A stretch of DNA of 64,000 nt from a bacterium (GTDB lineage: Bacteria; Bacillota; Clostridia; Oscillospirales; CAG-272). The notes beneath the pieces are model-generated. The model did no database searches and was not told the DNA's origin. It saw only the letters and a list, made by a program, of their open reading frames with translations. This document shows positions 1 to 64,000 of the stretch, piece by piece; position 1 is the stretch's first letter; each line of letters starts with the position of its first letter. Location of the stretch: assembly GCA_963628435.1 (NCBI GenBank), contig CAVGEY010000009.1, positions 13,631 through 77,630 on the forward strand, written 5' to 3'. Both the position numbers and the translations under genes were made by a program.

Positions 1-129
1 AGTCGATCTGCTTATGACATGGATAGAAAACCGCATTTGATTTCGGCAGCGATAGGACGCATTCGTGAAAATTCAACATAAATATTGTGTTTGTACCGAC
101 TTTCGATTGTATGAAAAGTTCTTTCCCTA

Positions 130-158
130 TTGACAAGTTGAAAATTCTATGATAAAAT
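130..158 (+). promoter_or_regulatory. sigma-A type promoter upstream of the pil operon (TTGACA, 17-nt spacer, TAAAAT, with TGn extended -10)
   Basis: TTGACA at 130-135, a 17-nt spacer, TG at 150-151 and TAAAAT at 153-158. The -10 region TATGATAAAAT is identical to the promoter in front of rpsJ (50269-50297). Confidence 0.6.
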
Positions 159-268
159 CTTCTAAACAAATAAAATAAATTGGTATTTTTGTACAAATGT
201 GGATAAAATAAAGCAAGTTACGAAAGGTATATGAAAAAGAGAGAAAAATTTGTGCATACTATACAAAT

Positions 269-317
<49 letters not shown>

Positions 318-370
318 GACATTGCGGATACCGATTTTTTGCAAAAAGAGAAAAATACGGGGGTGACGGC

Positions 371-2062
371 ATGGCTTATATGCGTCTTGGCGATTTGCTC
401 ATCTCGGCAGGTGTCATCAACAATAATCAGCTTGATGATGCTCTTGTTCTTCAAAAGCAGACCGGTCAGCGGCTCGGCGATGTGCTTATCGAAAACAATA
501 TCATAACCGAACGCCAGCTTATCGAAGCTCTGCAGATGCAGCTCGGTGTCGAGTATATTGATTTGACAATGGTATCCATTCCTGTGGAGCTTGCCAAATT
601 CGTTCCGCGCGCGATCGCGAAAAAATACTGCGCTGTTCCCGTAAAACTCGTAAAAGACGAGCTTTATGTCGCAATCAGTGACCCGCTGAACTTCCTTGCT
701 CAGGAAGAGATAAAGGCTTCGAGCCATAAACAGGTCATACCGATGATTGCGGCTCACGCCGCGATTGATCAGGCGATTTCCACTCTCTACGGAAACGAGG
801 GAACCGCGCGTGCCATCGAGGAGATGAAAATCGAGGCGGGAACATCGTCAAACGATATTATACCCGCTCAGATGGCTCAGTCGGGTTCGGGCGAGTCGGG
901 CGCACCGACAATCCGCTTTGTAAACTCGATAATCGAGCGCGCCGTCATCGAGCGCGCCAGCGATATTCACCTTGAACCGCAGGACGGAGAAATGGTTGTC
1001 CGTATGAGAATAGACGGCGCACTGCGCAGAATTCTCACCGTTCCGTCAAATCTCCAGAATACCGTAATATCCCGCCTGAAAATAATGGGTAACATGGATA
1101 TATCCGAGCATAGAATACCGCAGGACGGACGTGCAATGGCATATATCAGACAGCACGAAATCGACCTCCGTATCTCTTCGATTCCCACGGTTTACGGCGA
1201 GAAAGTCGTTTTAAGACTTCTCGATAAAACTCAGAATAAAATATCGAGCCGGTCAATCGGCCTTTCGGGAGACGATCTCGAGAAATATCAGAATCTGCTG
1301 AAAAACAGCAGCGGCGTCATTCTTATCGTAGGTCCTACCGGATCGGGTAAATCGACCACGATGTGCGCGATGATTCAGGAGCTGAATCACGAGGAAACCA
1401 ACATTATGACGCTCGAGGACCCCGTCGAATATGATATTCCCGGAGTCAACCAGTGCCAGATTAACGAAAAAACAGGCATGACCTTTGCCGCAGGTCTGCG
1501 CGCGATTCTGCGTCAGGACCCCGATGTTATCTCGGTCGGAGAAATCCGTGACGGCGAAACCGGTACTATCGCCGTTCGTTCGGCTATTACCGGACACCTT
1601 GTTCTTTCGACTCTGCATACCAACGATGCCGTGTCGGCAATCGACAGACTCATCGATATCGGCATAGAGCCGTATATGATCGCAAGCGCTCTCCGCGGAG
1701 TTGTTTCCCAGCGGCTTGTGCGCAAAATCTGTCCGCACTGCAAAAAAGCCTATACGCCGACGTCCGAAGAACTCGCCCTTCTCGGAATTACCGAAGAAAC
1801 CGATGCTGTTTTCTATCGCGGCGAAGGATGCTCGGAATGTTATCATACAGGCTATCTCGGACGCCGCGCCGTCTTTGAAATACTTACCGTAAACGAAAAT
1901 ATGCGCCGCCTTATAAACAGCGGAGCCGATTATGATAATCTGCTTGCGGCGGCAAAAAATTCGAATTTCGTCACGATGCGCGAAAGTTGCCGTAAACTTG
2001 TGCTTGACGGCGAAACAACCGTCGAGGAAACGGCAAAAGCGGTAAATTCAACTGTCGATTGA
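371..2062 (+). CDS. pilB: type IV pilus assembly (extension) ATPase, PilB/GspE family, with N-terminal MshEN/T2SSE_N domain
   Basis: 563 aa. Walker A is GPTGSGKST. The Asp and His boxes are typical of GspE-family ATPases. A tetracysteine CPHC...CSEC is present. The N-terminus carries two RLGxxLIxxG/N..L...L..Q repeats. Confidence 0.93.
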   Translation: MAYMRLGDLLISAGVINNNQLDDALVLQKQTGQRLGDVLIENNIITERQLIEALQMQLGVEYIDLTMVSIPVELAKFVPRAIAKKYCAVPVKLVKDELYVAISDPLNFLAQEEIKASSHKQVIPMIAAHAAIDQAISTLYGNEGTARAIEEMKIEAGTSSNDIIPAQMAQSGSGESGAPTIRFVNSIIERAVIERASDIHLEPQDGEMVVRMRIDGALRRILTVPSNLQNTVISRLKIMGNMDISEHRIPQDGRAMAYIRQHEIDLRISSIPTVYGEKVVLRLLDKTQNKISSRSIGLSGDDLEKYQNLLKNSSGVILIVGPTGSGKSTTMCAMIQELNHEETNIMTLEDPVEYDIPGVNQCQINEKTGMTFAAGLRAILRQDPDVISVGEIRDGETGTIAVRSAITGHLVLSTLHTNDAVSAIDRLIDIGIEPYMIASALRGVVSQRLVRKICPHCKKAYTPTSEELALLGITEETDAVFYRGEGCSECYHTGYLGRRAVFEILTVNENMRRLINSGADYDNLLAAAKNSNFVTMRESCRKLVLDGETTVEETAKAVNSTVD

Positions 2063-2063
2063 G

Positions 2064-3137
2064 GTGTCTATGCTTGAACTCGAACAACTGATTGAGCGCG
2101 CGCAAGAGGCAGGCGCGTCCGATATTCATATTGTGTGCGGTCTGCCGGTAAAAGTCCGTATTCACGGCATTATAAGCCCGCTGGAGGGCGCCGAAGAGCC
2201 GCTGACACATGATGACTGCGAAAGATACGCTTTTGCGCTCGCCGGTGAACAGTATGAGTCAATGAAAGAAATCGGCGAAATAGACCTTGCCAAATCTTTT
2301 TCATGCGGCGCGCGTACGAGAGTTAATATTTTCCGTCAGCGCGGATCGACATCTGCCGCTGTCCGTATTCTCTCCGACCATATCCCCGAAATCGAGGAAC
2401 TTCAGCTGCCGGCGGTAATATCCGAATTTCCCGAATACCGCAGCGGAATCGTGCTTGTAACGGGTGAAACGGGATCGGGTAAGTCGACAACACTCGCCGC
2501 GCTTCTCAATCGTATAAACAATACCCGAAAGGGACATATAATAACACTCGAAGATCCGATAGAATATATTTACTCGCCCGTTCAGTGCGTGATAAATCAG
2601 CGTGAAATCGGTACCGATACACGCAGCTATGCCGACGGTCTCCGCTCGATTCTGCGTGAAGATCCCGATGTCATACTGATAGGCGAGATGCGAGATCTTG
2701 CCACAATAGAGACGGCGCTTACCGCCGCCGAGACCGGACACCTTGTCTTCGCCACTCTGCATACGAATTCGGCGGCAGACTCGATTGACCGTATGGTCAA
2801 TGTTTTCCCCGAAGGACAGCAGCGTCAGATACGCCTGCAGGTGTCGACCACTCTGCGTGCGGTCGTGTCCCAGCAGCTCGTTCCGCGCAAAAACGGCGGC
2901 GGACGAATCGTCGCCTGCGAGATAATGGTCGTCAATAACGCAATCAGAAATATCATCCGCGAGGGCAAAACCCCGCAGATAGACAGTTATATTACCATGA
3001 ACGCACAGAACGGCAGTATCACAATGGATAATGCGCTTCAGAAACTTGTCCGCGACGGTATGATTTCAAGCGAAACCGCGATTTCCTGCTGCCGTGACAG
3101 AGAGGCGTTTTCCGCAAGCATTAACCGCAGATTCTGA
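2064..3137 (+). CDS. pilT: type IV pilus retraction ATPase, PilT family
   Basis: 357 aa. Walker A is GETGSGKST. The motif LTLEDPIEY.. is present and there is no N-terminal GspE_N domain. Size and sequence are typical of PilT. The start lies 2 nt after the pilB stop. Confidence 0.9.
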   Translation: MSMLELEQLIERAQEAGASDIHIVCGLPVKVRIHGIISPLEGAEEPLTHDDCERYAFALAGEQYESMKEIGEIDLAKSFSCGARTRVNIFRQRGSTSAAVRILSDHIPEIEELQLPAVISEFPEYRSGIVLVTGETGSGKSTTLAALLNRINNTRKGHIITLEDPIEYIYSPVQCVINQREIGTDTRSYADGLRSILREDPDVILIGEMRDLATIETALTAAETGHLVFATLHTNSAADSIDRMVNVFPEGQQRQIRLQVSTTLRAVVSQQLVPRKNGGGRIVACEIMVVNNAIRNIIREGKTPQIDSYITMNAQNGSITMDNALQKLVRDGMISSETAISCCRDREAFSASINRRF

Positions 3138-3157
3138 TAAAAGAGAGGTGATTTCGC

Positions 3158-4357
3158 TTGAAAACTTATAAATACAGAGGCCTCTCCGAGGACGGCGTAA
3201 AAGTATCGGGCGTCATTCAGGCGTATGATGAATTTGAAGCTGTTTCAAGCCTGCGCGATACCTGCTCGATTATCACGAAAATCGAACCCGTAAAAGAGAG
3301 CCGTTCCGCAATCGCCGCCGATAAACTCAAAATCAGCGATAAAGATTTGTCGATTATCTGCTCGCAGTTTTCGATTATCCTGACATCGGGTATGTCGATT
3401 GACAGATGTGTCGAAATGGTTGCCGCACAGGCAAAGAATAAATCAATACGGCACATGCTCGAAAAAGTTTCGGAGGATGTGTCGGGCGGATACAGCCTTG
3501 CGCAGAGCTTTTCGAATAACTGCCCCAAACTTCCCGTAACCTTTATCGAAACCGTTCGTGCGGGAGAGCAGGCGGGTACACTCGAACTCTGTTTTGAACG
3601 CCTCTATAAATATTACGATAAATCGGCGAAGACTCGCGCAAAAATCATAAGTACATTGACCTACCCCGCAATGGTGCTTGCCGTTGCCGTGATAGTCTTT
3701 ATGATTATAATGATTTTCGCCGTTCCGATGTTCACCAAAACTTTCAAAGAATTCGGAACCGAACTTCCCGCGATTACAAAAGGACTTATCGCATTTTCCG
3801 ACTTTATAACCGGCTACTGGTGGGCGATTGTCGGTGCGATTCTGCTTTTCTTCTTCATTCGTATGATGATGCGCCGTACCGAAAAAGGACGGCTCTCTCA
3901 GGCCGAGGGCAAGATTTACCGCTCTCCTCTGCGCAGACTCTATATTATGAGCGCCGCCTCTCAGTTTGCCTCCACAATGGCGACAATGCTGACCGCGGGA
4001 CTGCCGATAGTCCGCTCGCTTGAGGTGACGTCCGGCGTTATCTCGAATTACGCAGTCGCGCGCGGTATACGCTCGGTAAGACAGGGAGTGGAGCAGGGAC
4101 GCAGTCTTGTCGACTGCATGAGCGAAAATAAATGCTTCCCCAAACTGCTTTCCGAAATGACCGGTGTCGGCGAACGTTCGGGTAATCTCGAACAGACTCT
4201 CACCGTCGTCGGTGAATATTTCGATAATGAAGTCGGTATCATGACCGACAGAATACTTTCCATGCTTGAACCCGCGATAACAATCGGCCTTGCGGTAATA
4301 ACGGTTGTTCTGCTTCTCGCCGTTTACCTCCCGCTCTTCCAGATGTATAACTTTTAA
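3158..4357 (+). CDS. pilC: type IV pilus platform protein, PilC/GspF family
   Basis: 399 aa. Two GspF-type repeats and three predicted TM helices. TTG start preceded by AGAGAGGTG. Confidence 0.9.
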   Translation: MKTYKYRGLSEDGVKVSGVIQAYDEFEAVSSLRDTCSIITKIEPVKESRSAIAADKLKISDKDLSIICSQFSIILTSGMSIDRCVEMVAAQAKNKSIRHMLEKVSEDVSGGYSLAQSFSNNCPKLPVTFIETVRAGEQAGTLELCFERLYKYYDKSAKTRAKIISTLTYPAMVLAVAVIVFMIIMIFAVPMFTKTFKEFGTELPAITKGLIAFSDFITGYWWAIVGAILLFFFIRMMMRRTEKGRLSQAEGKIYRSPLRRLYIMSAASQFASTMATMLTAGLPIVRSLEVTSGVISNYAVARGIRSVRQGVEQGRSLVDCMSENKCFPKLLSEMTGVGERSGNLEQTLTVVGEYFDNEVGIMTDRILSMLEPAITIGLAVITVVLLLAVYLPLFQMYNF

Positions 4358-4452
4358 GTAGAAGCATGATTTTCGGTATCGTTTGTCTGTTTTCAACCCG
4401 CAGACAATGTATACATACAGACTTTATAAAATAATCGGAAGGAGAACTTCTA

Positions 4453-4833
4453 ATGAAACTTAACAGAAAAGGTTTTACCCTTATGGAAATGCTGATCGTT
4501 GTAGCGATCATCGCAATCCTTATTGCTATTATGATTCCGACATTCACGGCTCAGCTCGAGAAAGCTCGTGAAGCAGCAGACCTTGCCAACATTCGTGCTG
4601 CATACGCAGAAGCTATGGTTGAATATCTTGACACGGGTGCAGCAGTATCCGTTGAATCTGAAAAAATGACACAGTCTAATAGCACTTGGGACAATATAAC
4701 ATGGCCTGAATACCTCGGCACAGCGGTTGCACCTGAAAAAGGCAAAACCGTTACAGTTAACGTTGCAGCTGACGGCACAGTTTCGGTTAATGTCACAGGC
4801 AGCTCAACAACAACAACACCTGCTGGTAACTAA
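4453..4833 (+). CDS. pilA: major type IV pilin (prepilin)
   Basis: 126 aa. The N-terminus is MKLNRKG|FTLMEMLIVVAIIAILIAI, with a basic leader, Gly-1, Phe+1, Glu+5 and a hydrophobic helix. Strong RBS GGAAGGAGA. Small size and its own downstream hairpin fit a major subunit. Confidence 0.9.
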   Translation: MKLNRKGFTLMEMLIVVAIIAILIAIMIPTFTAQLEKAREAADLANIRAAYAEAMVEYLDTGAAVSVESEKMTQSNSTWDNITWPEYLGTAVAPEKGKTVTVNVAADGTVSVNVTGSSTTTTPAGN

Positions 4834-4891
4834 TATAACCATCATACCAATTTGTTTTCGGCTTATGTCGAAAAAGTGAGCTCATGATTTT

Positions 4892-4920
4892 CGCAGGGGC
4901 GGAGGGTTGCCGTCCCTGCG
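4892..4920 (+). terminator. GC-rich hairpin after pilA (probable partial terminator or mRNA stabiliser)
   Basis: CGCAGGGGCGG...CCGTCCCTGCG forms an 11-bp stem with one mismatch. The U-tract after it is poor, so read-through into pilD is expected. Confidence 0.35.
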
Positions 4921-4944
4921 GCTTAAATCGGAAAGGAAACGACT

Positions 4945-5793
4945 ATGCTGCACCTGTCACTCGGACTTGACATCTATATAGCTTTTATCTCGTTCGTTCT
5001 CGGTGCCTGCGTCGGCTCTTTCCTTAACTGTATGTCATGGCGCATTGTTCACGGTATGTCGCCTCTGAAAGGCCGCTCTGTCTGCGATGTCTGCGGGCAT
5101 ACACTGTCCGCGACAGACCTCGTCCCGATTTTCTCTTATCTTTTTCATCGCGGAAAATGCCGCTATTGCGGCGCGAAACTCTCGTCAGCTCATCTTTTTG
5201 CCGAAACGCTGACCGGACTTGTCTTCCTGATTTTTGTTTTCAGATATGATATTTCGCTCCAGCTTCTCGAAATGCTGCTTTTTGCATGTATTCTGCTCGC
5301 CTCATCCTTCGCGGATCTGGAGGGGTATATCATTCCCGACCGCTATGTAATCGCCGGAATAGTTCTGCGTATACCTTTTTATTTCCTGCTGCCCGATTTT
5401 CGCGGGAATCTCATCGATTCTCTTATCGGCGGATTTGCCGTCGGCGGCGGACTTCTCCTTCTCGTTCTTGTTTACGAGAAAATACGCAAAATCGAGGCGA
5501 TGGGCGGCGGTGATATAAAACTGCTTTTCGTTACAGGTCTTTATCTCGGCTGGGCGAAGAACATTCTCTGCCTGCTTCTTGCCTGCCTGCTCGGAATCAT
5601 ATTCGCGCTGGTGACGCAAAAGATAAAACAGAAGAAAAACGCAAAAAAATCTAAAAAGAATAAAAAGAAAAAAGCCGATGCCGATGATGCCTCCGAAAAG
5701 ATTTTCCCGTGGGGGCCGTCAATAGCGGCTGCGGCGATAATCGCACTGCTCGTCGGCGATAAAATAATAAAAGCATATCTGCAACTTTTTTAA
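4945..5793 (+). CDS. pilD: prepilin peptidase / N-methyltransferase, PilD family (A24 aspartic peptidase)
   Basis: 282 aa. N-terminal CDVC...CRYC zinc motif. Catalytic Asp contexts FADLEGYIIPD and GGGDIKL. Multiple TM helices. Contains an unusual Lys-rich insert. Confidence 0.9.
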   Translation: MLHLSLGLDIYIAFISFVLGACVGSFLNCMSWRIVHGMSPLKGRSVCDVCGHTLSATDLVPIFSYLFHRGKCRYCGAKLSSAHLFAETLTGLVFLIFVFRYDISLQLLEMLLFACILLASSFADLEGYIIPDRYVIAGIVLRIPFYFLLPDFRGNLIDSLIGGFAVGGGLLLLVLVYEKIRKIEAMGGGDIKLLFVTGLYLGWAKNILCLLLACLLGIIFALVTQKIKQKKNAKKSKKNKKKKADADDASEKIFPWGPSIAAAAIIALLVGDKIIKAYLQLF

Positions 5794-5821
5794 TCTTCTC
5801 GGAAAGTGAGGGTTCTGTACT

Positions 5822-6808
5822 ATGGGCCGAAATCTAATCGCATTTGATATTGGTGAATCTCAGGTCAAAATCGCATGGTATAATGGGAACACAAGAAAAA
5901 AGACGGTCTGCGCCCCTCTGATTGACAATCTTGTGTCTGGCGGAGAAATTCTCTCTATGGATGCAATGGCCGATTTTCTTCGTGATATCGTAAACGAGAA
6001 TCATATTCCGCACGCATCAGCGGCGGTTATTCTTCCGGCGTCTCTCGTATTTACCCGTAATATCGATGTGCCCGCAATGACCGATTCACAGCTCGGATAT
6101 AACCTTCCTTATGAATTTAAGGACTATCTTACCGAGGAAAAGAGCAGCTATTATTTCGATTATGCCGTACAGGAACTCGTAAAAGACGAGCAGGGAAACG
6201 CAAGCCAGATGCATCTGTTTGCCTGCGCCGCACTTAAAAAGACGATTGCCGATTACCGCGAAATGTTTCATCGCGCGGGCTTCCGTCTTAAATCGGTTAT
6301 TCCGGAGGAATCGGCGTATGCCGCACTTCTCATGGCTGCGCCCGAAGTCGAGGGCGATACCTGCTTTCTCGATATAGGCTATAATGCCGTTCGTATGCTC
6401 TTCTACAGAGGCGATTCGTTCGTTACCCGCCGTACCGTAAATCTCGGTACCCGCGATTTGGTGCAGACACTCTCCGAACTGCGCGGAGTCGATACTCACA
6501 TGGCACATGAGCATCTGCGCAGCAACTACGAAAACGCGCTGAATGAACCCGCGCTTCTCGATTTGTATCATAATATGGCGGTCGAGATAATGAAGGTTGC
6601 AAACTTCTATAATTATAATAACCGCGAGCAGATGCTGAAACGCATATATCTGTGCGGCGGCGGTACCGCGATTACACCGCTTCGCGACGCCATATCCGAG
6701 CTTACCGATTTCGAGCTCTGCTCGGCGGCAGACTGGATGCCGTCAAGCGCCGATATCGAAAGTCCGTGGCTTTATGTTAAAGCCGTCGGCTGCGCGTTGC
6801 AGGCATAA
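5822..6808 (+). CDS. pilM: type IV pilus assembly protein PilM (actin-like ATPase fold)
   Basis: 328 aa. The N-terminus reads IAFDIGESQVKIA (an actin/FtsA-like phosphate-1 motif) and the C-terminus carries LCGGGTAI. The position before pilN/pilO fits. Confidence 0.8.
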   Translation: MGRNLIAFDIGESQVKIAWYNGNTRKKTVCAPLIDNLVSGGEILSMDAMADFLRDIVNENHIPHASAAVILPASLVFTRNIDVPAMTDSQLGYNLPYEFKDYLTEEKSSYYFDYAVQELVKDEQGNASQMHLFACAALKKTIADYREMFHRAGFRLKSVIPEESAYAALLMAAPEVEGDTCFLDIGYNAVRMLFYRGDSFVTRRTVNLGTRDLVQTLSELRGVDTHMAHEHLRSNYENALNEPALLDLYHNMAVEIMKVANFYNYNNREQMLKRIYLCGGGTAITPLRDAISELTDFELCSAADWMPSSADIESPWLYVKAVGCALQA

Positions 6809-6820
6809 GGAGGCGCTCAG

Positions 6821-7420
6821 ATGAATAATATTTTAACCAAACCGATTAAAATCAAAACCGAAAAATATCCGACAAAGCGCCGCGTAAATCTCGCAAAACG
6901 CGAAAATAACACTCAGAATCTTGTTATGCTTATCATCGGAATCGCGCTGATTGCCGTTCTTTGCTTCCTCGTTACGAAAATCGGCGTAATCGATCAGTTC
7001 GCAAGACTTCGCGAAGCCGAAGGCGAATATAATAAGGTACACAATCAGCACGTGGAACTGGATAAAGCCATTGAAGATTATCCGAATGTCGAACATGAAT
7101 ACCACACCTATTCGAGAAAATGGATGACAGGCGAAAACGGTGTTGCCGTGTCCGTCGACCGTCTTAAAGTGCTCGATCTGCTTGAGGCACGCCTTATGTC
7201 ATGCGGAACGGTCAACTCGTTCGTCGTAGACGATGATGTCGTAATAGCAAAGATGTCGGGTATGAACCTTGAGGAAATTTCGGCGATGTTTGCCGAACTT
7301 CAGCGTCAGCCGATAGTTAAGAACGCGGTGCTTACAATCGCTTCGACCGCGCGGGATGCCGACGAAAAACTTGATTTTTCGATAACAGTCAAGCTTCAGC
7401 CGGAAGAGGAGGAGAAATGA
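6821..7420 (+). CDS. pilN: PilN-like bitopic pilus alignment protein
   Basis: 199 aa. Basic N-terminus, one TM helix (LVMLIIGIALIAVLCFLV), then a coiled-coil/ferredoxin-like region. Called mainly from synteny after pilM. Confidence 0.6.
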   Translation: MNNILTKPIKIKTEKYPTKRRVNLAKRENNTQNLVMLIIGIALIAVLCFLVTKIGVIDQFARLREAEGEYNKVHNQHVELDKAIEDYPNVEHEYHTYSRKWMTGENGVAVSVDRLKVLDLLEARLMSCGTVNSFVVDDDVVIAKMSGMNLEEISAMFAELQRQPIVKNAVLTIASTARDADEKLDFSITVKLQPEEEEK

Positions 7421-7959
7421 TGACACGTGCCTTTACGACTCGGGAGAAAATTCTTCTCGTTGTTCTTGCGGTAATGATTATCGCAATCGCTTATTTCAAA
7501 CTCATTCTTGAGCCGATTAACGACTCGATTGCACAGTATCAGTCCAATGCCGATATCGAGCAGGATGAAATAACACAGGATACAATCACCCTTACCCGTA
7601 TGCGCGCAATGCAGAAAGAGCTTGACGAGCTGAAAGAATCGGGAAATAATAAACCCCTGCCGGCGTATGATAATGCCGATGCGCTGCTTGTCGAACTCAA
7701 CACAACGCTTAGCAGCGCAAGGAGCTATTCGCTCAATTTCGGCAGCACATATACGCTGGAATCGAACACATATATTGTTTGCCGTCCGCTCACGCTCGTT
7801 TTCAAAGCCGATGATTATTCGACGGCGCGCAGTATATTGAATACTCTGCACGAGAGTGATAATATTAACCAGATATCCGACTTGTCGATAAACTTTAATA
7901 ACAGCGATTCGAGCGTCGATGTAACGCTCAGTATCAGCTATTACGAGCTTGTCGGTTGA
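7417..7959 (+). CDS. pilO: PilO-like bitopic pilus alignment protein
   Basis: 180 aa. One TM helix (ILLVVLAVMIIAIAYF) followed by a coiled coil. ATGA start/stop overlap with pilN. Called from synteny. Confidence 0.55.
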   Translation: MMTRAFTTREKILLVVLAVMIIAIAYFKLILEPINDSIAQYQSNADIEQDEITQDTITLTRMRAMQKELDELKESGNNKPLPAYDNADALLVELNTTLSSARSYSLNFGSTYTLESNTYIVCRPLTLVFKADDYSTARSILNTLHESDNINQISDLSINFNNSDSSVDVTLSISYYELVG

Positions 7960-8037
7960 TATGCAGACAGACCGGAACCCGTTTATTAGGTCCCGGTTTT
8001 CCGCATATATTGAATTAAATTTATTTTTGTCGAAATT

Positions 8038-8049
8038 TTGAAATTTCAA
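8038..8049. promoter_or_regulatory. perfect 12-bp palindrome TTGAAATTTCAA in the pilO / giant-pilin intergenic region
   Basis: Read directly and self-complementary over all 12 positions. It has the same TTGAA-N2-TTCAA core as the palindrome at 37631-37646 next to the Crp/Fnr gene. Confidence 0.35.
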
Positions 8050-8089
8050 CCCGATTCGGTCCCGTTTATTCGGCATGGAGGGAAAAGAT

Positions 8090-11000
8090 ATGAACAATAG
8101 GAAAGGATTTCGTAAAAACCGTCTGCGTGCCGGCTTTACACTTGTAGAGCTGGTGGTCGCCGTCGCTATTTTGGCGGTGCTTGTAACCGTTACCATGTTT
8201 TCATTGGTTTCGATACGCAAACAGCTTCGCCAGAAGGAGCTTGACAGCAAGGCGGAAACAATCTATGTGAGCGCGATGTGGCGGATGACCGAACTGCGCG
8301 CCTCGGGCTACGAAGTTCTTTATCAGTATACAGACGGCGGCAACGGAGTAAAAAAACTCGGTGTCGTTCCGGTTGACGCGGATTCGAACACCGAACTGCG
8401 CGATGATACGCTCTGTTATATCGAATCGTCGAAGACAGGCGGCGTAACAGGCGAAGCCGCATCCGCACTTCTGCCGGTTGACAGTCTGGATGAGGAACTC
8501 CGCTCAAATCAGTGGCATATAGAATACGATCCCGAAAGCGGAAGTATATACGGTGTATTTTACAGTGAATCGGGCGATATTCCGAATGACGCGGGCGAAC
8601 TTGATAACCTTCGCATAAAAAAACGCAGACTTGCGGCAGGCGCGACCGTCGGCTATTACGGCGGCGACCTCTCTCAGATAGAATCGACCGAATCGCTTTT
8701 CCCCGGTATAACCGTCGAAAATAAAGAAGAACTTACGGCAACATTCTATTGCAATAACCCCACGACAAACGGAAAGCTGACATTCGAGATAACTCTTTCG
8801 GACGGCACAAACAGCTATAAACGCACGATAAAGCATGATGAGCTGACACAGGTAACCGCGCGTACCTATAAATATGTCTGGACGCTCGACAGCTTAAAAT
8901 CGGATGCATCACGCTTCTATGAGCAGACCGAGCATAAACTTGCCTGCGGCACAAAACTGAATATTACGCTTAAAGCAAGCAGTTCGGATACCCTTGTGGA
9001 TGACGTAACCGTCGATACCGCGACAAACAGTCTGTTTGCCTACCGTAAGGAAATGTCATCCGATACCGCAGTGATTTCGTACGCGCGTCATCTGCAGAAT
9101 CTTGACAGTGACTCGCGCGTATCCTCGAAAATCACGAAGGCCGTTCAGATAAGCGATATATCATTCGAAGATAATATAAACGACGACACCGACTGGTACT
9201 CGCTTTACGGTGACGATTTCAAGCCGATTGAAAACGACAGCCTGACCTCTTATGACGGGCAGTCGTCGGCAGGCGATTCTGAACTGTCTACGGCAATTTA
9301 TTCGCTTCATATACAAAACTCGGATAATACCGAGGCGGGACTTTTCCGCACATTCTCCGGCGAAATCAAAAATGTCACGCTGACGGGTACCCGTATCGAT
9401 AAGGGCAGCGATGTCGGCGGACTTGTCGGCAAGGCGGACGGTAAACTGACCGTCGAAAACTGCCGTGTCTACCTGAGTGCGGTAATGGGCGATCTCGATA
9501 ATATCGAAACGGCCGAAGCCGTCGAAGAACTCGAACCGCAGATTTGCGGTGATACCGTCGGCGGACTCATCGGACGCAGCACCGCGTCTGTTTCAATCAA
9601 AAATTCGTTTGCCGCAACCGTTATAAAAGGCAATACATACGCCGGCGGACTTGTCGGAAAGGTTGACGGAAAACTTGCAGCAGCTGACATTTATGCCGAC
9701 TGCTACCTTGTATCGAAGACAACCGGCGGACTTTTCGGCACATCATCAACCGATTCGTCGATTGAAATTGAAAATTTCTACGCCGTCGGCTATCAGTCGG
9801 CATCTGTCGGCGAGGCGGGAATTGTATACGGTAATATCAAATCGGCAAAGAACGGATATTCCGCCTGCAGCTTCACGACATCCGCGGGACTTACCGTCTA
9901 TTCTACCGCAAAATCGGGTGATATGTCGAATGTCTATTACCTTTCGGGCGGAAATTCGGTTGAAGGCAGCTCATATATCTCGTATGAAGAACTGAGCAAA
10001 AACGGCACCGAAAAACTCGGAAATGAGTTTACCGCCAATTCGGGCGATGCCACCTATCCGTATAATCTGCTCGAACAGGGACTTTCCACATATTCTTATC
10101 CTCGACTCTCGACTCTTGACCACTACGGCGACTGGCAGGCCGAATTCGAGTCGGGCAGACTCGTATATTTCGAACGCTATGCCGACGGAAGTTACGGCTT
10201 CGAAGGTGCAAACCTTTCTACTCTTTCAAACAGCAAAGTTGCGGTCGGTGACGGCTATGCGATTGCCTATACATCCGAAACAAGGCCGGACGCGTCTGCT
10301 TCTGTAACCGTTAAATACGGCAAGAATGAGGACAGCCTGACATTTACCGCAGATACACAGTATGAAGTCGTATACGACAATACGACATATTGCCTTGTCC
10401 CGCTTCCGAAGAAAGTGTCCAATCCGACACTTGATAAGTCTGTCGAAAGCTTCTATCAGAAGATTACGGTGGCGGATGACGGCGGCGAAACCGAATATTA
10501 CTATAACCCGTATTTCGCAAAGACGGTCACAACCAATGATAAAACACCCGATGCTCCGTCTGTGATTTATGTCCGTACGGCGCGTCAGCTTTACGCGATG
10601 AGCCTCTACTATAATAAATATGCCGACGAAACATTAAAGAGTACATTCAGTCAGGAACTTGACATCGATTACAGCGGCTACCTCTGGAATGAATATTCGT
10701 CGTCAGCTATCGTAAGACAGGCTCCGATTGACGGCGAAAACGGCTTTGTCGCGGCGTATAACGGAAACTGCCATACAATAACCGGAATATCGATTGAATC
10801 GACCGCCGCCGATACCGGACTTTTCGGAACGGTCGGCTCGAAGGGATCGCTTCAGAATATCTTCCTGACAGGACGTGTCGGTAAAGAATCGGTATCCCGC
10901 CGCACAAATAACGGCGTTGCGGCATACGGCAGCCGTGATTCGTCCGAGATCGGCGCACTTGTCGGCGTCAATAACGGAACGATTACCAACTGCTCTGTGA

Positions 11001-14000
11001 GCGGCTATTCAATCAGCTACTACGGATATAACCGAAATACAGTATATGTCGGCGGACTCGTGGGCGAGAATAACGGCACGATAAGCCGCTGCTCGTCGGA
11101 TGCGTCGGGCATAGAACTTGCCGAACATATTTCGTATGCATACGCAGGCGGATTTGTCGGTAAAAACAGCGGAACTATCGCAAACTGCTATACAACCGGC
11201 CGTATCAGCGTGCTCAGCGCAAAGAGCAGTACGGTTTGGATAGGCGGATTCGCGGGCAATAACGCAAACGGCGTAACGCGTAAATGTTACTCGGCGGTCG
11301 CGCTCGTCTCTTCGGGATCTTCCGAATCTTACGGCTTTGCGCGCATCGGCGGAGCGGTTATAGACTGCCGCTACCTTGACGGCGGTACATATTCGTATGC
11401 CGGAGAGATTTACGCATATAACGCATCTTCCAATACCTTCACAAAGAACGGACTTGCCGCCGGCGTGATGATAACCGGAAGAGAATTGCAAAACCTTAAC
11501 CTTTCGGGCTTTAAGAAAGCCGACAGCTCGAAAAATCACGATGAAACCGGCACGGCATCCGATAATTATCTCTATCCCGCGGTAGTAACCGCAAACGGAA
11601 AGACCGTGCATTTCGGCAACTGGCCGATACAGGAAAATATCGGATCACTCGGCATATTCTATTGGGAATATGAGGATTACGGATCGAATAACGGCTATCA
11701 CTTCAGCTATCTCGGCACCGATAACGGCGAAATGATAAGCGGAAACTCGCTCTGTACCGAACATGATGACGGCGGCGTTGTCACCTCTTACGGCTACGGC
11801 TATTTCTATAAGACAGACGGCGTAAAACCGACCTTTGCCGCATCCGATACAAATCTCGGAAGCATCAGCAGAGAGGCGAGCGAAGAAATCGCCGAACAGA
11901 TGTCCGGATATACCTTTGTCGCATACGTTACGGGTGAGGAAAGCGGCAAACTGCATACCACAAAATATACGCAGAATGTCACATGGACACTGACATATAC
12001 CGACAGAACAACAGGCAGTTCGGTATATACCTATTCGGTATGTCCTTTCTTCGGCAACTCAATCAGCCTTGATTCGCTGAAACTTTCGGGACAGACCGCC
12101 GTCTCAACCGGTAACGCCAAACCCGGTACAAGCGGTAATACCTACGAAATCCGCTCGGAAGCTCAGCTTCAGTTCATAAACTGGAACAGCTATAAGCAGA
12201 CGGCGACATATTCGATTATGAGTTCAAACTATTCGGCAGAATCGAGCGATACGGCAACCCGAACAGAGACAACATATGACTGGTGGGGAAGGCCGAGTAC
12301 AAAAGATGTACCTTATAATATCCCGGTTCGCGACCGCTATCCCTATCTGCTTTCGGGCGACCCCGACAGCACCCCTACAAAGACACTTGATCTTTATTGG
12401 ACGCAGTCGCACGACTTGGACGCATACGCCGAAAACGGAAATAAAAATGTCAATTTCACTCCTATCGGCAGCTTCTATGACAAGAGCGGAAACGCTAGCG
12501 CCGACTCAACCGCATATATTGCCTACTTCCCGTACAAGTATGACGGACAGTCGTATACAATTAAAAATATCGAAATTCATTCCACATGTCAGGCTGTCGG
12601 TCTGTTCGGTGTAACGGCAGGCGCACAGCTGCAGAATATCGTCATGTATTCCGAGTACGGCAACACCATCGAGCATAACTCGAATGAAGCCAACTGGTAT
12701 ACTCTCGGCGGACTTGCAGGACTTGCGGGCAGCCGTAAATCATCGGCAACCGACACTACCGAAAGCTATTTCAAAAACTGCACCGTGTCAGGTTATAATA
12801 TCGTGGACAGTCACTCAAATGACCCCGGCTGGGGCGGCGGATGTGTCGGCGGACTTGTCGGCATGACCAATATGGATATTGAGAACTGTTCGGCTGTCAA
12901 TGATATAAATCTTAAACCTACATATAACCAGGGTTGGAAAAACCTCCGTGTGGGCGGTATCGCGGGTGTTGCACGTGCTACGATCAATTCCTGCTATGCG
13001 GGAGGTTCAATAGTCAGCAATGTAACTCAGAATGACTCGGGCAATCAGAGCACTATGTCTATATGGGTAGGCGGCATTGCAGGCGGTATCGTTGTCCGTA
13101 ACACCGGCAACCTCTCAACGCTTGTCGGATTCTGCAACCGTACTCTTCTTGTCGCTAACTGTTACAGCTTTGTTGATATGCCCGCAGGACCTAAAACACT
13201 CGGACAGACCGGTTATAAGCATGTTCGCGCATCCATGTCGATTGCGTCCAACGGCGAAATGCTGACACCTTCAAACTGGTTTACAAAGACGGGAGCGATA
13301 GGCGTTGCGGCAAGAAATGTCCGCATTTATAACTGCTACGCGCTTGAGAGCAAAATTTCGGAAACCACCGATTACAAAAACTTTAAGAATTATACAAGCT
13401 TTAACGGTACAGATATAGCAACCCTTGACACAAACAGTAATAAAGACCATGTCTATGTTTACAATAACCGCTCAATGTATTTGAGCTTTGACGAGATGGC
13501 CGATGCGGCAACTCTTGCCGGATGGCTCAATACCAAGCAGTCAAACGCCGTATATGATACGTGGACGACCAATGCATATAGGGACAGCCGCGACGATACC
13601 TATACTACTCCGCTTTCGGGCAACTTCTCCACGGTAACGGTAACCGAACACGGCGTTTCGATTGACGGTAAATACAGCTATCCAGGAACAGACAGCTCGC
13701 TTGACGGTATAAACTATCCGTTCCCGACCGTTCTTACACAGACCGACGTTTTCGGAAATACCGTAAATGTTCATTACGGCGCATGGCCGAAATCGGGTAT
13801 ATACTGGGACGAAACATCGGTATCGCTTGATCTCTATTCAAACAGAAAGGCAGGCGACGGCGGAGAAACCGTTCCGCTTGTCTCGGTAAAACTCAGACTC
13901 TACGGCAGCATCAGAAAGACGCTCACAAAGAACGGCATCACAATTCGCGATGATATCGGACAGATTCTCGCTGATGGCGATATCCCGTTTGAGGTTTACT

Positions 14001-14920
14001 CGGTATCCTCCTATGCCGAAGACAGCATCGGCGGTTACTATATCGTAACATTCAGGGGCATAAAAGAGGGCATCGCGGTCGCAATCGCCGAAATCGACGG
14101 ATACGAATCTGATCTGACAATCAACGTTGTCAATGAACTTATAATCGACAGCTCCGACGGAAAGATTTCGCTGAAGTCCGGAGATGAAAAAGAAGTCGAA
14201 TTTACATTCTATGTAAACGGCGACGACGGAAAGCGGCAGATTAAACCCGAATCGGGCAAACTCAGCTGGACTGTTACAATCAAGAGCGGCGATAACGCGG
14301 TAATATGCGGCGATGACAGCGTTACCTATGATGCTGCAAACGGCATACTGAAAATCAATGTGATAGCAAGACTGCTCGAAGATATATCGATGCAGGAGGC
14401 GCATATTTCGGTAAGCTGCACATACGCCTACGGCAGCGGCGAATACGAGAAGATGACCCAAACGGCCGATATAATCGTTGAGGTTGAATCTCCCGATTTC
14501 GTCTGCCTGAAACTCGGCGATTCGGCAAACGGCTACCGCTTCATGCATAGCTATACCGATAGCGACAGACGACCGATCGGAAATCTCTCTTCCGACCTTA
14601 CGGACGGTGACGGACTCTATGTCCGCAGCGAGTATACAACAGTAAACGCTGTCAATATGAGCATATTCACATTTACCGTTGACGGTGAAGAACTTGCGCC
14701 CGACAGCGACGGATATGTACGCCGCTTCTCGGCTGAAAGCGGACAGTATGAAACGGTTGCGAAAATCGTTCTCGGTGAAAAGACTCAAAGCGATAACGGA
14801 TACAGCTACTATTCGGTATCTGTGACAGACTATACACTCACGAGCGATGCGATACTCTCCGCAAGACTTGGCGACACAACGACCGTTTCTGTTACGGTCG
14901 CGGGCAATTCCGGAAATTAA
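8090..14920 (+). CDS. giant modular type IV pilin-like protein: prepilin signal, three GLUG-type repeat blocks and a C-terminal beta-rich (Ig-like) region
   Basis: The N-terminus MNNRKGFRKNRLRAG|FTLVELVVAVAILAVLV has Gly-1, Phe+1 and Glu+5. RBS GGAGGG lies 7 nt before the ATG at 8090; an alternative ATG at 8075 adds 5 aa. It is a single uninterrupted 6.8-kb ORF. Motifs such as VGGLVGKADGKLTVENC, VGGLVGENNGTISRC, AGGFVGKNSGTIANC and VGGIAGVARATINSC recur in three blocks at about nt 9330-9880, 10800-11390 and 12590-13350. Confidence 0.85.
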   Translation: MNNRKGFRKNRLRAGFTLVELVVAVAILAVLVTVTMFSLVSIRKQLRQKELDSKAETIYVSAMWRMTELRASGYEVLYQYTDGGNGVKKLGVVPVDADSNTELRDDTLCYIESSKTGGVTGEAASALLPVDSLDEELRSNQWHIEYDPESGSIYGVFYSESGDIPNDAGELDNLRIKKRRLAAGATVGYYGGDLSQIESTESLFPGITVENKEELTATFYCNNPTTNGKLTFEITLSDGTNSYKRTIKHDELTQVTARTYKYVWTLDSLKSDASRFYEQTEHKLACGTKLNITLKASSSDTLVDDVTVDTATNSLFAYRKEMSSDTAVISYARHLQNLDSDSRVSSKITKAVQISDISFEDNINDDTDWYSLYGDDFKPIENDSLTSYDGQSSAGDSELSTAIYSLHIQNSDNTEAGLFRTFSGEIKNVTLTGTRIDKGSDVGGLVGKADGKLTVENCRVYLSAVMGDLDNIETAEAVEELEPQICGDTVGGLIGRSTASVSIKNSFAATVIKGNTYAGGLVGKVDGKLAAADIYADCYLVSKTTGGLFGTSSTDSSIEIENFYAVGYQSASVGEAGIVYGNIKSAKNGYSACSFTTSAGLTVYSTAKSGDMSNVYYLSGGNSVEGSSYISYEELSKNGTEKLGNEFTANSGDATYPYNLLEQGLSTYSYPRLSTLDHYGDWQAEFESGRLVYFERYADGSYGFEGANLSTLSNSKVAVGDGYAIAYTSETRPDASASVTVKYGKNEDSLTFTADTQYEVVYDNTTYCLVPLPKKVSNPTLDKSVESFYQKITVADDGGETEYYYNPYFAKTVTTNDKTPDAPSVIYVRTARQLYAMSLYYNKYADETLKSTFSQELDIDYSGYLWNEYSSSAIVRQAPIDGENGFVAAYNGNCHTITGISIESTAADTGLFGTVGSKGSLQNIFLTGRVGKESVSRRTNNGVAAYGSRDSSEIGALVGVNNGTITNCSVSGYSISYYGYNRNTVYVGGLVGENNGTISRCSSDASGIELAEHISYAYAGGFVGKNSGTIANCYTTGRISVLSAKSSTVWIGGFAGNNANGVTRKCYSAVALVSSGSSESYGFARIGGAVIDCRYLDGGTYSYAGEIYAYNASSNTFTKNGLAAGVMITGRELQNLNLSGFKKADSSKNHDETGTASDNYLYPAVVTANGKTVHFGNWPIQENIGSLGIFYWEYEDYGSNNGYHFSYLGTDNGEMISGNSLCTEHDDGGVVTSYGYGYFYKTDGVKPTFAASDTNLGSISREASEEIAEQMSGYTFVAYVTGEESGKLHTTKYTQNVTWTLTYTDRTTGSSVYTYSVCPFFGNSISLDSLKLSGQTAVSTGNAKPGTSGNTYEIRSEAQLQFINWNSYKQTATYSIMSSNYSAESSDTATRTETTYDWWGRPSTKDVPYNIPVRDRYPYLLSGDPDSTPTKTLDLYWTQSHDLDAYAENGNKNVNFTPIGSFYDKSGNASADSTAYIAYFPYKYDGQSYTIKNIEIHSTCQAVGLFGVTAGAQLQNIVMYSEYGNTIEHNSNEANWYTLGGLAGLAGSRKSSATDTTESYFKNCTVSGYNIVDSHSNDPGWGGGCVGGLVGMTNMDIENCSAVNDINLKPTYNQGWKNLRVGGIAGVARATINSCYAGGSIVSNVTQNDSGNQSTMSIWVGGIAGGIVVRNTGNLSTLVGFCNRTLLVANCYSFVDMPAGPKTLGQTGYKHVRASMSIASNGEMLTPSNWFTKTGAIGVAARNVRIYNCYALESKISETTDYKNFKNYTSFNGTDIATLDTNSNKDHVYVYNNRSMYLSFDEMADAATLAGWLNTKQSNAVYDTWTTNAYRDSRDDTYTTPLSGNFSTVTVTEHGVSIDGKYSYPGTDSSLDGINYPFPTVLTQTDVFGNTVNVHYGAWPKSGIYWDETSVSLDLYSNRKAGDGGETVPLVSVKLRLYGSIRKTLTKNGITIRDDIGQILADGDIPFEVYSVSSYAEDSIGGYYIVTFRGIKEGIAVAIAEIDGYESDLTINVVNELIIDSSDGKISLKSGDEKEVEFTFYVNGDDGKRQIKPESGKLSWTVTIKSGDNAVICGDDSVTYDAANGILKINVIARLLEDISMQEAHISVSCTYAYGSGEYEKMTQTADIIVEVESPDFVCLKLGDSANGYRFMHSYTDSDRRPIGNLSSDLTDGDGLYVRSEYTTVNAVNMSIFTFTVDGEELAPDSDGYVRRFSAESGQYETVAKIVLGEKTQSDNGYSYYSVSVTDYTLTSDAILSARLGDTTTVSVTVAGNSGN

Positions 14921-14927
14921 AAATAAA

Positions 14928-14965
14928 TCTGTCTTACAGTCGGCGATGTCCGACTGTAAGACAGA
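14928..14965. other. perfect 16-bp stem-loop just after the giant pilin stop codon
   Basis: TCTGTCTTACAGTCGG, loop cgatgt, then CCGACTGTAAGACAGA. There is no U-tract on the plus strand. An A-rich 5' flank would give a U-tract on the minus strand. Confidence 0.5.
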
Positions 14966-15010
14966 CCAAAACACAAAACAAATAACCTGCGAAAGGATAG
15001 GTACATCGGA

Positions 15011-15694
15011 ATGCGGAAAATAATCGGAAAACTGAATAATAAGTCCGGCGCGTCTATGATGATGGCTCTGCTTCTGATGTTTGTCGCCGTGATGGTCAGT
15101 GCGGTAATAATTTCATCGGTAATCAGCGCGACAACTGCAATCCGCAATGACAAGGAACAGCAGCAGGCATATCTGTCGGTCAGCTCTGCGGTCGAACTTA
15201 TCCGTGACGAACTCGATTCGGGCAACTGCGATTATTCGATTGTAACCGTAAAGAAATACACGAGTGATTCCGACAGAACAAATGACAGAAATGGCATAGA
15301 CGGTGGCACCACCGAAAACGAAGGTGACGGCATTTTTTGGGAGATTATAAAGAGCGGCATCGCTTATCTCGATAAGAACCCGACTGCCGCATTTAGTAAA
15401 ACCTACACGATAAACGCCGACGGAGACGATTCTGTCAGTGCCGAAGTCGCGATGAAACTTAACAGCTCCGGAAATTACAGCCTTACTGTATGGTTCACAG
15501 GCGGCGGCAGCGAAAAATACCGTATCTGCATGACCGCGGAGGGAATTAAAGACGGAGATTATGAAGATACAACTACCGAGGAAAAAGATGATTCCGGGTG
15601 GTGGTGGTGGTCAACATCTACTAAATATTATGTCCGTACCACAAGATCATCGATTCAGTGGAAAAACACCCGCGTGACACGTAAGGAGGCTTGA
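15011..15694 (+). CDS. PilX/GspK-like minor pilin (non-canonical prepilin N-terminus)
   Basis: 227 aa. The N-terminus is MRKIIGKLNNKSG|ASMMMALLLMFVAVMVSAVIISSVI: a basic leader, Gly and a hydrophobic helix, but no Glu+5, as in PilX/GspK-type subunits. Contains a WWWW run. Confidence 0.6.
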   Translation: MRKIIGKLNNKSGASMMMALLLMFVAVMVSAVIISSVISATTAIRNDKEQQQAYLSVSSAVELIRDELDSGNCDYSIVTVKKYTSDSDRTNDRNGIDGGTTENEGDGIFWEIIKSGIAYLDKNPTAAFSKTYTINADGDDSVSAEVAMKLNSSGNYSLTVWFTGGGSEKYRICMTAEGIKDGDYEDTTTEEKDDSGWWWWSTSTKYYVRTTRSSIQWKNTRVTRKEA

Positions 15695-15697
15695 CGT

Positions 15698-16006
15698 ATG
15701 AAAAATACGAAAAATATGAAAAAGCTCCGTGATAGAAAAGGCGAAACCCTCATCGAAACATTGACCGCCCTGCTTGTCTGCACGCTTGTGCTGCTTTTCC
15801 TCTCAACCGCGATTTCGGTTGCCGCAAAAATCAATAAAAAAATCAGAGAAACCGATATTTCGTTTAACTACGGCACATCGGATGCCGACATCATAAATGT
15901 CAGAATCATCGATGAAAACAAACAGACCGTCGGCTCGGCAAAAGCATACCGCTATACCGATGATATCGGATATCACTATTATAAAGGGGCAAACGGCAAT
16001 GACTGA
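15698..16006 (+). CDS. minor pilin (prepilin-type N-terminus)
   Basis: 102 aa. The N-terminus is MKNTKNMKKLRDRKG|ETLIETLTALLVCTLVLL, with Gly-1, Glu+5 and an unusual Glu at +1. Confidence 0.7.
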   Translation: MKNTKNMKKLRDRKGETLIETLTALLVCTLVLLFLSTAISVAAKINKKIRETDISFNYGTSDADIINVRIIDENKQTVGSAKAYRYTDDIGYHYYKGANGND

Positions 16007-16478
16007 GGCTAAGATTAAATCGAAAAAGGGCGTTACCCTCGTCGAAATGCTCTGTACCGTCATTGTCCTGCTGCTCATAACATCACTGATGGCAATCGGT
16101 GTGCAGCTCGCCGTGCGCTCACTGCGTACACTTGTTATGGATTCCGAATCGCAGGTGCTCTGCTCGACAATCAGAGCATCGGTCAGCGATGAATTGCGAT
16201 ATTCGGGAACGACAACGGTAATCGGCGGAAAAATCGGCTTCTTCAGCCAAAATTACGGAGAGAATGTCGAATATTCGACAAATGAAGACGGACAGGTAAC
16301 TCTCGGCGGCAACAAAATTCTCTCGTCAAAATCATATACTTACGATATGAGAGCGTCGGTAACTCTTAAATCATACGACAACTCATCGAAAACTTTCGGC
16401 GTATCGGTAAAAGTTACCGATTCGGACGGTAATCTGCTCGCAAGCTCCGATTTTCAGGTTCGGCGGCTCAATAGCTGA
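15999..16478 (+). CDS. minor pilin (prepilin-type N-terminus)
   Basis: The track ORF begins at 15897. The ATG at 15999 overlaps the previous stop (ATGACTGA) and gives MTEAKIKSKKG|VTLVEMLCTVIVLLL with Gly-1 and Glu+5. 159 aa. Confidence 0.7.
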   Translation: MTEAKIKSKKGVTLVEMLCTVIVLLLITSLMAIGVQLAVRSLRTLVMDSESQVLCSTIRASVSDELRYSGTTTVIGGKIGFFSQNYGENVEYSTNEDGQVTLGGNKILSSKSYTYDMRASVTLKSYDNSSKTFGVSVKVTDSDGNLLASSDFQVRRLNS

Positions 16479-16567
16479 AAGCGTCCTGTTTTCTCCCGCT
16501 TTTTGTTTTACCATCGCAAAAGATGGATTCAAATACGCTTTTTTGACTTTTTATTTGACCTTGAAAG

Positions 16568-17728
16568 GTGGATAATTCTACGACTACCGAGACTCTCCTC
16601 TATTCCGAGATAAATATTATATCGGTTTTGCTGATGGCGGTGATTGCGATAAGCGCAATCCGCACGGGCTCGATGATAAGAGAAAAAACAATGCTGTTTG
16701 TCGCGTCGGTAAGCTGTGCGGCTCTCGCCAACATCGCCGATCTTTTGTGGAATATCGGCAAACAAAACCTCGAAATGATTTCGACCGACAAAATGTGGAT
16801 AATTAACTTTATGTATTTCTTCTTTTTGTGCGGATGTACATATTGCTGGTTTCTTTATACGCAGACCGATTTGAACGGAAAAATCCCGTCAATGAAATTC
16901 TGCCTCTTTAACACCGTTCCTGTTTTTCTGCTTATCGCTCTTCTTGTAATTTCATATTTTAACGGATGTCTCTTCTATTTTGATGAGAATGGCTATCATC
17001 AGGGCCCGCTCTTCTTTCTTCAGCATGTTCTCGCTTATGTGTATGTTTTTTATGCGTCACTCGTGTGCTTAAGACATGCCATGCTGAGCGAAAACTACGC
17101 GCGTCGTGATGACCTGTTCGCAATGGCATCTTTTGTTCTTCCGCCGTTATTTTGCACCTTGCTTCAGCTTTTATTCCAGACCATACCGATTTTGGCGGTC
17201 GGAATCGTGATTTCTTTTCTGCTTGTGTTTATTCAGAATCTCGAGGGCATGGTTTCAAAAGATATGCTGACCGATATAGCGAACAGAAGGGAAATGCTCC
17301 GTTATCTTTCCGCAAAACTGAAAAATGTCGGCAGCGGAAAATCTCTCTATTTTATGTTTATCGACATCGATAACTTCAAAAAGCAGAATGATGAATACGG
17401 TCACGCCGAAGGCGACAGAGCGCTCGAGGCGCTTGCCGATGCTCTTAAGCAGCTCACTATCGAGACCGGCGGATTCTGCGCGCGTCTCGGCGGCGATGAA
17501 TTTGCGTTTGCCGTCGAATGTTCGAATGATGTCGAAGCCGAATCGGTAAAAAAACGTATGAATGATCTCGCCGATAAAAAATCGGACGAAATGAATTTGA
17601 AAATGAAACTGAGTATAAGTGTCGGATACGCGAAAAATACATCGGGCGGCGAAATCGCAAGCCTTATATCGAGTGCCGATGAGGCAATGTATGAAGAAAA
17701 AACCGCAAAAAAGACCCAAAGACTTTAA
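16568..17728 (+). CDS. membrane-bound diguanylate cyclase (multi-TM N-terminal sensor module plus GGDEF)
   Basis: 386 aa. About 6 TM helices, then a GGDEF domain with an intact RLGGDEFAF active site. The GTG start is uncertain. Confidence 0.85.
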   Translation: MDNSTTTETLLYSEINIISVLLMAVIAISAIRTGSMIREKTMLFVASVSCAALANIADLLWNIGKQNLEMISTDKMWIINFMYFFFLCGCTYCWFLYTQTDLNGKIPSMKFCLFNTVPVFLLIALLVISYFNGCLFYFDENGYHQGPLFFLQHVLAYVYVFYASLVCLRHAMLSENYARRDDLFAMASFVLPPLFCTLLQLLFQTIPILAVGIVISFLLVFIQNLEGMVSKDMLTDIANRREMLRYLSAKLKNVGSGKSLYFMFIDIDNFKKQNDEYGHAEGDRALEALADALKQLTIETGGFCARLGGDEFAFAVECSNDVEAESVKKRMNDLADKKSDEMNLKMKLSISVGYAKNTSGGEIASLISSADEAMYEEKTAKKTQRL

Positions 17729-17796
17729 TATTATTGATATTTTTGCGCAGAATGCGATAAAACATTGCGATTTGCTTAAAGAAGGGAAGTGAAGAT

Positions 17797-18888
17797 ATGC
17801 TTGATTTTTTTGCCGAAAATTACGTAACAACTGTAATGGCTGCGGTTGTTTTCCTGATCTTTGTCAGCGGAAGCAATGTGGAATCGCCGCGAATCAAGAA
17901 TAATTTTACTTACGCCACTTTTTCGCTCCTTCTGCTGATTTTAGCCGAAGTGATCGAAAATTATTTCGCAACATTCGATAAACCGACGACAATGCGCATA
18001 ATGATGTCGGCGATTGCCTATACCGCACGTCCCGCGATTATCTTTTTCATCACCATGATTCCCGCACAGACAAGATGGCCGCGCGCGTATAAACTGCTCG
18101 TTATACCGCTCGTTTTTGATGCGCTCGTCGCATTTTCCGCATTATTTACCGATATTGCCTATGGTTATACCGAGACAAACAGCTATTACAGAGGTCCGCT
18201 CGGGTTTACGACTTTTATTGTCGGCGCACTGTATCTTCTGCTTTTGACTTTCTTCTCACTCGATCATCTTCGCAATGGTGAGAAAGAGGAAAATATTATT
18301 TCGGTATCGGCAATGGTAATTGTCGGAATCGGCGTGTTTGTCGAATATAAATGGTCGATTGCCGGCTCTCTCCCCGCTCTCGCGATTTTCTGCCTCATCT
18401 TCTACTATGTCTATCTGCTTATCAGCAAATATTCAACCGATTATCTGACCGGTGCATATAACAGAAGCCGAATGTATAAAGAAGTGCAGTCGAGAAAAAA
18501 ATGCGAACGCTACTGCATTATTTTCGATATTAACGGACTTAAACAGATAAATGACCGTAAAGGTCATGCCTGCGGTGATGCCGCACTTCAGATGTTTTCA
18601 AAAGCGGTGCGTGACTGCCTGCCGTCCAGAGCGACATTTTATCGTATCGGCGGTGATGAGTTTACGGTTATTTATCGAACACCATCGGCTGATAAAGCCG
18701 CCGAACTTGCCGAGAAAATCGAAAAACAGGCAAAGAAATTGCCGTTCGGCGTGTCCTACGGCTATGCCAATTTTGTGAATTATTCCGATTTCGATAAAGC
18801 CTTCGGCGAGGCGGATACCATGCTTTATATGCGTAAAAAATCTTTCTGGAAAGAATATAATGAACATCACGCCGATAAAACAATCTGA
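17797..18888 (+). CDS. membrane-bound diguanylate cyclase (multi-TM N-terminal sensor module plus GGDEF)
   Basis: 363 aa. About 6 TM helices, then GGDEF with RIGGDEFTV. Confidence 0.85.
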   Translation: MLDFFAENYVTTVMAAVVFLIFVSGSNVESPRIKNNFTYATFSLLLLILAEVIENYFATFDKPTTMRIMMSAIAYTARPAIIFFITMIPAQTRWPRAYKLLVIPLVFDALVAFSALFTDIAYGYTETNSYYRGPLGFTTFIVGALYLLLLTFFSLDHLRNGEKEENIISVSAMVIVGIGVFVEYKWSIAGSLPALAIFCLIFYYVYLLISKYSTDYLTGAYNRSRMYKEVQSRKKCERYCIIFDINGLKQINDRKGHACGDAALQMFSKAVRDCLPSRATFYRIGGDEFTVIYRTPSADKAAELAEKIEKQAKKLPFGVSYGYANFVNYSDFDKAFGEADTMLYMRKKSFWKEYNEHHADKTI

Positions 18889-18900
18889 TTATCAACAGAA

Positions 18901-18940
18901 AACCTCCGATTTCATCAGAAATCGGAGGTTTATTTTGTTT
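18901..18940. terminator. bidirectional rho-independent terminator between convergent genes
   Basis: AACCTCCGATTTC, loop atca, GAAATCGGAGGTT (13-bp stem), followed by TATTTTGTTT. An A-rich 5' flank serves the minus strand. Confidence 0.8.
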
Positions 18941-18967
18941 AACCGCGATTTTCCGCCGAACTCTCGG

Positions 18968-20923
18968 TCAGCTGTCGCGCAGATTGTTTTGAATAGTGCG
19001 TGTTTCGTACCATTCGATAAGTTCCTTTTCGTCCATAGGCCTTGCATAGTAGAATCCCTGAATGCGGTCGACATTGCATCCGAGTACGGTTTCGGCCATT
19101 TCGGCTGTCTCAACGCCCTCGGCGACCACACTCTGACCGATGTTGTGGAACATCGGAACTATGTGCTGCTTGATGATTTCGTGCTGCTTGCTGTTTTCTT
19201 CGAGCAGCAGTACAAGCGAGTGGTCGAGCTTAATCGATTCAAACGGAAGACTCAGCGCACGCGACAGATTCGAATATCCGATTCCGAAATCGTCGAGCAT
19301 AAATCTGTATCCGAGTTTTGACAGATGCTTAATCGCGTCAAGCACCGCATCGCCGTTTTCTTCGATGTCCCGTTCGGTTATCTCTATTTTGATTTGTCCC
19401 GGCTTTATGCGGTATCTCTGAAGAATTTTGTCGAATCTTTCGTCGAGTTTTTCTTCGATAACCTGTTTTATCGGAAGATTTATCGAAATTGCCTTTATTT
19501 CGCCTATCTTGCCGCTGCCAAGCAGGCTGCATACCTTGTCGAGGACAAATTCAACCATAAGATCGACAAGCCCCGTCTCTTCGGCAATCGGAATAAACTC
19601 GTTCGGTGAAATCAGATTGTCTTCGCTGTCGGTCATTCTGATAAGTGCCTCGCAAGACTCAAATTTGCCCGAGTGATGATAATATATCGGCTGATATAAA
19701 ACTCTGAATCGGTTTTCCTGCATCGCCGACCGCAGCGACCTGATGATGTATTCACGCCGCTCGTGACGGCAGAATGACTGAATGTTGAACGGCAGCTCCT
19801 CGATTCCGTCTGCCATTGCCGTGTGAGTTGAAATGCTCAGAAAACTTGTAATATCGTCGAATGACCACGGCTGCCCGCGGTATCGAAATTCTACCGCAGA
19901 AAATGTGATGTCAGTCTCGAAAATTCCGATCTGCCATTTCTTGCGCATACTGTTTGCAACCGTTTTGAGTCTTCGTTCGCATGTCTCGTCATCCGAATCG
20001 GGGTAGAGAAGCACAAATTCTTCGTCGGCGTGACGGAACGCCATTCCGCCGATTGCAAGACGGGAAGCCGCCTCTCCGATTTTGAAGAGCAGAGCATCGC
20101 CGCCCTCCTGTCCGTATTTGCGGTTGATTTCGGCAAGACAGCGAAGCCTTATCAGAATAACCTGATAGCTCTGCCTGCCGAGCGTTCTGTGCATCAACTC
20201 CGCAGTGAAGCAGTGACGGTTGTCAAGCCCCGTGATAAAATCTTTCGCCTCTCCGCTGCTGTAATAGCTGATGAAGATTATCAGATTCACGATTGCGGCG
20301 AGCGCTCCGTTTAGAAGCTGTTCGGGGTAAATCGTCTGATACAGAATGAGTACAATCGCTATCGGTGAGCCGACAAAGAGTACCCGCCTTGTCGCAACGC
20401 TTATGTTCTTTCGGTGAATGAAGAAGCAGACCAGCAGCAGCAGGACTTCGATAAGCGGAAGAATGTAACCGACAAAATTCAGCGGACCGCGCCGATAAAT
20501 CATATTATCGTCAAAACAGAATATCACTCCGCTGAACAGGTTGTAAACGAGCAGTGCGCAGAAACACAGGAAAATCGATGCGAGAATTATGCGCACGCCG
20601 TGCAGATATCGCTTGTTGTAGACGAATTCGAGAATCCGCAGAAAAACGTAGTAGACCATAACCGTAATCATGATCCAGCTTGAGAAAAAGTATAGCGTGT
20701 TGAGCGCCAGCGCAAGCGGTACCGAAAATCTGTCTATGTGTTCGATTACATCAACGGTTACGATGTTAAGCAGAATAGAAACCGCCGACATCGCAAGGCT
20801 TGCTATGTAGCAGTATCTCCTTGTCTTAAATCCGCGTACGGGTTTCGAACCACATAGAAACAGGGCGATAATCGCAATCAGAATGAGAGCAAAATATTCA
20901 CTTACAAGTGACCAATCATTCAT
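18968..20923 (-). CDS. membrane-bound c-di-GMP phosphodiesterase (multi-TM module, degenerate GGDEF, active-looking EAL)
   Basis: 651 aa. The GGDEF site is degenerate (FRHADEEFVLL). EAL-domain signatures are all present: EALIR, EITERD, DDFGIGYS, KLD, EGVE, QGFYYARP. Confidence 0.88.
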   Translation of the reverse strand: MNDWSLVSEYFALILIAIIALFLCGSKPVRGFKTRRYCYIASLAMSAVSILLNIVTVDVIEHIDRFSVPLALALNTLYFFSSWIMITVMVYYVFLRILEFVYNKRYLHGVRIILASIFLCFCALLVYNLFSGVIFCFDDNMIYRRGPLNFVGYILPLIEVLLLLVCFFIHRKNISVATRRVLFVGSPIAIVLILYQTIYPEQLLNGALAAIVNLIIFISYYSSGEAKDFITGLDNRHCFTAELMHRTLGRQSYQVILIRLRCLAEINRKYGQEGGDALLFKIGEAASRLAIGGMAFRHADEEFVLLYPDSDDETCERRLKTVANSMRKKWQIGIFETDITFSAVEFRYRGQPWSFDDITSFLSISTHTAMADGIEELPFNIQSFCRHERREYIIRSLRSAMQENRFRVLYQPIYYHHSGKFESCEALIRMTDSEDNLISPNEFIPIAEETGLVDLMVEFVLDKVCSLLGSGKIGEIKAISINLPIKQVIEEKLDERFDKILQRYRIKPGQIKIEITERDIEENGDAVLDAIKHLSKLGYRFMLDDFGIGYSNLSRALSLPFESIKLDHSLVLLLEENSKQHEIIKQHIVPMFHNIGQSVVAEGVETAEMAETVLGCNVDRIQGFYYARPMDEKELIEWYETRTIQNNLRDS

Positions 20924-21009
20924 AAGCCGTACCTCTTTTTTGTGAGGAAAATTTGTTCATAAAAGCCGCAATAAACCGAGAAATTCTCCGAAATGAGCCG
21001 TCTGACCGA

Positions 21010-21369
21010 TCAGCCTATCCCAATTTTTTTCAGCGACTCCAAAACCTTTTTGTATTCTTCCTCAAGTGAAGGGAATGCTTTTTTTGCATCATCGAGCGAA
21101 CCGCCTCTCAGCATTTCGGTAACCGATGACGCTTTCTCGTAAAGATTTTGCAGACCGAGATTCGCGCATACGCCTTTCAGCGTGTGAGCGGCACGGAAAG
21201 CGACCGATACATCGCCGTCATTAAGTGCTTTCTTAAGTTCGGAAAAGCTACCGTCGGACGGAAATTTCGACAGAAACATTTTTACAAGCGATGAGTTTCC
21301 GCCGAGCCTGCCGATAATGCTGCCGGCATCCGAGCCCGCCGATGCGAAAAACTGTTCAAGATTGTCCAT
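21010..21369 (-). CDS. Hpt (histidine phosphotransfer) domain protein
   Basis: Phospho-accepting motif AAHTLKGVCANLG. The start is set at MDNLEQ (ATG 21369), which is preceded by AAGGAG. The track ORF runs upstream to 21456 without an RBS. Confidence 0.8.
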   Translation of the reverse strand: MDNLEQFFASAGSDAGSIIGRLGGNSSLVKMFLSKFPSDGSFSELKKALNDGDVSVAFRAAHTLKGVCANLGLQNLYEKASSVTEMLRGGSLDDAKKAFPSLEEEYKKVLESLKKIGIG

Positions 21370-21654
21370 ATATTCGCACTCCTTTGAAAAAGATGTATAA
21401 TTATACATTACGTTTGCATTAACGGCCGTCGGATCTTGACCGCGTATTCTTAACATAAATATTATATAATATCCAATGCACGGCTGTCAACCCTTTATGT
21501 GAATTTTTTGCGAAAATATATAAAAAAACAAACTGCATAATTTCTCATAAATTTATATTTTACGGCAAAGCGGACTATTTTGTTGAATTTTATATCTGCA
21601 CAAAAAATATATTTCATTTTTATAAAATATTGTGAAAAAAAGCAAAAATAGGAC

Positions 21655-21682
21655 TTGTAATTTTTTTTTTTTATGTTAAAAT
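21655..21682 (+). promoter_or_regulatory. putative promoter of the solute-binding-protein / sensor kinase unit
   Basis: TTGTAA at 21655-60, a 16-nt spacer made largely of a T12 run, TG at 21674-75, and TAAAAT at 21677-82. Confidence 0.4.
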
Positions 21683-21763
21683 GAAAATGGTGCAGAAGAC
21701 AAAAAAGGCAAAACGCTCGGAACTCGGTTTTGCCGCACCGAATAATTAAAGGAGAAAATCACA

Positions 21764-23590
21764 ATGCTTAAAAAGATACTTGCAGTGCTTCTTGCAGCAG
21801 TCTGCCTTGTGTCGGTAATTTCCGGCTGTACGTCAACTCCCGAGGAAAAGAAGAAAGAAAAAGACGGCGGCAGCACCGAACACGAGCCGATAACCATAAT
21901 GGACGGTCAGCGCGACTATTCCGAACTTATCAAACTCGTAAAAGAAAAATACCCCGAAATAAACATCGAGATTATCCCCTACCGCGGCAGAAATATGTCC
22001 GCTTATATGAAACAGCAGCTTGAAACCGGTATCATGCCCGATATTTATTCGTCGACACAGGCATGGAGCGGCGATATACAAAAAGAAAATCTTATCGACC
22101 TTACGAAATACTCGGTGTCCGAATCCTATTCAAAGGCACGCCTCGGCGAGTATATGGTTGACGGCGGTGTCTATCTGCTTCCGTTTGACTATAAAATCAC
22201 CGGTATAACCTGCAATCAATCGCTCCTCGAACGCAATAATATCGCGGTGCCGACATCTTTCACCGAACTCTGCGATGTTACGATACCCGCGCTGAATGAA
22301 GCGGGCATAAATCTCTGCTATACGCTCTGCGACCTTCCCGGCACCACCTTCCAGTATTTCTTCTCCATAACCTCCGCAATGTATATGAATACAACATCGG
22401 GCAGAGCATGGAGAGAGAGCTTTACCGATGTTTCGTCGGATACCTACGCATCGGGCGACGCAAATCTTGCCGCCTGTGTTGATTATGTCCAAAAGTGGAT
22501 TGACTGCGGAATGCTCAATACCTCTCTCGGCAGAGATTCGTCGACGACTCTCGAGACAAAATTCAAAGAGGGCAATACCGCTTTCTATATCGGCTCAATC
22601 GTTGCCACAGCTCAGAATGACGACGGCACCGGCGATAAGTATTGCCTTATTCCTTTCCTCTCCGAGGACGGAATGACGAATAGCTATATCACCTCTCCGA
22701 ACCGCTTCTACGGACTGAATAAGGATCTTGAAAAAGAGGGCAACGAGCAGAAACTCGAGGACGCTCTTAAAGTTCTCGAAGTTATATCGAGCAATGAGGG
22801 CTATGTTGCGCTGAACGGCGAAAATTCGACTAATCTCTGCTCGATAACCGATTTCGAAATTTCCGATGACTCCTTCTATAAAGACGCCGTCGCAATGGTG
22901 TCGACAGGCCACTCGATGAACCTTGTCTACACGGGCTGGGAAAGCTATATGGTCGGCTACGGCGAATCGATTTATAACTGGATTAACGGCGACTGCGGCG
23001 GCGCGGATACGCTCGCCCTTCTCGATGACCTTAAACGCGATGTCAAGAAAAAAGGCGTAACCTATTACGCGACCGTTACCGAAGAGCTTGATACAGTTCA
23101 GGCGGCGCAGCTCTGCGGTCAGATGTTTATGGAAGCAACGGGCGCCGCTGCCGCGCTTATCTCCTATAATGTCTATAATCCCGAAATTCACGCGCTGATG
23201 GAAAACAGCTACGGCGCGAACGGCCATATTCTCCCCGGAAAGCTGACCGAGGAAAATATCACGATATTCCTGCCGACAGGCTGGTATGATACCCTTCTCA
23301 CCGCTGAATATACCGGCGAAAGGATAAAGGCGATGGCGGCTGACGGCGCCGATACCCGCGGTACGGGCTACCATTATCCTTATGTTTTCCTTACCGCCGA
23401 CGGAAATGAACTCGAAGATGATAAGACCTATAAAGTCGTAATCTGCGGCTATAATAAACCAGAAAAAGCAACTCTCGGACTTGTCGATACCGGCATAGTC
23501 GGACTTGACGCTGCGAAAGCCTATCTGAAAAAGGTCGGAGAAGTATCGTCTGAGACTCTCGATAACAGTCTTGTTCAGGAGATAGATTGA
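21764..23590 (+). CDS. extracellular solute-binding lipoprotein (sugar-type SBP, probably a sensor accessory)
   Basis: 608 aa. Signal peptide with lipobox VISGC|TS. Sequence resembles large family-1 SBPs. It sits directly upstream of a hybrid sensor kinase rather than ABC permeases. Confidence 0.7.
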   Translation: MLKKILAVLLAAVCLVSVISGCTSTPEEKKKEKDGGSTEHEPITIMDGQRDYSELIKLVKEKYPEINIEIIPYRGRNMSAYMKQQLETGIMPDIYSSTQAWSGDIQKENLIDLTKYSVSESYSKARLGEYMVDGGVYLLPFDYKITGITCNQSLLERNNIAVPTSFTELCDVTIPALNEAGINLCYTLCDLPGTTFQYFFSITSAMYMNTTSGRAWRESFTDVSSDTYASGDANLAACVDYVQKWIDCGMLNTSLGRDSSTTLETKFKEGNTAFYIGSIVATAQNDDGTGDKYCLIPFLSEDGMTNSYITSPNRFYGLNKDLEKEGNEQKLEDALKVLEVISSNEGYVALNGENSTNLCSITDFEISDDSFYKDAVAMVSTGHSMNLVYTGWESYMVGYGESIYNWINGDCGGADTLALLDDLKRDVKKKGVTYYATVTEELDTVQAAQLCGQMFMEATGAAAALISYNVYNPEIHALMENSYGANGHILPGKLTEENITIFLPTGWYDTLLTAEYTGERIKAMAADGADTRGTGYHYPYVFLTADGNELEDDKTYKVVICGYNKPEKATLGLVDTGIVGLDAAKAYLKKVGEVSSETLDNSLVQEID

Positions 23591-23653
23591 CAATATTTGT
23601 ACTCTCTGTCTTTCTGAAAACGGCAATTTCTGATACTCAAAGGAATTTGATTT

Positions 23654-26284
23654 ATGACATCGACGAATCGGAATATACATAAGCGCGAGAAAAAAGACTA
23701 TTTGCTGATAGTCGGTACAATCGTTCTGACACTTGCCATTCTTATCGCAAGCTTTTTTATATTCAATCATTTCACTGCGGCAAGAATATATGAAGAGTCG
23801 GTCTCTCAGCTTAAAGAGGTCGGAGCGCAGGCAGTCGAAAAACTCGGACTGCAGATGGATATCCAGTGGCTCTATCTCGAAAAAATCGAAACCGAAATAG
23901 GCGGCAGCGGAAATCTGACCGTTTCCGAGCTTGCCGAAGTTCTCGCTCACTATCAGACGGATTTGTGTCTGCCGGGCAAGACTCTGATGTTTCGCGCGAT
24001 TGACGAGGACGGCTACTACTATACAGGCGACGGAATGCAGGGAACATGGACGGGACTTGATAAGCTGACATCGGATGACCGCCAGTGCTTTCTTATCGCC
24101 AACTGGCTCGATAATGAGCAGTATATGGCGTTTACCGATATTCCCGAAGGCAGCCTGACAGTTAACGGAAAGAAAATCACTCATTTTGTCTGCCTGCGTT
24201 CAATGACCGATATGAAAAAATATTTCACACTGTCCGCCTACAAAAACAGCACAAACATATATATCGTTGATGCCGACGGCTCGATTCTCTTTGATGACGG
24301 CAGTCTCGACCTAAGTATTCGGGGTACGAATCTTTTCAAATCTCTTGGCGGTATAATATTCCCTCACAGCGGCTCGATTGATAAATTTCTTGAAACCGCC
24401 GCAGACGAAAAAATAGCCTGTACCGATATCAAAATCGGAGGCAACGGATTTTATATCTTCTATGACAGCTTGACCGAATATGAATGGGGAATGGTTGTAA
24501 TTGTTCCGAGTGAACTTGTCGCATCCACCACCTCCGAAATGGTCGATTCTCTGATGGCTGTGTTTGGCACGATTTCGCTGATTTTGGCGATTGCCGTACT
24601 TGGCGTTTTCTATTTCATATCCAATTTTTATGCAAACAAGAAATTGAATATAGAGCGTGAAAAGAACGAAATACGGCTTGAAGCTGCAAACAGCGACCTT
24701 ATAAAAGCCCGTGAAAGAGCAGAGAAAGCACTCGCGACCGCCGAATCGGCAACAAAGGCGAAGAGCCAGTTTCTCGCCAATATGTCGCACGATATCAGAA
24801 CGCCTATGAACGCGATTATCGGTCTGACAAAGCTGATGGAAAACGAAGTCGATGACCACGATAAAATGCTCTATTATATCGGCAAACTCAGACATTCGGG
24901 AAACTATATGCTGGGACTTATCAACGATATTCTCGATATGAGCAAAATCGAGTCCGGAGAGGTGCATCTTAATTTCGAGCCGGTAAAACTTGCCGAACAG
25001 GTCGGACAGCTCGAATCGATTATCCGATCGCAGTGTAACGAGAAAAATCACAAGTTCGCTGTTGTCGTTCATAAAATCACTCATGAATATCTTATAGGCG
25101 ACAGCGTGCGTCTGCGTCAGATATTCATAAATCTGCTCAATAACGCCGTAAAATACACACCCGACGGCGGAAATATCCGCATGGAGATTTCCGAACTGCC
25201 GTGCGATGTCCCGGGCTGTACGACAATTCTTACATCGGTTATCGATAACGGAATCGGAATGAGCGATGTTTTTGTCAAAAAAATGTTCGAGCCGTTTGCG
25301 CGCGCCGAAAGTTCGATTACCAATAAGGTGCAGGGAACCGGACTCGGAATGTCGATAACCAAAAATCTGGTTGACCTTATGGGCGGCAGCATAACCGTGC
25401 AGAGCGAACTCGGAAAGGGAAGCAGATTCGATGTTACGCTCACCTTCGAGATTGATAAATCCGCGGTTGATATGTCGAAAATAAAGAGTGCCATTCTCGT
25501 GTCCTCCGAAAATATGCTTGTCGATAATGTCAAAGCGGCGTTCAGCACCGAATCGGTCGATCTCCGAATCGCCGATTCTGTCGATAAAGCGATGTCAATG
25601 CTTGATGAACGCGACTGTGAAGCGGTGCTTCTGTCCGGCTATATCAGCGATGAAAAACTTGCCGATGTAGTGGCGGAACTGCGCGAACACGCCAAAGATG
25701 CCGCACTTATATTCTGCTGCGACTATGCTCACCGCGAACATATAAGACAGATACTTACAGACATTAAGATTGACGGATTTATATCAAGACCGTTCTTCCT
25801 CGAAAATCTCAATATCGCGGTCGATAACGCGAAAGGAAATAAAGCGGTCGATGACGGTGATAAACGTTCCCCGCTTAAAGGAAAACGCTTCCTCTGCGCC
25901 GAGGATAACGAGCTCAATGCCGAAATTCTCGAAGCACTTCTTAAAATGCAGGGTGCGTTCTGCACCATATATCCGACCGGCGTCGAAATTGTCGATGCAT
26001 TCGCAGATGTGAGAGAGGGCGACTATGACGCGATTCTTATGGACGTGCAGATGCCGAAAATGAACGGAATTGACGCAACCGTCGCAATCCGCGGCAGTGA
26101 TAATCCGCTCGGCAGAACGATTCCGATAATCGCCATGACCGCGAACGCGTTCAGCTCGGATGTTCAGGAATGTCTTGAGGCCGGCATGGATGCTCACCTC
26201 GCAAAACCCATCGATATTGTCGCACTGGAAAGAATTCTGCATGAAGTTACAAGCGAAATGCGGGGGGGTACAACTACCTTATAA
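23654..26284 (+). CDS. hybrid sensor histidine kinase (2 TM plus ~270-aa extracytoplasmic domain, HisKA, HATPase_c, receiver-like, REC)
   Basis: 876 aa. H-box is SHDIRTPMNAIIG. N, G1 and G2 boxes are NNAVKYTPDGG, DNGIGM and GTGLGMSI. The C-terminal REC carries DAILMDVQMPKMNG. Confidence 0.9.
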   Translation: MTSTNRNIHKREKKDYLLIVGTIVLTLAILIASFFIFNHFTAARIYEESVSQLKEVGAQAVEKLGLQMDIQWLYLEKIETEIGGSGNLTVSELAEVLAHYQTDLCLPGKTLMFRAIDEDGYYYTGDGMQGTWTGLDKLTSDDRQCFLIANWLDNEQYMAFTDIPEGSLTVNGKKITHFVCLRSMTDMKKYFTLSAYKNSTNIYIVDADGSILFDDGSLDLSIRGTNLFKSLGGIIFPHSGSIDKFLETAADEKIACTDIKIGGNGFYIFYDSLTEYEWGMVVIVPSELVASTTSEMVDSLMAVFGTISLILAIAVLGVFYFISNFYANKKLNIEREKNEIRLEAANSDLIKARERAEKALATAESATKAKSQFLANMSHDIRTPMNAIIGLTKLMENEVDDHDKMLYYIGKLRHSGNYMLGLINDILDMSKIESGEVHLNFEPVKLAEQVGQLESIIRSQCNEKNHKFAVVVHKITHEYLIGDSVRLRQIFINLLNNAVKYTPDGGNIRMEISELPCDVPGCTTILTSVIDNGIGMSDVFVKKMFEPFARAESSITNKVQGTGLGMSITKNLVDLMGGSITVQSELGKGSRFDVTLTFEIDKSAVDMSKIKSAILVSSENMLVDNVKAAFSTESVDLRIADSVDKAMSMLDERDCEAVLLSGYISDEKLADVVAELREHAKDAALIFCCDYAHREHIRQILTDIKIDGFISRPFFLENLNIAVDNAKGNKAVDDGDKRSPLKGKRFLCAEDNELNAEILEALLKMQGAFCTIYPTGVEIVDAFADVREGDYDAILMDVQMPKMNGIDATVAIRGSDNPLGRTIPIIAMTANAFSSDVQECLEAGMDAHLAKPIDIVALERILHEVTSEMRGGTTTL

Positions 26285-26348
26285 GAGGTAATAACGCCCG
26301 CTCTTAAAGCGAAATTAAAAAATATATATCCCTGTATGTAAAATAAAA

Positions 26349-26396
26349 TCACGCCGTATAAGACATTTTAATGTCTTATACGGCGTGAACTTTTTT
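26349..26396. terminator. bidirectional rho-independent terminator between convergent genes
   Basis: TCACGCCGTATAAGACAT, loop ttta, ATGTCTTATACGGCGTGA (18-bp perfect stem), followed by ACTTTTTT. The upstream flank is AAAATAAAA. Confidence 0.9.
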
Positions 26397-26400
26397 GAGC

Positions 26401-27900
26401 TTATTTTTCGTCTGTCGGTGTTAAATGCCCGACCGAGCAAATGTAACTGTCGCCGTTCTCCGGCCATATCGCCATAATCCGTGCGTGATATTTCGGACGC
26501 TCTTCTCCGAGCTTCAGCTCGATGTCCTCTTCAAAATACGGATTTTCTCTTCCGCCTTCTATGAGCTTTTCGCGTATGATTTTCCAGTATTTTTTCGGCA
26601 GAATCGAGTGTTCGCTCTCACTGTCCGAAAATAATGTCTTTTTGACGGTGGTTCCGTCAACCTGCTGACCGAAAAATGTCGCGCGGTGAAGCGATGTGTC
26701 ATATTCGAATTTGATTCCGCCGCAGCATTCCATAAAGAAGTTCTTTTTCAGATGTTCAAGCTCTATAAGTCCCTGAAGATGGCTCTCGTAGGGTAGGTTG
26801 TTCGCTTTCAGAGCCTCATCGGCAACAAGCGCCGCGTTTTCGCTGAAATCATAGCGGTTTCCGCTCTCTTTGAGCGATTCGAGCGAATCCGAAACGGCAT
26901 TGAACGCTTCGATAAGCAGCGGATTGAACGCTCCGCATTCACCGCCGGTTATCATCATAACCGCCTTTTCGTGCGAAAAGGCTTTCTTGTAGCATCTCTC
27001 GCTCGTCAGCGCATCATATATATCGGCAAGCGAAACAACCTGTGCCGCTATCGGAATACTGTCGCCCGAAAGTCCGTCGGGATAGCCTTTTCCGTCGTAC
27101 TTTTCATGATGCCAGCGGCATATACTGCGAGCGGTCTTTATGAAGCTGCTGTTCTGATCGAGTTCGGCACTTGCGAGGATTTTGTCGCCCTCGACTGTGT
27201 GCGCTTTCATGATTTCCCATTCATCGGCGGTCAGTTTTCCGGGTTTGTTGAGTATTTCTTCGGGAACCTTGATTTTGCCGATGTCGTGAAGTGCCGAAAG
27301 GGTGGTGATAAGCGATATGTCCGATTTCGTAAGACGGTATTTGTCTGTTCTCTGCGACAGCTCTGTGAGCAGCATGTTCGTTATCGCCTGAACATTCAGC
27401 GTGTGGCTGCCCGATTCGTGATTTCTCGTTTCGATGATGTCGCTGAAAATGTTAATCATCGAACTCGAAATCTTTTCGCGTTCGTAAACCTGATTTTCGA
27501 CCATGTGGACAAGCTGCTTCTGCTTGGAGTACATGAGAAGTGTGTTTTCGACCCGCCGCTGAACGATTACCGTGTAAAACGGCCTGCTGATGTAATCGAC
27601 AACTCCGAGTGAAAACGCTTTCGCGATAAGTTCGGGATTGTCCTCCGCCGAGATTATCATAACCGGGATGTCGTTTATCCATTTGCGTACGTTCATCGTG
27701 TGAAGAACATCGAAACCGTTCATGTTCGGCATATTCAGGTCAAGAAGCATAAGATCGGCATTTTCTCCGGCGTCAAGCATTTCGATTACCTCAACGCCGT
27801 CACACGCATAGACAAAATCGTACTTGTCCCCCAGCATAACCGTAAGCATATCGCGGTTTATCTGTGCATCGTCGGCTATCAGAATTTTGCTCTTGCTCAT
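26401..27900 (-). CDS. response regulator with HD-GYP c-di-GMP phosphodiesterase domain and an uncharacterised C-terminal domain
   Basis: 499 aa. REC motifs are ILIADD, DLMLLDLNMPNMNG and MIISAED. HD-GYP motifs are LHDIGK and HHEKYDGKGYPDGL. About 150 C-terminal residues have no motif I recognise. Confidence 0.88.
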   Translation of the reverse strand: MSKSKILIADDAQINRDMLTVMLGDKYDFVYACDGVEVIEMLDAGENADLMLLDLNMPNMNGFDVLHTMNVRKWINDIPVMIISAEDNPELIAKAFSLGVVDYISRPFYTVIVQRRVENTLLMYSKQKQLVHMVENQVYEREKISSSMINIFSDIIETRNHESGSHTLNVQAITNMLLTELSQRTDKYRLTKSDISLITTLSALHDIGKIKVPEEILNKPGKLTADEWEIMKAHTVEGDKILASAELDQNSSFIKTARSICRWHHEKYDGKGYPDGLSGDSIPIAAQVVSLADIYDALTSERCYKKAFSHEKAVMMITGGECGAFNPLLIEAFNAVSDSLESLKESGNRYDFSENAALVADEALKANNLPYESHLQGLIELEHLKKNFFMECCGGIKFEYDTSLHRATFFGQQVDGTTVKKTLFSDSESEHSILPKKYWKIIREKLIEGGRENPYFEEDIELKLGEERPKYHARIMAIWPENGDSYICSVGHLTPTDEK

Positions 27901-27934
27901 TTGAATTTACCTCTGCAATCTTGTTTGCTTTTTT

Positions 27935-29866
27935 TTATGATTGTTGCGTGAGCTGCTGATTTTTCGAATATTTTGCGAGTACCGCGTAAATCTTTTCGGC
28001 ATCTACCGGCTTTGAAAGATGGTCGTTCATACCAGCCTCAAGCGTGTGTTTGCGCTCTTCGTCGAATGCGTCTGCCGTCATTGCGATAATCGGAATTTCG
28101 GCGGCATCATCGCGTTCAAGCGAGCGTATCTTCCTTGTCGCCTCGATTCCGTCGACAATCGGCATGCGTATGTCCATAAGAATCGCGTCAAAATCGCCGG
28201 GCTGTGACGAGGCGAAAGTATCAACCGTCTCCTGTCCGTTCGATGCGGTTGTTACCTTGCATCCCGCTTTTTCGAGAATAAGTTTTGCAACGTATGTATT
28301 AAGTTCGTTGTCCTCCGCAAGCAGAATTTTCATTCCGCCGAGATTGTATTCGGTCCGGTCAATCGTCTTTCGATAGCCCGATGAGCCGTCGTCATTCGAC
28401 AAAATGTCCACATAGAAAGTCACCTTGAATTCTGTTCCTTCGCCGAGCTTGCTCTTTACGGTGATTTCGCCGCCCATGGCCGATACAAGTCTTTTTACAA
28501 TCGGCAGACCGAGGCCGGTACCGCCGACATTGCTGTTGAGCGCCGAATGTTCGCGTGCGAACGGTTCGTACAGATGCTCCAGAAATTCCTCGCTCATTCC
28601 GATTCCGTTGTCGCGTACTATGAAAAGAATTTTCAGCTTGTTGTTTGTAACTTCGAGATTGTCAACCTCAAACCAGACATCTCCCCCTTCTGGAGTGAAT
28701 TTTGCCGCATTTGAAAGGAGATTGAAGAAAATCTGGTTGAAACGCACTTTGTCCACGCCGATGGTATATTGACCGGGACGCAGTTCCTTGTGAAAATTAA
28801 GGTGTTTTGCATCCATAAGCGGCTGAACAACCGTATCGATTGTGTCGAGGAATTCCGCTCTGGTAAAAGCATCTTTGTGAAGTTCAAACTCGCCGCTTTC
28901 GATTTTGCTCATGTCGAGGATGTCATTTATAAGCCCGAGAAGGAAATTGCCCGAAATGTTGATCTTGTCAAGGTAACCGTGTATGACATTTACATCGGTC
29001 TCATTTTGCGCCATCTTAGTGAGATTTATAATCGCGTTCATCGGAGTGCGGATGTCGTGGCTCATATTCGACAGGAATGCGGTCTTGACTTCGCTTGCCT
29101 CTTTTGCGGCGGCAGATGCCTCCTCGGCGGCTTTGAGCGATTTTGCTATCGCTTCCTGATGTTCGAGATGCTGACGGTCGTTTTCCTTTGCCGCCATAAA
29201 GAAATATGCCAGCAGAGCAACGATAACCGAGACAAACGGTTGGAACGGATAAATCTGATAAACGGGAATGATAATGTTGTTGACTCCCGCCGCAATCAGC
29301 GGAACCAGTGAAATGACGCACGACTGCAGAACATACGGCTCCCTTTTCAGTTCTTTGCGTATGAAAATGACAATCGCGTATATAAGCGGCAGAATATAGT
29401 AGAAATAGTTCAGGTAGCTGTAATATGTAAAGAGTGATCCGCGAACATACATTCCGGTATCGTCAAGCGACCAGATAAGACCGGTAAACGGCGTTGTTAA
29501 CGCCAAAATAAGCAGAATCGCAAGCGGAATATATTCCGCCCATTTTAATTTAGCTCTGAATGTCGAGCCGACGAATGACCGTACAAACTGATGCCAGAAA
29601 AACGGCATAAGAACGTAGACGATGTAAAATAAAAAGGCTACGATTTCGAATGGTATTCCGTGAAGCGACTCGGTGAGATGGCAGGTGATAAACGCCGCGT
29701 CAAGTGTCACATAGCACGCGGTTATAAATACAAAACTGCGGCAGCGGTTAAGCGCCAATTTGTTTTTGATCATCAAATTTGTCCTGATGAAAATTATCAG
29801 CAGAATAATAAGCATGAAAAATGTGTTGGTTAAATAAGATCCGAGTTCCGAGCTGATAGAAACCAC
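27935..29866 (-). CDS. hybrid sensor histidine kinase (multi-TM sensor module, HisKA, HATPase_c, REC)
   Basis: 643 aa. About 6-7 TM helices. H-box is SHDIRTPMNAIINL. GTGLGLPIV is present. REC carries DAILMDIRMPIVDG. GTG start. Confidence 0.9.
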   Translation of the reverse strand: MVSISSELGSYLTNTFFMLIILLIIFIRTNLMIKNKLALNRCRSFVFITACYVTLDAAFITCHLTESLHGIPFEIVAFLFYIVYVLMPFFWHQFVRSFVGSTFRAKLKWAEYIPLAILLILALTTPFTGLIWSLDDTGMYVRGSLFTYYSYLNYFYYILPLIYAIVIFIRKELKREPYVLQSCVISLVPLIAAGVNNIIIPVYQIYPFQPFVSVIVALLAYFFMAAKENDRQHLEHQEAIAKSLKAAEEASAAAKEASEVKTAFLSNMSHDIRTPMNAIINLTKMAQNETDVNVIHGYLDKINISGNFLLGLINDILDMSKIESGEFELHKDAFTRAEFLDTIDTVVQPLMDAKHLNFHKELRPGQYTIGVDKVRFNQIFFNLLSNAAKFTPEGGDVWFEVDNLEVTNNKLKILFIVRDNGIGMSEEFLEHLYEPFAREHSALNSNVGGTGLGLPIVKRLVSAMGGEITVKSKLGEGTEFKVTFYVDILSNDDGSSGYRKTIDRTEYNLGGMKILLAEDNELNTYVAKLILEKAGCKVTTASNGQETVDTFASSQPGDFDAILMDIRMPIVDGIEATRKIRSLERDDAAEIPIIAMTADAFDEERKHTLEAGMNDHLSKPVDAEKIYAVLAKYSKNQQLTQQS

Positions 29867-30093
29867 ATCCCTTCATAATCAGATGCGAAATTGCACAATA
29901 CAATGACGTTTGTTCACCGTTGATTATACAATAATTACAAAATAATATCAAGAATTATTACCGTTTTATTTCAATGTTAAAAAAAAATTAACATTTGTAA
30001 TGCTCTGTAGACACATTGCGTCGAATAAAATTCGGCATTTCGGGAAAAAATATGTATAATTCGGTTATGAGCCCGTTTTTTTCGCTTCGCGTG

Positions 30094-30121
30094 TTGACTT
30101 TTTTTTCTCTCGGTGTATAAT
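30094..30121 (+). promoter_or_regulatory. putative promoter of the isomerase / alpha-galactosidase genes
   Basis: TTGACT at 30094-99, a 16-nt T-rich spacer, and TATAAT at 30116-21 preceded by GTG. A 5' leader of about 150 nt follows. Confidence 0.45.
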
Positions 30122-30278
30122 ATATGTAATATGATGAAAAGTTCGGCTGCCTGTGTTCGCCGTTTCGACATTTCCGCCAAAGGCGGTATCGCCTGCAGGC
30201 CCGTGACAGTCCGGACTTAAAATAAAATTATACAAACCGAAAGATGTGCGGCAAACGCCGCCGATAAGGAGGAAAACA

Positions 30279-31754
30279 ATGAAAAATATTCCGAATGTCA
30301 AATTAGGTCTGATAGCCGTATCGCGTGACTGCTTTCCCCGTGTGCTTTCCGAAATGCGCCGCTCGAATATAGCAAAATCGGTATCGGATATATATGAATG
30401 TAAGGTTACGGTGGAAAACGAAGCCGATATGCTGAAAGCCGTCGCCGATGTAAAATCGGCGGGCTGCAACGCTCTTGTCGTATTCCTCGGCAATTTCGGG
30501 CCCGAAACTCCCGAAACGCTCATCGCAAAATATTTTGACGGTCCCTGCATGTTTGTTGCCGCAGCCGAAGGCGACGGCGACCTCATCAACGGACGCGGAG
30601 ATGCCTACTGCGGAATGCTCAACTGCTCTTATAATCTCGGTATGCGTCATCTCAAAGGCTATATTCCCGAATATCCTGTCGGAACAGCCGAAGATATCGC
30701 GGGTATGATTGCCGATTTCGTTCCGATTGCAAGAGCCGTTATCGGTGTTAAAAATCTGAAGATAATCACATTCGGTCCCCGTCCTCAGGATTTCTTCGCC
30801 TGCAATGCCCCGATTAAAGGACTTTACGAACTCGGCGTCGAAATCGAGGAAAATTCCGAACTCGATCTGCTTGTGTCCTATAAAGCGCACGCAAACGATG
30901 CCCGCATACCCGAGGTATGCGAAGATATGAAAAAAGAAATGGGAGAGGGAAAATACTATTCCGACCTTCTCGTGCGTATGGCACAGTTCGAGCTCACCCT
31001 TCTCGATTGGGCAGACGCGCATAAAGGCTCGCGCGAGTATGTTGTTTTCGCCGATAAGTGCTGGCCCGCGTTCCCCGAGCAGTTCGGCTTTGAGCCCTGC
31101 TATGTAAACTCGCGTCTTGCATCACGCGGTATTCCGGTTGCCTGCGAAGTTGATATTTACGGCGCGCTTTCCGAGTATATCGGCGCCTGCATTTCGGGCG
31201 ATGCGGTTACTCTGCTCGACATCAACAACTCTGTTCCCGCAAGCCTTTACGATGCCGAAATCAAGGGCAAGTTCGATTATAAACTCACCGACACTTTCAT
31301 GGGATTCCATTGCGGCAATACGCCTTCCTGCAAGATGTGTGCCGACAGAGCAATAAAATATCAGCTTATCCAGCACAGACTTCTCGAGCCCGCAGGTTCC
31401 GAACCCGATTTCACCCGCGGAACGCTTGAGGCCGATATTGCGGCAGGCGATATTACATTCTATCGTCTGCAGTGTGATTCGGAAGGCAATCTCAGAAGCT
31501 ATATAGCCGAAGGCGAAATTCTTCCCGTTAAGACAGGCAGTTTCGGCGGCATAGGCATTTTCGCCATACCCGAAATGGGCCGTTTCTACCGTCATGTGCT
31601 TGTCGAAAAACGTTATCCGCATCACGGCGCAGTTGCATTCGGACATTACGGCAAACTGCTGTTCGAGGTGTTCAAGTTCCTCGGAATCGCCGATATCGCA
31701 TATAATCAGCCTAAGGCTCTTCCGTATCCTACCGAAAATCCCTTCTGCCGGTAA
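30279..31754 (+). CDS. L-fucose/L-arabinose isomerase family protein (COG2407-like)
   Basis: 491 aa from the ATG at 30279, which is preceded by AAGGAGG. The track ORF starts at an upstream GTG. The N-terminus MKNIPNVKLGLIAVSRDCFP...VVFLGNFGPETPE is typical of this sugar-isomerase family as I recall it. Confidence 0.7.
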   Translation: MKNIPNVKLGLIAVSRDCFPRVLSEMRRSNIAKSVSDIYECKVTVENEADMLKAVADVKSAGCNALVVFLGNFGPETPETLIAKYFDGPCMFVAAAEGDGDLINGRGDAYCGMLNCSYNLGMRHLKGYIPEYPVGTAEDIAGMIADFVPIARAVIGVKNLKIITFGPRPQDFFACNAPIKGLYELGVEIEENSELDLLVSYKAHANDARIPEVCEDMKKEMGEGKYYSDLLVRMAQFELTLLDWADAHKGSREYVVFADKCWPAFPEQFGFEPCYVNSRLASRGIPVACEVDIYGALSEYIGACISGDAVTLLDINNSVPASLYDAEIKGKFDYKLTDTFMGFHCGNTPSCKMCADRAIKYQLIQHRLLEPAGSEPDFTRGTLEADIAAGDITFYRLQCDSEGNLRSYIAEGEILPVKTGSFGGIGIFAIPEMGRFYRHVLVEKRYPHHGAVAFGHYGKLLFEVFKFLGIADIAYNQPKALPYPTENPFCR

Positions 31755-31853
31755 TCCGAAAACCGCGTACTCACTGTTTATTATATTTTAATCACGATTG
31801 TATTTGCAGCTTGCAACTGAAAATTAAGTTCGGCAACAATATGCAAACAGTCC

Positions 31854-31888
31854 GACGCCGAAAGTTTTGGCTTTCGGCGTCGTTTTTT
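31854..31888 (+). terminator. rho-independent terminator after the isomerase gene
   Basis: GACGCCGAAAG, loop ttttgg, CTTTCGGCGTC (11-bp stem), followed by GTTTTTT. Confidence 0.8.
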
Positions 31889-31924
31889 CAAAATGAATAA
31901 AAAGCCGAAAGGAAACCGAAAACT

Positions 31925-34039
31925 ATGGATATAAGAATGAACCGATCGGGTATGAATATACTGTTTCGCGTGTATGACGATAAAACCGTGGGACTTGTCG
32001 ATTTTTCTGCGGTTTCGAATTCGCGCCCTCTCGACATCTGTCCCTCGGACGGACATAACGCTTCTCTTCCGAGAAGACATCCGTGGCAGTTTCTCGCCGT
32101 ACAGGTAACGGGCGAGAACTATGACGGAAACTTCAGCAAACGCAGTTCGGGCAGTACAAACCGCTATTGGAAATATGTTTCCCATAAAATAACCGATAAT
32201 GAGTCGGGTAGTCTTCTCGAACTTGATGTTGCCGCTCCCGACCGACTTCACGCCGCATATTTTATGCAGACCTATAACGACATACCGATAGTCCGCACAT
32301 GGGTAACGCTCACGAATAATTCGGATGCCGATATGGGCATTGAGTATGTTTCCTCGTTTGTTTACAGCGGTATCGGAAAAGACAGCGGAACCGATACGTA
32401 TGACCATATCAAACTCATGCTCGCACGCAACAGTTGGTGCAATGAGGTACAGTGGCATACGCTTGACGCGATTGATGCGGGGCTTTCGCACATGCCTTAT
32501 AGGGGATATAATCTGCCCGACGGCGGATCAAACAGATTTGTTTACGGCAGCCGCGATTCCTACTCGACAGGCGAGTATATGCCGATAAGTATCGCCATTG
32601 ACGAAAAGAGCGGCGAAATCTGGTACGGACAGATTGATTATTCGGGCGCGTGGACAATCGAATACGGCTCGGGCGATGACCGCCACATGTATATCGGACT
32701 TTTCGGGCCGACAGACGATGCCGATTTCTGGAAAAATCTCAAACCCGGCGAAAGCTTTACAACCGTTCCGTCGGCTTTCGGTGTATCGCTCGGCAATATA
32801 AATAACGCTTTCGCTGCGCTTACTCTTTACCGCCGCGCCATCCGCAGACAAAATCTTGACAACGAGAGATGTTCTGTCGTGTTCAACGATTATATGAACT
32901 GCCTTTTCGGCGATCCGACAGAGGAAAAGGAAAAGAAAATTATCGATATCGCCGCCGATCTCGGATGTGAGTACTACTGCCTTGACTGCGGCTGGTATGA
33001 TTCCGGTCCGTGGTGGGATAAGGTCGGCGAATGGAAAGAAAGCCCCGAACGCTTCCCGAACGGACTCAAAACCGTATTTGATTATTGCCGCTCTAAGGGA
33101 ATGCACATGGGAATGTGGCTTGAAATCGAGGTTATGGGAGTAAAATGCGAGCTCGCCGATAAACTCCCCGACGATTGGTTTGTATGCACACACGGAAAAC
33201 GCCGTATGGAGCGCGGCCGTTATTTGCTCGATTTCCGCAATCCCAGGGTACGCAAATACTGCGGGGATGTCGTGGACAGACTTGTAAACGACTACGGCTG
33301 TGAATTTTTCAAAATAGATTACAATGTAACAACCGGAACCGGAAGCGATCTCAATTCGGATAGCCGCGGTGAGGCTATGCTCGAACATTACCGCGCGTTT
33401 TATGAGTGGATACGCGACATATACAGACGTCATCCGAATCTCGTAATAGAAAACTGCGGCTCCGGCGGTCAGCGTATGGATTACGGTATACTTTCGCTTC
33501 ATTCGCTGCAGTCGACATCCGATCAGACCGATTATATTTCCAATGCATATATCGGTACGAGCGTTGCGAGTGCTGTTGCACCCGAACAGTGCGGCACATG
33601 GATATATCCGTATGAGGATAACAGAGAACATGTTATTTTCAATATGATGAACGGTATTCTCCTTCGTCCGTATGTAAGCGGTATGGTATGGAATATGTCG
33701 GAAAGCAGTCTTGACATTCTGCGTGAAGGAATTTCGACATATAAGAAAATACGAGGCGATATTAAGCACATGCTTCCGTTTTTCCCGCTCGGAATGTGCA
33801 GAGTCGGAGATAAAGAGCTGGCTTACGGCCTTGCAAACGACGATTTCGCATATCTGTCGGTATTCGCGATAGATAACGGCAGTGTTACCGTCGACCTCGG
33901 CTGTCTCGAAAAGAAGATAACAGACATAAAGGTTATTTATCCCTATACCGAGGAATGCGGGTATACGCTCGAAAACAATCTGCTTAAAGTTAAAATGCCG
34001 GTCGGCACAGCCGCAAGACTGTTCAGACTGACTTTTTGA
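31925..34039 (+). CDS. alpha-galactosidase, glycoside hydrolase family 36
   Basis: 704 aa. Motifs are YCLDCGWYD, FKIDYN (KxD nucleophile context) and ENCGSGGQRMD. Size and layout are typical of GH36. Confidence 0.8.
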   Translation: MDIRMNRSGMNILFRVYDDKTVGLVDFSAVSNSRPLDICPSDGHNASLPRRHPWQFLAVQVTGENYDGNFSKRSSGSTNRYWKYVSHKITDNESGSLLELDVAAPDRLHAAYFMQTYNDIPIVRTWVTLTNNSDADMGIEYVSSFVYSGIGKDSGTDTYDHIKLMLARNSWCNEVQWHTLDAIDAGLSHMPYRGYNLPDGGSNRFVYGSRDSYSTGEYMPISIAIDEKSGEIWYGQIDYSGAWTIEYGSGDDRHMYIGLFGPTDDADFWKNLKPGESFTTVPSAFGVSLGNINNAFAALTLYRRAIRRQNLDNERCSVVFNDYMNCLFGDPTEEKEKKIIDIAADLGCEYYCLDCGWYDSGPWWDKVGEWKESPERFPNGLKTVFDYCRSKGMHMGMWLEIEVMGVKCELADKLPDDWFVCTHGKRRMERGRYLLDFRNPRVRKYCGDVVDRLVNDYGCEFFKIDYNVTTGTGSDLNSDSRGEAMLEHYRAFYEWIRDIYRRHPNLVIENCGSGGQRMDYGILSLHSLQSTSDQTDYISNAYIGTSVASAVAPEQCGTWIYPYEDNREHVIFNMMNGILLRPYVSGMVWNMSESSLDILREGISTYKKIRGDIKHMLPFFPLGMCRVGDKELAYGLANDDFAYLSVFAIDNGSVTVDLGCLEKKITDIKVIYPYTEECGYTLENNLLKVKMPVGTAARLFRLTF

Positions 34040-34154
34040 AAAAAAGTTCCCGCAGGATAAAAAATCCTGACACATTTCGGGGTTGACGCGTGTATTATTT
34101 ATGTAAGGACAAAAAAATAACGGGAAAAACAATTATCGAAAGAAGGAGAATAAA

Positions 34155-36089
34155 ATGGGAAAATATACGGCCGAAGAACTTGAAAATTTGAAGCAATCCG
34201 ACCCGATGCGCTATTTCTATTACAGTCATGAGGACGAGTATAAAGAAATAGGCGTGGATTTCGATAATGAGAGATGGGAAACTCCTTTTCACCATAACGC
34301 GGGTAAGCAAAACGGAAGGGACAGCTTTACATATTTTCACGATATGGTATGCTCCGATGGCGGCGCAACGGTGATTGCGCCCGACGGCAGACTTATCAAT
34401 ATCTCGGAAAATAAAGGAATTACCGAACTGTCTCCGAAAGCCGGAAGGGTGCCCGTATTCAAATTCAAACATCCCGTAGAGGCTCCGGCGCCACTCGGCA
34501 GATGGTTCAGATTTCTGAATAGGATTACCGGAGGTCTGTACGGGCGCTCTCGACTTCGCGAATATGAGAACAGACTGAATGAGCATAATATACAGGAGCG
34601 TGAGCTGGAGGCGGCAAAAGCCAGATTCGAAACAACCGAACTCGCCGAGTACCGTAAACGCGCGCTCAAATTTGAAGACCATCGCATGAACCTTAAACAC
34701 ATGGGAAAAGATCTCAAGGAATGTACGGATGTTACCGATGAGATCAGAAAGCATTTGGCCGATGAAAAAGAGCGAAAGATACTGTTCGATAAGCAGGCAT
34801 TCAATGTGTCCGATACGCTTGAGCAGCGTGAGCACGGACGCGCCCGCCTCGACTATCTTGCGGGGCCCCGCCGCGGCGACATAAAAGAAGAACAGGCTAA
34901 GAGGTGGATTAAAGAGGACGGTACATTCGCCGACAGCAACGGAAATAAAGAACTCGAAATTATGGATATAGCTCTTCCCGAATGTAAAGCGTTCAGCGAC
35001 CATCAGATAGCTCTGCTCGGACTCGGTGCAATGTGCGATCCGGATTTTGCCGAAAGACTTCATCGCCATCCCATTCCGGGCGGACCCGAAAATAACGAAA
35101 AGCTGACCGAAACTCAGAAGAATGAAATACGCGGTATATGGTATAACAATACCGAGTCGCTCTTTACCCGTAAAAGACGTGAGATATGTACGGCAGTTCC
35201 GTGGGTCAATAACGCAAGAGCCGAGGTTGCCGATGCGCTTGCGAAATATAATAGCGGTGACAAGAGCGCAGTTGCGAAAATGCTCAAAGACGGATTGCAT
35301 CAATGCTCAAGAATGCTTATAAAACAGGAATCGGTAACCGATTCGAATACGCTTGCCGATTACAGCTTTTATGCGGGCGAAATGCTCGATATGCTTAACA
35401 GCGATAAAGAACTTCTTGCCGAGGCTGAAAAAATCGGATTTACAGAGCGTGATTATAAAGACGGTATTATATGCGCGAATGTCGGCACAGTATGGGATCG
35501 CGGTCTTGAGGCACAGAAAAAACTTATAAATAATCCCGAAATGTCTGCCGAAGAGAAGCAGAATGCGATAGTGGATGTTATCGGTATGCGTATTACGCAG
35601 AGCTTGCTGCATAATCAGGCTATGGAAGTTGTGAAATCCGAAGGCTATACGAATGCGTTTAATGGTGCCCTTGAAACATTGGGGGAACTGCAGAAATCCG
35701 AGGGAAAACTCGATAAACATGATCCCGATTATCGTAAGCAAAAAGAGCGGATTATGGGTTCAATCGATGATTGCAACAATAGATTGGCGCAAATGCAGAT
35801 GGGCTATATGCTTGATGCATACGGTATTGCAACATCGTTTACCGATACCATGAACGCTATATATGCCGGGAAAGGGAAACCCGATGAACTCCGCGATACC
35901 ATACGCAAAAAGATAGATGTCGAAAAACTCGGCGAGCGTTCCTGCGATAAGCTTCTGGTCGATCTGCTGGCGAACAAATCACAGGATTACGTCAGGAGCT
36001 TCTTCAAAAAAGAGAATGCTCCGCAAAACGAGAAACAGAATGTCAAAGAAAATGTTGTTCGGAAGCAGAACAACATTCCGGTTAAATAA
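34155..36089 (+). CDS. hypothetical protein (orphan: charged, helical or coiled-coil rich, no signal peptide or TM)
   Basis: 644-aa ORF with RBS GAAGGAGA 6 nt upstream and its own terminator. I recognised no motif. The competing antisense ORF 34095-35303 has implausible composition. Confidence 0.7.
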   Translation: MGKYTAEELENLKQSDPMRYFYYSHEDEYKEIGVDFDNERWETPFHHNAGKQNGRDSFTYFHDMVCSDGGATVIAPDGRLINISENKGITELSPKAGRVPVFKFKHPVEAPAPLGRWFRFLNRITGGLYGRSRLREYENRLNEHNIQERELEAAKARFETTELAEYRKRALKFEDHRMNLKHMGKDLKECTDVTDEIRKHLADEKERKILFDKQAFNVSDTLEQREHGRARLDYLAGPRRGDIKEEQAKRWIKEDGTFADSNGNKELEIMDIALPECKAFSDHQIALLGLGAMCDPDFAERLHRHPIPGGPENNEKLTETQKNEIRGIWYNNTESLFTRKRREICTAVPWVNNARAEVADALAKYNSGDKSAVAKMLKDGLHQCSRMLIKQESVTDSNTLADYSFYAGEMLDMLNSDKELLAEAEKIGFTERDYKDGIICANVGTVWDRGLEAQKKLINNPEMSAEEKQNAIVDVIGMRITQSLLHNQAMEVVKSEGYTNAFNGALETLGELQKSEGKLDKHDPDYRKQKERIMGSIDDCNNRLAQMQMGYMLDAYGIATSFTDTMNAIYAGKGKPDELRDTIRKKIDVEKLGERSCDKLLVDLLANKSQDYVRSFFKKENAPQNEKQNVKENVVRKQNNIPVK

Positions 36090-36105
36090 TAATCTGTCAA
36101 AAATA

Positions 36106-36142
36106 AAAAGCTGCCAAAGGATACAGCCTAAGGCAGCTTTTT
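36106..36142 (+). terminator. rho-independent terminator
   Basis: AAAAGCTGCC ... GGCAGCTTTT stem followed by T residues, 17 nt after the stop codon. Confidence 0.75.
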
Positions 36143-36157
36143 GCCGATAAGGCAAAA

Positions 36158-36922
36158 ATGGAAAGTGTCATTCACATGTTAAAGAAATCTCATGGAAAAA
36201 AGAAAAAATTCATAATAATTGCGGCATCGGCAACGGCGGTCGCCATACTGCTGTCCGCTTTTTTTATCTATGTCGGTGATTATTACAGAGCATCTCCCGA
36301 AGTTGCCGACTACCCTAAAAAAAACGATCGGATAAACATCACCGAAATTGATGAAGGTCTTTTCATAGACGGCGCGGGAGAAGAAAACGCACTGATATTT
36401 TATCCCGGCGCAAAAATCGAGTATACATCCTATTTGCCGCTTGTCTGCCTTCTCGCCGAAAACGGAATCGATGTTTTTCTTGTAAAAATGCCGTTCAACC
36501 TTGCGTTTTTCGGAATAAATAAAGCCGATAAAATCATCGAAGATTATCGGTATGAGCATTGGTATCTCGGCGGACATTCGCTCGGCGGCGCGATGGCGGC
36601 GGATTATGCCGCAAAACACGGAAACGGAATTGACGGTCTCGTACTTCTTGCGGCATATACAGCCTCTGATCTTAAAGAATCAGATCTCGATGTGCTGACC
36701 GTCTATGGCTCAAACGACGGCGTTCTCAACATGGAAAAAATCGAGCAGGGCCGCGAACTTGTACCCGAAAATTCGGTCGAAACGGTAATAGACGGCGGAA
36801 ATCATGCGTATTTCGGCTTATACGGAGAACAAAAAGGAGATAACGCCGCAACGATTTCACACGAGGAACAGTGGAGACAGACGGCCGATGCGATTGTGAA
36901 AATGCTGAAAACGGCAAAATAA
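36158..36922 (+). CDS. alpha/beta hydrolase, membrane-anchored
   Basis: 254 aa. N-terminal TM helix (FIIIAASATAVAILLSAFFIYV). Nucleophile elbow GGHSLGG. Late Asp and His (SNDGV, GGNHAYF). The alternative start ATG at 36176 is equally possible. Confidence 0.75.
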   Translation: MESVIHMLKKSHGKKKKFIIIAASATAVAILLSAFFIYVGDYYRASPEVADYPKKNDRINITEIDEGLFIDGAGEENALIFYPGAKIEYTSYLPLVCLLAENGIDVFLVKMPFNLAFFGINKADKIIEDYRYEHWYLGGHSLGGAMAADYAAKHGNGIDGLVLLAAYTASDLKESDLDVLTVYGSNDGVLNMEKIEQGRELVPENSVETVIDGGNHAYFGLYGEQKGDNAATISHEEQWRQTADAIVKMLKTAK

Positions 36923-36927
36923 AATAT

Positions 36928-36958
36928 AAAAGAGGATTGACGGCCGTCAGTCCTCTTT
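36928..36958. terminator. bidirectional terminator hairpin overlapping the 3' end of the Crp/Fnr gene
   Basis: AAAGAGGATTGACGG / CCGTCAGTCCTCTTT, a 15-bp stem with one G-U pair. Flanked by A-rich and T-rich runs. Confidence 0.7.
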
Positions 36959-37621
36959 TATGTGTAAAATAAAATGATTTCTGTCAAAATCAAGCAGACC
37001 GTCATTTTTCATTTTTCCGAGTTCGAGTGAAAGGCCGCTTCTCTCAACAGCCAGATAATCGGCAAGCTGCTGTCTCGAAAAAGGAATGTCGAATTCATAT
37101 TTTCCGATGCGCTGCGCCTCTGCCGAAAAATAGGACATCAGCTTTGCTCTTGTTGTGCGCTGCGCCATGTGGGTGAGTTTTTCGCTGAGCATCAGATTTT
37201 TGTTTGCGAGCTCACCGAGTAGATTTTTCACCACTCTGCCGTGATGTTCGCATGAAGACGGGCAGATCGAAAGTATCTTTGAAACATTGAGAAAAATCAC
37301 CGTGACCGCCGTTTCCGCATATATGCTCACATCGAGAACGGCACCTTTAGCACACGCGTATGCGGCGGCGAATGTCTCACCCGGTCTGACGGTTGACAGA
37401 ATATTCCGATTCCCCCAGATGTCCTCCTGCGTTACGAGAATCGTACCCGAAAGCAGAATCCCGACTGAATCGGTAGTGTCACCAACACGCAGTATATATG
37501 TATCCTTGCCGTAATTTTCTTTTCTTGCTTCAAGACAGCCGAGCATTCCCTTGATTTCATTTTCCGAAATGCCGAAAAACAGTCTTGATGAGCGGATAAT
37601 CTGTAAATAATTTTCCATCAT
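36947..37621 (-). CDS. Crp/Fnr family transcriptional regulator (HcpR-like by context)
   Basis: 224 aa. N-terminal cNMP-binding beta-barrel and C-terminal HTH (SRQQLADYLAVERSGLSLELGKM). Divergent from a ferredoxin / HCP-like operon. Confidence 0.85.
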   Translation of the reverse strand: MMENYLQIIRSSRLFFGISENEIKGMLGCLEARKENYGKDTYILRVGDTTDSVGILLSGTILVTQEDIWGNRNILSTVRPGETFAAAYACAKGAVLDVSIYAETAVTVIFLNVSKILSICPSSCEHHGRVVKNLLGELANKNLMLSEKLTHMAQRTTRAKLMSYFSAEAQRIGKYEFDIPFSRQQLADYLAVERSGLSLELGKMKNDGLLDFDRNHFILHIKED

Positions 37622-37630
37622 TTCTCCTTT

Positions 37631-37646
37631 TGTTGAAAATTCAACA
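37631..37646. promoter_or_regulatory. candidate Crp/Fnr-type operator TGTTGAAAATTCAACA
   Basis: 16-bp palindrome with 14 of 16 symmetric positions and TGTTG-N6-CAACA geometry, like CRP's TGTGA-N6-TCACA. It lies 10 bp upstream of the regulator's start codon. Its centre is about 41.5 bp upstream of the TSS predicted from TATAAT at 37668-37673. Confidence 0.5.
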
Positions 37647-37753
37647 GACTTGATGAAAAAATTATACTATAATAAACCCGAAAAAGCAATAAGAACAATT
37701 CGAAAATATTTTTCGGAGATTAAGAATTTAATCGAAAGGGAACGGTTATAAAT

Positions 37754-38464
37754 ATGAAAAGAAAAATTATCGAAATCGACAGTGAAAAGTGCATAGGATG
37801 CGGCGCATGCGCAGATGCCTGCCATGAGGGCGCGATTGCCATGGTTGACGGAAAAGCGGTTCTCATGAGAGATGACTACTGCGACGGATTCGGAGACTGC
37901 CTGCCCACCTGTCCGACAGATGCGATTTCGTTTACTGTTCGCGAGGCTGCCGCATACGACGAAAAAGCGGTTATGGAATCTAAAAAGGAAAAAATGCAAA
38001 AAAAAGCCGCCGCGCTGCCGTGCGGCTGCCCCGGAACTCAGGCAAAGAAAATAGACAGAGCCGAAAATGCCGATGACAACGTCTGCCGTACCGAACAGCA
38101 GAGCCGTCTTTCACAGTGGCCGGTACAGATTAAACTTGTATCGCCCAAGGCCGCATATTTCGACGGTGCCAAGCTTCTTATAGCCGCCGACTGCACCGCC
38201 TACGCATACGCCTCTTTCCACGAACGCTTTATAAAAGGTCATATCACCATTGTCGGATGCCCTAAACTCGACAGCATCGATTATACAGATAAACTTTATG
38301 AAATTATCGCAAATAACGATATAAAGAGCGTAACCGTTGTTCGTATGGAAGTTCCGTGCTGCGGAGGACTCGAAAATGCGGCAATTAACGCACTGAAAAA
38401 GAGCGGTAAATTTATTCCGTGGCAGGTAGTGACAATATCAACCGACGGCAGAATACTCGACTGA
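37754..38464 (+). CDS. 4Fe-4S dicluster ferredoxin-domain protein (FrdX-like)
   Basis: 236 aa. Two CxxCxxCxxxCP-type motifs (CIGCGACADACHEGA, CDGFGDCLPTCPTDA). The C-terminal Cys-rich domain contains GCPKLD and VPCCGG. Confidence 0.8.
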   Translation: MKRKIIEIDSEKCIGCGACADACHEGAIAMVDGKAVLMRDDYCDGFGDCLPTCPTDAISFTVREAAAYDEKAVMESKKEKMQKKAAALPCGCPGTQAKKIDRAENADDNVCRTEQQSRLSQWPVQIKLVSPKAAYFDGAKLLIAADCTAYAYASFHERFIKGHITIVGCPKLDSIDYTDKLYEIIANNDIKSVTVVRMEVPCCGGLENAAINALKKSGKFIPWQVVTISTDGRILD

Positions 38465-38516
38465 ATTGTTCCGATCTGCGGTCATGCCGAATGTATAAAG
38501 AACGACGGAGAATAAA

Positions 38517-39311
38517 ATGGATAAAACAGCTTTTCGGGTTAAAATGAAAACCGACGACGGAATATGCGGAAAAAATGCATCCGATGATTATTTTGACAAC
38601 TGCGATAAACTTGTCGGTGCGCTTGTGGGACTTGCCCGGGCGGCAGACGGCGAGCCACAGACATCTTATGAAACATTAAAAACAATGATAGAGTGTCTTT
38701 CTTCGCTGCCGGCGGAAACCGCCTGCGGGGAAAGAAATGCCGATGCACTGATAAGTCTTGTTCATGACGAAAAGAAAAGACTTGCGCCCGGATGCGCGGA
38801 ATGTGCGTCTCCCTGCGGAAGAACCGCCGATTATGATATGGAGGAGCTTTGGAATTCCGATGACGGCGTTCGCGGTCTTAAGCTCCTGATTCTGCTCGGA
38901 CTGCGCGGACTTGCGATAAAAATCAGATTCGCTTTTGAACTCGGTATAGATGTGAAGAAAAATTGCGGTATTTTTCAAAAAGCGCTTTTTGCGGTCGGTG
39001 AGGAATTCAATGAAGATTATCTTATTGGTATCGCTGCCGAGATCGGCGAAAAAATGCTTGACTGTATGAAGCTGATTGACAGCGAAGATGCAGACTCGCG
39101 CATCGAAAAATGCCGTATCGGTCATGATGATGAAAATTGCGGACATTGCTTTGTCTTTTTTAACTGCGCCGGCTCGGATGAAAATTTCCTGTCCGCACAT
39201 ACCGGAGGAAGTCTTGTGAATCTCAAAATAAAAGACACGCTCGTCCCCGTATTTGTGACAGAGTCGGCGGCAGAATATCTGTCATCCGCTTTTGAAATCA
39301 TCGAAAAATAA
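38517..39311 (+). CDS. hybrid-cluster-protein (Hcp) N-terminal-domain-like protein, truncated relative to full-length Hcp
   Basis: 264 aa. GICGKNASDDYFDNCDKLVGALVGLA resembles E. coli Hcp [24 protein letters not shown], and GLKLLILLGLRGLA resembles GLRLLCLYGLKGAA (alignment from memory). It lacks the N-terminal Cys cluster and the C-terminal hybrid-cluster domains. Confidence 0.5.
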   Translation: MDKTAFRVKMKTDDGICGKNASDDYFDNCDKLVGALVGLARAADGEPQTSYETLKTMIECLSSLPAETACGERNADALISLVHDEKKRLAPGCAECASPCGRTADYDMEELWNSDDGVRGLKLLILLGLRGLAIKIRFAFELGIDVKKNCGIFQKALFAVGEEFNEDYLIGIAAEIGEKMLDCMKLIDSEDADSRIEKCRIGHDDENCGHCFVFFNCAGSDENFLSAHTGGSLVNLKIKDTLVPVFVTESAAEYLSSAFEIIEK

Positions 39312-39322
39312 TTATCATCCGT

Positions 39323-39360
39323 AAACGGGTGCCGATAATCGGTTCGGCATCCGTTTTTGA
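39323..39360 (+). terminator. rho-independent terminator
   Basis: AAACGGGTGCCG ... CGGCATCCGTTT, a 12-bp stem with one G-U pair, running into TTTTTGATTTT. Confidence 0.75.
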
Positions 39361-39502
39361 TTTTCGGCATTCTGTAACTTTTTTTTGAAAAATTACCGTA
39401 ATACCGCTTTTTTATTGTCCGTTGTGATATAATTACAAAGTGAAAATGAATTTTCCGATTCCGGGACAGTTTGATTTTTACGGAAGGGAAGGCTTTCCGA
39501 CA

Positions 39503-40204
39503 ATGAGAAAAATACTGAAATGGTTTGATAACTTTTGGTATCATTATAAATGGATAATAATCATCAGTTCTTTTTTTGCTGCGATATTTGCGATAGGTAT
39601 TTATCAGATTGCGACACGCAGTGAATATGATTTGAAAATTGTGTATGCAGGCCCGTCGGTTCTTATTGACGATGAAAAATCCGACGGTATCAAATCTGCT
39701 TTTGCCGGATTTATCGAAAAGGATATCACGGGCGACGGCAAAAAGACGGTTCTCCTGCATTCTTATTCGATTGTGTCGGATAAACAGTTGGAAGAACTCA
39801 GAGATGAGGCAAAAAAAGACAATGACTTTGTTTATTACGATGTTTCGCTGAGAGACGATGCCGTAAGCAGCATATCAACGCTGCTTGTAACCGGAGAGGC
39901 TTCGATCTGCCTTTTCGACGAGTATGTCTATACTAAATTTTCAGATGAAGATTTGTTTGTTCCTCTTTCCGAAATACTCGGTTATAAACCCGATTATGCC
40001 GTAGATGATTATGCTGTAAAACTATCGGATACCGGCTTCGGAAAATATTTTACGGCACTTGATGCGATAGACGGCGATACACTGATTTGTGTCAGAAAGC
40101 TGTCCTATCTTTCGGGCGCGGGAAAATCGGAAAGCTCAAAAAAAGAGCACGAACTTGCCGTCGAAACCTTCCGCAAAATTCTCGAATTTGAAAGCCCGAA
40201 CTGA
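39503..40204 (+). CDS. hypothetical membrane-anchored protein
   Basis: The start is set at ATG 39503 (MRKILKWFDNFWYHYKWIIIISSFFAAIFAIGIY, N-terminal TM helix) after GGAAGGGAAGG. The track ORF begins at 39440. I recognised no motif. Confidence 0.6.
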   Translation: MRKILKWFDNFWYHYKWIIIISSFFAAIFAIGIYQIATRSEYDLKIVYAGPSVLIDDEKSDGIKSAFAGFIEKDITGDGKKTVLLHSYSIVSDKQLEELRDEAKKDNDFVYYDVSLRDDAVSSISTLLVTGEASICLFDEYVYTKFSDEDLFVPLSEILGYKPDYAVDDYAVKLSDTGFGKYFTALDAIDGDTLICVRKLSYLSGAGKSESSKKEHELAVETFRKILEFESPN

Positions 40205-40339
40205 TGCCGCAGTTTGAAATTCGCCACAAAGCAATATTTCGGTTGTCTATACCGCATGGCAATTCTGCACAAAAAACAAAAAAATCTTTTGTGCAATGGT
40301 ACAAATCGCAATTTTATTGAAATTTTGACCGTCAAACCA

Positions 40340-40368
40340 TTGATTAAAAAAAAAAAAGATGTTATAAT
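40340..40368 (+). promoter_or_regulatory. putative promoter of the OppA-like lipoprotein gene
   Basis: TTGATT at 40340-45, a 17-nt spacer containing an A12 run, TGt, and TATAAT at 40363-68. Confidence 0.5.
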
Positions 40369-40421
40369 ACCGAAGAGAAAATGTAACCGATACTTCTCAG
40401 AGTATTAAGGGGGAAATAGAC

Positions 40422-42335
40422 TTGAAAAAACTGATTGCAATAATGCTTTGTATCATCACAATCCTCTGCACTTTTGCGGGCTGTGTGAAGAAGGAAGATC
40501 CGGGCGCCGAGATAAATGCGTATATGAAACGCCCGACGACATTTGATCCCGCCATCGCATACTCTGATCAGGCATCGGCGCAGTTCCTGTCCATGATATA
40601 TCAGGGACTTTTTACGATTAACGAAAACGGATCGCTTGAAAAAGCGATGTGCAAGAGCTATACGGTTGACGGCAATGTCATAGAGTTCAAGCTCAAAGAC
40701 ACCTGCTGGTCTGACGGTACCACTGTAGACGCCGATGACTACGTATACGCGTGGAAGAGAATCCTCAATCCCGAATTCTCATCCGAGGCGGCATCTCTCC
40801 TTTTCTATATAAAGAATGCCAAAGAGGTTAAAAACGGAGATGTTCCGATTGACAATCTCTGCCTGTATGCTTCGGGTACATCGATTATCAGAGTGGAACT
40901 TATCGATGAATCTTATGTCGATAAATTCATATATAATACCGCGAGCGTTGCTCTTTATCCGCTTCGTGAGGATGCCGTAAACAAGATCTCGGTAAGCGAG
41001 CCTTTCTATGACAGCAAAATCGATGAAAAGACAGGACTCAGCATACTTGACGGCAATAAATATCTTACCGATTACAGCTGGAGCACACTTGCAACCATCC
41101 TCGTATCCTGCGGCCCGTTCTATGTTAAGAAGGTAGACTATTACCCCGAAAGCGGCAACTCGTCGGTACTTCTCGAGAGAAACAAATACTACTACCGCGA
41201 TACAAGCGATACGAGCGACGATGCACTTCGTAAGGAAGTGAATCCGAACAGAGTTTATGTTGAGTTCTATTCGACAAAGTCGACCGAATCCGCGGCAAAA
41301 GCCTATGAAGCGTATAACGCGGGTACACTCAGTGCGTTCAATGAACTTCCGATTCTTTATGATTCGAACCTTCCGCTTGCAAACAGAACGGCAAACGATG
41401 ATGTTCATGATCTCAACGCAACCTATACGTATTACTTTAACCTGAGCAATCCGCTTTTTGAAAAAGCCGAAGTACGCAAAGCACTTTCCGCGGTTCTTGA
41501 CCGTAATAAGATTGCGTCTATTGTCGTTTACGGCAAGGCGGCAACCGGTATTGTCAACGATAGCGTTTTCTATACAACCAAAAAGACATCCTTCCGCGAA
41601 AAAGCGGGTAATCTGCTCGGCTCGTCTATGACGATTGCCGAAGCGAAAGCCGCCATCACGGCGGCCGGTGCATCTACCGGATCGATTAAACTTACCGTTC
41701 GTGACGATGAGGCCGAAATCGCGGTTGCCGAATATGTTAAATCGGTCTGGGAACAGCTCGGATATACCGTTGAAATCGAGTCACTCGGTATTCAGTCGAC
41801 ACGTTTCTATCAGGTTACCGGTAAGAAAAACGACGAATATGATGTTCAGGCGGTTTATGAGGGCCTCACAAGAGACCTTTACCTTGAGAAATATAAATCG
41901 GGTGAGTTCGATGTAATCGGCGTTCAGTACAGCATGCTGTCAACCGATCCGTTCGCATCGCTTGCATCATTCGCATCGAAGTATTCCGGAAACGCTTATG
42001 ATTTCAGCGAATCTGCCGAAGAGTTTGACCCCATCAAACATATAACCGGCTACGACAGCGAAGAATACGGCGCGCTCATAACCGAATATCTCTCCGAGAC
42101 CGACGAAGAAAAACGTGCGGAAATTCTCGTAAATGCCGAGAAACTCCTTATGGAAGATATGCCGGTTACACCTCTCTACTTTATGCAGACCGGTTCGGTG
42201 AGCAGCAGCAGACTGACAGGTATTAAATACACATTTGACGGATTTACCGATTTTATTGACGCATCCGATAAAGATTATGTTTATGCGGTTGAAGCGGTAA
42301 TCCTTCCCACAAGAAAGCACAGCTTTTTCGACTGA
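40422..42335 (+). CDS. ABC-type peptide/nickel family-5 solute-binding lipoprotein (OppA-like), without adjacent permease genes
   Basis: 637 aa. TTG start after AAGGGGGA. Lipobox TFAGC|VKK. Sequence resembles family-5 SBPs (YQGLFT, WSDGT..DADDYVYAWKR). Confidence 0.8.
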   Translation: MKKLIAIMLCIITILCTFAGCVKKEDPGAEINAYMKRPTTFDPAIAYSDQASAQFLSMIYQGLFTINENGSLEKAMCKSYTVDGNVIEFKLKDTCWSDGTTVDADDYVYAWKRILNPEFSSEAASLLFYIKNAKEVKNGDVPIDNLCLYASGTSIIRVELIDESYVDKFIYNTASVALYPLREDAVNKISVSEPFYDSKIDEKTGLSILDGNKYLTDYSWSTLATILVSCGPFYVKKVDYYPESGNSSVLLERNKYYYRDTSDTSDDALRKEVNPNRVYVEFYSTKSTESAAKAYEAYNAGTLSAFNELPILYDSNLPLANRTANDDVHDLNATYTYYFNLSNPLFEKAEVRKALSAVLDRNKIASIVVYGKAATGIVNDSVFYTTKKTSFREKAGNLLGSSMTIAEAKAAITAAGASTGSIKLTVRDDEAEIAVAEYVKSVWEQLGYTVEIESLGIQSTRFYQVTGKKNDEYDVQAVYEGLTRDLYLEKYKSGEFDVIGVQYSMLSTDPFASLASFASKYSGNAYDFSESAEEFDPIKHITGYDSEEYGALITEYLSETDEEKRAEILVNAEKLLMEDMPVTPLYFMQTGSVSSSRLTGIKYTFDGFTDFIDASDKDYVYAVEAVILPTRKHSFFD

Positions 42336-42370
42336 TTGAATTTCAAGTCAGACAGGAATTGGAATAAAGA

Positions 42371-42405
42371 ACGAGGGGCGGGTTTTCACGCCCCTCGTAT
42401 TTTTT
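42371..42405 (+). terminator. rho-independent terminator
   Basis: ACGAGGGGCG, loop ggttttca, CGCCCCTCGT (10-bp GC-rich stem), followed by ATTTTTTG. Confidence 0.85.
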
Positions 42406-42428
42406 GAAAATAAAACAGGAGGTAGCCG

Positions 42429-42977
42429 ATGGTAACACGTTTGTATGACAAAAACGAAATAAAAATATTTATCCTTTTTATACTCAACAGTCTCAACCGA
42501 CCGATGAAGTATGAGGATATCAATGACACGATAATGCAGGACGGTATTGTCGGCGGCCTTGATTTTGCCGACTGTTTTGCCGATCTTATAGATGCCGGAA
42601 ACATAAAAGAGGTCAAGGATGAAGACGACCTTTATTATGAGCTGACGCTTCAGGGAAAACAGGTAATAGACAGCCTCCAAAACGATATACCGAAATCGGT
42701 ACGTACTCAGGGCCTCAAATCGGCATTCAGACTTCTCGATTTCAAGGAAAGAGGATCCGAGATATCGGCAAATTATACTCTCCGCGATGACGGGAAGTAT
42801 GATCTCTGCTGCAGCATAATAGATGAGAAACAGCTGTCTCTCGAGATTAAGCTGATAGTCGAAAGTTCAAATCAGCTTGAACTTATGATGCATAATTTCG
42901 ATGACAGACCGGAGGTAATGTATCGCGGCATCATAGCCCTGCTTACCGGCGACATTGAATATCTTCTCAATGACTGA
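42429..42977 (+). CDS. DUF4364-like (winged-helix) protein
   Basis: 182 aa. The N-terminus KNEIKIFILFILNSLNRPMKYEDINDTIM resembles the DUF4364 family common in Clostridia. This is from memory, not searched. Confidence 0.5.
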   Translation: MVTRLYDKNEIKIFILFILNSLNRPMKYEDINDTIMQDGIVGGLDFADCFADLIDAGNIKEVKDEDDLYYELTLQGKQVIDSLQNDIPKSVRTQGLKSAFRLLDFKERGSEISANYTLRDDGKYDLCCSIIDEKQLSLEIKLIVESSNQLELMMHNFDDRPEVMYRGIIALLTGDIEYLLND

Positions 42978-43121
42978 CCGCCTTTTTGCCGCTGATTGTA
43001 TAATTTTGCCTATTTTACGGCATAGTTACCAAAAACCTGTTCAAAAAAAATAATATAATTTGCGCAGTTTGTGTATTTATTTCTTTTGTATATAAAAAGT
43101 AACAAAGTTGTAAATAATCTA

Positions 43122-43149
43122 TTGACAAATGAAAAAATTGTGATATAAT
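43122..43149 (+). promoter_or_regulatory. putative promoter of the sigma-factor gene
   Basis: TTGACA at 43122-27, a 16-nt spacer, TGa, and TATAAT at 43144-49. Confidence 0.55.
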
Positions 43150-43214
43150 TGTTGAAAATTATAAAAGTACGATTTTTATGTTGAAGTGGTATTCGACTTA
43201 TTCCGTGGCAGCCG

Positions 43215-43799
43215 ATGAACGTGAAAAAGCAGAAAAAGAAAAGTACGAATGAGCGATTGATAAATGATATTTTGTCCGAGATTAAGGACGGAAATGACAG
43301 CAGATTCGATGAACTTTGCAGATTGTATCGCCCGCTTGTCGAACGTTCCGCTCTGTCGGCAGCCGAAAGGTACTCCGGATACGGGGCGGAGGCCGATGAC
43401 TTCAGGCAGGAATGCATACTTGCCCTTTATAATGCGGCAAAAAGCTATAATACCGAACAGACCGGCGTCACATTCGGACTTTATGCCAAGATATGCCTGA
43501 GAAACAGAATCATATCGGTCGGCCGTAAACTTACAAAACGGACATCCTCTCTTAAATCCGATTCGACAATACCGGATGATGACGTAAGTCACGGTACGGA
43601 TTATTCGGCATCATCACCCGAATATACTGTCACCGATGAAATGCTCGGCTGTTTTTCCGGATATGAAAGGGAAGTCTGGAAGCTCTATGTAAAAGGCTTT
43701 TCGTATTCGGATATGGCAATGAAACTTCAAAAAAGCGAAAAATCGATTGATAACGCAGTTTATCGTGTCCGCTCAAAACTTAAAAAAGCGGCGCGGTGA
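43215..43799 (+). CDS. sigma-70 family RNA polymerase sigma factor (SigH-like by neighbourhood)
   Basis: 194 aa. Region 2 (LYRPLVERSALSAA...EADDFRQECILALYNAAKSY) and region 4 HTH (SYSDMAMKLQKSEKSIDNAVYRVRSKLKK). It lies near rlmB, as sigH does in Bacillus. Confidence 0.8.
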   Translation: MNVKKQKKKSTNERLINDILSEIKDGNDSRFDELCRLYRPLVERSALSAAERYSGYGAEADDFRQECILALYNAAKSYNTEQTGVTFGLYAKICLRNRIISVGRKLTKRTSSLKSDSTIPDDDVSHGTDYSASSPEYTVTDEMLGCFSGYEREVWKLYVKGFSYSDMAMKLQKSEKSIDNAVYRVRSKLKKAAR

Positions 43800-43910
43800 A
43801 TATATATGCCCCGATAGTTTAATGTAAAGCATCGGCAACGAGATGGCGGACAAATCCGCCTCGGGACAAAAATTCTTTATTTTTTTATTTTTCAAAGCGA
43901 GGTAAAACAA

Positions 43911-44192
43911 ATGTACCAGGACATCACATTGAAGTGCAAGGATTGCGGCAACGAGTTTGTATTCACAGCAGGTGAGCAGGAATTCTATGCTGAAAAGGGC
44001 TTCCAGAATCAGCCCCAGAGATGCAAGGCCTGCCGCGATGCAAAGAAGAATGCATCGAAGCCCCAGAGAGAAATGTTCACCGCAATTTGCGCAGACTGCG
44101 GCAAGGAATGCAAGATTCCTTTCCAGCCTTCAAACGACAGACCCGTATACTGCAGCGAATGCTTTGCGGCAAGAAGAGGAGAGCAGCGCTGA
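43911..44192 (+). CDS. zinc-ribbon protein with two CxxC...CxxC modules
   Basis: 93 aa. CKDC-x25-CKAC, then CADC-x17-CSEC (CxxC-x17-CxxC type). RBS GCGAGGTAA. Confidence 0.75.
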   Translation: MYQDITLKCKDCGNEFVFTAGEQEFYAEKGFQNQPQRCKACRDAKKNASKPQREMFTAICADCGKECKIPFQPSNDRPVYCSECFAARRGEQR

Positions 44193-44270
44193 GCAGCTGT
44201 CGGCAGGAGCCTATTCGTTAATTCGCTTGGCTGGATGGTGTGAGTGATTTCCTAATCATATAGACCGTCA

Positions 44271-44306
44271 GGGACGCATCGTAAGATGTGTCCCTTCTGT
44301 TTTTTC
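44271..44306 (+). terminator. rho-independent terminator
   Basis: GGGACGCATC, loop gtaa, GATGTGTCCC (10-bp stem with one G-U pair), followed by TTCTGTTTTTTC. Confidence 0.75.
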
Positions 44307-44430
44307 GGCTCTTTTTTACTTTGCGGAAAAAAACTATGTACATTTTCTCTTAAGTATGATATAATATCATTTGTGTAGTTATGCACTGTTGAACTGAGAA
44401 CTTTTAATATATCCGAAGCGGAGAAAACAG

Positions 44431-45267
44431 ATGAATAATAAAAAAAACGGAAATTTTGAAAAAAGAAATAATAATGATAAAAAAATAAAAGAGAAAAATT
44501 ATAATTCCTCCGACATTCGGGAGGACGACGAAAACGAATATATATACGGTAGAAATGCCGTAATGGAAATGCTGAAAAGCGGTAAAACGATAAATAAGCT
44601 TTTTGTAAGTCAGGGTGAGCATGAAGGCTCACTCAGCCTGATTGTTGCACAGGCTAAGGCCGCCGGAATACCCATTGCCGCAACGGCAAAAGAAAAACTT
44701 GACATGATGTCAAACGGAGGAAACCATCAGGGAGTCGTTGCCTCTGCGGCGGCTGTCGAATATGTTGATCTTGACAGACTTTTCGAAATCTCCGATGAAA
44801 AAGGCGAGCCCCCCTTCTTCGTGATTTGCGACGGCGTCGAGGATCCTCATAATTTGGGAGCAATAATCAGATCTGCAGAAGGAGCAGGCGTACACGGTAT
44901 CATAATCGCAAAAAGAAGATGCTGCCCCGTGACCGCAACTGTCGCGAAGGCATCCGCCGGCGCAATAGAGCATATTGCCGTGGCACGTGTGTCGAATATC
45001 GCATCCGCGATTGATGAATTAAAAAAGCGGGGCGTATGGATATACGGTGCCGAAGCGGACGGAACAAATCTTTATAAGGCAGATCTGAAAGGTTCGGCGG
45101 CATTTGTCGTGGGGAGCGAAGGCAGCGGAATTTCACATATAGTGCGTGAAAAATGTGACTTTATGCTGTCGATACCCATGTACGGAAAGGTAAATTCCTT
45201 TAACGTTTCCTGCGCCGCGGCGGTAATTGTTTGCGCCGCCGCCAACGCGCGCAATTCGGATAAATAA
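44431..45267 (+). CDS. rlmB: 23S rRNA (guanosine-2'-O)-methyltransferase, SpoU/TrmH family (RlmB-like)
   Basis: 278 aa. SpoU_sub_bind-like YGRNAVMEML. SPOUT motifs DGVEDPHNLGAIIRSAEGAG, VVGSEGSGIS and SFNVSCAAAV. A Lys/Asn-rich extension of about 35 aa sits at the N-terminus. Confidence 0.85.
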   Translation: MNNKKNGNFEKRNNNDKKIKEKNYNSSDIREDDENEYIYGRNAVMEMLKSGKTINKLFVSQGEHEGSLSLIVAQAKAAGIPIAATAKEKLDMMSNGGNHQGVVASAAAVEYVDLDRLFEISDEKGEPPFFVICDGVEDPHNLGAIIRSAEGAGVHGIIIAKRRCCPVTATVAKASAGAIEHIAVARVSNIASAIDELKKRGVWIYGAEADGTNLYKADLKGSAAFVVGSEGSGISHIVREKCDFMLSIPMYGKVNSFNVSCAAAVIVCAAANARNSDK

Positions 45268-45321
45268 CCGATAATGTCGGATTTTATACTCATTTGATTT
45301 TTACCGAAAGGAGACAGCACA

Positions 45322-47523
45322 ATGGGCAGTGACGAAAAGAAAAACAGGGAAGCACCGAACGCCGACTCGCTTTTGCGCCGGCTTCGCTCAAATATAGGCA
45401 AGGAAAGCGAAAATTCCGAAAGCAATTCGCAAAATGACGAAAATGTATTGAAAAAAAGCGATGAAAACGAAGCCTCGATTGGCAAGCTGTCCACGGAAGA
45501 CGCAAAAAAGATTACCCTCGAAGAATTTTACGGATACAGTCCGATAGTTCGGGACAGAGGCTCGAATGTTGATCATAGGGGACATTTTACCAAGAACCGC
45601 CCGATTCGAAAAATAAATGTCGATGAAAACGAATCTGCAGACGATACCGCGGTTGACGCCGAAACCGAATTCAACTTGATGTCCATTTTCGGAATGGAAA
45701 AGAAGGAATCGCAAAGCGGCGACGATAATTCTGATAAATCGGATACAAAAGCCGAGAATCAGTACAATGATGAGGTTTACGGCGATGAAAAAGGAAATGC
45801 CGTGCTTCGCCGGGATGTGAAAAACGAATTCACCGATGAATCGCAAACCGAAAAGATATTTGCCGGCTACAAAAAGAAATATCTGAAATCTGCTTTGAAT
45901 ATTATCTGCTGTCTCTTTTTTGTTTTGTTTACCGCACTTATAGAATATCAGTCATTTCTGCCGTTTGAACTTCCCGCGTTTTTTAATACTTCTTATTATC
46001 CGAAGGTCAGCGTTTTCCTTGAACTTCAGGTCATTGTTCTGATAGTTGCGCTAATGCCTAAGAATTATGCGGACGGATTTCGTCAGATTTTTCACGGCAG
46101 CGCAGATGAGAATACTTTTTTTGCGATTACCACGACAGTTGCAGCTGTTTATCTCGTATGTATGACATCTGTTTCGGGCGAAAACGATGTAAATCTGTTT
46201 GTTTTTCCCGCTGTTTTGTCGGCTTTTCTCGCTGCAATTTCCGATTTTGTCAGTCTCAAACGCGAAATCAACGGTTTTTGTGTCATTTCAAGCAAAAAAG
46301 AAAAGCTGGCGCTTTACCGTAAAACGAGAAAAGAAGCCGAAAACGAAATCTATGAGATGTCGAAATATTTGCCCGAAAACAATAAGTTTATCGCGGTTGC
46401 GAAATCCGAACGGGTATCGGATTTCTATAAAAATATGAACACCGTGTCCGCGATTACAGACGGCATTAAATTTCTGATTGCCGCCGGAATTTTGATTTCT
46501 CTCGCATTCGGAATCTATTCGTTTGTAAAACAGCATAATTTGACCGATTCACTCTTTTCGGCTTACGCGGTACTGATGACTGCATTGCCGTTTTCGGCAT
46601 ATTTTCTCTATTCTTATCCCCTTTATTGCCTTTCAAGACACGCCAGAAAGAGAAAAAGCGCAGTTATAGGCTCGCAGCCTCTCGAACAGTTCTCCGCTCC
46701 CGCAACGGTTACATTCTGCGATGATGATGTGTTCACCGAAAACGGCATAAAACTCAGCAGCGTCAAGACTTACGGCAAGATGCCGATGGATAAGCTTCTC
46801 AGAATTGCCGCCGCCGTGCTTTGTCCCACGGGAGGATCGCTCGGCAAAGTGCTTGAAAGCATAACCGAATCATGCGACATTACCGATGATATGGAATATC
46901 TGAATGTCTATGATGACGGAATAGATGCCGCAGTTGACGGAAGCAGGGTACTTCTCGGATCATATCACTTTATTGTCAGAAATCATTTGACCATTCCGTA
47001 CGATGAAGACATGGACAATGATACCGACGTTTTTATGTATATGTCAATCGGAAATGAGGTTGTCGCAAAACTTCGGCTTTCGTATATTGCCAATCCCGAG
47101 TTCAAAAAGATAATGAAAAATCTCTTTTCGTCGGGACTCAGCGTTGCCGTTAAAACATTCGATCCGAATGTCGATTTGTCGCTTCTTTGCAGAACACTTG
47201 AACTTGATGAAAAGAATCCGATAAAAATCATACATACGCATAATCCGCTTGAGGTTTATGAGGTAAAGAAAACGGTAAACAGCACTCTTGTTTCGGTAGG
47301 CGGAATGAAGCAGCTTATGGAAACGCTGCATAGATGCAGCAGGACACGTCATGTCATAAGTATCTGCTCGGTTCTTGCGGTAATTTCAGAGATTGTTGCG
47401 GCAATAGTTATGGCCGTTGCAATGACGATGACCGATATAACGCAGATATCCTCGCTGTATATAATGCTTTATCAGCTGTTCTGGATTCTGCCGCCTCTCG
47501 CAATTTCAAAATTTATGTCATGA
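45322..47523 (+). CDS. membrane protein with degenerate P-type-ATPase / HAD-like cytoplasmic domain
   Basis: 733 aa. About 190 aa of charged, low-complexity N-terminus, then multiple TM helices. The cytoplasmic segment VTFCDDDVFTENG aligns to the phosphorylation loop VxFDKTGTLTxG, with the Asp replaced. Later KTFDP and SVGGMKQ sit where TGD and GDGIND would be. Confidence 0.45.
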   Translation: MGSDEKKNREAPNADSLLRRLRSNIGKESENSESNSQNDENVLKKSDENEASIGKLSTEDAKKITLEEFYGYSPIVRDRGSNVDHRGHFTKNRPIRKINVDENESADDTAVDAETEFNLMSIFGMEKKESQSGDDNSDKSDTKAENQYNDEVYGDEKGNAVLRRDVKNEFTDESQTEKIFAGYKKKYLKSALNIICCLFFVLFTALIEYQSFLPFELPAFFNTSYYPKVSVFLELQVIVLIVALMPKNYADGFRQIFHGSADENTFFAITTTVAAVYLVCMTSVSGENDVNLFVFPAVLSAFLAAISDFVSLKREINGFCVISSKKEKLALYRKTRKEAENEIYEMSKYLPENNKFIAVAKSERVSDFYKNMNTVSAITDGIKFLIAAGILISLAFGIYSFVKQHNLTDSLFSAYAVLMTALPFSAYFLYSYPLYCLSRHARKRKSAVIGSQPLEQFSAPATVTFCDDDVFTENGIKLSSVKTYGKMPMDKLLRIAAAVLCPTGGSLGKVLESITESCDITDDMEYLNVYDDGIDAAVDGSRVLLGSYHFIVRNHLTIPYDEDMDNDTDVFMYMSIGNEVVAKLRLSYIANPEFKKIMKNLFSSGLSVAVKTFDPNVDLSLLCRTLELDEKNPIKIIHTHNPLEVYEVKKTVNSTLVSVGGMKQLMETLHRCSRTRHVISICSVLAVISEIVAAIVMAVAMTMTDITQISSLYIMLYQLFWILPPLAISKFMS

Positions 47524-47621
47524 TCAATCGAATGTGTATGTGCGCATACGATATACAAATATAAACAAAGCATTGCACATTTTTCAATTAAGGATGCCGC
47601 GCCGCGGTGTGAGGTGTTTCT

Positions 47622-49508
47622 ATGAACAGTGAAAAAACAAACGAAAACATGAAATTCGATATTAAGGAAAAAATTCTCAGGCAGGTCGAAAAACCGGGAA
47701 GGTACATCGGCGGGGAATACGGCGAGATTATCAAGGATAAATCTAAAATAAAAGCAAGATTCGCATTTTGCTTTCCCGATACCTATGAAATCGGCATGTC
47801 GAATCTCGGAATAAGAATTCTTTACGGCTCGCTCAACAGATATGACGATATATGGTGCGAACGCTGCTACTGTCCGTGGGTGGATATGGAAGAAAAACTG
47901 CGTGAAAATAATCTTCCTATGTGGGCGCATGAGTCTGGCGATCCGCTTAATGCATTTGACTTTGTCGGATTCACTCTTCAGTATGAGCTTTGCTACACAA
48001 ATGTTGTGAACGTTCTCGATCTCGGAGGAATACCGCTGCTCTCCGCCGACAGAAGCGACAGCGATCCGATAGTAATCGGCGGCGGCCCCTGCACATACAA
48101 CGCCGAACCTGTCTGCGATTTTTTTGATATTTTTTCAATCGGAGAGGGAGAGGATGCTCTCCCCGAAATATGCCGCTTGTATATAAATATGAAGGAAAGC
48201 GGCAAATACAGCCGTAAGGAATTTCTTCATGAAGCGGCAAAGCTGCCGGGATTTTATGTTCCGTCACTTTATAACGTGACATATAAGCCCGACGGAAAAA
48301 TCGATTCGTATACTCCGGTTTATGACGATATCCCGCGCCGCATCCGCAAACGCATAATGAAAGATATGGACAAGTCATACTATCCCGATAAGGTTGTAAT
48401 GCCGTATATCGAAACCGTGCAGGACAGAATAATGCTTGAGGTCTATCGCGGATGCATCCGCGGCTGTCGATTCTGTCAGGCGGGAATGACCTACCGCCCC
48501 GTAAGGGAAAAAACGGTCGATGTTCTGAATAAGCAGGCAAAAGATCTTTTCGATAATACCGGCTATGACGAAATAACTCTTTCTTCTCTGTCAATTTCGG
48601 ATTACACCTGCATAGACGAGCTCACAACCGAACTTCTTGAATGGACAGATAAGGAAAAGGTCAATCTTTCGCTCCCGTCACTGCGTGTTAACAGCTTCAC
48701 ACCCGAACTTATGGAAAAAATATCTTCGGTAAGAGCATCCGGAATTACATTCGCACCGGAAGCGGGAACGCAGCGGCTTCGCGATGTTATAAATAAATGT
48801 CTTACCGAAGAGGATTTGCTTCGCGCTTGCAATGTCGCATTCGATTACGGAAAAAACACCGTAAAACTCTATTTTATGAACGGACATCCCACCGAAACCG
48901 ACGATGACATCAGAGCCATTGCCGACCTTGCGAAGCATGTTGTCGATGCCTACTATGAAAATCCGAATACAAAACGGAATAAGCCGCCCACGGTTACAAT
49001 ATCGGTTGCCTGCTTCATCCCGAAACCGTGGACTCCCTTCCAGTGGGAACCGCAGTGTACCGCAGATGAGTTCAAACATAAGCAGGATGTGCTGTACGAA
49101 AGAGTATCCCATTACAAACATGTTACTTATCACTGGCATGACGCCAAAGTAAGCCGTATAGAAGGAGTTTTCGCAAGGGGCGACCGCAGACTCGGCAGGG
49201 CATTGCTTGAAGCTCATAAACGAGGCATGAAATTCGACAGTTGGAGCGAATTTTTCGATTATGATAAGTGGATTTCGGTATTTGCCGACTGCGGTATAGA
49301 TCCCGCATTCTATGCAAACCGCAGATACGATTTCGACGAAACGCTCCCATGGGATATAATAGACTGCGGTGTCAGAAAAGAATTTCTGAAACGGGAAGCC
49401 GAAAGAGCATATAAAGGTCTTACGACTCCGAACTGCCGTGAACAGTGTTCGGGATGCGGAGCAAACAGTCTTGGAGGTGAACGGTCATGCTGTCCGAAGG
49501 TACAGTAA
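47622..49508 (+). CDS. B12-binding-domain radical SAM protein (TIGR03960-like)
   Basis: 628 aa. Radical SAM cluster motif CIRGCRFCQAG. The N-terminal region has a B12-binding-like layout. It is followed by the usual partner gene. Confidence 0.8.
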   Translation: MNSEKTNENMKFDIKEKILRQVEKPGRYIGGEYGEIIKDKSKIKARFAFCFPDTYEIGMSNLGIRILYGSLNRYDDIWCERCYCPWVDMEEKLRENNLPMWAHESGDPLNAFDFVGFTLQYELCYTNVVNVLDLGGIPLLSADRSDSDPIVIGGGPCTYNAEPVCDFFDIFSIGEGEDALPEICRLYINMKESGKYSRKEFLHEAAKLPGFYVPSLYNVTYKPDGKIDSYTPVYDDIPRRIRKRIMKDMDKSYYPDKVVMPYIETVQDRIMLEVYRGCIRGCRFCQAGMTYRPVREKTVDVLNKQAKDLFDNTGYDEITLSSLSISDYTCIDELTTELLEWTDKEKVNLSLPSLRVNSFTPELMEKISSVRASGITFAPEAGTQRLRDVINKCLTEEDLLRACNVAFDYGKNTVKLYFMNGHPTETDDDIRAIADLAKHVVDAYYENPNTKRNKPPTVTISVACFIPKPWTPFQWEPQCTADEFKHKQDVLYERVSHYKHVTYHWHDAKVSRIEGVFARGDRRLGRALLEAHKRGMKFDSWSEFFDYDKWISVFADCGIDPAFYANRRYDFDETLPWDIIDCGVRKEFLKREAERAYKGLTTPNCREQCSGCGANSLGGERSCCPKVQ

Positions 49509-50125
49509 GAATCCTGTTTTCGAAAACAGGGAAAATCAAATATATTTCTCATCTTGATTTGAACAGGACGCTTAAAAGCGCATTTATCAGGGCAAGAATT
49601 CCGCTGAAATATTCGGAGGGATTCAATCCGCGTCCCAAAATGGCATTCGCACTTACGGTCTCGGTCGGAAGCGAAAGTCTGTGCGAACTGCTTGATATCG
49701 GTATAACAGAGCCGATGGAAGAGAAAGAACTTGTTGATGCACTTTCAAATTCGGTTACCGGTGATATACGGATAAAAAAAGTATATAATCCCACAACGAA
49801 ATTTACCGAACTTTGCTGGTCCGAATATGAAATTACGGCGGAGAGCGATTTCGACTCCGACGAAATCGAAGAGATGATGTCGAATCCGATGGTGGTGAAA
49901 AAACACGGAAAAAAAGGCGATGTCGATACCGATATACGCCCGATGATAAAAGAGTTTCACGCCTGCGGAAATAAGCTGAATCTTATACTGTCGGCATCTC
50001 AGGGAAATTATCTTAATCCCGAATATTTTATGAAGGCTCTGAATGCCGTAACCTGTGACAGGTATCCGTTTTATTCCATAATCCGAGTAAATATATACCG
50101 CGATGATATGACGGTGTTTGAATAA
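49487..50125 (+). CDS. radical SAM-associated protein (TIGR03936 / DUF2344-like)
   Basis: 212 aa. The N-terminus VRILFSKTGKIKYISHLDLNRTLKSAFIRARIPLKYSEGFNPRPKM is typical of this family. It overlaps the upstream radical SAM gene by 22 nt. Confidence 0.8.
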   Translation: MLSEGTVRILFSKTGKIKYISHLDLNRTLKSAFIRARIPLKYSEGFNPRPKMAFALTVSVGSESLCELLDIGITEPMEEKELVDALSNSVTGDIRIKKVYNPTTKFTELCWSEYEITAESDFDSDEIEEMMSNPMVVKKHGKKGDVDTDIRPMIKEFHACGNKLNLILSASQGNYLNPEYFMKALNAVTCDRYPFYSIIRVNIYRDDMTVFE

Positions 50126-50130
50126 AAAAG

Positions 50131-50177
50131 ATCGCATCGGGAATATTTATCATGTTCCCGATGCGATGGATTTTTTG
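50131..50177 (+). terminator. rho-independent terminator
   Basis: ATCGCATCGGGAA ... TTCCCGATGCGAT (13-bp perfect stem), followed by GGATTTTTTGG. Confidence 0.88.
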
Positions 50178-50268
50178 GCGGCAAAACAGAAAACAGACCG
50201 TCGAAATGTGAACAATATGTAAATTATTAAAAAAACAAGCCCTGAAAAAGAAAAAAAGAAAAAAACTA

Positions 50269-50297
50269 TTGACATTTTTATTTGGTTATGATAAAAT
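50269..50297 (+). promoter_or_regulatory. S10 operon promoter (TTGACA, 17-nt spacer, TGaTAAAAT)
   Basis: TTGACA at 50269-74, a 17-nt spacer, TG at 50289-90, and TAAAAT at 50292-97. A very A-rich UP-like region lies upstream at 50221-50266. Confidence 0.7.
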
Positions 50298-50455
50298 GTC
50301 AAAGCTTGATGCGTTGATGGCAAAAGTTGCTGAAAAACAGACATACAGACCCAAAACATATATGTCTGACAGGTAATTTTGCCGGAGTATGTCCGATAAT
50401 CGGGCGAGGCAGAGACGGCATTCGGCCGCATTCTCAATGTTTTGGAAATCTTTAT

Positions 50456-50500
50456 CCGAACTCCGCAGTAGAGAGTTGCACTGCAAAAGTTCGGTTTTAT
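50456..50500 (+). promoter_or_regulatory. terminator-like (attenuator) hairpin inside the rpsJ 5' leader
   Basis: The outer stem CCGAACT / AGTTCGG encloses the inner stem GCAGT / ACTGC. It is followed directly by TTTTAT, about 80 nt before the rpsJ start. Confidence 0.45.
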
Positions 50501-50578
50501 GATGGAAAAGCTGGGAACGCACGGCATAGTGTAGCGTCTCCGGACCTCCGGTATACACTAAGAGGAGGAAAGCAAACA

Positions 50579-50890
50579 ATGGCTGCAAACGAAAAAGTCA
50601 GAATCAAACTGAAAAGCTACGATCATACACTGATCGATCAGGCTGCCGGAAAGATAGTCGAGACGGCAAAGCGCAACGGCGCAGTGGTGTCCGGCCCGAT
50701 TCCGCTTCCTACCGATCGCGAGATCGTTACGATTCTCCGCGCCGTCCATAAATATAAGGACAGCCGCGAGCAGTTTGAGATGAGAACCCACAAGAGACTG
50801 ATCGACATCGTAAAGCCTTCGCAGAAGGTTATCGAGTCGCTTCAGACACTGGAACTTCCCGCAGGCGTTGAAATCGAGATTAAGATCTGA
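50579..50890 (+). CDS. rpsJ: 30S ribosomal protein S10
   Basis: [35 protein letters not shown] at 50579 after AGAGGAGGAA. The track ORF extends upstream spuriously. Confidence 0.97.
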
Positions 50891-50972
50891 TTTCACACAG
50901 GCGCAGAAAGTTTTATGTCAAGTTGGCAGACATAAAACGCCAACCAATAACTAAAACAGGAGGAAAATCCAA

Positions 50973-51608
50973 ATGAAAAAAGGCATTATCGGTAAAAAAA
51001 TCGGTATGACCCAAATTTTCGATGATAAGGGAAACGTAATCCCGGTTACCGTCATCGAAGCAGGTCCCTGTGCCGTAACACAGGTAAAGAACAATGAAAC
51101 CGACGGATACGAAGCTGTCCAGCTCGGATTCATTACAAAGAAGGAAAAGAAAGTTTCGAAGCCCGAAGCAGGTCTTGCAAAGAAGACCGGCGTTGCCGCA
51201 AAGAAGCATCTCAAGGAATTCCGTCTTGATGATATCTCCGGATATAAAGTAGGCGATACCGTCACCGCCGATCTGTTTTCGGCAGGTGAAAAGGTCGACG
51301 TTACCGGAATCACAAAAGGACGCGGATATACCGGTTCGGTTAAGCGCTGGAATAACGCAACCCTGAGAATGACACACGGCACAGGCCCTATTCACCGTCA
51401 GCCCGGTTCAATGGGTGCAAACTCGACTCCTTCGAGAATTTATAAGAACAAACACATGGCAGGTCAGTACGGAAACGAACAGGTAACTGTTCTCAACCTT
51501 GAGATTGCCAAGATAGATGCGGAGAAAAATATAATCGCGGTTAAGGGTGCTATCCCCGGAGCACGCGGCGGTATCGTATTCATTCGCAATACCGTAAAGT
51601 CTAAGTGA
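50973..51608 (+). CDS. rplC: 50S ribosomal protein L3
   Basis: MKKGIIGKKIGMTQIFD...; conserved order after rpsJ. Confidence 0.97.
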   Translation: MKKGIIGKKIGMTQIFDDKGNVIPVTVIEAGPCAVTQVKNNETDGYEAVQLGFITKKEKKVSKPEAGLAKKTGVAAKKHLKEFRLDDISGYKVGDTVTADLFSAGEKVDVTGITKGRGYTGSVKRWNNATLRMTHGTGPIHRQPGSMGANSTPSRIYKNKHMAGQYGNEQVTVLNLEIAKIDAEKNIIAVKGAIPGARGGIVFIRNTVKSK

Positions 51609-51621
51609 GGAGGAAGAAAGG

Positions 51622-52269
51622 ATGCCTAATATGAAGGTTGTCGATATGGCAGGCAAGGAAGTCGGACAGATCGAACTCAGCGAAAGCGTGTTCGGTGCGG
51701 AAGTCAATAAGACCGTCCTTCATTCTTATGTCAGAACATATCTTATGAATCAGAGACAGGGCACACAGTCTACTCTCACCCGTACCGAGGTTTCCGGCGG
51801 CGGAAAGAAGCCCTGGAAGCAGAAGGGTACCGGTCGTGCAAGACAGGGCTCGACACGCGCTCCTCAGTGGACGCACGGCGGCGTGGCACTCGGACCCAAG
51901 CCCAGATCCTACAGAATTGCATTGAACAAAAAGGTAAAGAAGATCGCGATGACATCGGCTCTTTCCGCCAAATATGCGGATAATGAGATTATCGTTGTCG
52001 ACAAGATCGAGACTGCCGAATACAAGACCAAAACGATGGTGGCAATGCTTGCCGCAGTCGGTGCCGCAAAGAAAGCACTCGTAGTTCTGCCTACGGCGGA
52101 CAAGACGGTTGTTAAGTCTTTCGCGAACATCGAAGGAACCGCAACGGCAAATGCTTCCAACGTTAACGTTTACGAAATTCTCAACTGCGACAGCCTTGTA
52201 ATCACAAGCGAAGCAGTAAAGATTCTCGAAAATATCATTCTTAACAACAAGGAGGCTGACGCACAATGA
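51622..52269 (+). CDS. rplD: 50S ribosomal protein L4
   Basis: 215 aa with ...GGGKKPWKQKGTGRARQGS...; operon order. Confidence 0.96.
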   Translation: MPNMKVVDMAGKEVGQIELSESVFGAEVNKTVLHSYVRTYLMNQRQGTQSTLTRTEVSGGGKKPWKQKGTGRARQGSTRAPQWTHGGVALGPKPRSYRIALNKKVKKIAMTSALSAKYADNEIIVVDKIETAEYKTKTMVAMLAAVGAAKKALVVLPTADKTVVKSFANIEGTATANASNVNVYEILNCDSLVITSEAVKILENIILNNKEADAQ

Positions 52270-52559
52270 AAACAGCATACGATGTTGTACTGAAGCCCAT
52301 TATCACCGAAGCGAGCATGGACGGTATCTCTTCAAAGAAATACACATTCCGTGTTGCTTTCGACGCTACTAAGCCCGAAATCGCCGACGCTGTTGAGAAG
52401 CTGTTCAAGGTAAAGGTTAAGAGCGTGAACACCGTCATTATGAAGAAGAAGCCCAAAACAGTCGGCAAGTATTCCGGATATACCGGAGAATGGAAGAAAG
52501 CGGTCGTTACTCTGAGCGCCGATTCCAAGTCGATTGAATTCTTCGACGGAATGATGTAA
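52266..52559 (+). CDS. rplW: 50S ribosomal protein L23
   Basis: 97 aa, [13 protein letters not shown]...; ATGA overlap with rplD. Confidence 0.96.
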
Positions 52560-52576
52560 TAAGGAGGAAACAGACA

Positions 52577-53410
52577 ATGGCAGTTAAGGTTTATAAGCCT
52601 ACAACTCCGGGCCGCAGACAGATGTCTGTTCCGTCTTTTGATGAAGTAACAAAGCATTCTCCCGAGAAGAATCTGCTTACCGTTAAGAAAAAGCACTCGG
52701 GCAGAAACAGCTACGGAAGAATCACTGTTCGTCATCAGGGCGGCGGAAATAAAATCAAATACAGAATAATCGATTTCAAGCGCCAGAAACTTGATATGCC
52801 GGCAACGGTTATCGGCGTTGAATACGATCCTAACAGAACAGCATATATCGCACTTGTCGAATACGAAGACAAGACAAGATCCTATATTGTCGCTCCTTCC
52901 GGACTGACAGTCGGAGATGTTGTTCTGAGCAGCGAAAAAGCCGATATCAAACCCGGCAATACACTTCCGCTCGGATCGATTCCGGTAGGTATTTTCATCA
53001 ACAATATCGAAATTCATCCCGGCAAAGGCGCTCAGCTTGTACGTTCGGCAGGAGCTGCCGCACAGCTCATGGCAAAAGAGAACGGAATGGCTCAGGTAAG
53101 ACTTCCTTCCGGTGAGGTTCGCCTCGTTCGTCTTGACTGTAAGGCGACAATCGGTCAGATCGGCAATATCGAGCATGACACGATTTCGGTAGGTAAAGCA
53201 GGTAAAACCCGTCATAAGGGCATCAGACCGACGGTACGCGGTTCAGTCATGAACCCTGTCGATCACCCGCACGGCGGTGGCGAAGGCAGAGCTCCTGTCG
53301 GTCGTCCCGGACCTGTTACTCCTTGGGGCAAGCCGGCACTCGGTTACAAGACGCGTAACAAGAAGGCACGCACCGAGAAGTTCATCGTTAAACACAGAAA
53401 AGGTAAATAA
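52577..53410 (+). CDS. rplB: 50S ribosomal protein L2
   Basis: 277 aa with [15 protein letters not shown] and [13 protein letters not shown]. Confidence 0.98.
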
Positions 53411-53427
53411 GAAGGAGGCACACATAG

Positions 53428-53709
53428 ATGAGCAGAAGCCTGAAGAAAGCTCCGTTTGTGGAAGCAAAACTTTATACCAGAATTGCTGCTATGAACGAAG
53501 CGGGAGAGAAAAAGGTTATCAAAACATGGTCGAGAGCTTCCACCATTTATCCCGATTTTGTTGGACACACAATTGCCGTATATGACGGCAGAAAGCATGT
53601 TCCGGTATATGTCGTAGAGGACATGGTCGGACATAAGCTCGGTGAGTTCGCACCCACGAGAACATTCAAAGGTCACGCGGGTTCAAAGACATCCAACAAC
53701 GGCAAGTAA
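53428..53709 (+). CDS. rpsS: 30S ribosomal protein S19
   Basis: [11 protein letters not shown]...[16 protein letters not shown]. Confidence 0.98.
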
Positions 53710-53761
53710 GCCGAATAATTAGATTTCGCAAAACAAGCGAAGGGAGGCAAAAGTCTTAACT

Positions 53762-54115
53762 ATGGAAGCAAGAGCATATCTGAAATATGCGAGAATAACT
53801 CCCCGTAAAGTCTGCATCGTACTTGATCTCATCAGAGGCAAGCAGGTTGATGAAGCGATGGGAATTCTTAAAAATACACGCAGAGGCGCATCCGAGTATC
53901 TTATCAAACTGCTCGCAAGCGCAACCGCAAATGCGGTAAACTATGCCGAAACACATAACATAGCTGATTTTGACAAGAGCAATCTTTATGTATCCGAATG
54001 CTTTGTCTGCCCGGGTCCTACACTCAAGAGAGGACAGGCAAGAGGCAGAGGCGGATTTGATCGCCTTCTTAAAAGAACCAGCCATATGACCATCGTCGTA
54101 AAGACGAAGGACTGA
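53762..54115 (+). CDS. rplV: 50S ribosomal protein L22
   Basis: MEARAYLKYARITPRKV...; operon order. Confidence 0.96.
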   Translation: MEARAYLKYARITPRKVCIVLDLIRGKQVDEAMGILKNTRRGASEYLIKLLASATANAVNYAETHNIADFDKSNLYVSECFVCPGPTLKRGQARGRGGFDRLLKRTSHMTIVVKTKD

Positions 54116-54140
54116 ATTTTCACGAAGGAGGTAAGAAAAA

Positions 54141-55019
54141 GTGGGTCAGAAGGTTAATCCTCACGGACTCCGTGTCGGAGTCATAAAGAACTGGGATTCC
54201 AGATGGTTTGAAAAAGACGAAACATTCGGAGATACCCTTGTTTCGGATTATAAACTGAGAACAGCCCTGAAGAAGCAGCTTCAGGAAGCCGGCGTGCCGA
54301 AGATCGAAATCGAGCGCGACAGCGAAAAAGTCAGAGTCTTTATCCATTGCGCAAAACCCGGTCTGGTAATCGGACGCGGCGGCGAATCAATAGAAAAGCT
54401 CAAGGCTCAGATTGAAAAAATGGTCGGAAAGCCCGCAGTCGTAAACGTAATCGAAATCAAGCAGCCCGATCTCAACGCACAGCTTGTTGCCGAGAATATC
54501 GCCGGACAGCTTGAACGCCGTGTATCCTATCGCCGCGCAATGAAGTTCTGCATCGGCAGAACAATGCGTCTCGGCGCAAAGGGTATCAAGGTTATGCTTT
54601 CGGGACGTCTTGCAGGTGCCGATATAGCAAGAACAGAACAGTATCATGAAGGTACTATTCCGCTTCAGACACTCAGAGCCGATATCGAATACGGTTTCTG
54701 GGAAGCAAACACCACTTACGGTAAAGTCGGTGTTAAAGTATGGATTTTCAAGGGCGAAGTTCTTCCGGACGTAAAGAAGAAGTTCACCGTAATGCCTACA
54801 GTTGAGCAGGTTCCCGCAAGAAACGACCGCCGCGGCGATCGCAGACAGGGTGACCGCAGACAGGGCGACCGCAGACAGGGCGGCAATTACCGTCAGAACG
54901 GTAATAACTTCCGTCAGGGCGGCCAGGGCGGCAACTTCCGTCAGGGCGGACAGAACAACGGAAACCGCACTTATGCCGGCGGCGCAAACAGAACGCCTAG
55001 AGAAGGGGGTAACAAGTAA
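54141..55019 (+). CDS. rpsC: 30S ribosomal protein S3, with a C-terminal Arg/Gly/Gln/Asn-rich repeat extension of about 70 aa
   Basis: GTG start, [13 protein letters not shown]... core. The tail reads [47 protein letters not shown]. Confidence 0.96.
54834..54878 (+). repeat. 3 x 15-bp in-frame tandem repeat (GDRRQ x3) inside the rpsC tail
   Basis: ggcgatcgcagacag / ggtgaccgcagacag / ggcgaccgcagacag. It is followed by a duplicated aacttccgtcagggcgg segment (NFRQGG x2). Confidence 0.9.
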
Positions 55020-55441
55020 TGTTAATGCCGAAGAGAGTCAAGTACAGACGTGTTCAGCGCGGCAGACTCAAAGGAAAAGCATCCCGCGGCAACACAATCA
55101 CTAACGGCACGTTCGGACTTGTTGCAACCGAGCCCGCATGGATCACGAGCAACCAGATTGAGGCAGCCCGTATAGCCATGACACGTTACACAAAGCGTGG
55201 CGGTAAGGTATGGATTAAGATATTCCCGGATAAGCCGATCACAGAAAAGCCGGCTGAAACCCGAATGGGTTCCGGTAAAGGTTCACCCGAATACTGGGTA
55301 GCAGTCGTTAAACCGGGCAGAGTAATGTTCGAGATGGACGGCGTAACACCCGAAACAGCGAAGGAAGCAATGCGTCTTGCAGCCCACAAGCTGCCGATAA
55401 AGTGCAAGTTCGTTGCAAAAGAAACAACCGAGGAGGCATAA
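55019..55441 (+). CDS. rplP: 50S ribosomal protein L16
   Basis: [16 protein letters not shown]...; its start overlaps the rpsC stop. Confidence 0.97.
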
Positions 55442-55444
55442 GCA

Positions 55445-55633
55445 GTGAAAACCGGCGAAATCAGAGAAATGACTGTCGAAGAGCTTGAAAAAAAGCTTTC
55501 CGAACTGAAAGAAGAACTGTTCAATCTGCGCTTCCAGCACGCGGTAAATCAGCTTGACAATCCTCACAAAATGACGGAAGTCAAGAAGGATATCGCCCGC
55601 GTTATGACCATTCTTCATGAGAAGAAAGCATAA
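55445..55633 (+). CDS. rpmC: 50S ribosomal protein L29
   Basis: 62 aa, GTG start, [30 protein letters not shown]. Confidence 0.95.
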
Positions 55634-55654
55634 GTAAGGGAAGGAGATTCGATC

Positions 55655-55921
55655 ATGGCAGAAACAATCGAGCGCAACCTCCGCAAAACCCGTATCGGCA
55701 AGGTTGTAAGCAATAAAATGGATAAAACGATTGTCGTCGCAATCGAGGACAACGTAAAACATCCCAAATACGGAAAGATCATCAAGAGAACTCTTAAGAT
55801 TTACGCACAGGATGAAAATAACGAGTGCGAAATCGGAGATAAGGTACTCGTAATGGAGACCAGACCTCTTTCAAGACTTAAGAGATGGCGTCTTGTTGAA
55901 ATACTCGAAAAGGTTAAATAA
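55655..55921 (+). CDS. rpsQ: 30S ribosomal protein S17
   Basis: 88 aa, [22 protein letters not shown]... Confidence 0.96.
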
Positions 55922-55968
55922 TCAAGTAAATACAACAAAGATTGTGTTGAAAACAGGAGGAAATAATC

Positions 55969-56337
55969 GTGATACAACAGCAAACTCGTATGAAGGTTGC
56001 CGATAACACCGGTGCCAAAGAGATCATGTGTATTCGCGTCCTCGGCGGCTCAGGCAGAAGATATGCAAATATCGGAGATGTCGTAGTGGCCTGCGTTAAA
56101 AAGGCTACTCCGGGCGGAACCGTCAAGAAAGGCGAAGTTGTAAAAGCAGTTGTTGTAAGATCCGTTCACGGCGTAAAGCGCGCCGACGGTTCGTACATTA
56201 AGTTCGACGAGAACGCAGCGGTAATTATCAAACCGGATAAGACACCGGTTGGTACCCGTATTTTTGGGCCGGTGGCAAGAGAACTTCGTGATAAGGATTA
56301 TCTGAAGATTCTTTCACTTGCTCCCGAAGTGCTTTAA
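55969..56337 (+). CDS. rplN: 50S ribosomal protein L14
   Basis: GTG start, [26 protein letters not shown]. Confidence 0.97.
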
Positions 56338-56350
56338 GGAGGAAATGACG

Positions 56351-56692
56351 ATGGCAAAGATGCATATTAAAAAAGGCGATACCGTCATAGTTCTGTCCGG
56401 TAAGTACGAGGACAAGTATGAAAAACCCGGTGTTGTTAAAACAGGAAAGGTTCTCGAAGTATCTCCCGAAGAGGGAAAAGTAATTGTTGAAGGTATTCAC
56501 CGTGTTACAAAGCACTTCAAAGCAAGAAAACAGGGTGATACAAGTGCGATTCTTAAGGTTGACGCTCCTATCTACGCATGCAAGGTGCAGCTCTACTGCC
56601 CGGACTGCAAGGCAGGCCGCCGTTCGACCATTAAGGAAATCGACGGTAAAAAAGTTCGTGTTTGCACAAAGTGCGGACATAAGTTTGATTAA
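56351..56692 (+). CDS. rplX: 50S ribosomal protein L24 (KOW domain) with C-terminal CxxC...CxxC
   Basis: The start is chosen at ATG 56351, 8 nt after AAGGAGG, giving [19 protein letters not shown]. The C-terminus contains CPDC...CTKC. Confidence 0.93.
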
Positions 56693-56709
56693 GAAGGAGG
56701 AGCAAAGAA

Positions 56710-57249
56710 ATGTCAGAACTCAGAGAATATTATAAAAAAGAAGTTGCTCCTGCTCTTATGAAAAAGTTCAACTATAAGAGCGTAATGCAGATTCCGAAGT
56801 TTGATAAGGTTGTCGTAAACGTAGGATGCGGCGACGCAAAGGATAACTCCAAGGTTATCGAAACCGTCATTTCCGAACTGACCGCAATCACAGGTCAGAA
56901 GGCGGTTCCTACAGTTGCTCATAAATCGGTTGCAAACTTCAAAATCCGTGAAGGCATGAAGATCGGCGTAAAGGTTACACTTCGCGGCGAGATTATGTAC
57001 GAATTCATTGATCGTCTTTTCAACCTGGCTCTTCCCCGTGTCCGCGACTTTAAGGGTATCAACCCCAACGGCTTCGACGGCAGAGGAAACTACAGCCTCG
57101 GCCTGAAGGAACAGCTCATATTCCCGGAAATCGAATACGATAAGATCGATAAAATCCGCGGTATGGACATCGCTTTTGTGACAACTGCCACCACCGATGA
57201 AGAAGCAAAAGAGCTTCTCACACTGATGGGCGCACCGTTCGCAAAATAA
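56710..57249 (+). CDS. rplE: 50S ribosomal protein L5
   Basis: 179 aa, [27 protein letters not shown]... Confidence 0.97.
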
Positions 57250-57272
57250 TATTTACTGGAGGGTAACAAAAG

Positions 57273-57458
57273 ATGGCTAAGAAGTCAATGATAAACAAAC
57301 AGCAAAGACCCCAGAAGTTCTCTACCCGTGAATATAACAGATGCAAAATCTGCGGACGTCCTCACGCGTATATGCGTAAGTACGGCATTTGCCGTATCTG
57401 CTTCCGCGAACTCGCATATAAGGGCGAAATCCCGGGCGTAAGAAAAGCATCTTGGTAA
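57273..57458 (+). CDS. rpsN: 30S ribosomal protein S14, type Z (zinc-binding)
   Basis: 61 aa with [23 protein letters not shown]. Confidence 0.96.
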
Positions 57459-57595
57459 TATTACCGGTTACGGAATATACAGTATAATTTCAGTTTCAGC
57501 TCCAACTAATCGGAAGGGAAGCAAAAGCTTCAACCGCCGATGTGCAGCCCTAAAAGGGCAGCAAGAAAAATAACTTGCATAAGGAGGATTATAAT

Positions 57596-57991
57596 ATGCA
57601 AATTTCTGATGTAATTGCGGATATGCTCACAAGAATCCGCAACGCAAACAACGCAAAACACGAAAGCGTTGATATCCCTGCATCTAATATGAAGAAGTCC
57701 ATTGCCGACATTCTTCTCGCCGAGGGCTATATTAAAGGCTATCAGGTAATCGAAGACGGCAAGCAGGGTGTTATCCGCATCACACTCAAGTATATCGGCA
57801 AGCAGAAGGTCATTCAGGGACTTCGCCGCGTATCCAAGCCCGGTCTGCGTATTTACGCCGGCTGCGAGGATATGCCGAAAGTTATGAACGGACTCGGCAT
57901 AGCAATCGTATCAACATCCAAGGGTGTCATGACCGACAAGAAGGCTCGTGAAGAGAAGGTCGGCGGCGAAATCCTTGCGTTCGTTTGGTAA
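57596..57991 (+). CDS. rpsH: 30S ribosomal protein S8
   Basis: [18 protein letters not shown] from ATG 57596, after AAGGAGG. The track ORF starts 21 nt upstream at a TTG. Confidence 0.96.
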
Positions 57992-58010
57992 TTGAAGGGA
58001 GAGTATAGAG

Positions 58011-58559
58011 ATGTCAAGAATTGGTAGAAAACCTGTACTGGTTCCCGCCGGCGTTGATGTTACATTCGGTGCCGAAAATACCGTTACCGTAAAAGGACCT
58101 AAGGGAACAATAACCGAAAAATTCCACCCCAATATGATCATTGAGATGGAAGGAAACGAGATCATTGTAAAACGTCCCGATGATGAAAAGTTCAATAAAT
58201 CGCTTCACGGTCTGACTCGTACGCTCATTCATAACATGATCGTCGGAGTTACCGAAGGCTTTGCAAAGCGTCTTGAAATCAACGGCGTCGGATACAGAGC
58301 CGCGAAGAACGGCAAAACACTTCAGCTGTCACTCGGCTATTCGCACGGTATCAGCATTGAGGAAGCAGACGGAATCACATTCGAAGTTCCCGATTCTTCC
58401 ACAATCATTGTACACGGAATAGATAAGCAGAAGGTCGGCGAAGTAGCTGCTATCGTCAGAAAGAAGAGACCGCCGGAACCCTACAAGGGCAAAGGTATCA
58501 AGTATGCCGATGAGCACATCCGTCGTAAGGCGGGCAAGACCGGTAAGTCCGGAAAGTAA
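58011..58559 (+). CDS. rplF: 50S ribosomal protein L6
   Basis: [17 protein letters not shown]... Confidence 0.97.
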
Positions 58560-58577
58560 TGAAAGGAGTACAGTAAG

Positions 58578-58934
58578 ATGGTATCAAGAAAAGACTCCAA
58601 CATTCAGCGTAAAAAGAGACACGCTAGAGTCAGAGCAAAGATTACAGGCACACCCGAGCGTCCCCGCCTTTGCGTATATCGCTCAAATGCCAATATCTCT
58701 GCCCAGATTATAGATGATACAAACGGTGTTACACTCGTGGCAGCCTCCTCCTATGAGAAGGACTTCGAAAACGGCGATAATAAAGAAGCAGCCAAAAAGG
58801 TCGGCGAACTGCTTGCGCAGCGCGCTGTTGAAAAGGGCATTTCGGTTGTCGTTTTCGACCGCGGCGGCTATCTTTACCACGGAAGAGTACTTGAACTTGC
58901 CGAAGGCGCACGCGCCGGCGGACTTAAGTTCTGA
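58578..58934 (+). CDS. rplR: 50S ribosomal protein L18
   Basis: 118 aa, [27 protein letters not shown]... Confidence 0.97.
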
Positions 58935-58951
58935 TAAACAGGAGGAGAAAA

Positions 58952-59455
58952 ATGGCAAAGAATATAGAGGCAGAGACGCTTGACCTTCAGCAGAAACTCG
59001 TTAAGACAAAACGTGTTTCCAAGACGGTTAAGGGCGGTCGAATCGCATCCTTCGCAACAATTATGGTTGTCGGCGACGGCAAGGGAAATGTCGGATACGG
59101 CCTCGGAAAAGCTTCCGAAGTTCCGGAAGCGATCCGTAAGGGTATCGAGGATGCAAAGAAAAACATGGTCAAAATATCTCTTAAGGGTGATACAATTCCT
59201 CACGAGGTTACTGCCGAATACGGAGCCGGCAAGGTTATGCTCAGACCGGCACCCGAAGGAACAGGAATTATCGCAGGCGGTACAATGCGTGCTATTTTCG
59301 AAATGGCAGGCATTAAGAACATCCGTGCGAAGTGCCTTCGTTCTTCGAATGCAACCAATGTCGTAAAGGCAACATTTGCGGCACTTGAACAGCTCCGCAC
59401 CGCAGAAGAAGTTGCCGCAATGCGCGGACTCTCTGTTGAAGAGATTTCTAAATAA
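58952..59455 (+). CDS. rpsE: 30S ribosomal protein S5
   Basis: 167 aa, ...[33 protein letters not shown]... Confidence 0.97.
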
Positions 59456-59470
59456 GGGGGATACAAGACA

Positions 59471-59647
59471 ATGATTAAAATCACACTTGTAAAAAGCCTT
59501 ATCGGGTCATTACCCGCACAGAAGAAAACCGCAGCTGCGCTCGGACTCCGCAAAATCGGCGACAGCAAGACTCTTGCCGACACACCCGCAACACGCGGAC
59601 AGATTAAAGTGATTTCCCACCTCGTATCTGTTGAGGCGGCAGACTAA
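59471..59647 (+). CDS. rpmD: 50S ribosomal protein L30
   Basis: Absent from the ORF track because it is under 60 aa. My hand translation gives MIKITLVKSLIGSLPAQKKTAAALGLRKIGDSKTLADTPATRGQIKVISHLVSVEAAD (58 aa). The RBS is GGGGGA, and the position between rpsE and rplO is canonical. Confidence 0.9.
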   Translation: MIKITLVKSLIGSLPAQKKTAAALGLRKIGDSKTLADTPATRGQIKVISHLVSVEAAD

Positions 59648-59692
59648 GCCACTGCGAAGGCTGCTTAAAAATATCAATAAGGAGGAATTATT

Positions 59693-60136
59693 ATGAAGCT
59701 CCATGAACTTTCACCGGCGCAAGGCTCTGTAACAAAGTCTTTCCGCAAAGGAAGAGGCGTTGGATCAGGCAACGGAAAAACTGCCGGTAAGGGCCATAAA
59801 GGGCAGAATGCCCGTTCAGGCGGCGGAGTTCGCCCCGGCTTTGAGGGCGGTCAGATTCCGCTTTACAGAAGACTTCCTAAGAGAGGCTTCTGCAATGCAA
59901 GATTTGCAAATGTTTACAGCATTATCAATGTCGAGACACTTAACACTTTTGAAGACGGCGCAGTCGTTGACATGGCAACTCTTCTTGAAAAAGGAATTGT
60001 CAGAAAAGAAAATGACGGACTCAAAGTTCTCGGCCGCGGCGAAATCACAAAGAAATTAACCGTAAAGGCTAATATCTTCTCAGCAAGTGCAAAAGAGAAG
60101 ATTGAAGCTGCCGGCGGAACTGTTGAGGTGGTCTAA
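59693..60136 (+). CDS. rplO: 50S ribosomal protein L15
   Basis: [38 protein letters not shown]... Confidence 0.97.
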
Positions 60137-61474
60137 GTGAAGAGTGCAATCGGAAAAATAAGAGATATCTGGAACGCAACCGATATCAGAAATAAGATTC
60201 TTTTTACTCTCTTTATACTGCTTATCTATCAGGTAGGATCGGCAATTCCGGTTCCGTATGTTAAATCCGAAATCGCAACATGGTTCCAGCAGACATACGG
60301 CAATACGATTTTTGCCTATCTCAGCCAGCTGTCGGGCGGTTCGCTTGAACAGGCCAACCTGTTTGCTCTTTCGATTAACCCGTATATCACCGCGTCTATC
60401 GTAATTCAGCTTCTTACAGTTGCAATTCCGAGATGGCAGGAATGGTCAAAGGAAGAAGACGGACAGAAAAAGCTGACACAGATTACCCGTATCACAACTG
60501 TTATTCTTGCACTCATCACAGCATGGGCGTATTACAACATTCTGAGCAATGCAACCACATCGTCGGGCTCGTCACTTCTTTACTCCGACGGAGTATTTGA
60601 AGCGTTCGTAATTATAGCCTGCTTCTGCGGCGGCGCTGCTATCGTAATGTGGCTCGGTGAGAAAATCAATGAAAAAGGTATCGGAAACGGTATCTCGATG
60701 ATACTTTTCGCAAATATCCTCGCAGGATTCCCGAGAAGACTTCCTTATATTTGGGATCTTTTCACCCAGTGGGGATGGGGAACCGCAATCGCCGTTGTCG
60801 GCGTAGTCGGCATTCTCGCGATTATCGTCTTTATTATCTTTATCACCAACAGTGAGCGCAGAATTCCCGTACAGTACTCTAAGAGAGTTGTCGGAAGAAA
60901 AATGTACGGCGGCCAGAATACAAACCTTCCTCTGAAGCTCAATATGAACGGCGTTATGCCTGTCATCTTCGCTTCGTCGATTGTTTCTCTCCCCGCCACA
61001 ATCGGAACATTGCTTGGTCATACAACAAGTGACAGCGGATTCTGGGGAACATTCCTCAAGATTTTTGAGGCGACATCTCCTCTCTATATCGTTCTTTATC
61101 TTGTGCTGATCATCGCATTCGGATATTTCTACACACTGATTTCTTTCGACCCTGTTGAAGTATCCAATAATCTTAAGAGAAACGGCGGTACCATACTCGG
61201 TATCCGTCCGGGCGCACCTACAGCCGAGTACATCAAGAAGATTCTTAACAGAATCACTCTTATCGGCTCGCTCTTCCTCATTGTTGTAGCGGGACTTCCG
61301 CTCATAATCAATGCGGTTGCAACTGTGCTTCCTTCAAGCTGGGGCCTCTCGTCTGTTTCCGGACTTGCGTTCAGCGGAAACTCTCTGCTCATCGTAATCG
61401 GAGTTGCACTCGAGACCTACCGCGATATCGAAGCTCAGATGTCCATGCGCCACTATAAAGGCTTCCTGCAGTAA
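60137..61474 (+). CDS. secY: preprotein translocase subunit SecY
   Basis: 445 aa, 10 TM helices, canonical position after rplO. The GTG start abuts the rplO stop, after GAGGTGG. Confidence 0.95.
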   Translation: MKSAIGKIRDIWNATDIRNKILFTLFILLIYQVGSAIPVPYVKSEIATWFQQTYGNTIFAYLSQLSGGSLEQANLFALSINPYITASIVIQLLTVAIPRWQEWSKEEDGQKKLTQITRITTVILALITAWAYYNILSNATTSSGSSLLYSDGVFEAFVIIACFCGGAAIVMWLGEKINEKGIGNGISMILFANILAGFPRRLPYIWDLFTQWGWGTAIAVVGVVGILAIIVFIIFITNSERRIPVQYSKRVVGRKMYGGQNTNLPLKLNMNGVMPVIFASSIVSLPATIGTLLGHTTSDSGFWGTFLKIFEATSPLYIVLYLVLIIAFGYFYTLISFDPVEVSNNLKRNGGTILGIRPGAPTAEYIKKILNRITLIGSLFLIVVAGLPLIINAVATVLPSSWGLSSVSGLAFSGNSLLIVIGVALETYRDIEAQMSMRHYKGFLQ

Positions 61475-61499
61475 TTTACCCCGTAAAGGAGATTATGTT

Positions 61500-62138
61500 A
61501 TGAAAATAATGTTTTTGGGCGCTCCCGGCGCCGGTAAAGGCACACAGGCAGAATTTGCGGCAAATAACTACGGTATCCCCGCAATTTCGACCGGTGCAAT
61601 CATCAGAGAAGCACTTAAAAACGAAACCGAGATGGGTAAAGCAGCCAAGTCTTATATCGAGGCAGGCGCGCTTGTACCGGATGAAGTCGTAATAGGAATC
61701 ATCAAAGAGCGCTTAGCCGAAGATGATTGCAAAAACGGATTCATTCTCGATGGATTTCCCCGCACGGTCGCGCAGGCTGAAGCTCTTGACGCCATGGGCG
61801 TTGAGATGGATGTCGTTATCTCGCTCGAAGTACCCGATGAAGCAATAGTCGAAAGAATGTGCGGAAGACGGGTCTGCGATAAGTGCGGAGCAAGCTATCA
61901 TACTAAATATAAGCCATCAAAAGACGGCAAGACATGCGATAATGACGGAAATCTCCTTTCTATTCGTAAGGATGATGATCCCGAAGTCGTCAAAAACAGG
62001 CTTAAAACCTATCATGAGCTTACCGAACCCCTTAAAGACTTCTATAAGTCAAAAGGCAAACTCAAAATTGTTGTCGGTCAGGAAGAAGTCGCAGATACGA
62101 CAAAACTTACTGCTGCCGCAATTGAGAGCGTGAAATAA
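61500..62138 (+). CDS. adk: adenylate kinase (zinc-lid type)
   Basis: MKIMFLGAPGAGKGTQ from ATG 61500. The lid has CGRRVCDKC...CDNDG (Cys-Cys-Cys-Asp). The track ORF has a spurious 32-aa N-terminal extension. Confidence 0.96.
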   Translation: MKIMFLGAPGAGKGTQAEFAANNYGIPAISTGAIIREALKNETEMGKAAKSYIEAGALVPDEVVIGIIKERLAEDDCKNGFILDGFPRTVAQAEALDAMGVEMDVVISLEVPDEAIVERMCGRRVCDKCGASYHTKYKPSKDGKTCDNDGNLLSIRKDDDPEVVKNRLKTYHELTEPLKDFYKSKGKLKIVVGQEEVADTTKLTAAAIESVK

Positions 62139-62164
62139 TCACGCAAACAATAGGGTAAAGTAGA

Positions 62165-62917
62165 ATGATATCACTCAAAAACGAAAAACAGATAGAATCA
62201 ATGAAAAAAGCCGGCAGAATCACAGGCGAAGCCCTTCTTGTGGCAAGAGATGCGATTCGCCCCGGTATAACTACAAAACATCTTGATGACCTTATCAGAC
62301 ATTATATAGAGAAATGCGGCGCAAGACCGTCATTTCTCGGATATGCCGGATTTCCGGGAAGCGCCTGTATAAGTGTAAACAACCAGATAATTCACGGTAT
62401 TCCTTCTCCGAACGTTGTTCTGAAAGAAGGAGATATCGTGAAGGTGGATGTCGGAGCTTATATAGACGGCTTCCACGGTGATGCCGCGAGAACATACCCG
62501 GTAGGCAATGTCAGCGAGGCGGCTGCAAGGCTGATCAGAGTAACCGAGGAGAGCTTCTGGAAAGGCATCGGACAAATAAAAGAGGGCAACCGTCTCGGTG
62601 ACCTGGGCGCCGCCGTTCAGGGTCATGCCGAAAGCAACGGTTACTCGGTGGTAAGACAGTATGTCGGTCACGGTGTCGGTCATGAACTTCATGAATCACC
62701 CGATGTGCCGAATTACGGAACACCGGGCAGGGGACAGCGTTTTATTCCCGGAATGGTTATCGCCGTTGAACCCATGGTAAATGAGGGAACCGCCGCGATA
62801 ATCGAAGGTAATGACGGCTGGACGGTTCTTACCGCGGACGGAAAACTGTCCGCACATTATGAGAACACGATCGCAATTACACCCGACGGTGTGCTTGTTC
62901 TTACAAAGTATGATTAA
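62165..62917 (+). CDS. map: methionine aminopeptidase, type I
   Basis: 250 aa. Metal ligand contexts are DIVKVDVGAYIDGFHGD, HGVGHELHE and VIAVEP...YENT. Confidence 0.95.
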   Translation: MISLKNEKQIESMKKAGRITGEALLVARDAIRPGITTKHLDDLIRHYIEKCGARPSFLGYAGFPGSACISVNNQIIHGIPSPNVVLKEGDIVKVDVGAYIDGFHGDAARTYPVGNVSEAAARLIRVTEESFWKGIGQIKEGNRLGDLGAAVQGHAESNGYSVVRQYVGHGVGHELHESPDVPNYGTPGRGQRFIPGMVIAVEPMVNEGTAAIIEGNDGWTVLTADGKLSAHYENTIAITPDGVLVLTKYD

Positions 62918-62950
62918 TAATATCTGTATGGAAAGTTAGGAGGGATTCAT

Positions 62951-63169
62951 CTGGCTAAGGATGATGTTATTGAGTTTGAGGGCGTAGTGGTAGAGGCTAT
63001 GCCGAATGCGACCTTTAAGGTTAAACTGCCGAACGATCACATAATCGTTGCGCACCTTTCGGGAAAGCTTCGAATGAACTATATTTGGGTATTGCCCGGT
63101 GATAAGGTAACCGTAGAGGTTTCGATTTACGATCCTACAAAAGGTCGTATAACATGGCGTTCTAAATAA
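62951..63169 (+). CDS. infA: translation initiation factor IF-1, apparently starting at a non-canonical CTG codon
   Basis: The conserved IF-1 N-terminus (M)[25 protein letters not shown] begins at CTG 62951, 6 nt after AGGAGGG (62938-44). No in-frame ATG, GTG or TTG lies between the upstream stop (62918-20) and GTG 62987. The product is 72 aa, the usual IF-1 length. Confidence 0.8.
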
Positions 63170-63186
63170 GAAAGGAATGGTGTATA

Positions 63187-63300
63187 ATGAGGGTTAAACC
63201 GTCCGTAAAGAAAATTTGCGATAAATGCAAAATCATTAAGCGCAAGGGAATCGTAATGGTAATATGCGAAAACCCCAAGCATAAGCAGAGACAGGGCTAA
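63187..63300 (+). CDS. rpmJ: 50S ribosomal protein L36 (zinc form)
   Basis: Absent from the ORF track (37 aa). Hand translation gives [37 protein letters not shown]. Confidence 0.93.
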
Positions 63301-63323
63301 TTGAAAGAAGAGGTGAAAACTAA

Positions 63324-63692
63324 ATGGCACGTATAGCAGGCGTAGATATTCCGAACAATAAGCGAGTAGAAATCGCTCTTACCTATATTTACGGTATCGG
63401 AAGAAAAAGCGCAAACGATATACTCGCAGCAACAGGTATCGATCCGGATACACGCGCAAAAGATCTGACTGATGCCGATATAGCAAAGCTTCGTGATGAA
63501 ATCGAAGAAAACTATAAAGTAGAGGGTGACCTTCGCCGCGATGTCGGACTTGACATCAAGAGAATGGTTGAGATTAACTGCTACAGAGGCATAAGACACA
63601 GAAAAGGTTTGCCTGTAAGAGGACAGAGAACAAAGACAAATGCGAGAACACGCAAGGGACCCGCAAAGACAATTGCGAATAAGAAGAAGTAA
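63324..63692 (+). CDS. rpsM: 30S ribosomal protein S13
   Basis: [28 protein letters not shown]... Confidence 0.97.
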
Positions 63693-63708
63693 GGAGTGAA
63701 GACAGCAG

Positions 63709-64000
63709 ATGGCAGCAAATAATGCAGCTAAAAAAGTTGTTAAAAAGCGCAAAGAGCGTAAGAACATTGAAAAAGGTGCAGCTCATATTCGCTCTACATA
63801 CAACAATACCATCATTACAATAACCGATATGAACGGAAATGCTGTTTCTTGGGCATCGGCAGGCGAGCTTGGATTCAGAGGCTCCAGAAAGTCTACTCCC
63901 TTTGCAGCACAGTCGGCAGCTGAAACTGCGGCAAAAATCGCAGTTGAGCACGGCATGAAAACCGTTGAGGTTTATGTTAAGGGACCCGGATCCGGAAGAG
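63709..64000 (+). CDS. rpsK: 30S ribosomal protein S11 (3' end cut by the window edge)
   Basis: Hand translation gives [68 protein letters not shown]... RBS is AAGGAG. It runs off the window end. Confidence 0.93.

Follow-up and report, generated by a model that had tools for sequence, protein, structure and literature searches.

The window analysed here is a stretch of 64,000 nucleotides from a gut member of the Clostridia that carries on its forward strand a type IV pilus operon in which the machinery genes, in the order pilB-T-C-A-D-M-N-O, are followed by a giant gene and then by three small minor-pilin genes (Table 1). The order of the machinery genes is the same in related loci and no secretin gene was found in the pilus operon. 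This matches the initial annotation, which had placed the giant gene between pilO and three minor-pilin genes in an operon that also encodes PilD. The description of the last three needs qualifying: all are small and pilin-like, but the first lacks the canonical F+1/E+5 and resembles GspK/ComGG.

Table 1 Features of the pilus operon and of the giant pilin (positions in the window; a slash in a motif marks the predicted cleavage site)
Feature	Position	Strand	Details
Pilus machinery genes	371-7959	+	Pfam and NCBIfam matches
pilB	371-2062	+	T2SSE and MshEN
pilT	2064-3137	+	
pilC	3158-4357	+	
pilA	4453-4833	+	major pilin, 126 aa
pilD	4945-5793	+	prepilin peptidase
pilM	5822-6808	+	
pilN-like	6821-7420	+	
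pilO-like	7417-7959	+	
Terminator-like hairpin and U-run	7969-8001	+	GACCGGAACC...GGUCCCGGUUUUCC; between pilO and giant gene; putative function
Ribosome-binding site	8079-8084	+	GGAGGG, directly 5' of ATG 8090
Giant pilin gene	8090-14920	+	prepilin of 2,276 aa
Class III signal peptide	8090-8221	+	N_methyl and TIGR02532 matches; kept in homologues
Pilin module	8090-8674	+	about aa 1-195; AlphaFold2 model
Beta-sandwich domain	8687-9049	+	about aa 200-320; AlphaFold2 model
GLUG module 1	9062-10159	+	aa 325-690; Glug 34.6 bits
Spacer 1	10142-10564	+	aa 685-825; no assigned family
GLUG module 2	10547-11644	+	aa 820-1185; Glug 45.2 bits, 3 stretches
Spacer 2	11627-12139	+	aa 1180-1350; predicted beta-rich domain
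GLUG module 3	12122-13804	+	aa 1345-1905; hhalign to module 2
C-terminal tail	13787-14917	+	aa 1900-2276; about four predicted Ig-like beta-sandwich domains
GspK/ComGG-like minor pilin	15011-15694	+	227 aa; N-terminus ...SG/ASMMMA, without Glu+5
Minor pilin	15698-16006	+	102 aa; RKG/ETLIETL, with Glu+5
Minor pilin	15999-16478	+	159 aa; KKG/VTLVEML, with Glu+5

The giant gene lies in one continuous reading frame of 2,281 codons without a stop (8075-14920, forward strand), in agreement with the earlier claim of more than 2,200 residues in an uninterrupted frame; by our own rough arithmetic, with equal codon use, the chance of such a run is (61/64)^2281, or about 1e-48. Because the GGAGGG motif lies just upstream, the ATG at 8090 is the likely start, giving a product that begins MNNRKGF and whose predicted mature form has 2,261 aa, a mass of 244.6 kDa and a pI of 4.65. 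Its sole hydrophobic segment is the N-terminal helix (aa 11-44) and there is no C-terminal anchor. The hairpin ahead of the gene folds at -12.5 kcal/mol in the window (z = -2.3) and can be aligned in three related loci (L007, L005 and L015), while a further locus (L011) has a GC hairpin of different sequence at the equivalent site.

Six near-identical copies, all 2,281 aa long, were found, each from a separate assembly, and over 120 homologues at full length (2,200-2,460 aa) are 44-60% identical from end to end. The giant gene is present with the same gene order in 31 species-level genomes, and Hominenteromicrobium mulieris is a carrier that has been cultured. Wherever a related locus has enough flank the order pilO, giant gene, K-like gene, 102-aa and 159-aa genes is kept, and in two loci where the operon is otherwise rearranged (L027 and L030) the giant gene and the three minor pilins are yet found together. 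All of this speaks against an artefact, whether by faulty assembly, ORF fusion or pseudogene decay, a reading that has the unprecedented length as its sole argument and to which we give practically no credence. The predicted product is a conserved protein of about 15 times the size of a normal pilus subunit. Searching with the N-terminal 330 aa returned 623 clusters at E<=1e-10, mostly of 2,000-3,400 aa and with a longest member of 5,147 aa, so that the gene is no one-off but belongs to a very large family known from metagenomes.

The N-terminus reads MNNRKGFRKNRLRAG/FTLVELVVAVAILAVLVTV, as had been quoted in support of a prepilin signal, with a basic leader (aa 1-15) whose last residue is Gly15; cleavage is predicted before Phe16, Glu+5 corresponds to Glu20, and a hydrophobic alpha1N runs up to about aa 44. 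Both signal models exceed their curated cut-offs, N_methyl (PF07963) with 27.1 bits over aa 11-35 against 21.2 (27.1-29 bits across scans) and TIGR02532 of NCBIfam with 22.5 bits against 16.3. The G-1/F+1/E+5 pattern is kept in 119 of 120 full-length homologues; of 147 distant representatives 128 have it, and we attribute the shortfall among these to truncated gene calls. When the family profile was compared with the PDB the only matches were alpha1 helices of type IV pilins, including Geobacter PilA-N (1e-5), M. xanthus PilA and S. sanguinis PilE1.

The AlphaFold2 model of the pilin module shows a 55-residue alpha1 helix (aa 18-72) and strands at aa 109-113, 141-146, 153-159 and 188-191; its confidence is moderate (mean pLDDT 76), being 84-91 on the helix, 85-88 over aa 120-170 and weak over aa 90-120. 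Foldseek retrieved no pilin heads with this model and gave no assignable subtype, the top matches being generic beta-sandwiches with TM-scores below 0.26, and for this reason any H/I/J assignment, and the pilin fold itself past alpha1, are read from secondary structure only. The domain that follows (aa 200-320) likewise gave only generic Ig-like or beta-sandwich matches. The unconfirmed head, together with a very large and probably elongated ectodomain and a size that no characterised pilin even nearly approaches, would also fit a surface fibre that borrows a pilin-type signal as its signal-anchor, with or without cleavage by PilD, and that remains membrane-bound, or mounted on a very short stub at most, and spans the wall by its own length with no long pilus. 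We consider this unlikely, as Glu+5 and the G/F site, needless for a plain anchor, are strictly kept, the alpha1 region is homologous to that of polymerising pilins, and the gene is always part of a minor-pilin cassette within a complete type IV pilus operon that includes PilT.

Beyond the N-terminal domains the protein is built from three GLUG modules with spacers between them. Glug (PF07581) scores 48.3 bits over the whole protein against a cut-off of 20.5, and block 3 taken alone, at 18.7 bits, falls below it. Motifs of the form G-G-[LIFVM]-[VAIL]-G occur at aa 443-546, 955-1052 and 1540-1661, within the three blocks in which the initial annotation had placed such repeats, and all seven strings that it quoted are present in the translation. 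Each module has a cap motif and an end motif: YARHLQNL and HYGDWQ (678) in module 1, VRTARQL (828) and HFGNWP (1174) in module 2, where the motifs at 955, 988, 1020 and 1052 are 32-33 aa apart, and IRSEAQL (1354) and HYGAWP (1895) in module 3. The three are paralogues, hhalign pairing module 2 with module 1 over 303 columns (probability 97.9%) and with module 3 (probability 98.8%). In module 3 triplets of 3-5-residue strands recur in a solenoid-like manner, and the modules are predicted to be beta-solenoids on the basis of strand periodicity and the literature rather than of three-dimensional comparison. Spacer 2 was modelled with high confidence (pLDDT mostly 87-94 over model residues 1-170). 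In published work GLUG repeats are classed as solenoid repeats and regarded as putative elements of adhesins (PMC4021314, PMC9723798). The Glug family has no demonstrated function, and no known adhesion-domain family matches the giant pilin.

Beta-helices are frequently glycan-degrading enzymes, and module 1 has a weak, sub-threshold match to Peptidase_M26_N (16.6 bits against a cut-off of 27.7). Raynaud 2021 moreover discusses the combination IPR012902-IPR011493 (N_methyl and GLUG) as a predicted M26 peptidase (PMC8179133), and the pilin could on such grounds bear an M26-type IgA protease or a tailspike-like polysaccharide depolymerase on its GLUG/beta-helix modules. This appears very improbable, since the part of the protease that Peptidase_M26_N covers is N-terminal and non-catalytic and no peptidase or glycoside-hydrolase/lyase family matches even at E<=1. 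An M26 protease identity was rejected because the giant pilin has no peptidase domain and no HExxH motif, the latter also being found in none of the 147 distant relatives.

The C-terminal tail had been called Ig-like, and its model does contain four beta-sandwich domains, for which Foldseek returned tandem Ig arrays (among them SbsC, InvD/InvE and NCAM) at low TM-scores; no Pfam Ig family matches the last ~375 aa. Conservation declines steeply toward the C-terminus, the tail being the least conserved region with 14-32% identity to homologues against 45-73% elsewhere (23-47% by tblastn), and in some orthologues the distal end carries additional domains of the Flg_new (Listeria-Bacteroides repeat) type.

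Of the three downstream genes, the last starts with an 8-nt overlap with the stop of the one before. The first encodes the 227-aa pilin, which matches GspK and ComGG of NCBIfam at its N-terminus, both below cut-off, and its counterparts have a G/ASMLMA-type N-terminus without Glu5 in 24 of 24 related loci. Published models place a pilin without Glu5 at the apex (PMC9934059, PMC10628169), and by its sequence this one looks like a candidate apex subunit.

Taken as a whole, we think it fairly probable that the giant protein is a genuine type IV pilin and one of the modular minor pilins, cut by PilD and held in a tip complex with its three neighbours, the remainder serving as an adhesive fibre. 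The prepilin would enter the membrane by its one hydrophobic helix, and PilD would cleave after Gly15 and methylate Phe16. The pilin module (about aa 16-195) may then join the GspK/ComGG-like subunit, as apex, and the 102-aa and 159-aa pilins in a priming complex that would start off the PilA filament. Because a pilus is built tip first, its base last, and so bulky a cargo would fit only at the tip, the remaining ~2,000 aa would project there as a long fibre of beta-sandwich, three GLUG beta-solenoid modules with beta-rich spacers and a distal Ig-like string. The fast-evolving distal end may bind a substrate or a host or partner ligand, to which retraction driven by PilT would draw the cell. 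The need for a 245-kDa ectodomain to pass a Gram-positive wall counts against this reading.

The closest known counterparts are S. sanguinis PilB and PilC, modular pilin adhesins with a vWA and a lectin module respectively and a proposed tip location (PMC8179133, PMC9934059, PMC10628169). Like the giant pilin they belong to a monoderm host, have a class III signal, carry non-pilin modules grafted behind an N-terminal pilin module, and are encoded in a pil operon beside minor pilins, one of them without Glu5. They differ in being about 50 kDa with one extra module, whereas the giant pilin has 245 kDa, three beta-solenoid modules, spacers and an Ig-like tail; sequence similarity is confined to alpha1, and the operon described here has PilM/N/O and four minor pilins against three. 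ComZ of Thermus thermophilus and CofB of ETEC are likewise large minor pilins, extended by a beta-solenoid or beta-repeat plus a beta-sandwich and thought to be tip-located (PMC8179133); they are several-fold smaller than the giant pilin and belong to competence pilus and T4bP systems.

We rate the novelty as moderate. That pilins can be modular is already established, and the IPR012902-IPR011493 entry, six proteins in Dataset S1 of Raynaud 2021 (PMC8179133), has both signatures in identical order and probably represents the same family, so the novelty first claimed was overstated. That entry is tabulated only, with no account of size, of a layout in three modules, of synteny or of the breadth of the family; our literature search found no description of pilins in this size class. 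The giant pilin is a member of a large, unstudied giant-pilin family. Through PF07581, above cut-off, it also resembles surface proteins with GLUG repeats and, in their N-terminal region, M26 IgA1 proteases, which are large, extracellular, presumed adhesins of gut- or host-associated microbes (PMC4021314, PMC9723798); these proteins use Sec signals and LPXTG or other anchors, in contrast to the pilin-helix anchor and absent catalytic domain seen here. The PilY1/PilC adhesin of diderm type IVa pili is likewise a very large effector that a minor-pilin complex displays at the tip, as is proposed for the giant pilin. PilY1 is, however, a non-pilin without a class III signal that docks by a C-terminal beta-propeller, whereas the giant pilin has no such docking domain and its cargo is covalently joined to the pilin.

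The frame of the giant pilin gene, which follows pilO in the pilus operon, has a ribosome binding site ahead of its ATG and a product of 2,276 aa is therefore likely. By our own arithmetic, with equal codon use, the chance of an open frame this long is about 1e-48, and six near-identical sequences, each from a separate assembly, have the same 2,281-aa call. The translation begins MNNRKGFRKNRLRAG|FTLVELVVAVAILAVLVTV and has the features of a class III signal: the leader is short and basic with Gly at its end, Phe and Glu stand at +1 and +5, and there are some 20 hydrophobic residues. The prepilin domain scored above the cut-off in both Pfam (N_methyl, PF07963; 27.1 bits at aa 11-35, cut-off 21.2) and NCBIfam (TIGR02532; 22.5 bits, cut-off 16.3). 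The initial annotation, which had proposed the HMM search, had given the same length and prepilin N-terminus, and the ORF, ribosome binding site and translation all agree with it. The mature protein would be 2,261 aa (244.6 kDa, pI 4.65) with a single hydrophobic segment at aa 11-44; it lacks a C-terminal sorting motif.

Features of the giant pilin (aa) and of its gene and surroundings (window nt)
Feature	Position	Strand	Remarks
Giant ORF	8075..14920	+	no interruption
RBS GGAGGG	8079-8084	+	precedes ATG at 8090
Beta-sandwich	about aa 200-320		AlphaFold2 model, Foldseek
GLUG module 1	aa 325-690		paralogous; cap-like opening motif YARHLQNL
Beta-rich spacer	aa 685-825		
GLUG module 2	aa 820-1185		paralogous; cap-like opening motif VRTARQL
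Beta-rich spacer	aa 1180-1350		
GLUG module 3	aa 1345-1905		paralogous; cap-like opening motif IRSEAQL
Tail	aa 1900-2276		about four predicted beta-sandwich domains
GGDEF gene after operon	16568-17728		
GGDEF gene after operon	17797-18888		
GGDEF-EAL gene	18968-20923	-	

Searched against 5.8 billion proteins, the giant had 1,360 matches, the best 120 of which were all full length (2,218-2,457 aa, 44-60% identity, 93-100% query coverage). Conservation of the fusion in related genomes had been named as a check in the initial annotation, and the full-length homologues do keep the signal, with Gly-1, Phe/Tyr+1 and Glu+5 retained in 119/120. An artefactual origin of the ORF is ruled out by this conservation. 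When the N-terminal 330 aa only were searched with HMMER against 1.84 billion cluster representatives, the number of matching clusters was 1,818 at E<=1e-3, falling to 623 at E<=1e-10 and to 101 at E<=1e-30. Of the 147 newly listed representatives, 90 have lengths of 2,000 aa or more and 15 of 3,000 aa or more, the longest (P0251) reaching 5,147 aa, and in every one the match is N-terminal. The signal is kept, as G|F-T-L-x-E within the first 80 residues, in 128 of these 147 distant homologues; the remainder start inside the helix, which we put down to gene calls cut short. In most, three H[YF]GxW motifs occur along with 7-12 GLUG-like ones, and a Pfam scan of four representatives gave Glug, alone or with N_methyl, in three and N_methyl only in one. 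Giant GLUG pilins thus form a broad family, and the window gene is typical of it and not a singular fusion.

In GTDB species representatives the gene was found in 31 loci, mostly from uncultured Oscillospiraceae or 'Clostridiales' gut MAGs, the one cultured carrier being Hominenteromicrobium mulieris CLA-AA-H250 (CIP 112194), whose orthologue shares 45% identity and lies in the same operon. Five more distant loci (L008, L026, L027, L028, L029) have 7.5-9 kb between the start of the giant and the next minor pilin and their giants should therefore be of about 2,500-3,000 aa. Several operon contigs (L003, L004, L006, L020, L024, L027, L028) stand under unrelated bin names: Lachnospiraceae, Bacteroidaceae, Eggerthellaceae, Gordonibacter, Hallerella, Agathobacter and Anaerovibrio. 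In oddly named bins (Bacteroidaceae, Eggerthellaceae) the operon is the same, at 55-60% identity, and these contigs were therefore taken as mis-binned; we consider that such short contigs were more probably put into the wrong bin than truly derived from those taxa.

Upstream of the giant lie pilB (with an MshEN domain), pilT, pilC, a 126-aa pilA, pilD (A24_N_bact and Peptidase_A24 in Pfam), pilM and pilN- and pilO-like genes, and the three small pilin-like genes follow it, a neighbourhood that is as the initial annotation had described. The assembly machinery PilB/T/C/M/N/O thus shares an operon with the giant, an arrangement kept in related loci: in tblastn searches with the window proteins the order pilB-T-C-A-D-M-N-O, giant, 227-aa, 102-aa and 159-aa pilin recurs wherever the flank suffices. 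In the rearranged loci L027 and L030 the giant is still accompanied by the three small minor pilins. In L002 these are followed, at 18414-19040, by a fifth pilin-like gene of 208 aa (N_methyl), its N-terminus being PilA-like (67% identity in the tblastn match). That the giant is a plain membrane anchor is unlikely, as this would leave unexplained both the strict conservation of its Glu5 and cleavage site and the fixed place of its gene in the minor-pilin cassette.

The 227-aa protein has a conserved N-terminus, G|ASM(L/M)MA (G|ASMMMA in the window), and is without Glu5 in 24/24 loci, and its N-terminus matches GspK and ComGG weakly in NCBIfam. Glu5 is present in the giant and in the 102-aa and 159-aa pilins. 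Four minor pilins are encoded together, the K-type apex candidate among them having no Glu5, as in an HIJK-type set; as to the H/I/J/K subtype of the giant, NCBIfam matches of its head were restricted to alpha1. In published models the filament is capped by a subunit without Glu5, assembly is primed by a tip complex of minor pilins and the tip is the sole place able to take bulky modular pilins (PMC8179133, PMC9934059, PMC10628169). With these models and the distribution of Glu5 in the cassette, we therefore infer, as the most economical reading, that the giant is a tip-complex minor pilin carrying a long ligand-binding fibre. It would be one of four core minor pilins, its prepilin would be processed by the PilD of the operon and its small pilin module would insert it into the tip complex, leaving the rest as a long fibre that would bind ligand at its variable distal end; the PilT in the operon would imply retraction of the pilus. 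Pilus growth runs from tip to base, so a tip position would spare the giant the steric problem of polymerisation; its passage through the wall is left unaccounted for by this position.

An AlphaFold2 model of the N-terminus (70-sequence alignment, mean pLDDT 76) predicts a helix of 55 residues (aa 18-72) and, after it, four strands to aa 191. The family profile matched, among all PDB sequences, solely type IV pilin alpha1 helices (Geobacter PilA-N, 1e-5; M. xanthus PilA, 7.5e-4; S. sanguinis PilE1, 2e-3), and neither sequence nor profile searches of the PDB gave anything beyond alpha1. Foldseek of this model against the PDB, meant to assign an H/I/J/K subtype, was uninformative: pilin heads were not among the matches, which were all generic beta-sandwiches (factor XIII, KirBac, arrestin; TM-scores < 0.26). 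NCBIfam has no curated family for the body of the protein.

Glug (PF07581), claimed from the sequence beforehand, was found by Pfam at 48.3 bits (cut-off 20.5); the seven GLUG strings then quoted are all present, and the three nucleotide blocks named contain the G-G-[LIFVM]-x-G motifs. Per block the Glug scores were 34.6, 45.2 and 18.7 bits, the third alone under the 20.5-bit cut-off. Each of the three modules closes with Y-P...H-[YF]-G-x-W-[PQ], and their coils recur every 32-33 aa in module 2, against 27-48 aa for modules 1 and 3. Alignment of family sub-alignments with hhalign gave probabilities of 97.9% over 303 columns for modules 1-2, 98.8% for modules 2-3 and 90% for modules 1-3. GLUG repeats figure in the literature as solenoid repeats (PMC4021314), and in a C-terminal model (aa 1180-2276, mean pLDDT 80) module 3 is predicted as repeating triplets of 3-5-residue strands, the pattern expected of a beta-solenoid. 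That the giant is a glycan-degrading beta-helix is a possible but improbable reading. Foldseek of the C-terminal model against PDB and BFVD for beta-helix enzymes or adhesins returned mostly tandem Ig arrays, the tail aligning with S-layer SbsC, Yersinia InvD/InvE and NCAM; TM-scores were low because the query is multi-domain. These matches, like the predicted beta-sandwiches, support the Ig-like tail proposed in the initial annotation and are uninformative on the solenoid modules. In family alignments identity was 45-73% along the pilin and GLUG modules vs 14-32% in the tail, and in tblastn against related loci 58-81% for PilB, 35-64% for the giant N-terminus and 23-47% for its tail; some orthologues add C-terminal Flg_new repeats.

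With N_methyl and Glug in one protein, the giant is a modular pilin, an established concept, in the sense of Raynaud et al. (2021, PMC8179133), where the combination IPR012902-IPR011493 (N_methyl + GLUG) is discussed and listed for six proteins (Dataset S1), the extreme multi-domain case is 860 aa and an M26 protease is proposed for the N_methyl-GLUG architecture. As an M26 IgA1-specific metalloendopeptidase the giant fails because the HExxH motif and the catalytic domain are absent: there is no HExxH in it or in the 147 relatives, and no Peptidase_M26_C match in Pfam. Peptidase_M26_N, a non-catalytic region, gave a sub-threshold match alone. The logic of the giant is that of S. sanguinis PilB and PilC, and it would work likewise to PilY1; the PilY1/PilC tip adhesin, however, is a non-pilin with a C-terminal beta-propeller, a domain for which Pfam found no match in the giant, which has a pilin signal instead. 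The largest characterised modular pilins are, to our knowledge, of about 50 kDa. Full-text literature searches, which covered giant or large pilins and solenoid minor pilins as well, found no account of pilins this size or of pilin-GLUG proteins. Of the novelty claimed in the initial annotation the size class therefore stands, whereas the architecture was already listed and the family is broad; its size, its triple-solenoid layout and its very wide spread in gut Clostridia are the features that we found undescribed.

Current ideas on pilus-tip cargo rest on modular pilins of some 50 kDa and the non-pilin PilY1, and conserved, widespread pilins of 2,000-5,000 aa would extend these limits and sharpen the question of how tip cargo is loaded and passes a thick Gram-positive wall without a secretin. 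It is conceivable, if quite improbable, that giant pilins are a distinct monoderm use of type IV machinery in which one subunit of about 250-600 kDa is the functional fibre. A beta-solenoid with Ig-like domains, tens of nm long, would then span the wall alone, the PilA filament and PilT would serve mainly as an extrusion/retraction piston and the substrate or partner specificity of gut Oscillospiraceae would depend on the variable distal Ig/Flg_new end; if true, covalent type IV pilus cargo would be an order of magnitude above the current view. The carriers are uncultured Oscillospiraceae and Clostridia of human gut samples besides the cultured H. mulieris, and the giant is plausible as a putative colonisation or attachment factor. 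The genus Hominenteromicrobium was recently linked to checkpoint immunotherapy response (PMC12390848); the Nature 2025 paper on Hominenteromicrobium does not mention pili. Orthologues are at present labelled just 'GLUG motif-containing protein' or 'pseudopilin PulG'.

The interval from pilO to the giant contains, at window 7969-8001, a terminator-like hairpin with a U-run behind it (GACCGGAAyCC...GGnCCCGGUUUUCUGCUUUU), with counterparts at 9801-9842 of L007, 2247-2285 of L005 and 9914-9956 of L015. It is kept in 4/5 aligned loci, L011 having a different GC hairpin in the same place, and could act as an attenuator ahead of the minor-pilin cassette and so keep its subunits scarce. The AT-rich stretch from there to the giant gene (8020-8075), with the repeated motif CCCGTTTATT / GGTCCCG near 7979 and 8062, may serve the cassette as an internal promoter or operator; the repeat has no visible conservation in the other aligned loci. 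Directly after the giant stop a perfect 16-bp hairpin (14928-14965) without a U-run on the + strand lies in an intergenic region of -31.9 kcal/mol; a check of 13 related loci, in which the next gene is close, showed no conservation of it. No c-di-GMP riboswitch or other RNA was matched by Rfam in the whole window. The MshEN domain of PilB (371-2062) is a known c-di-GMP-binding module, and together with the adjoining GGDEF/EAL genes it suggests, from gene content, that piliation is under c-di-GMP control; L004, L007 and L011 likewise have a GGDEF gene behind the cassette (44-52% identity).
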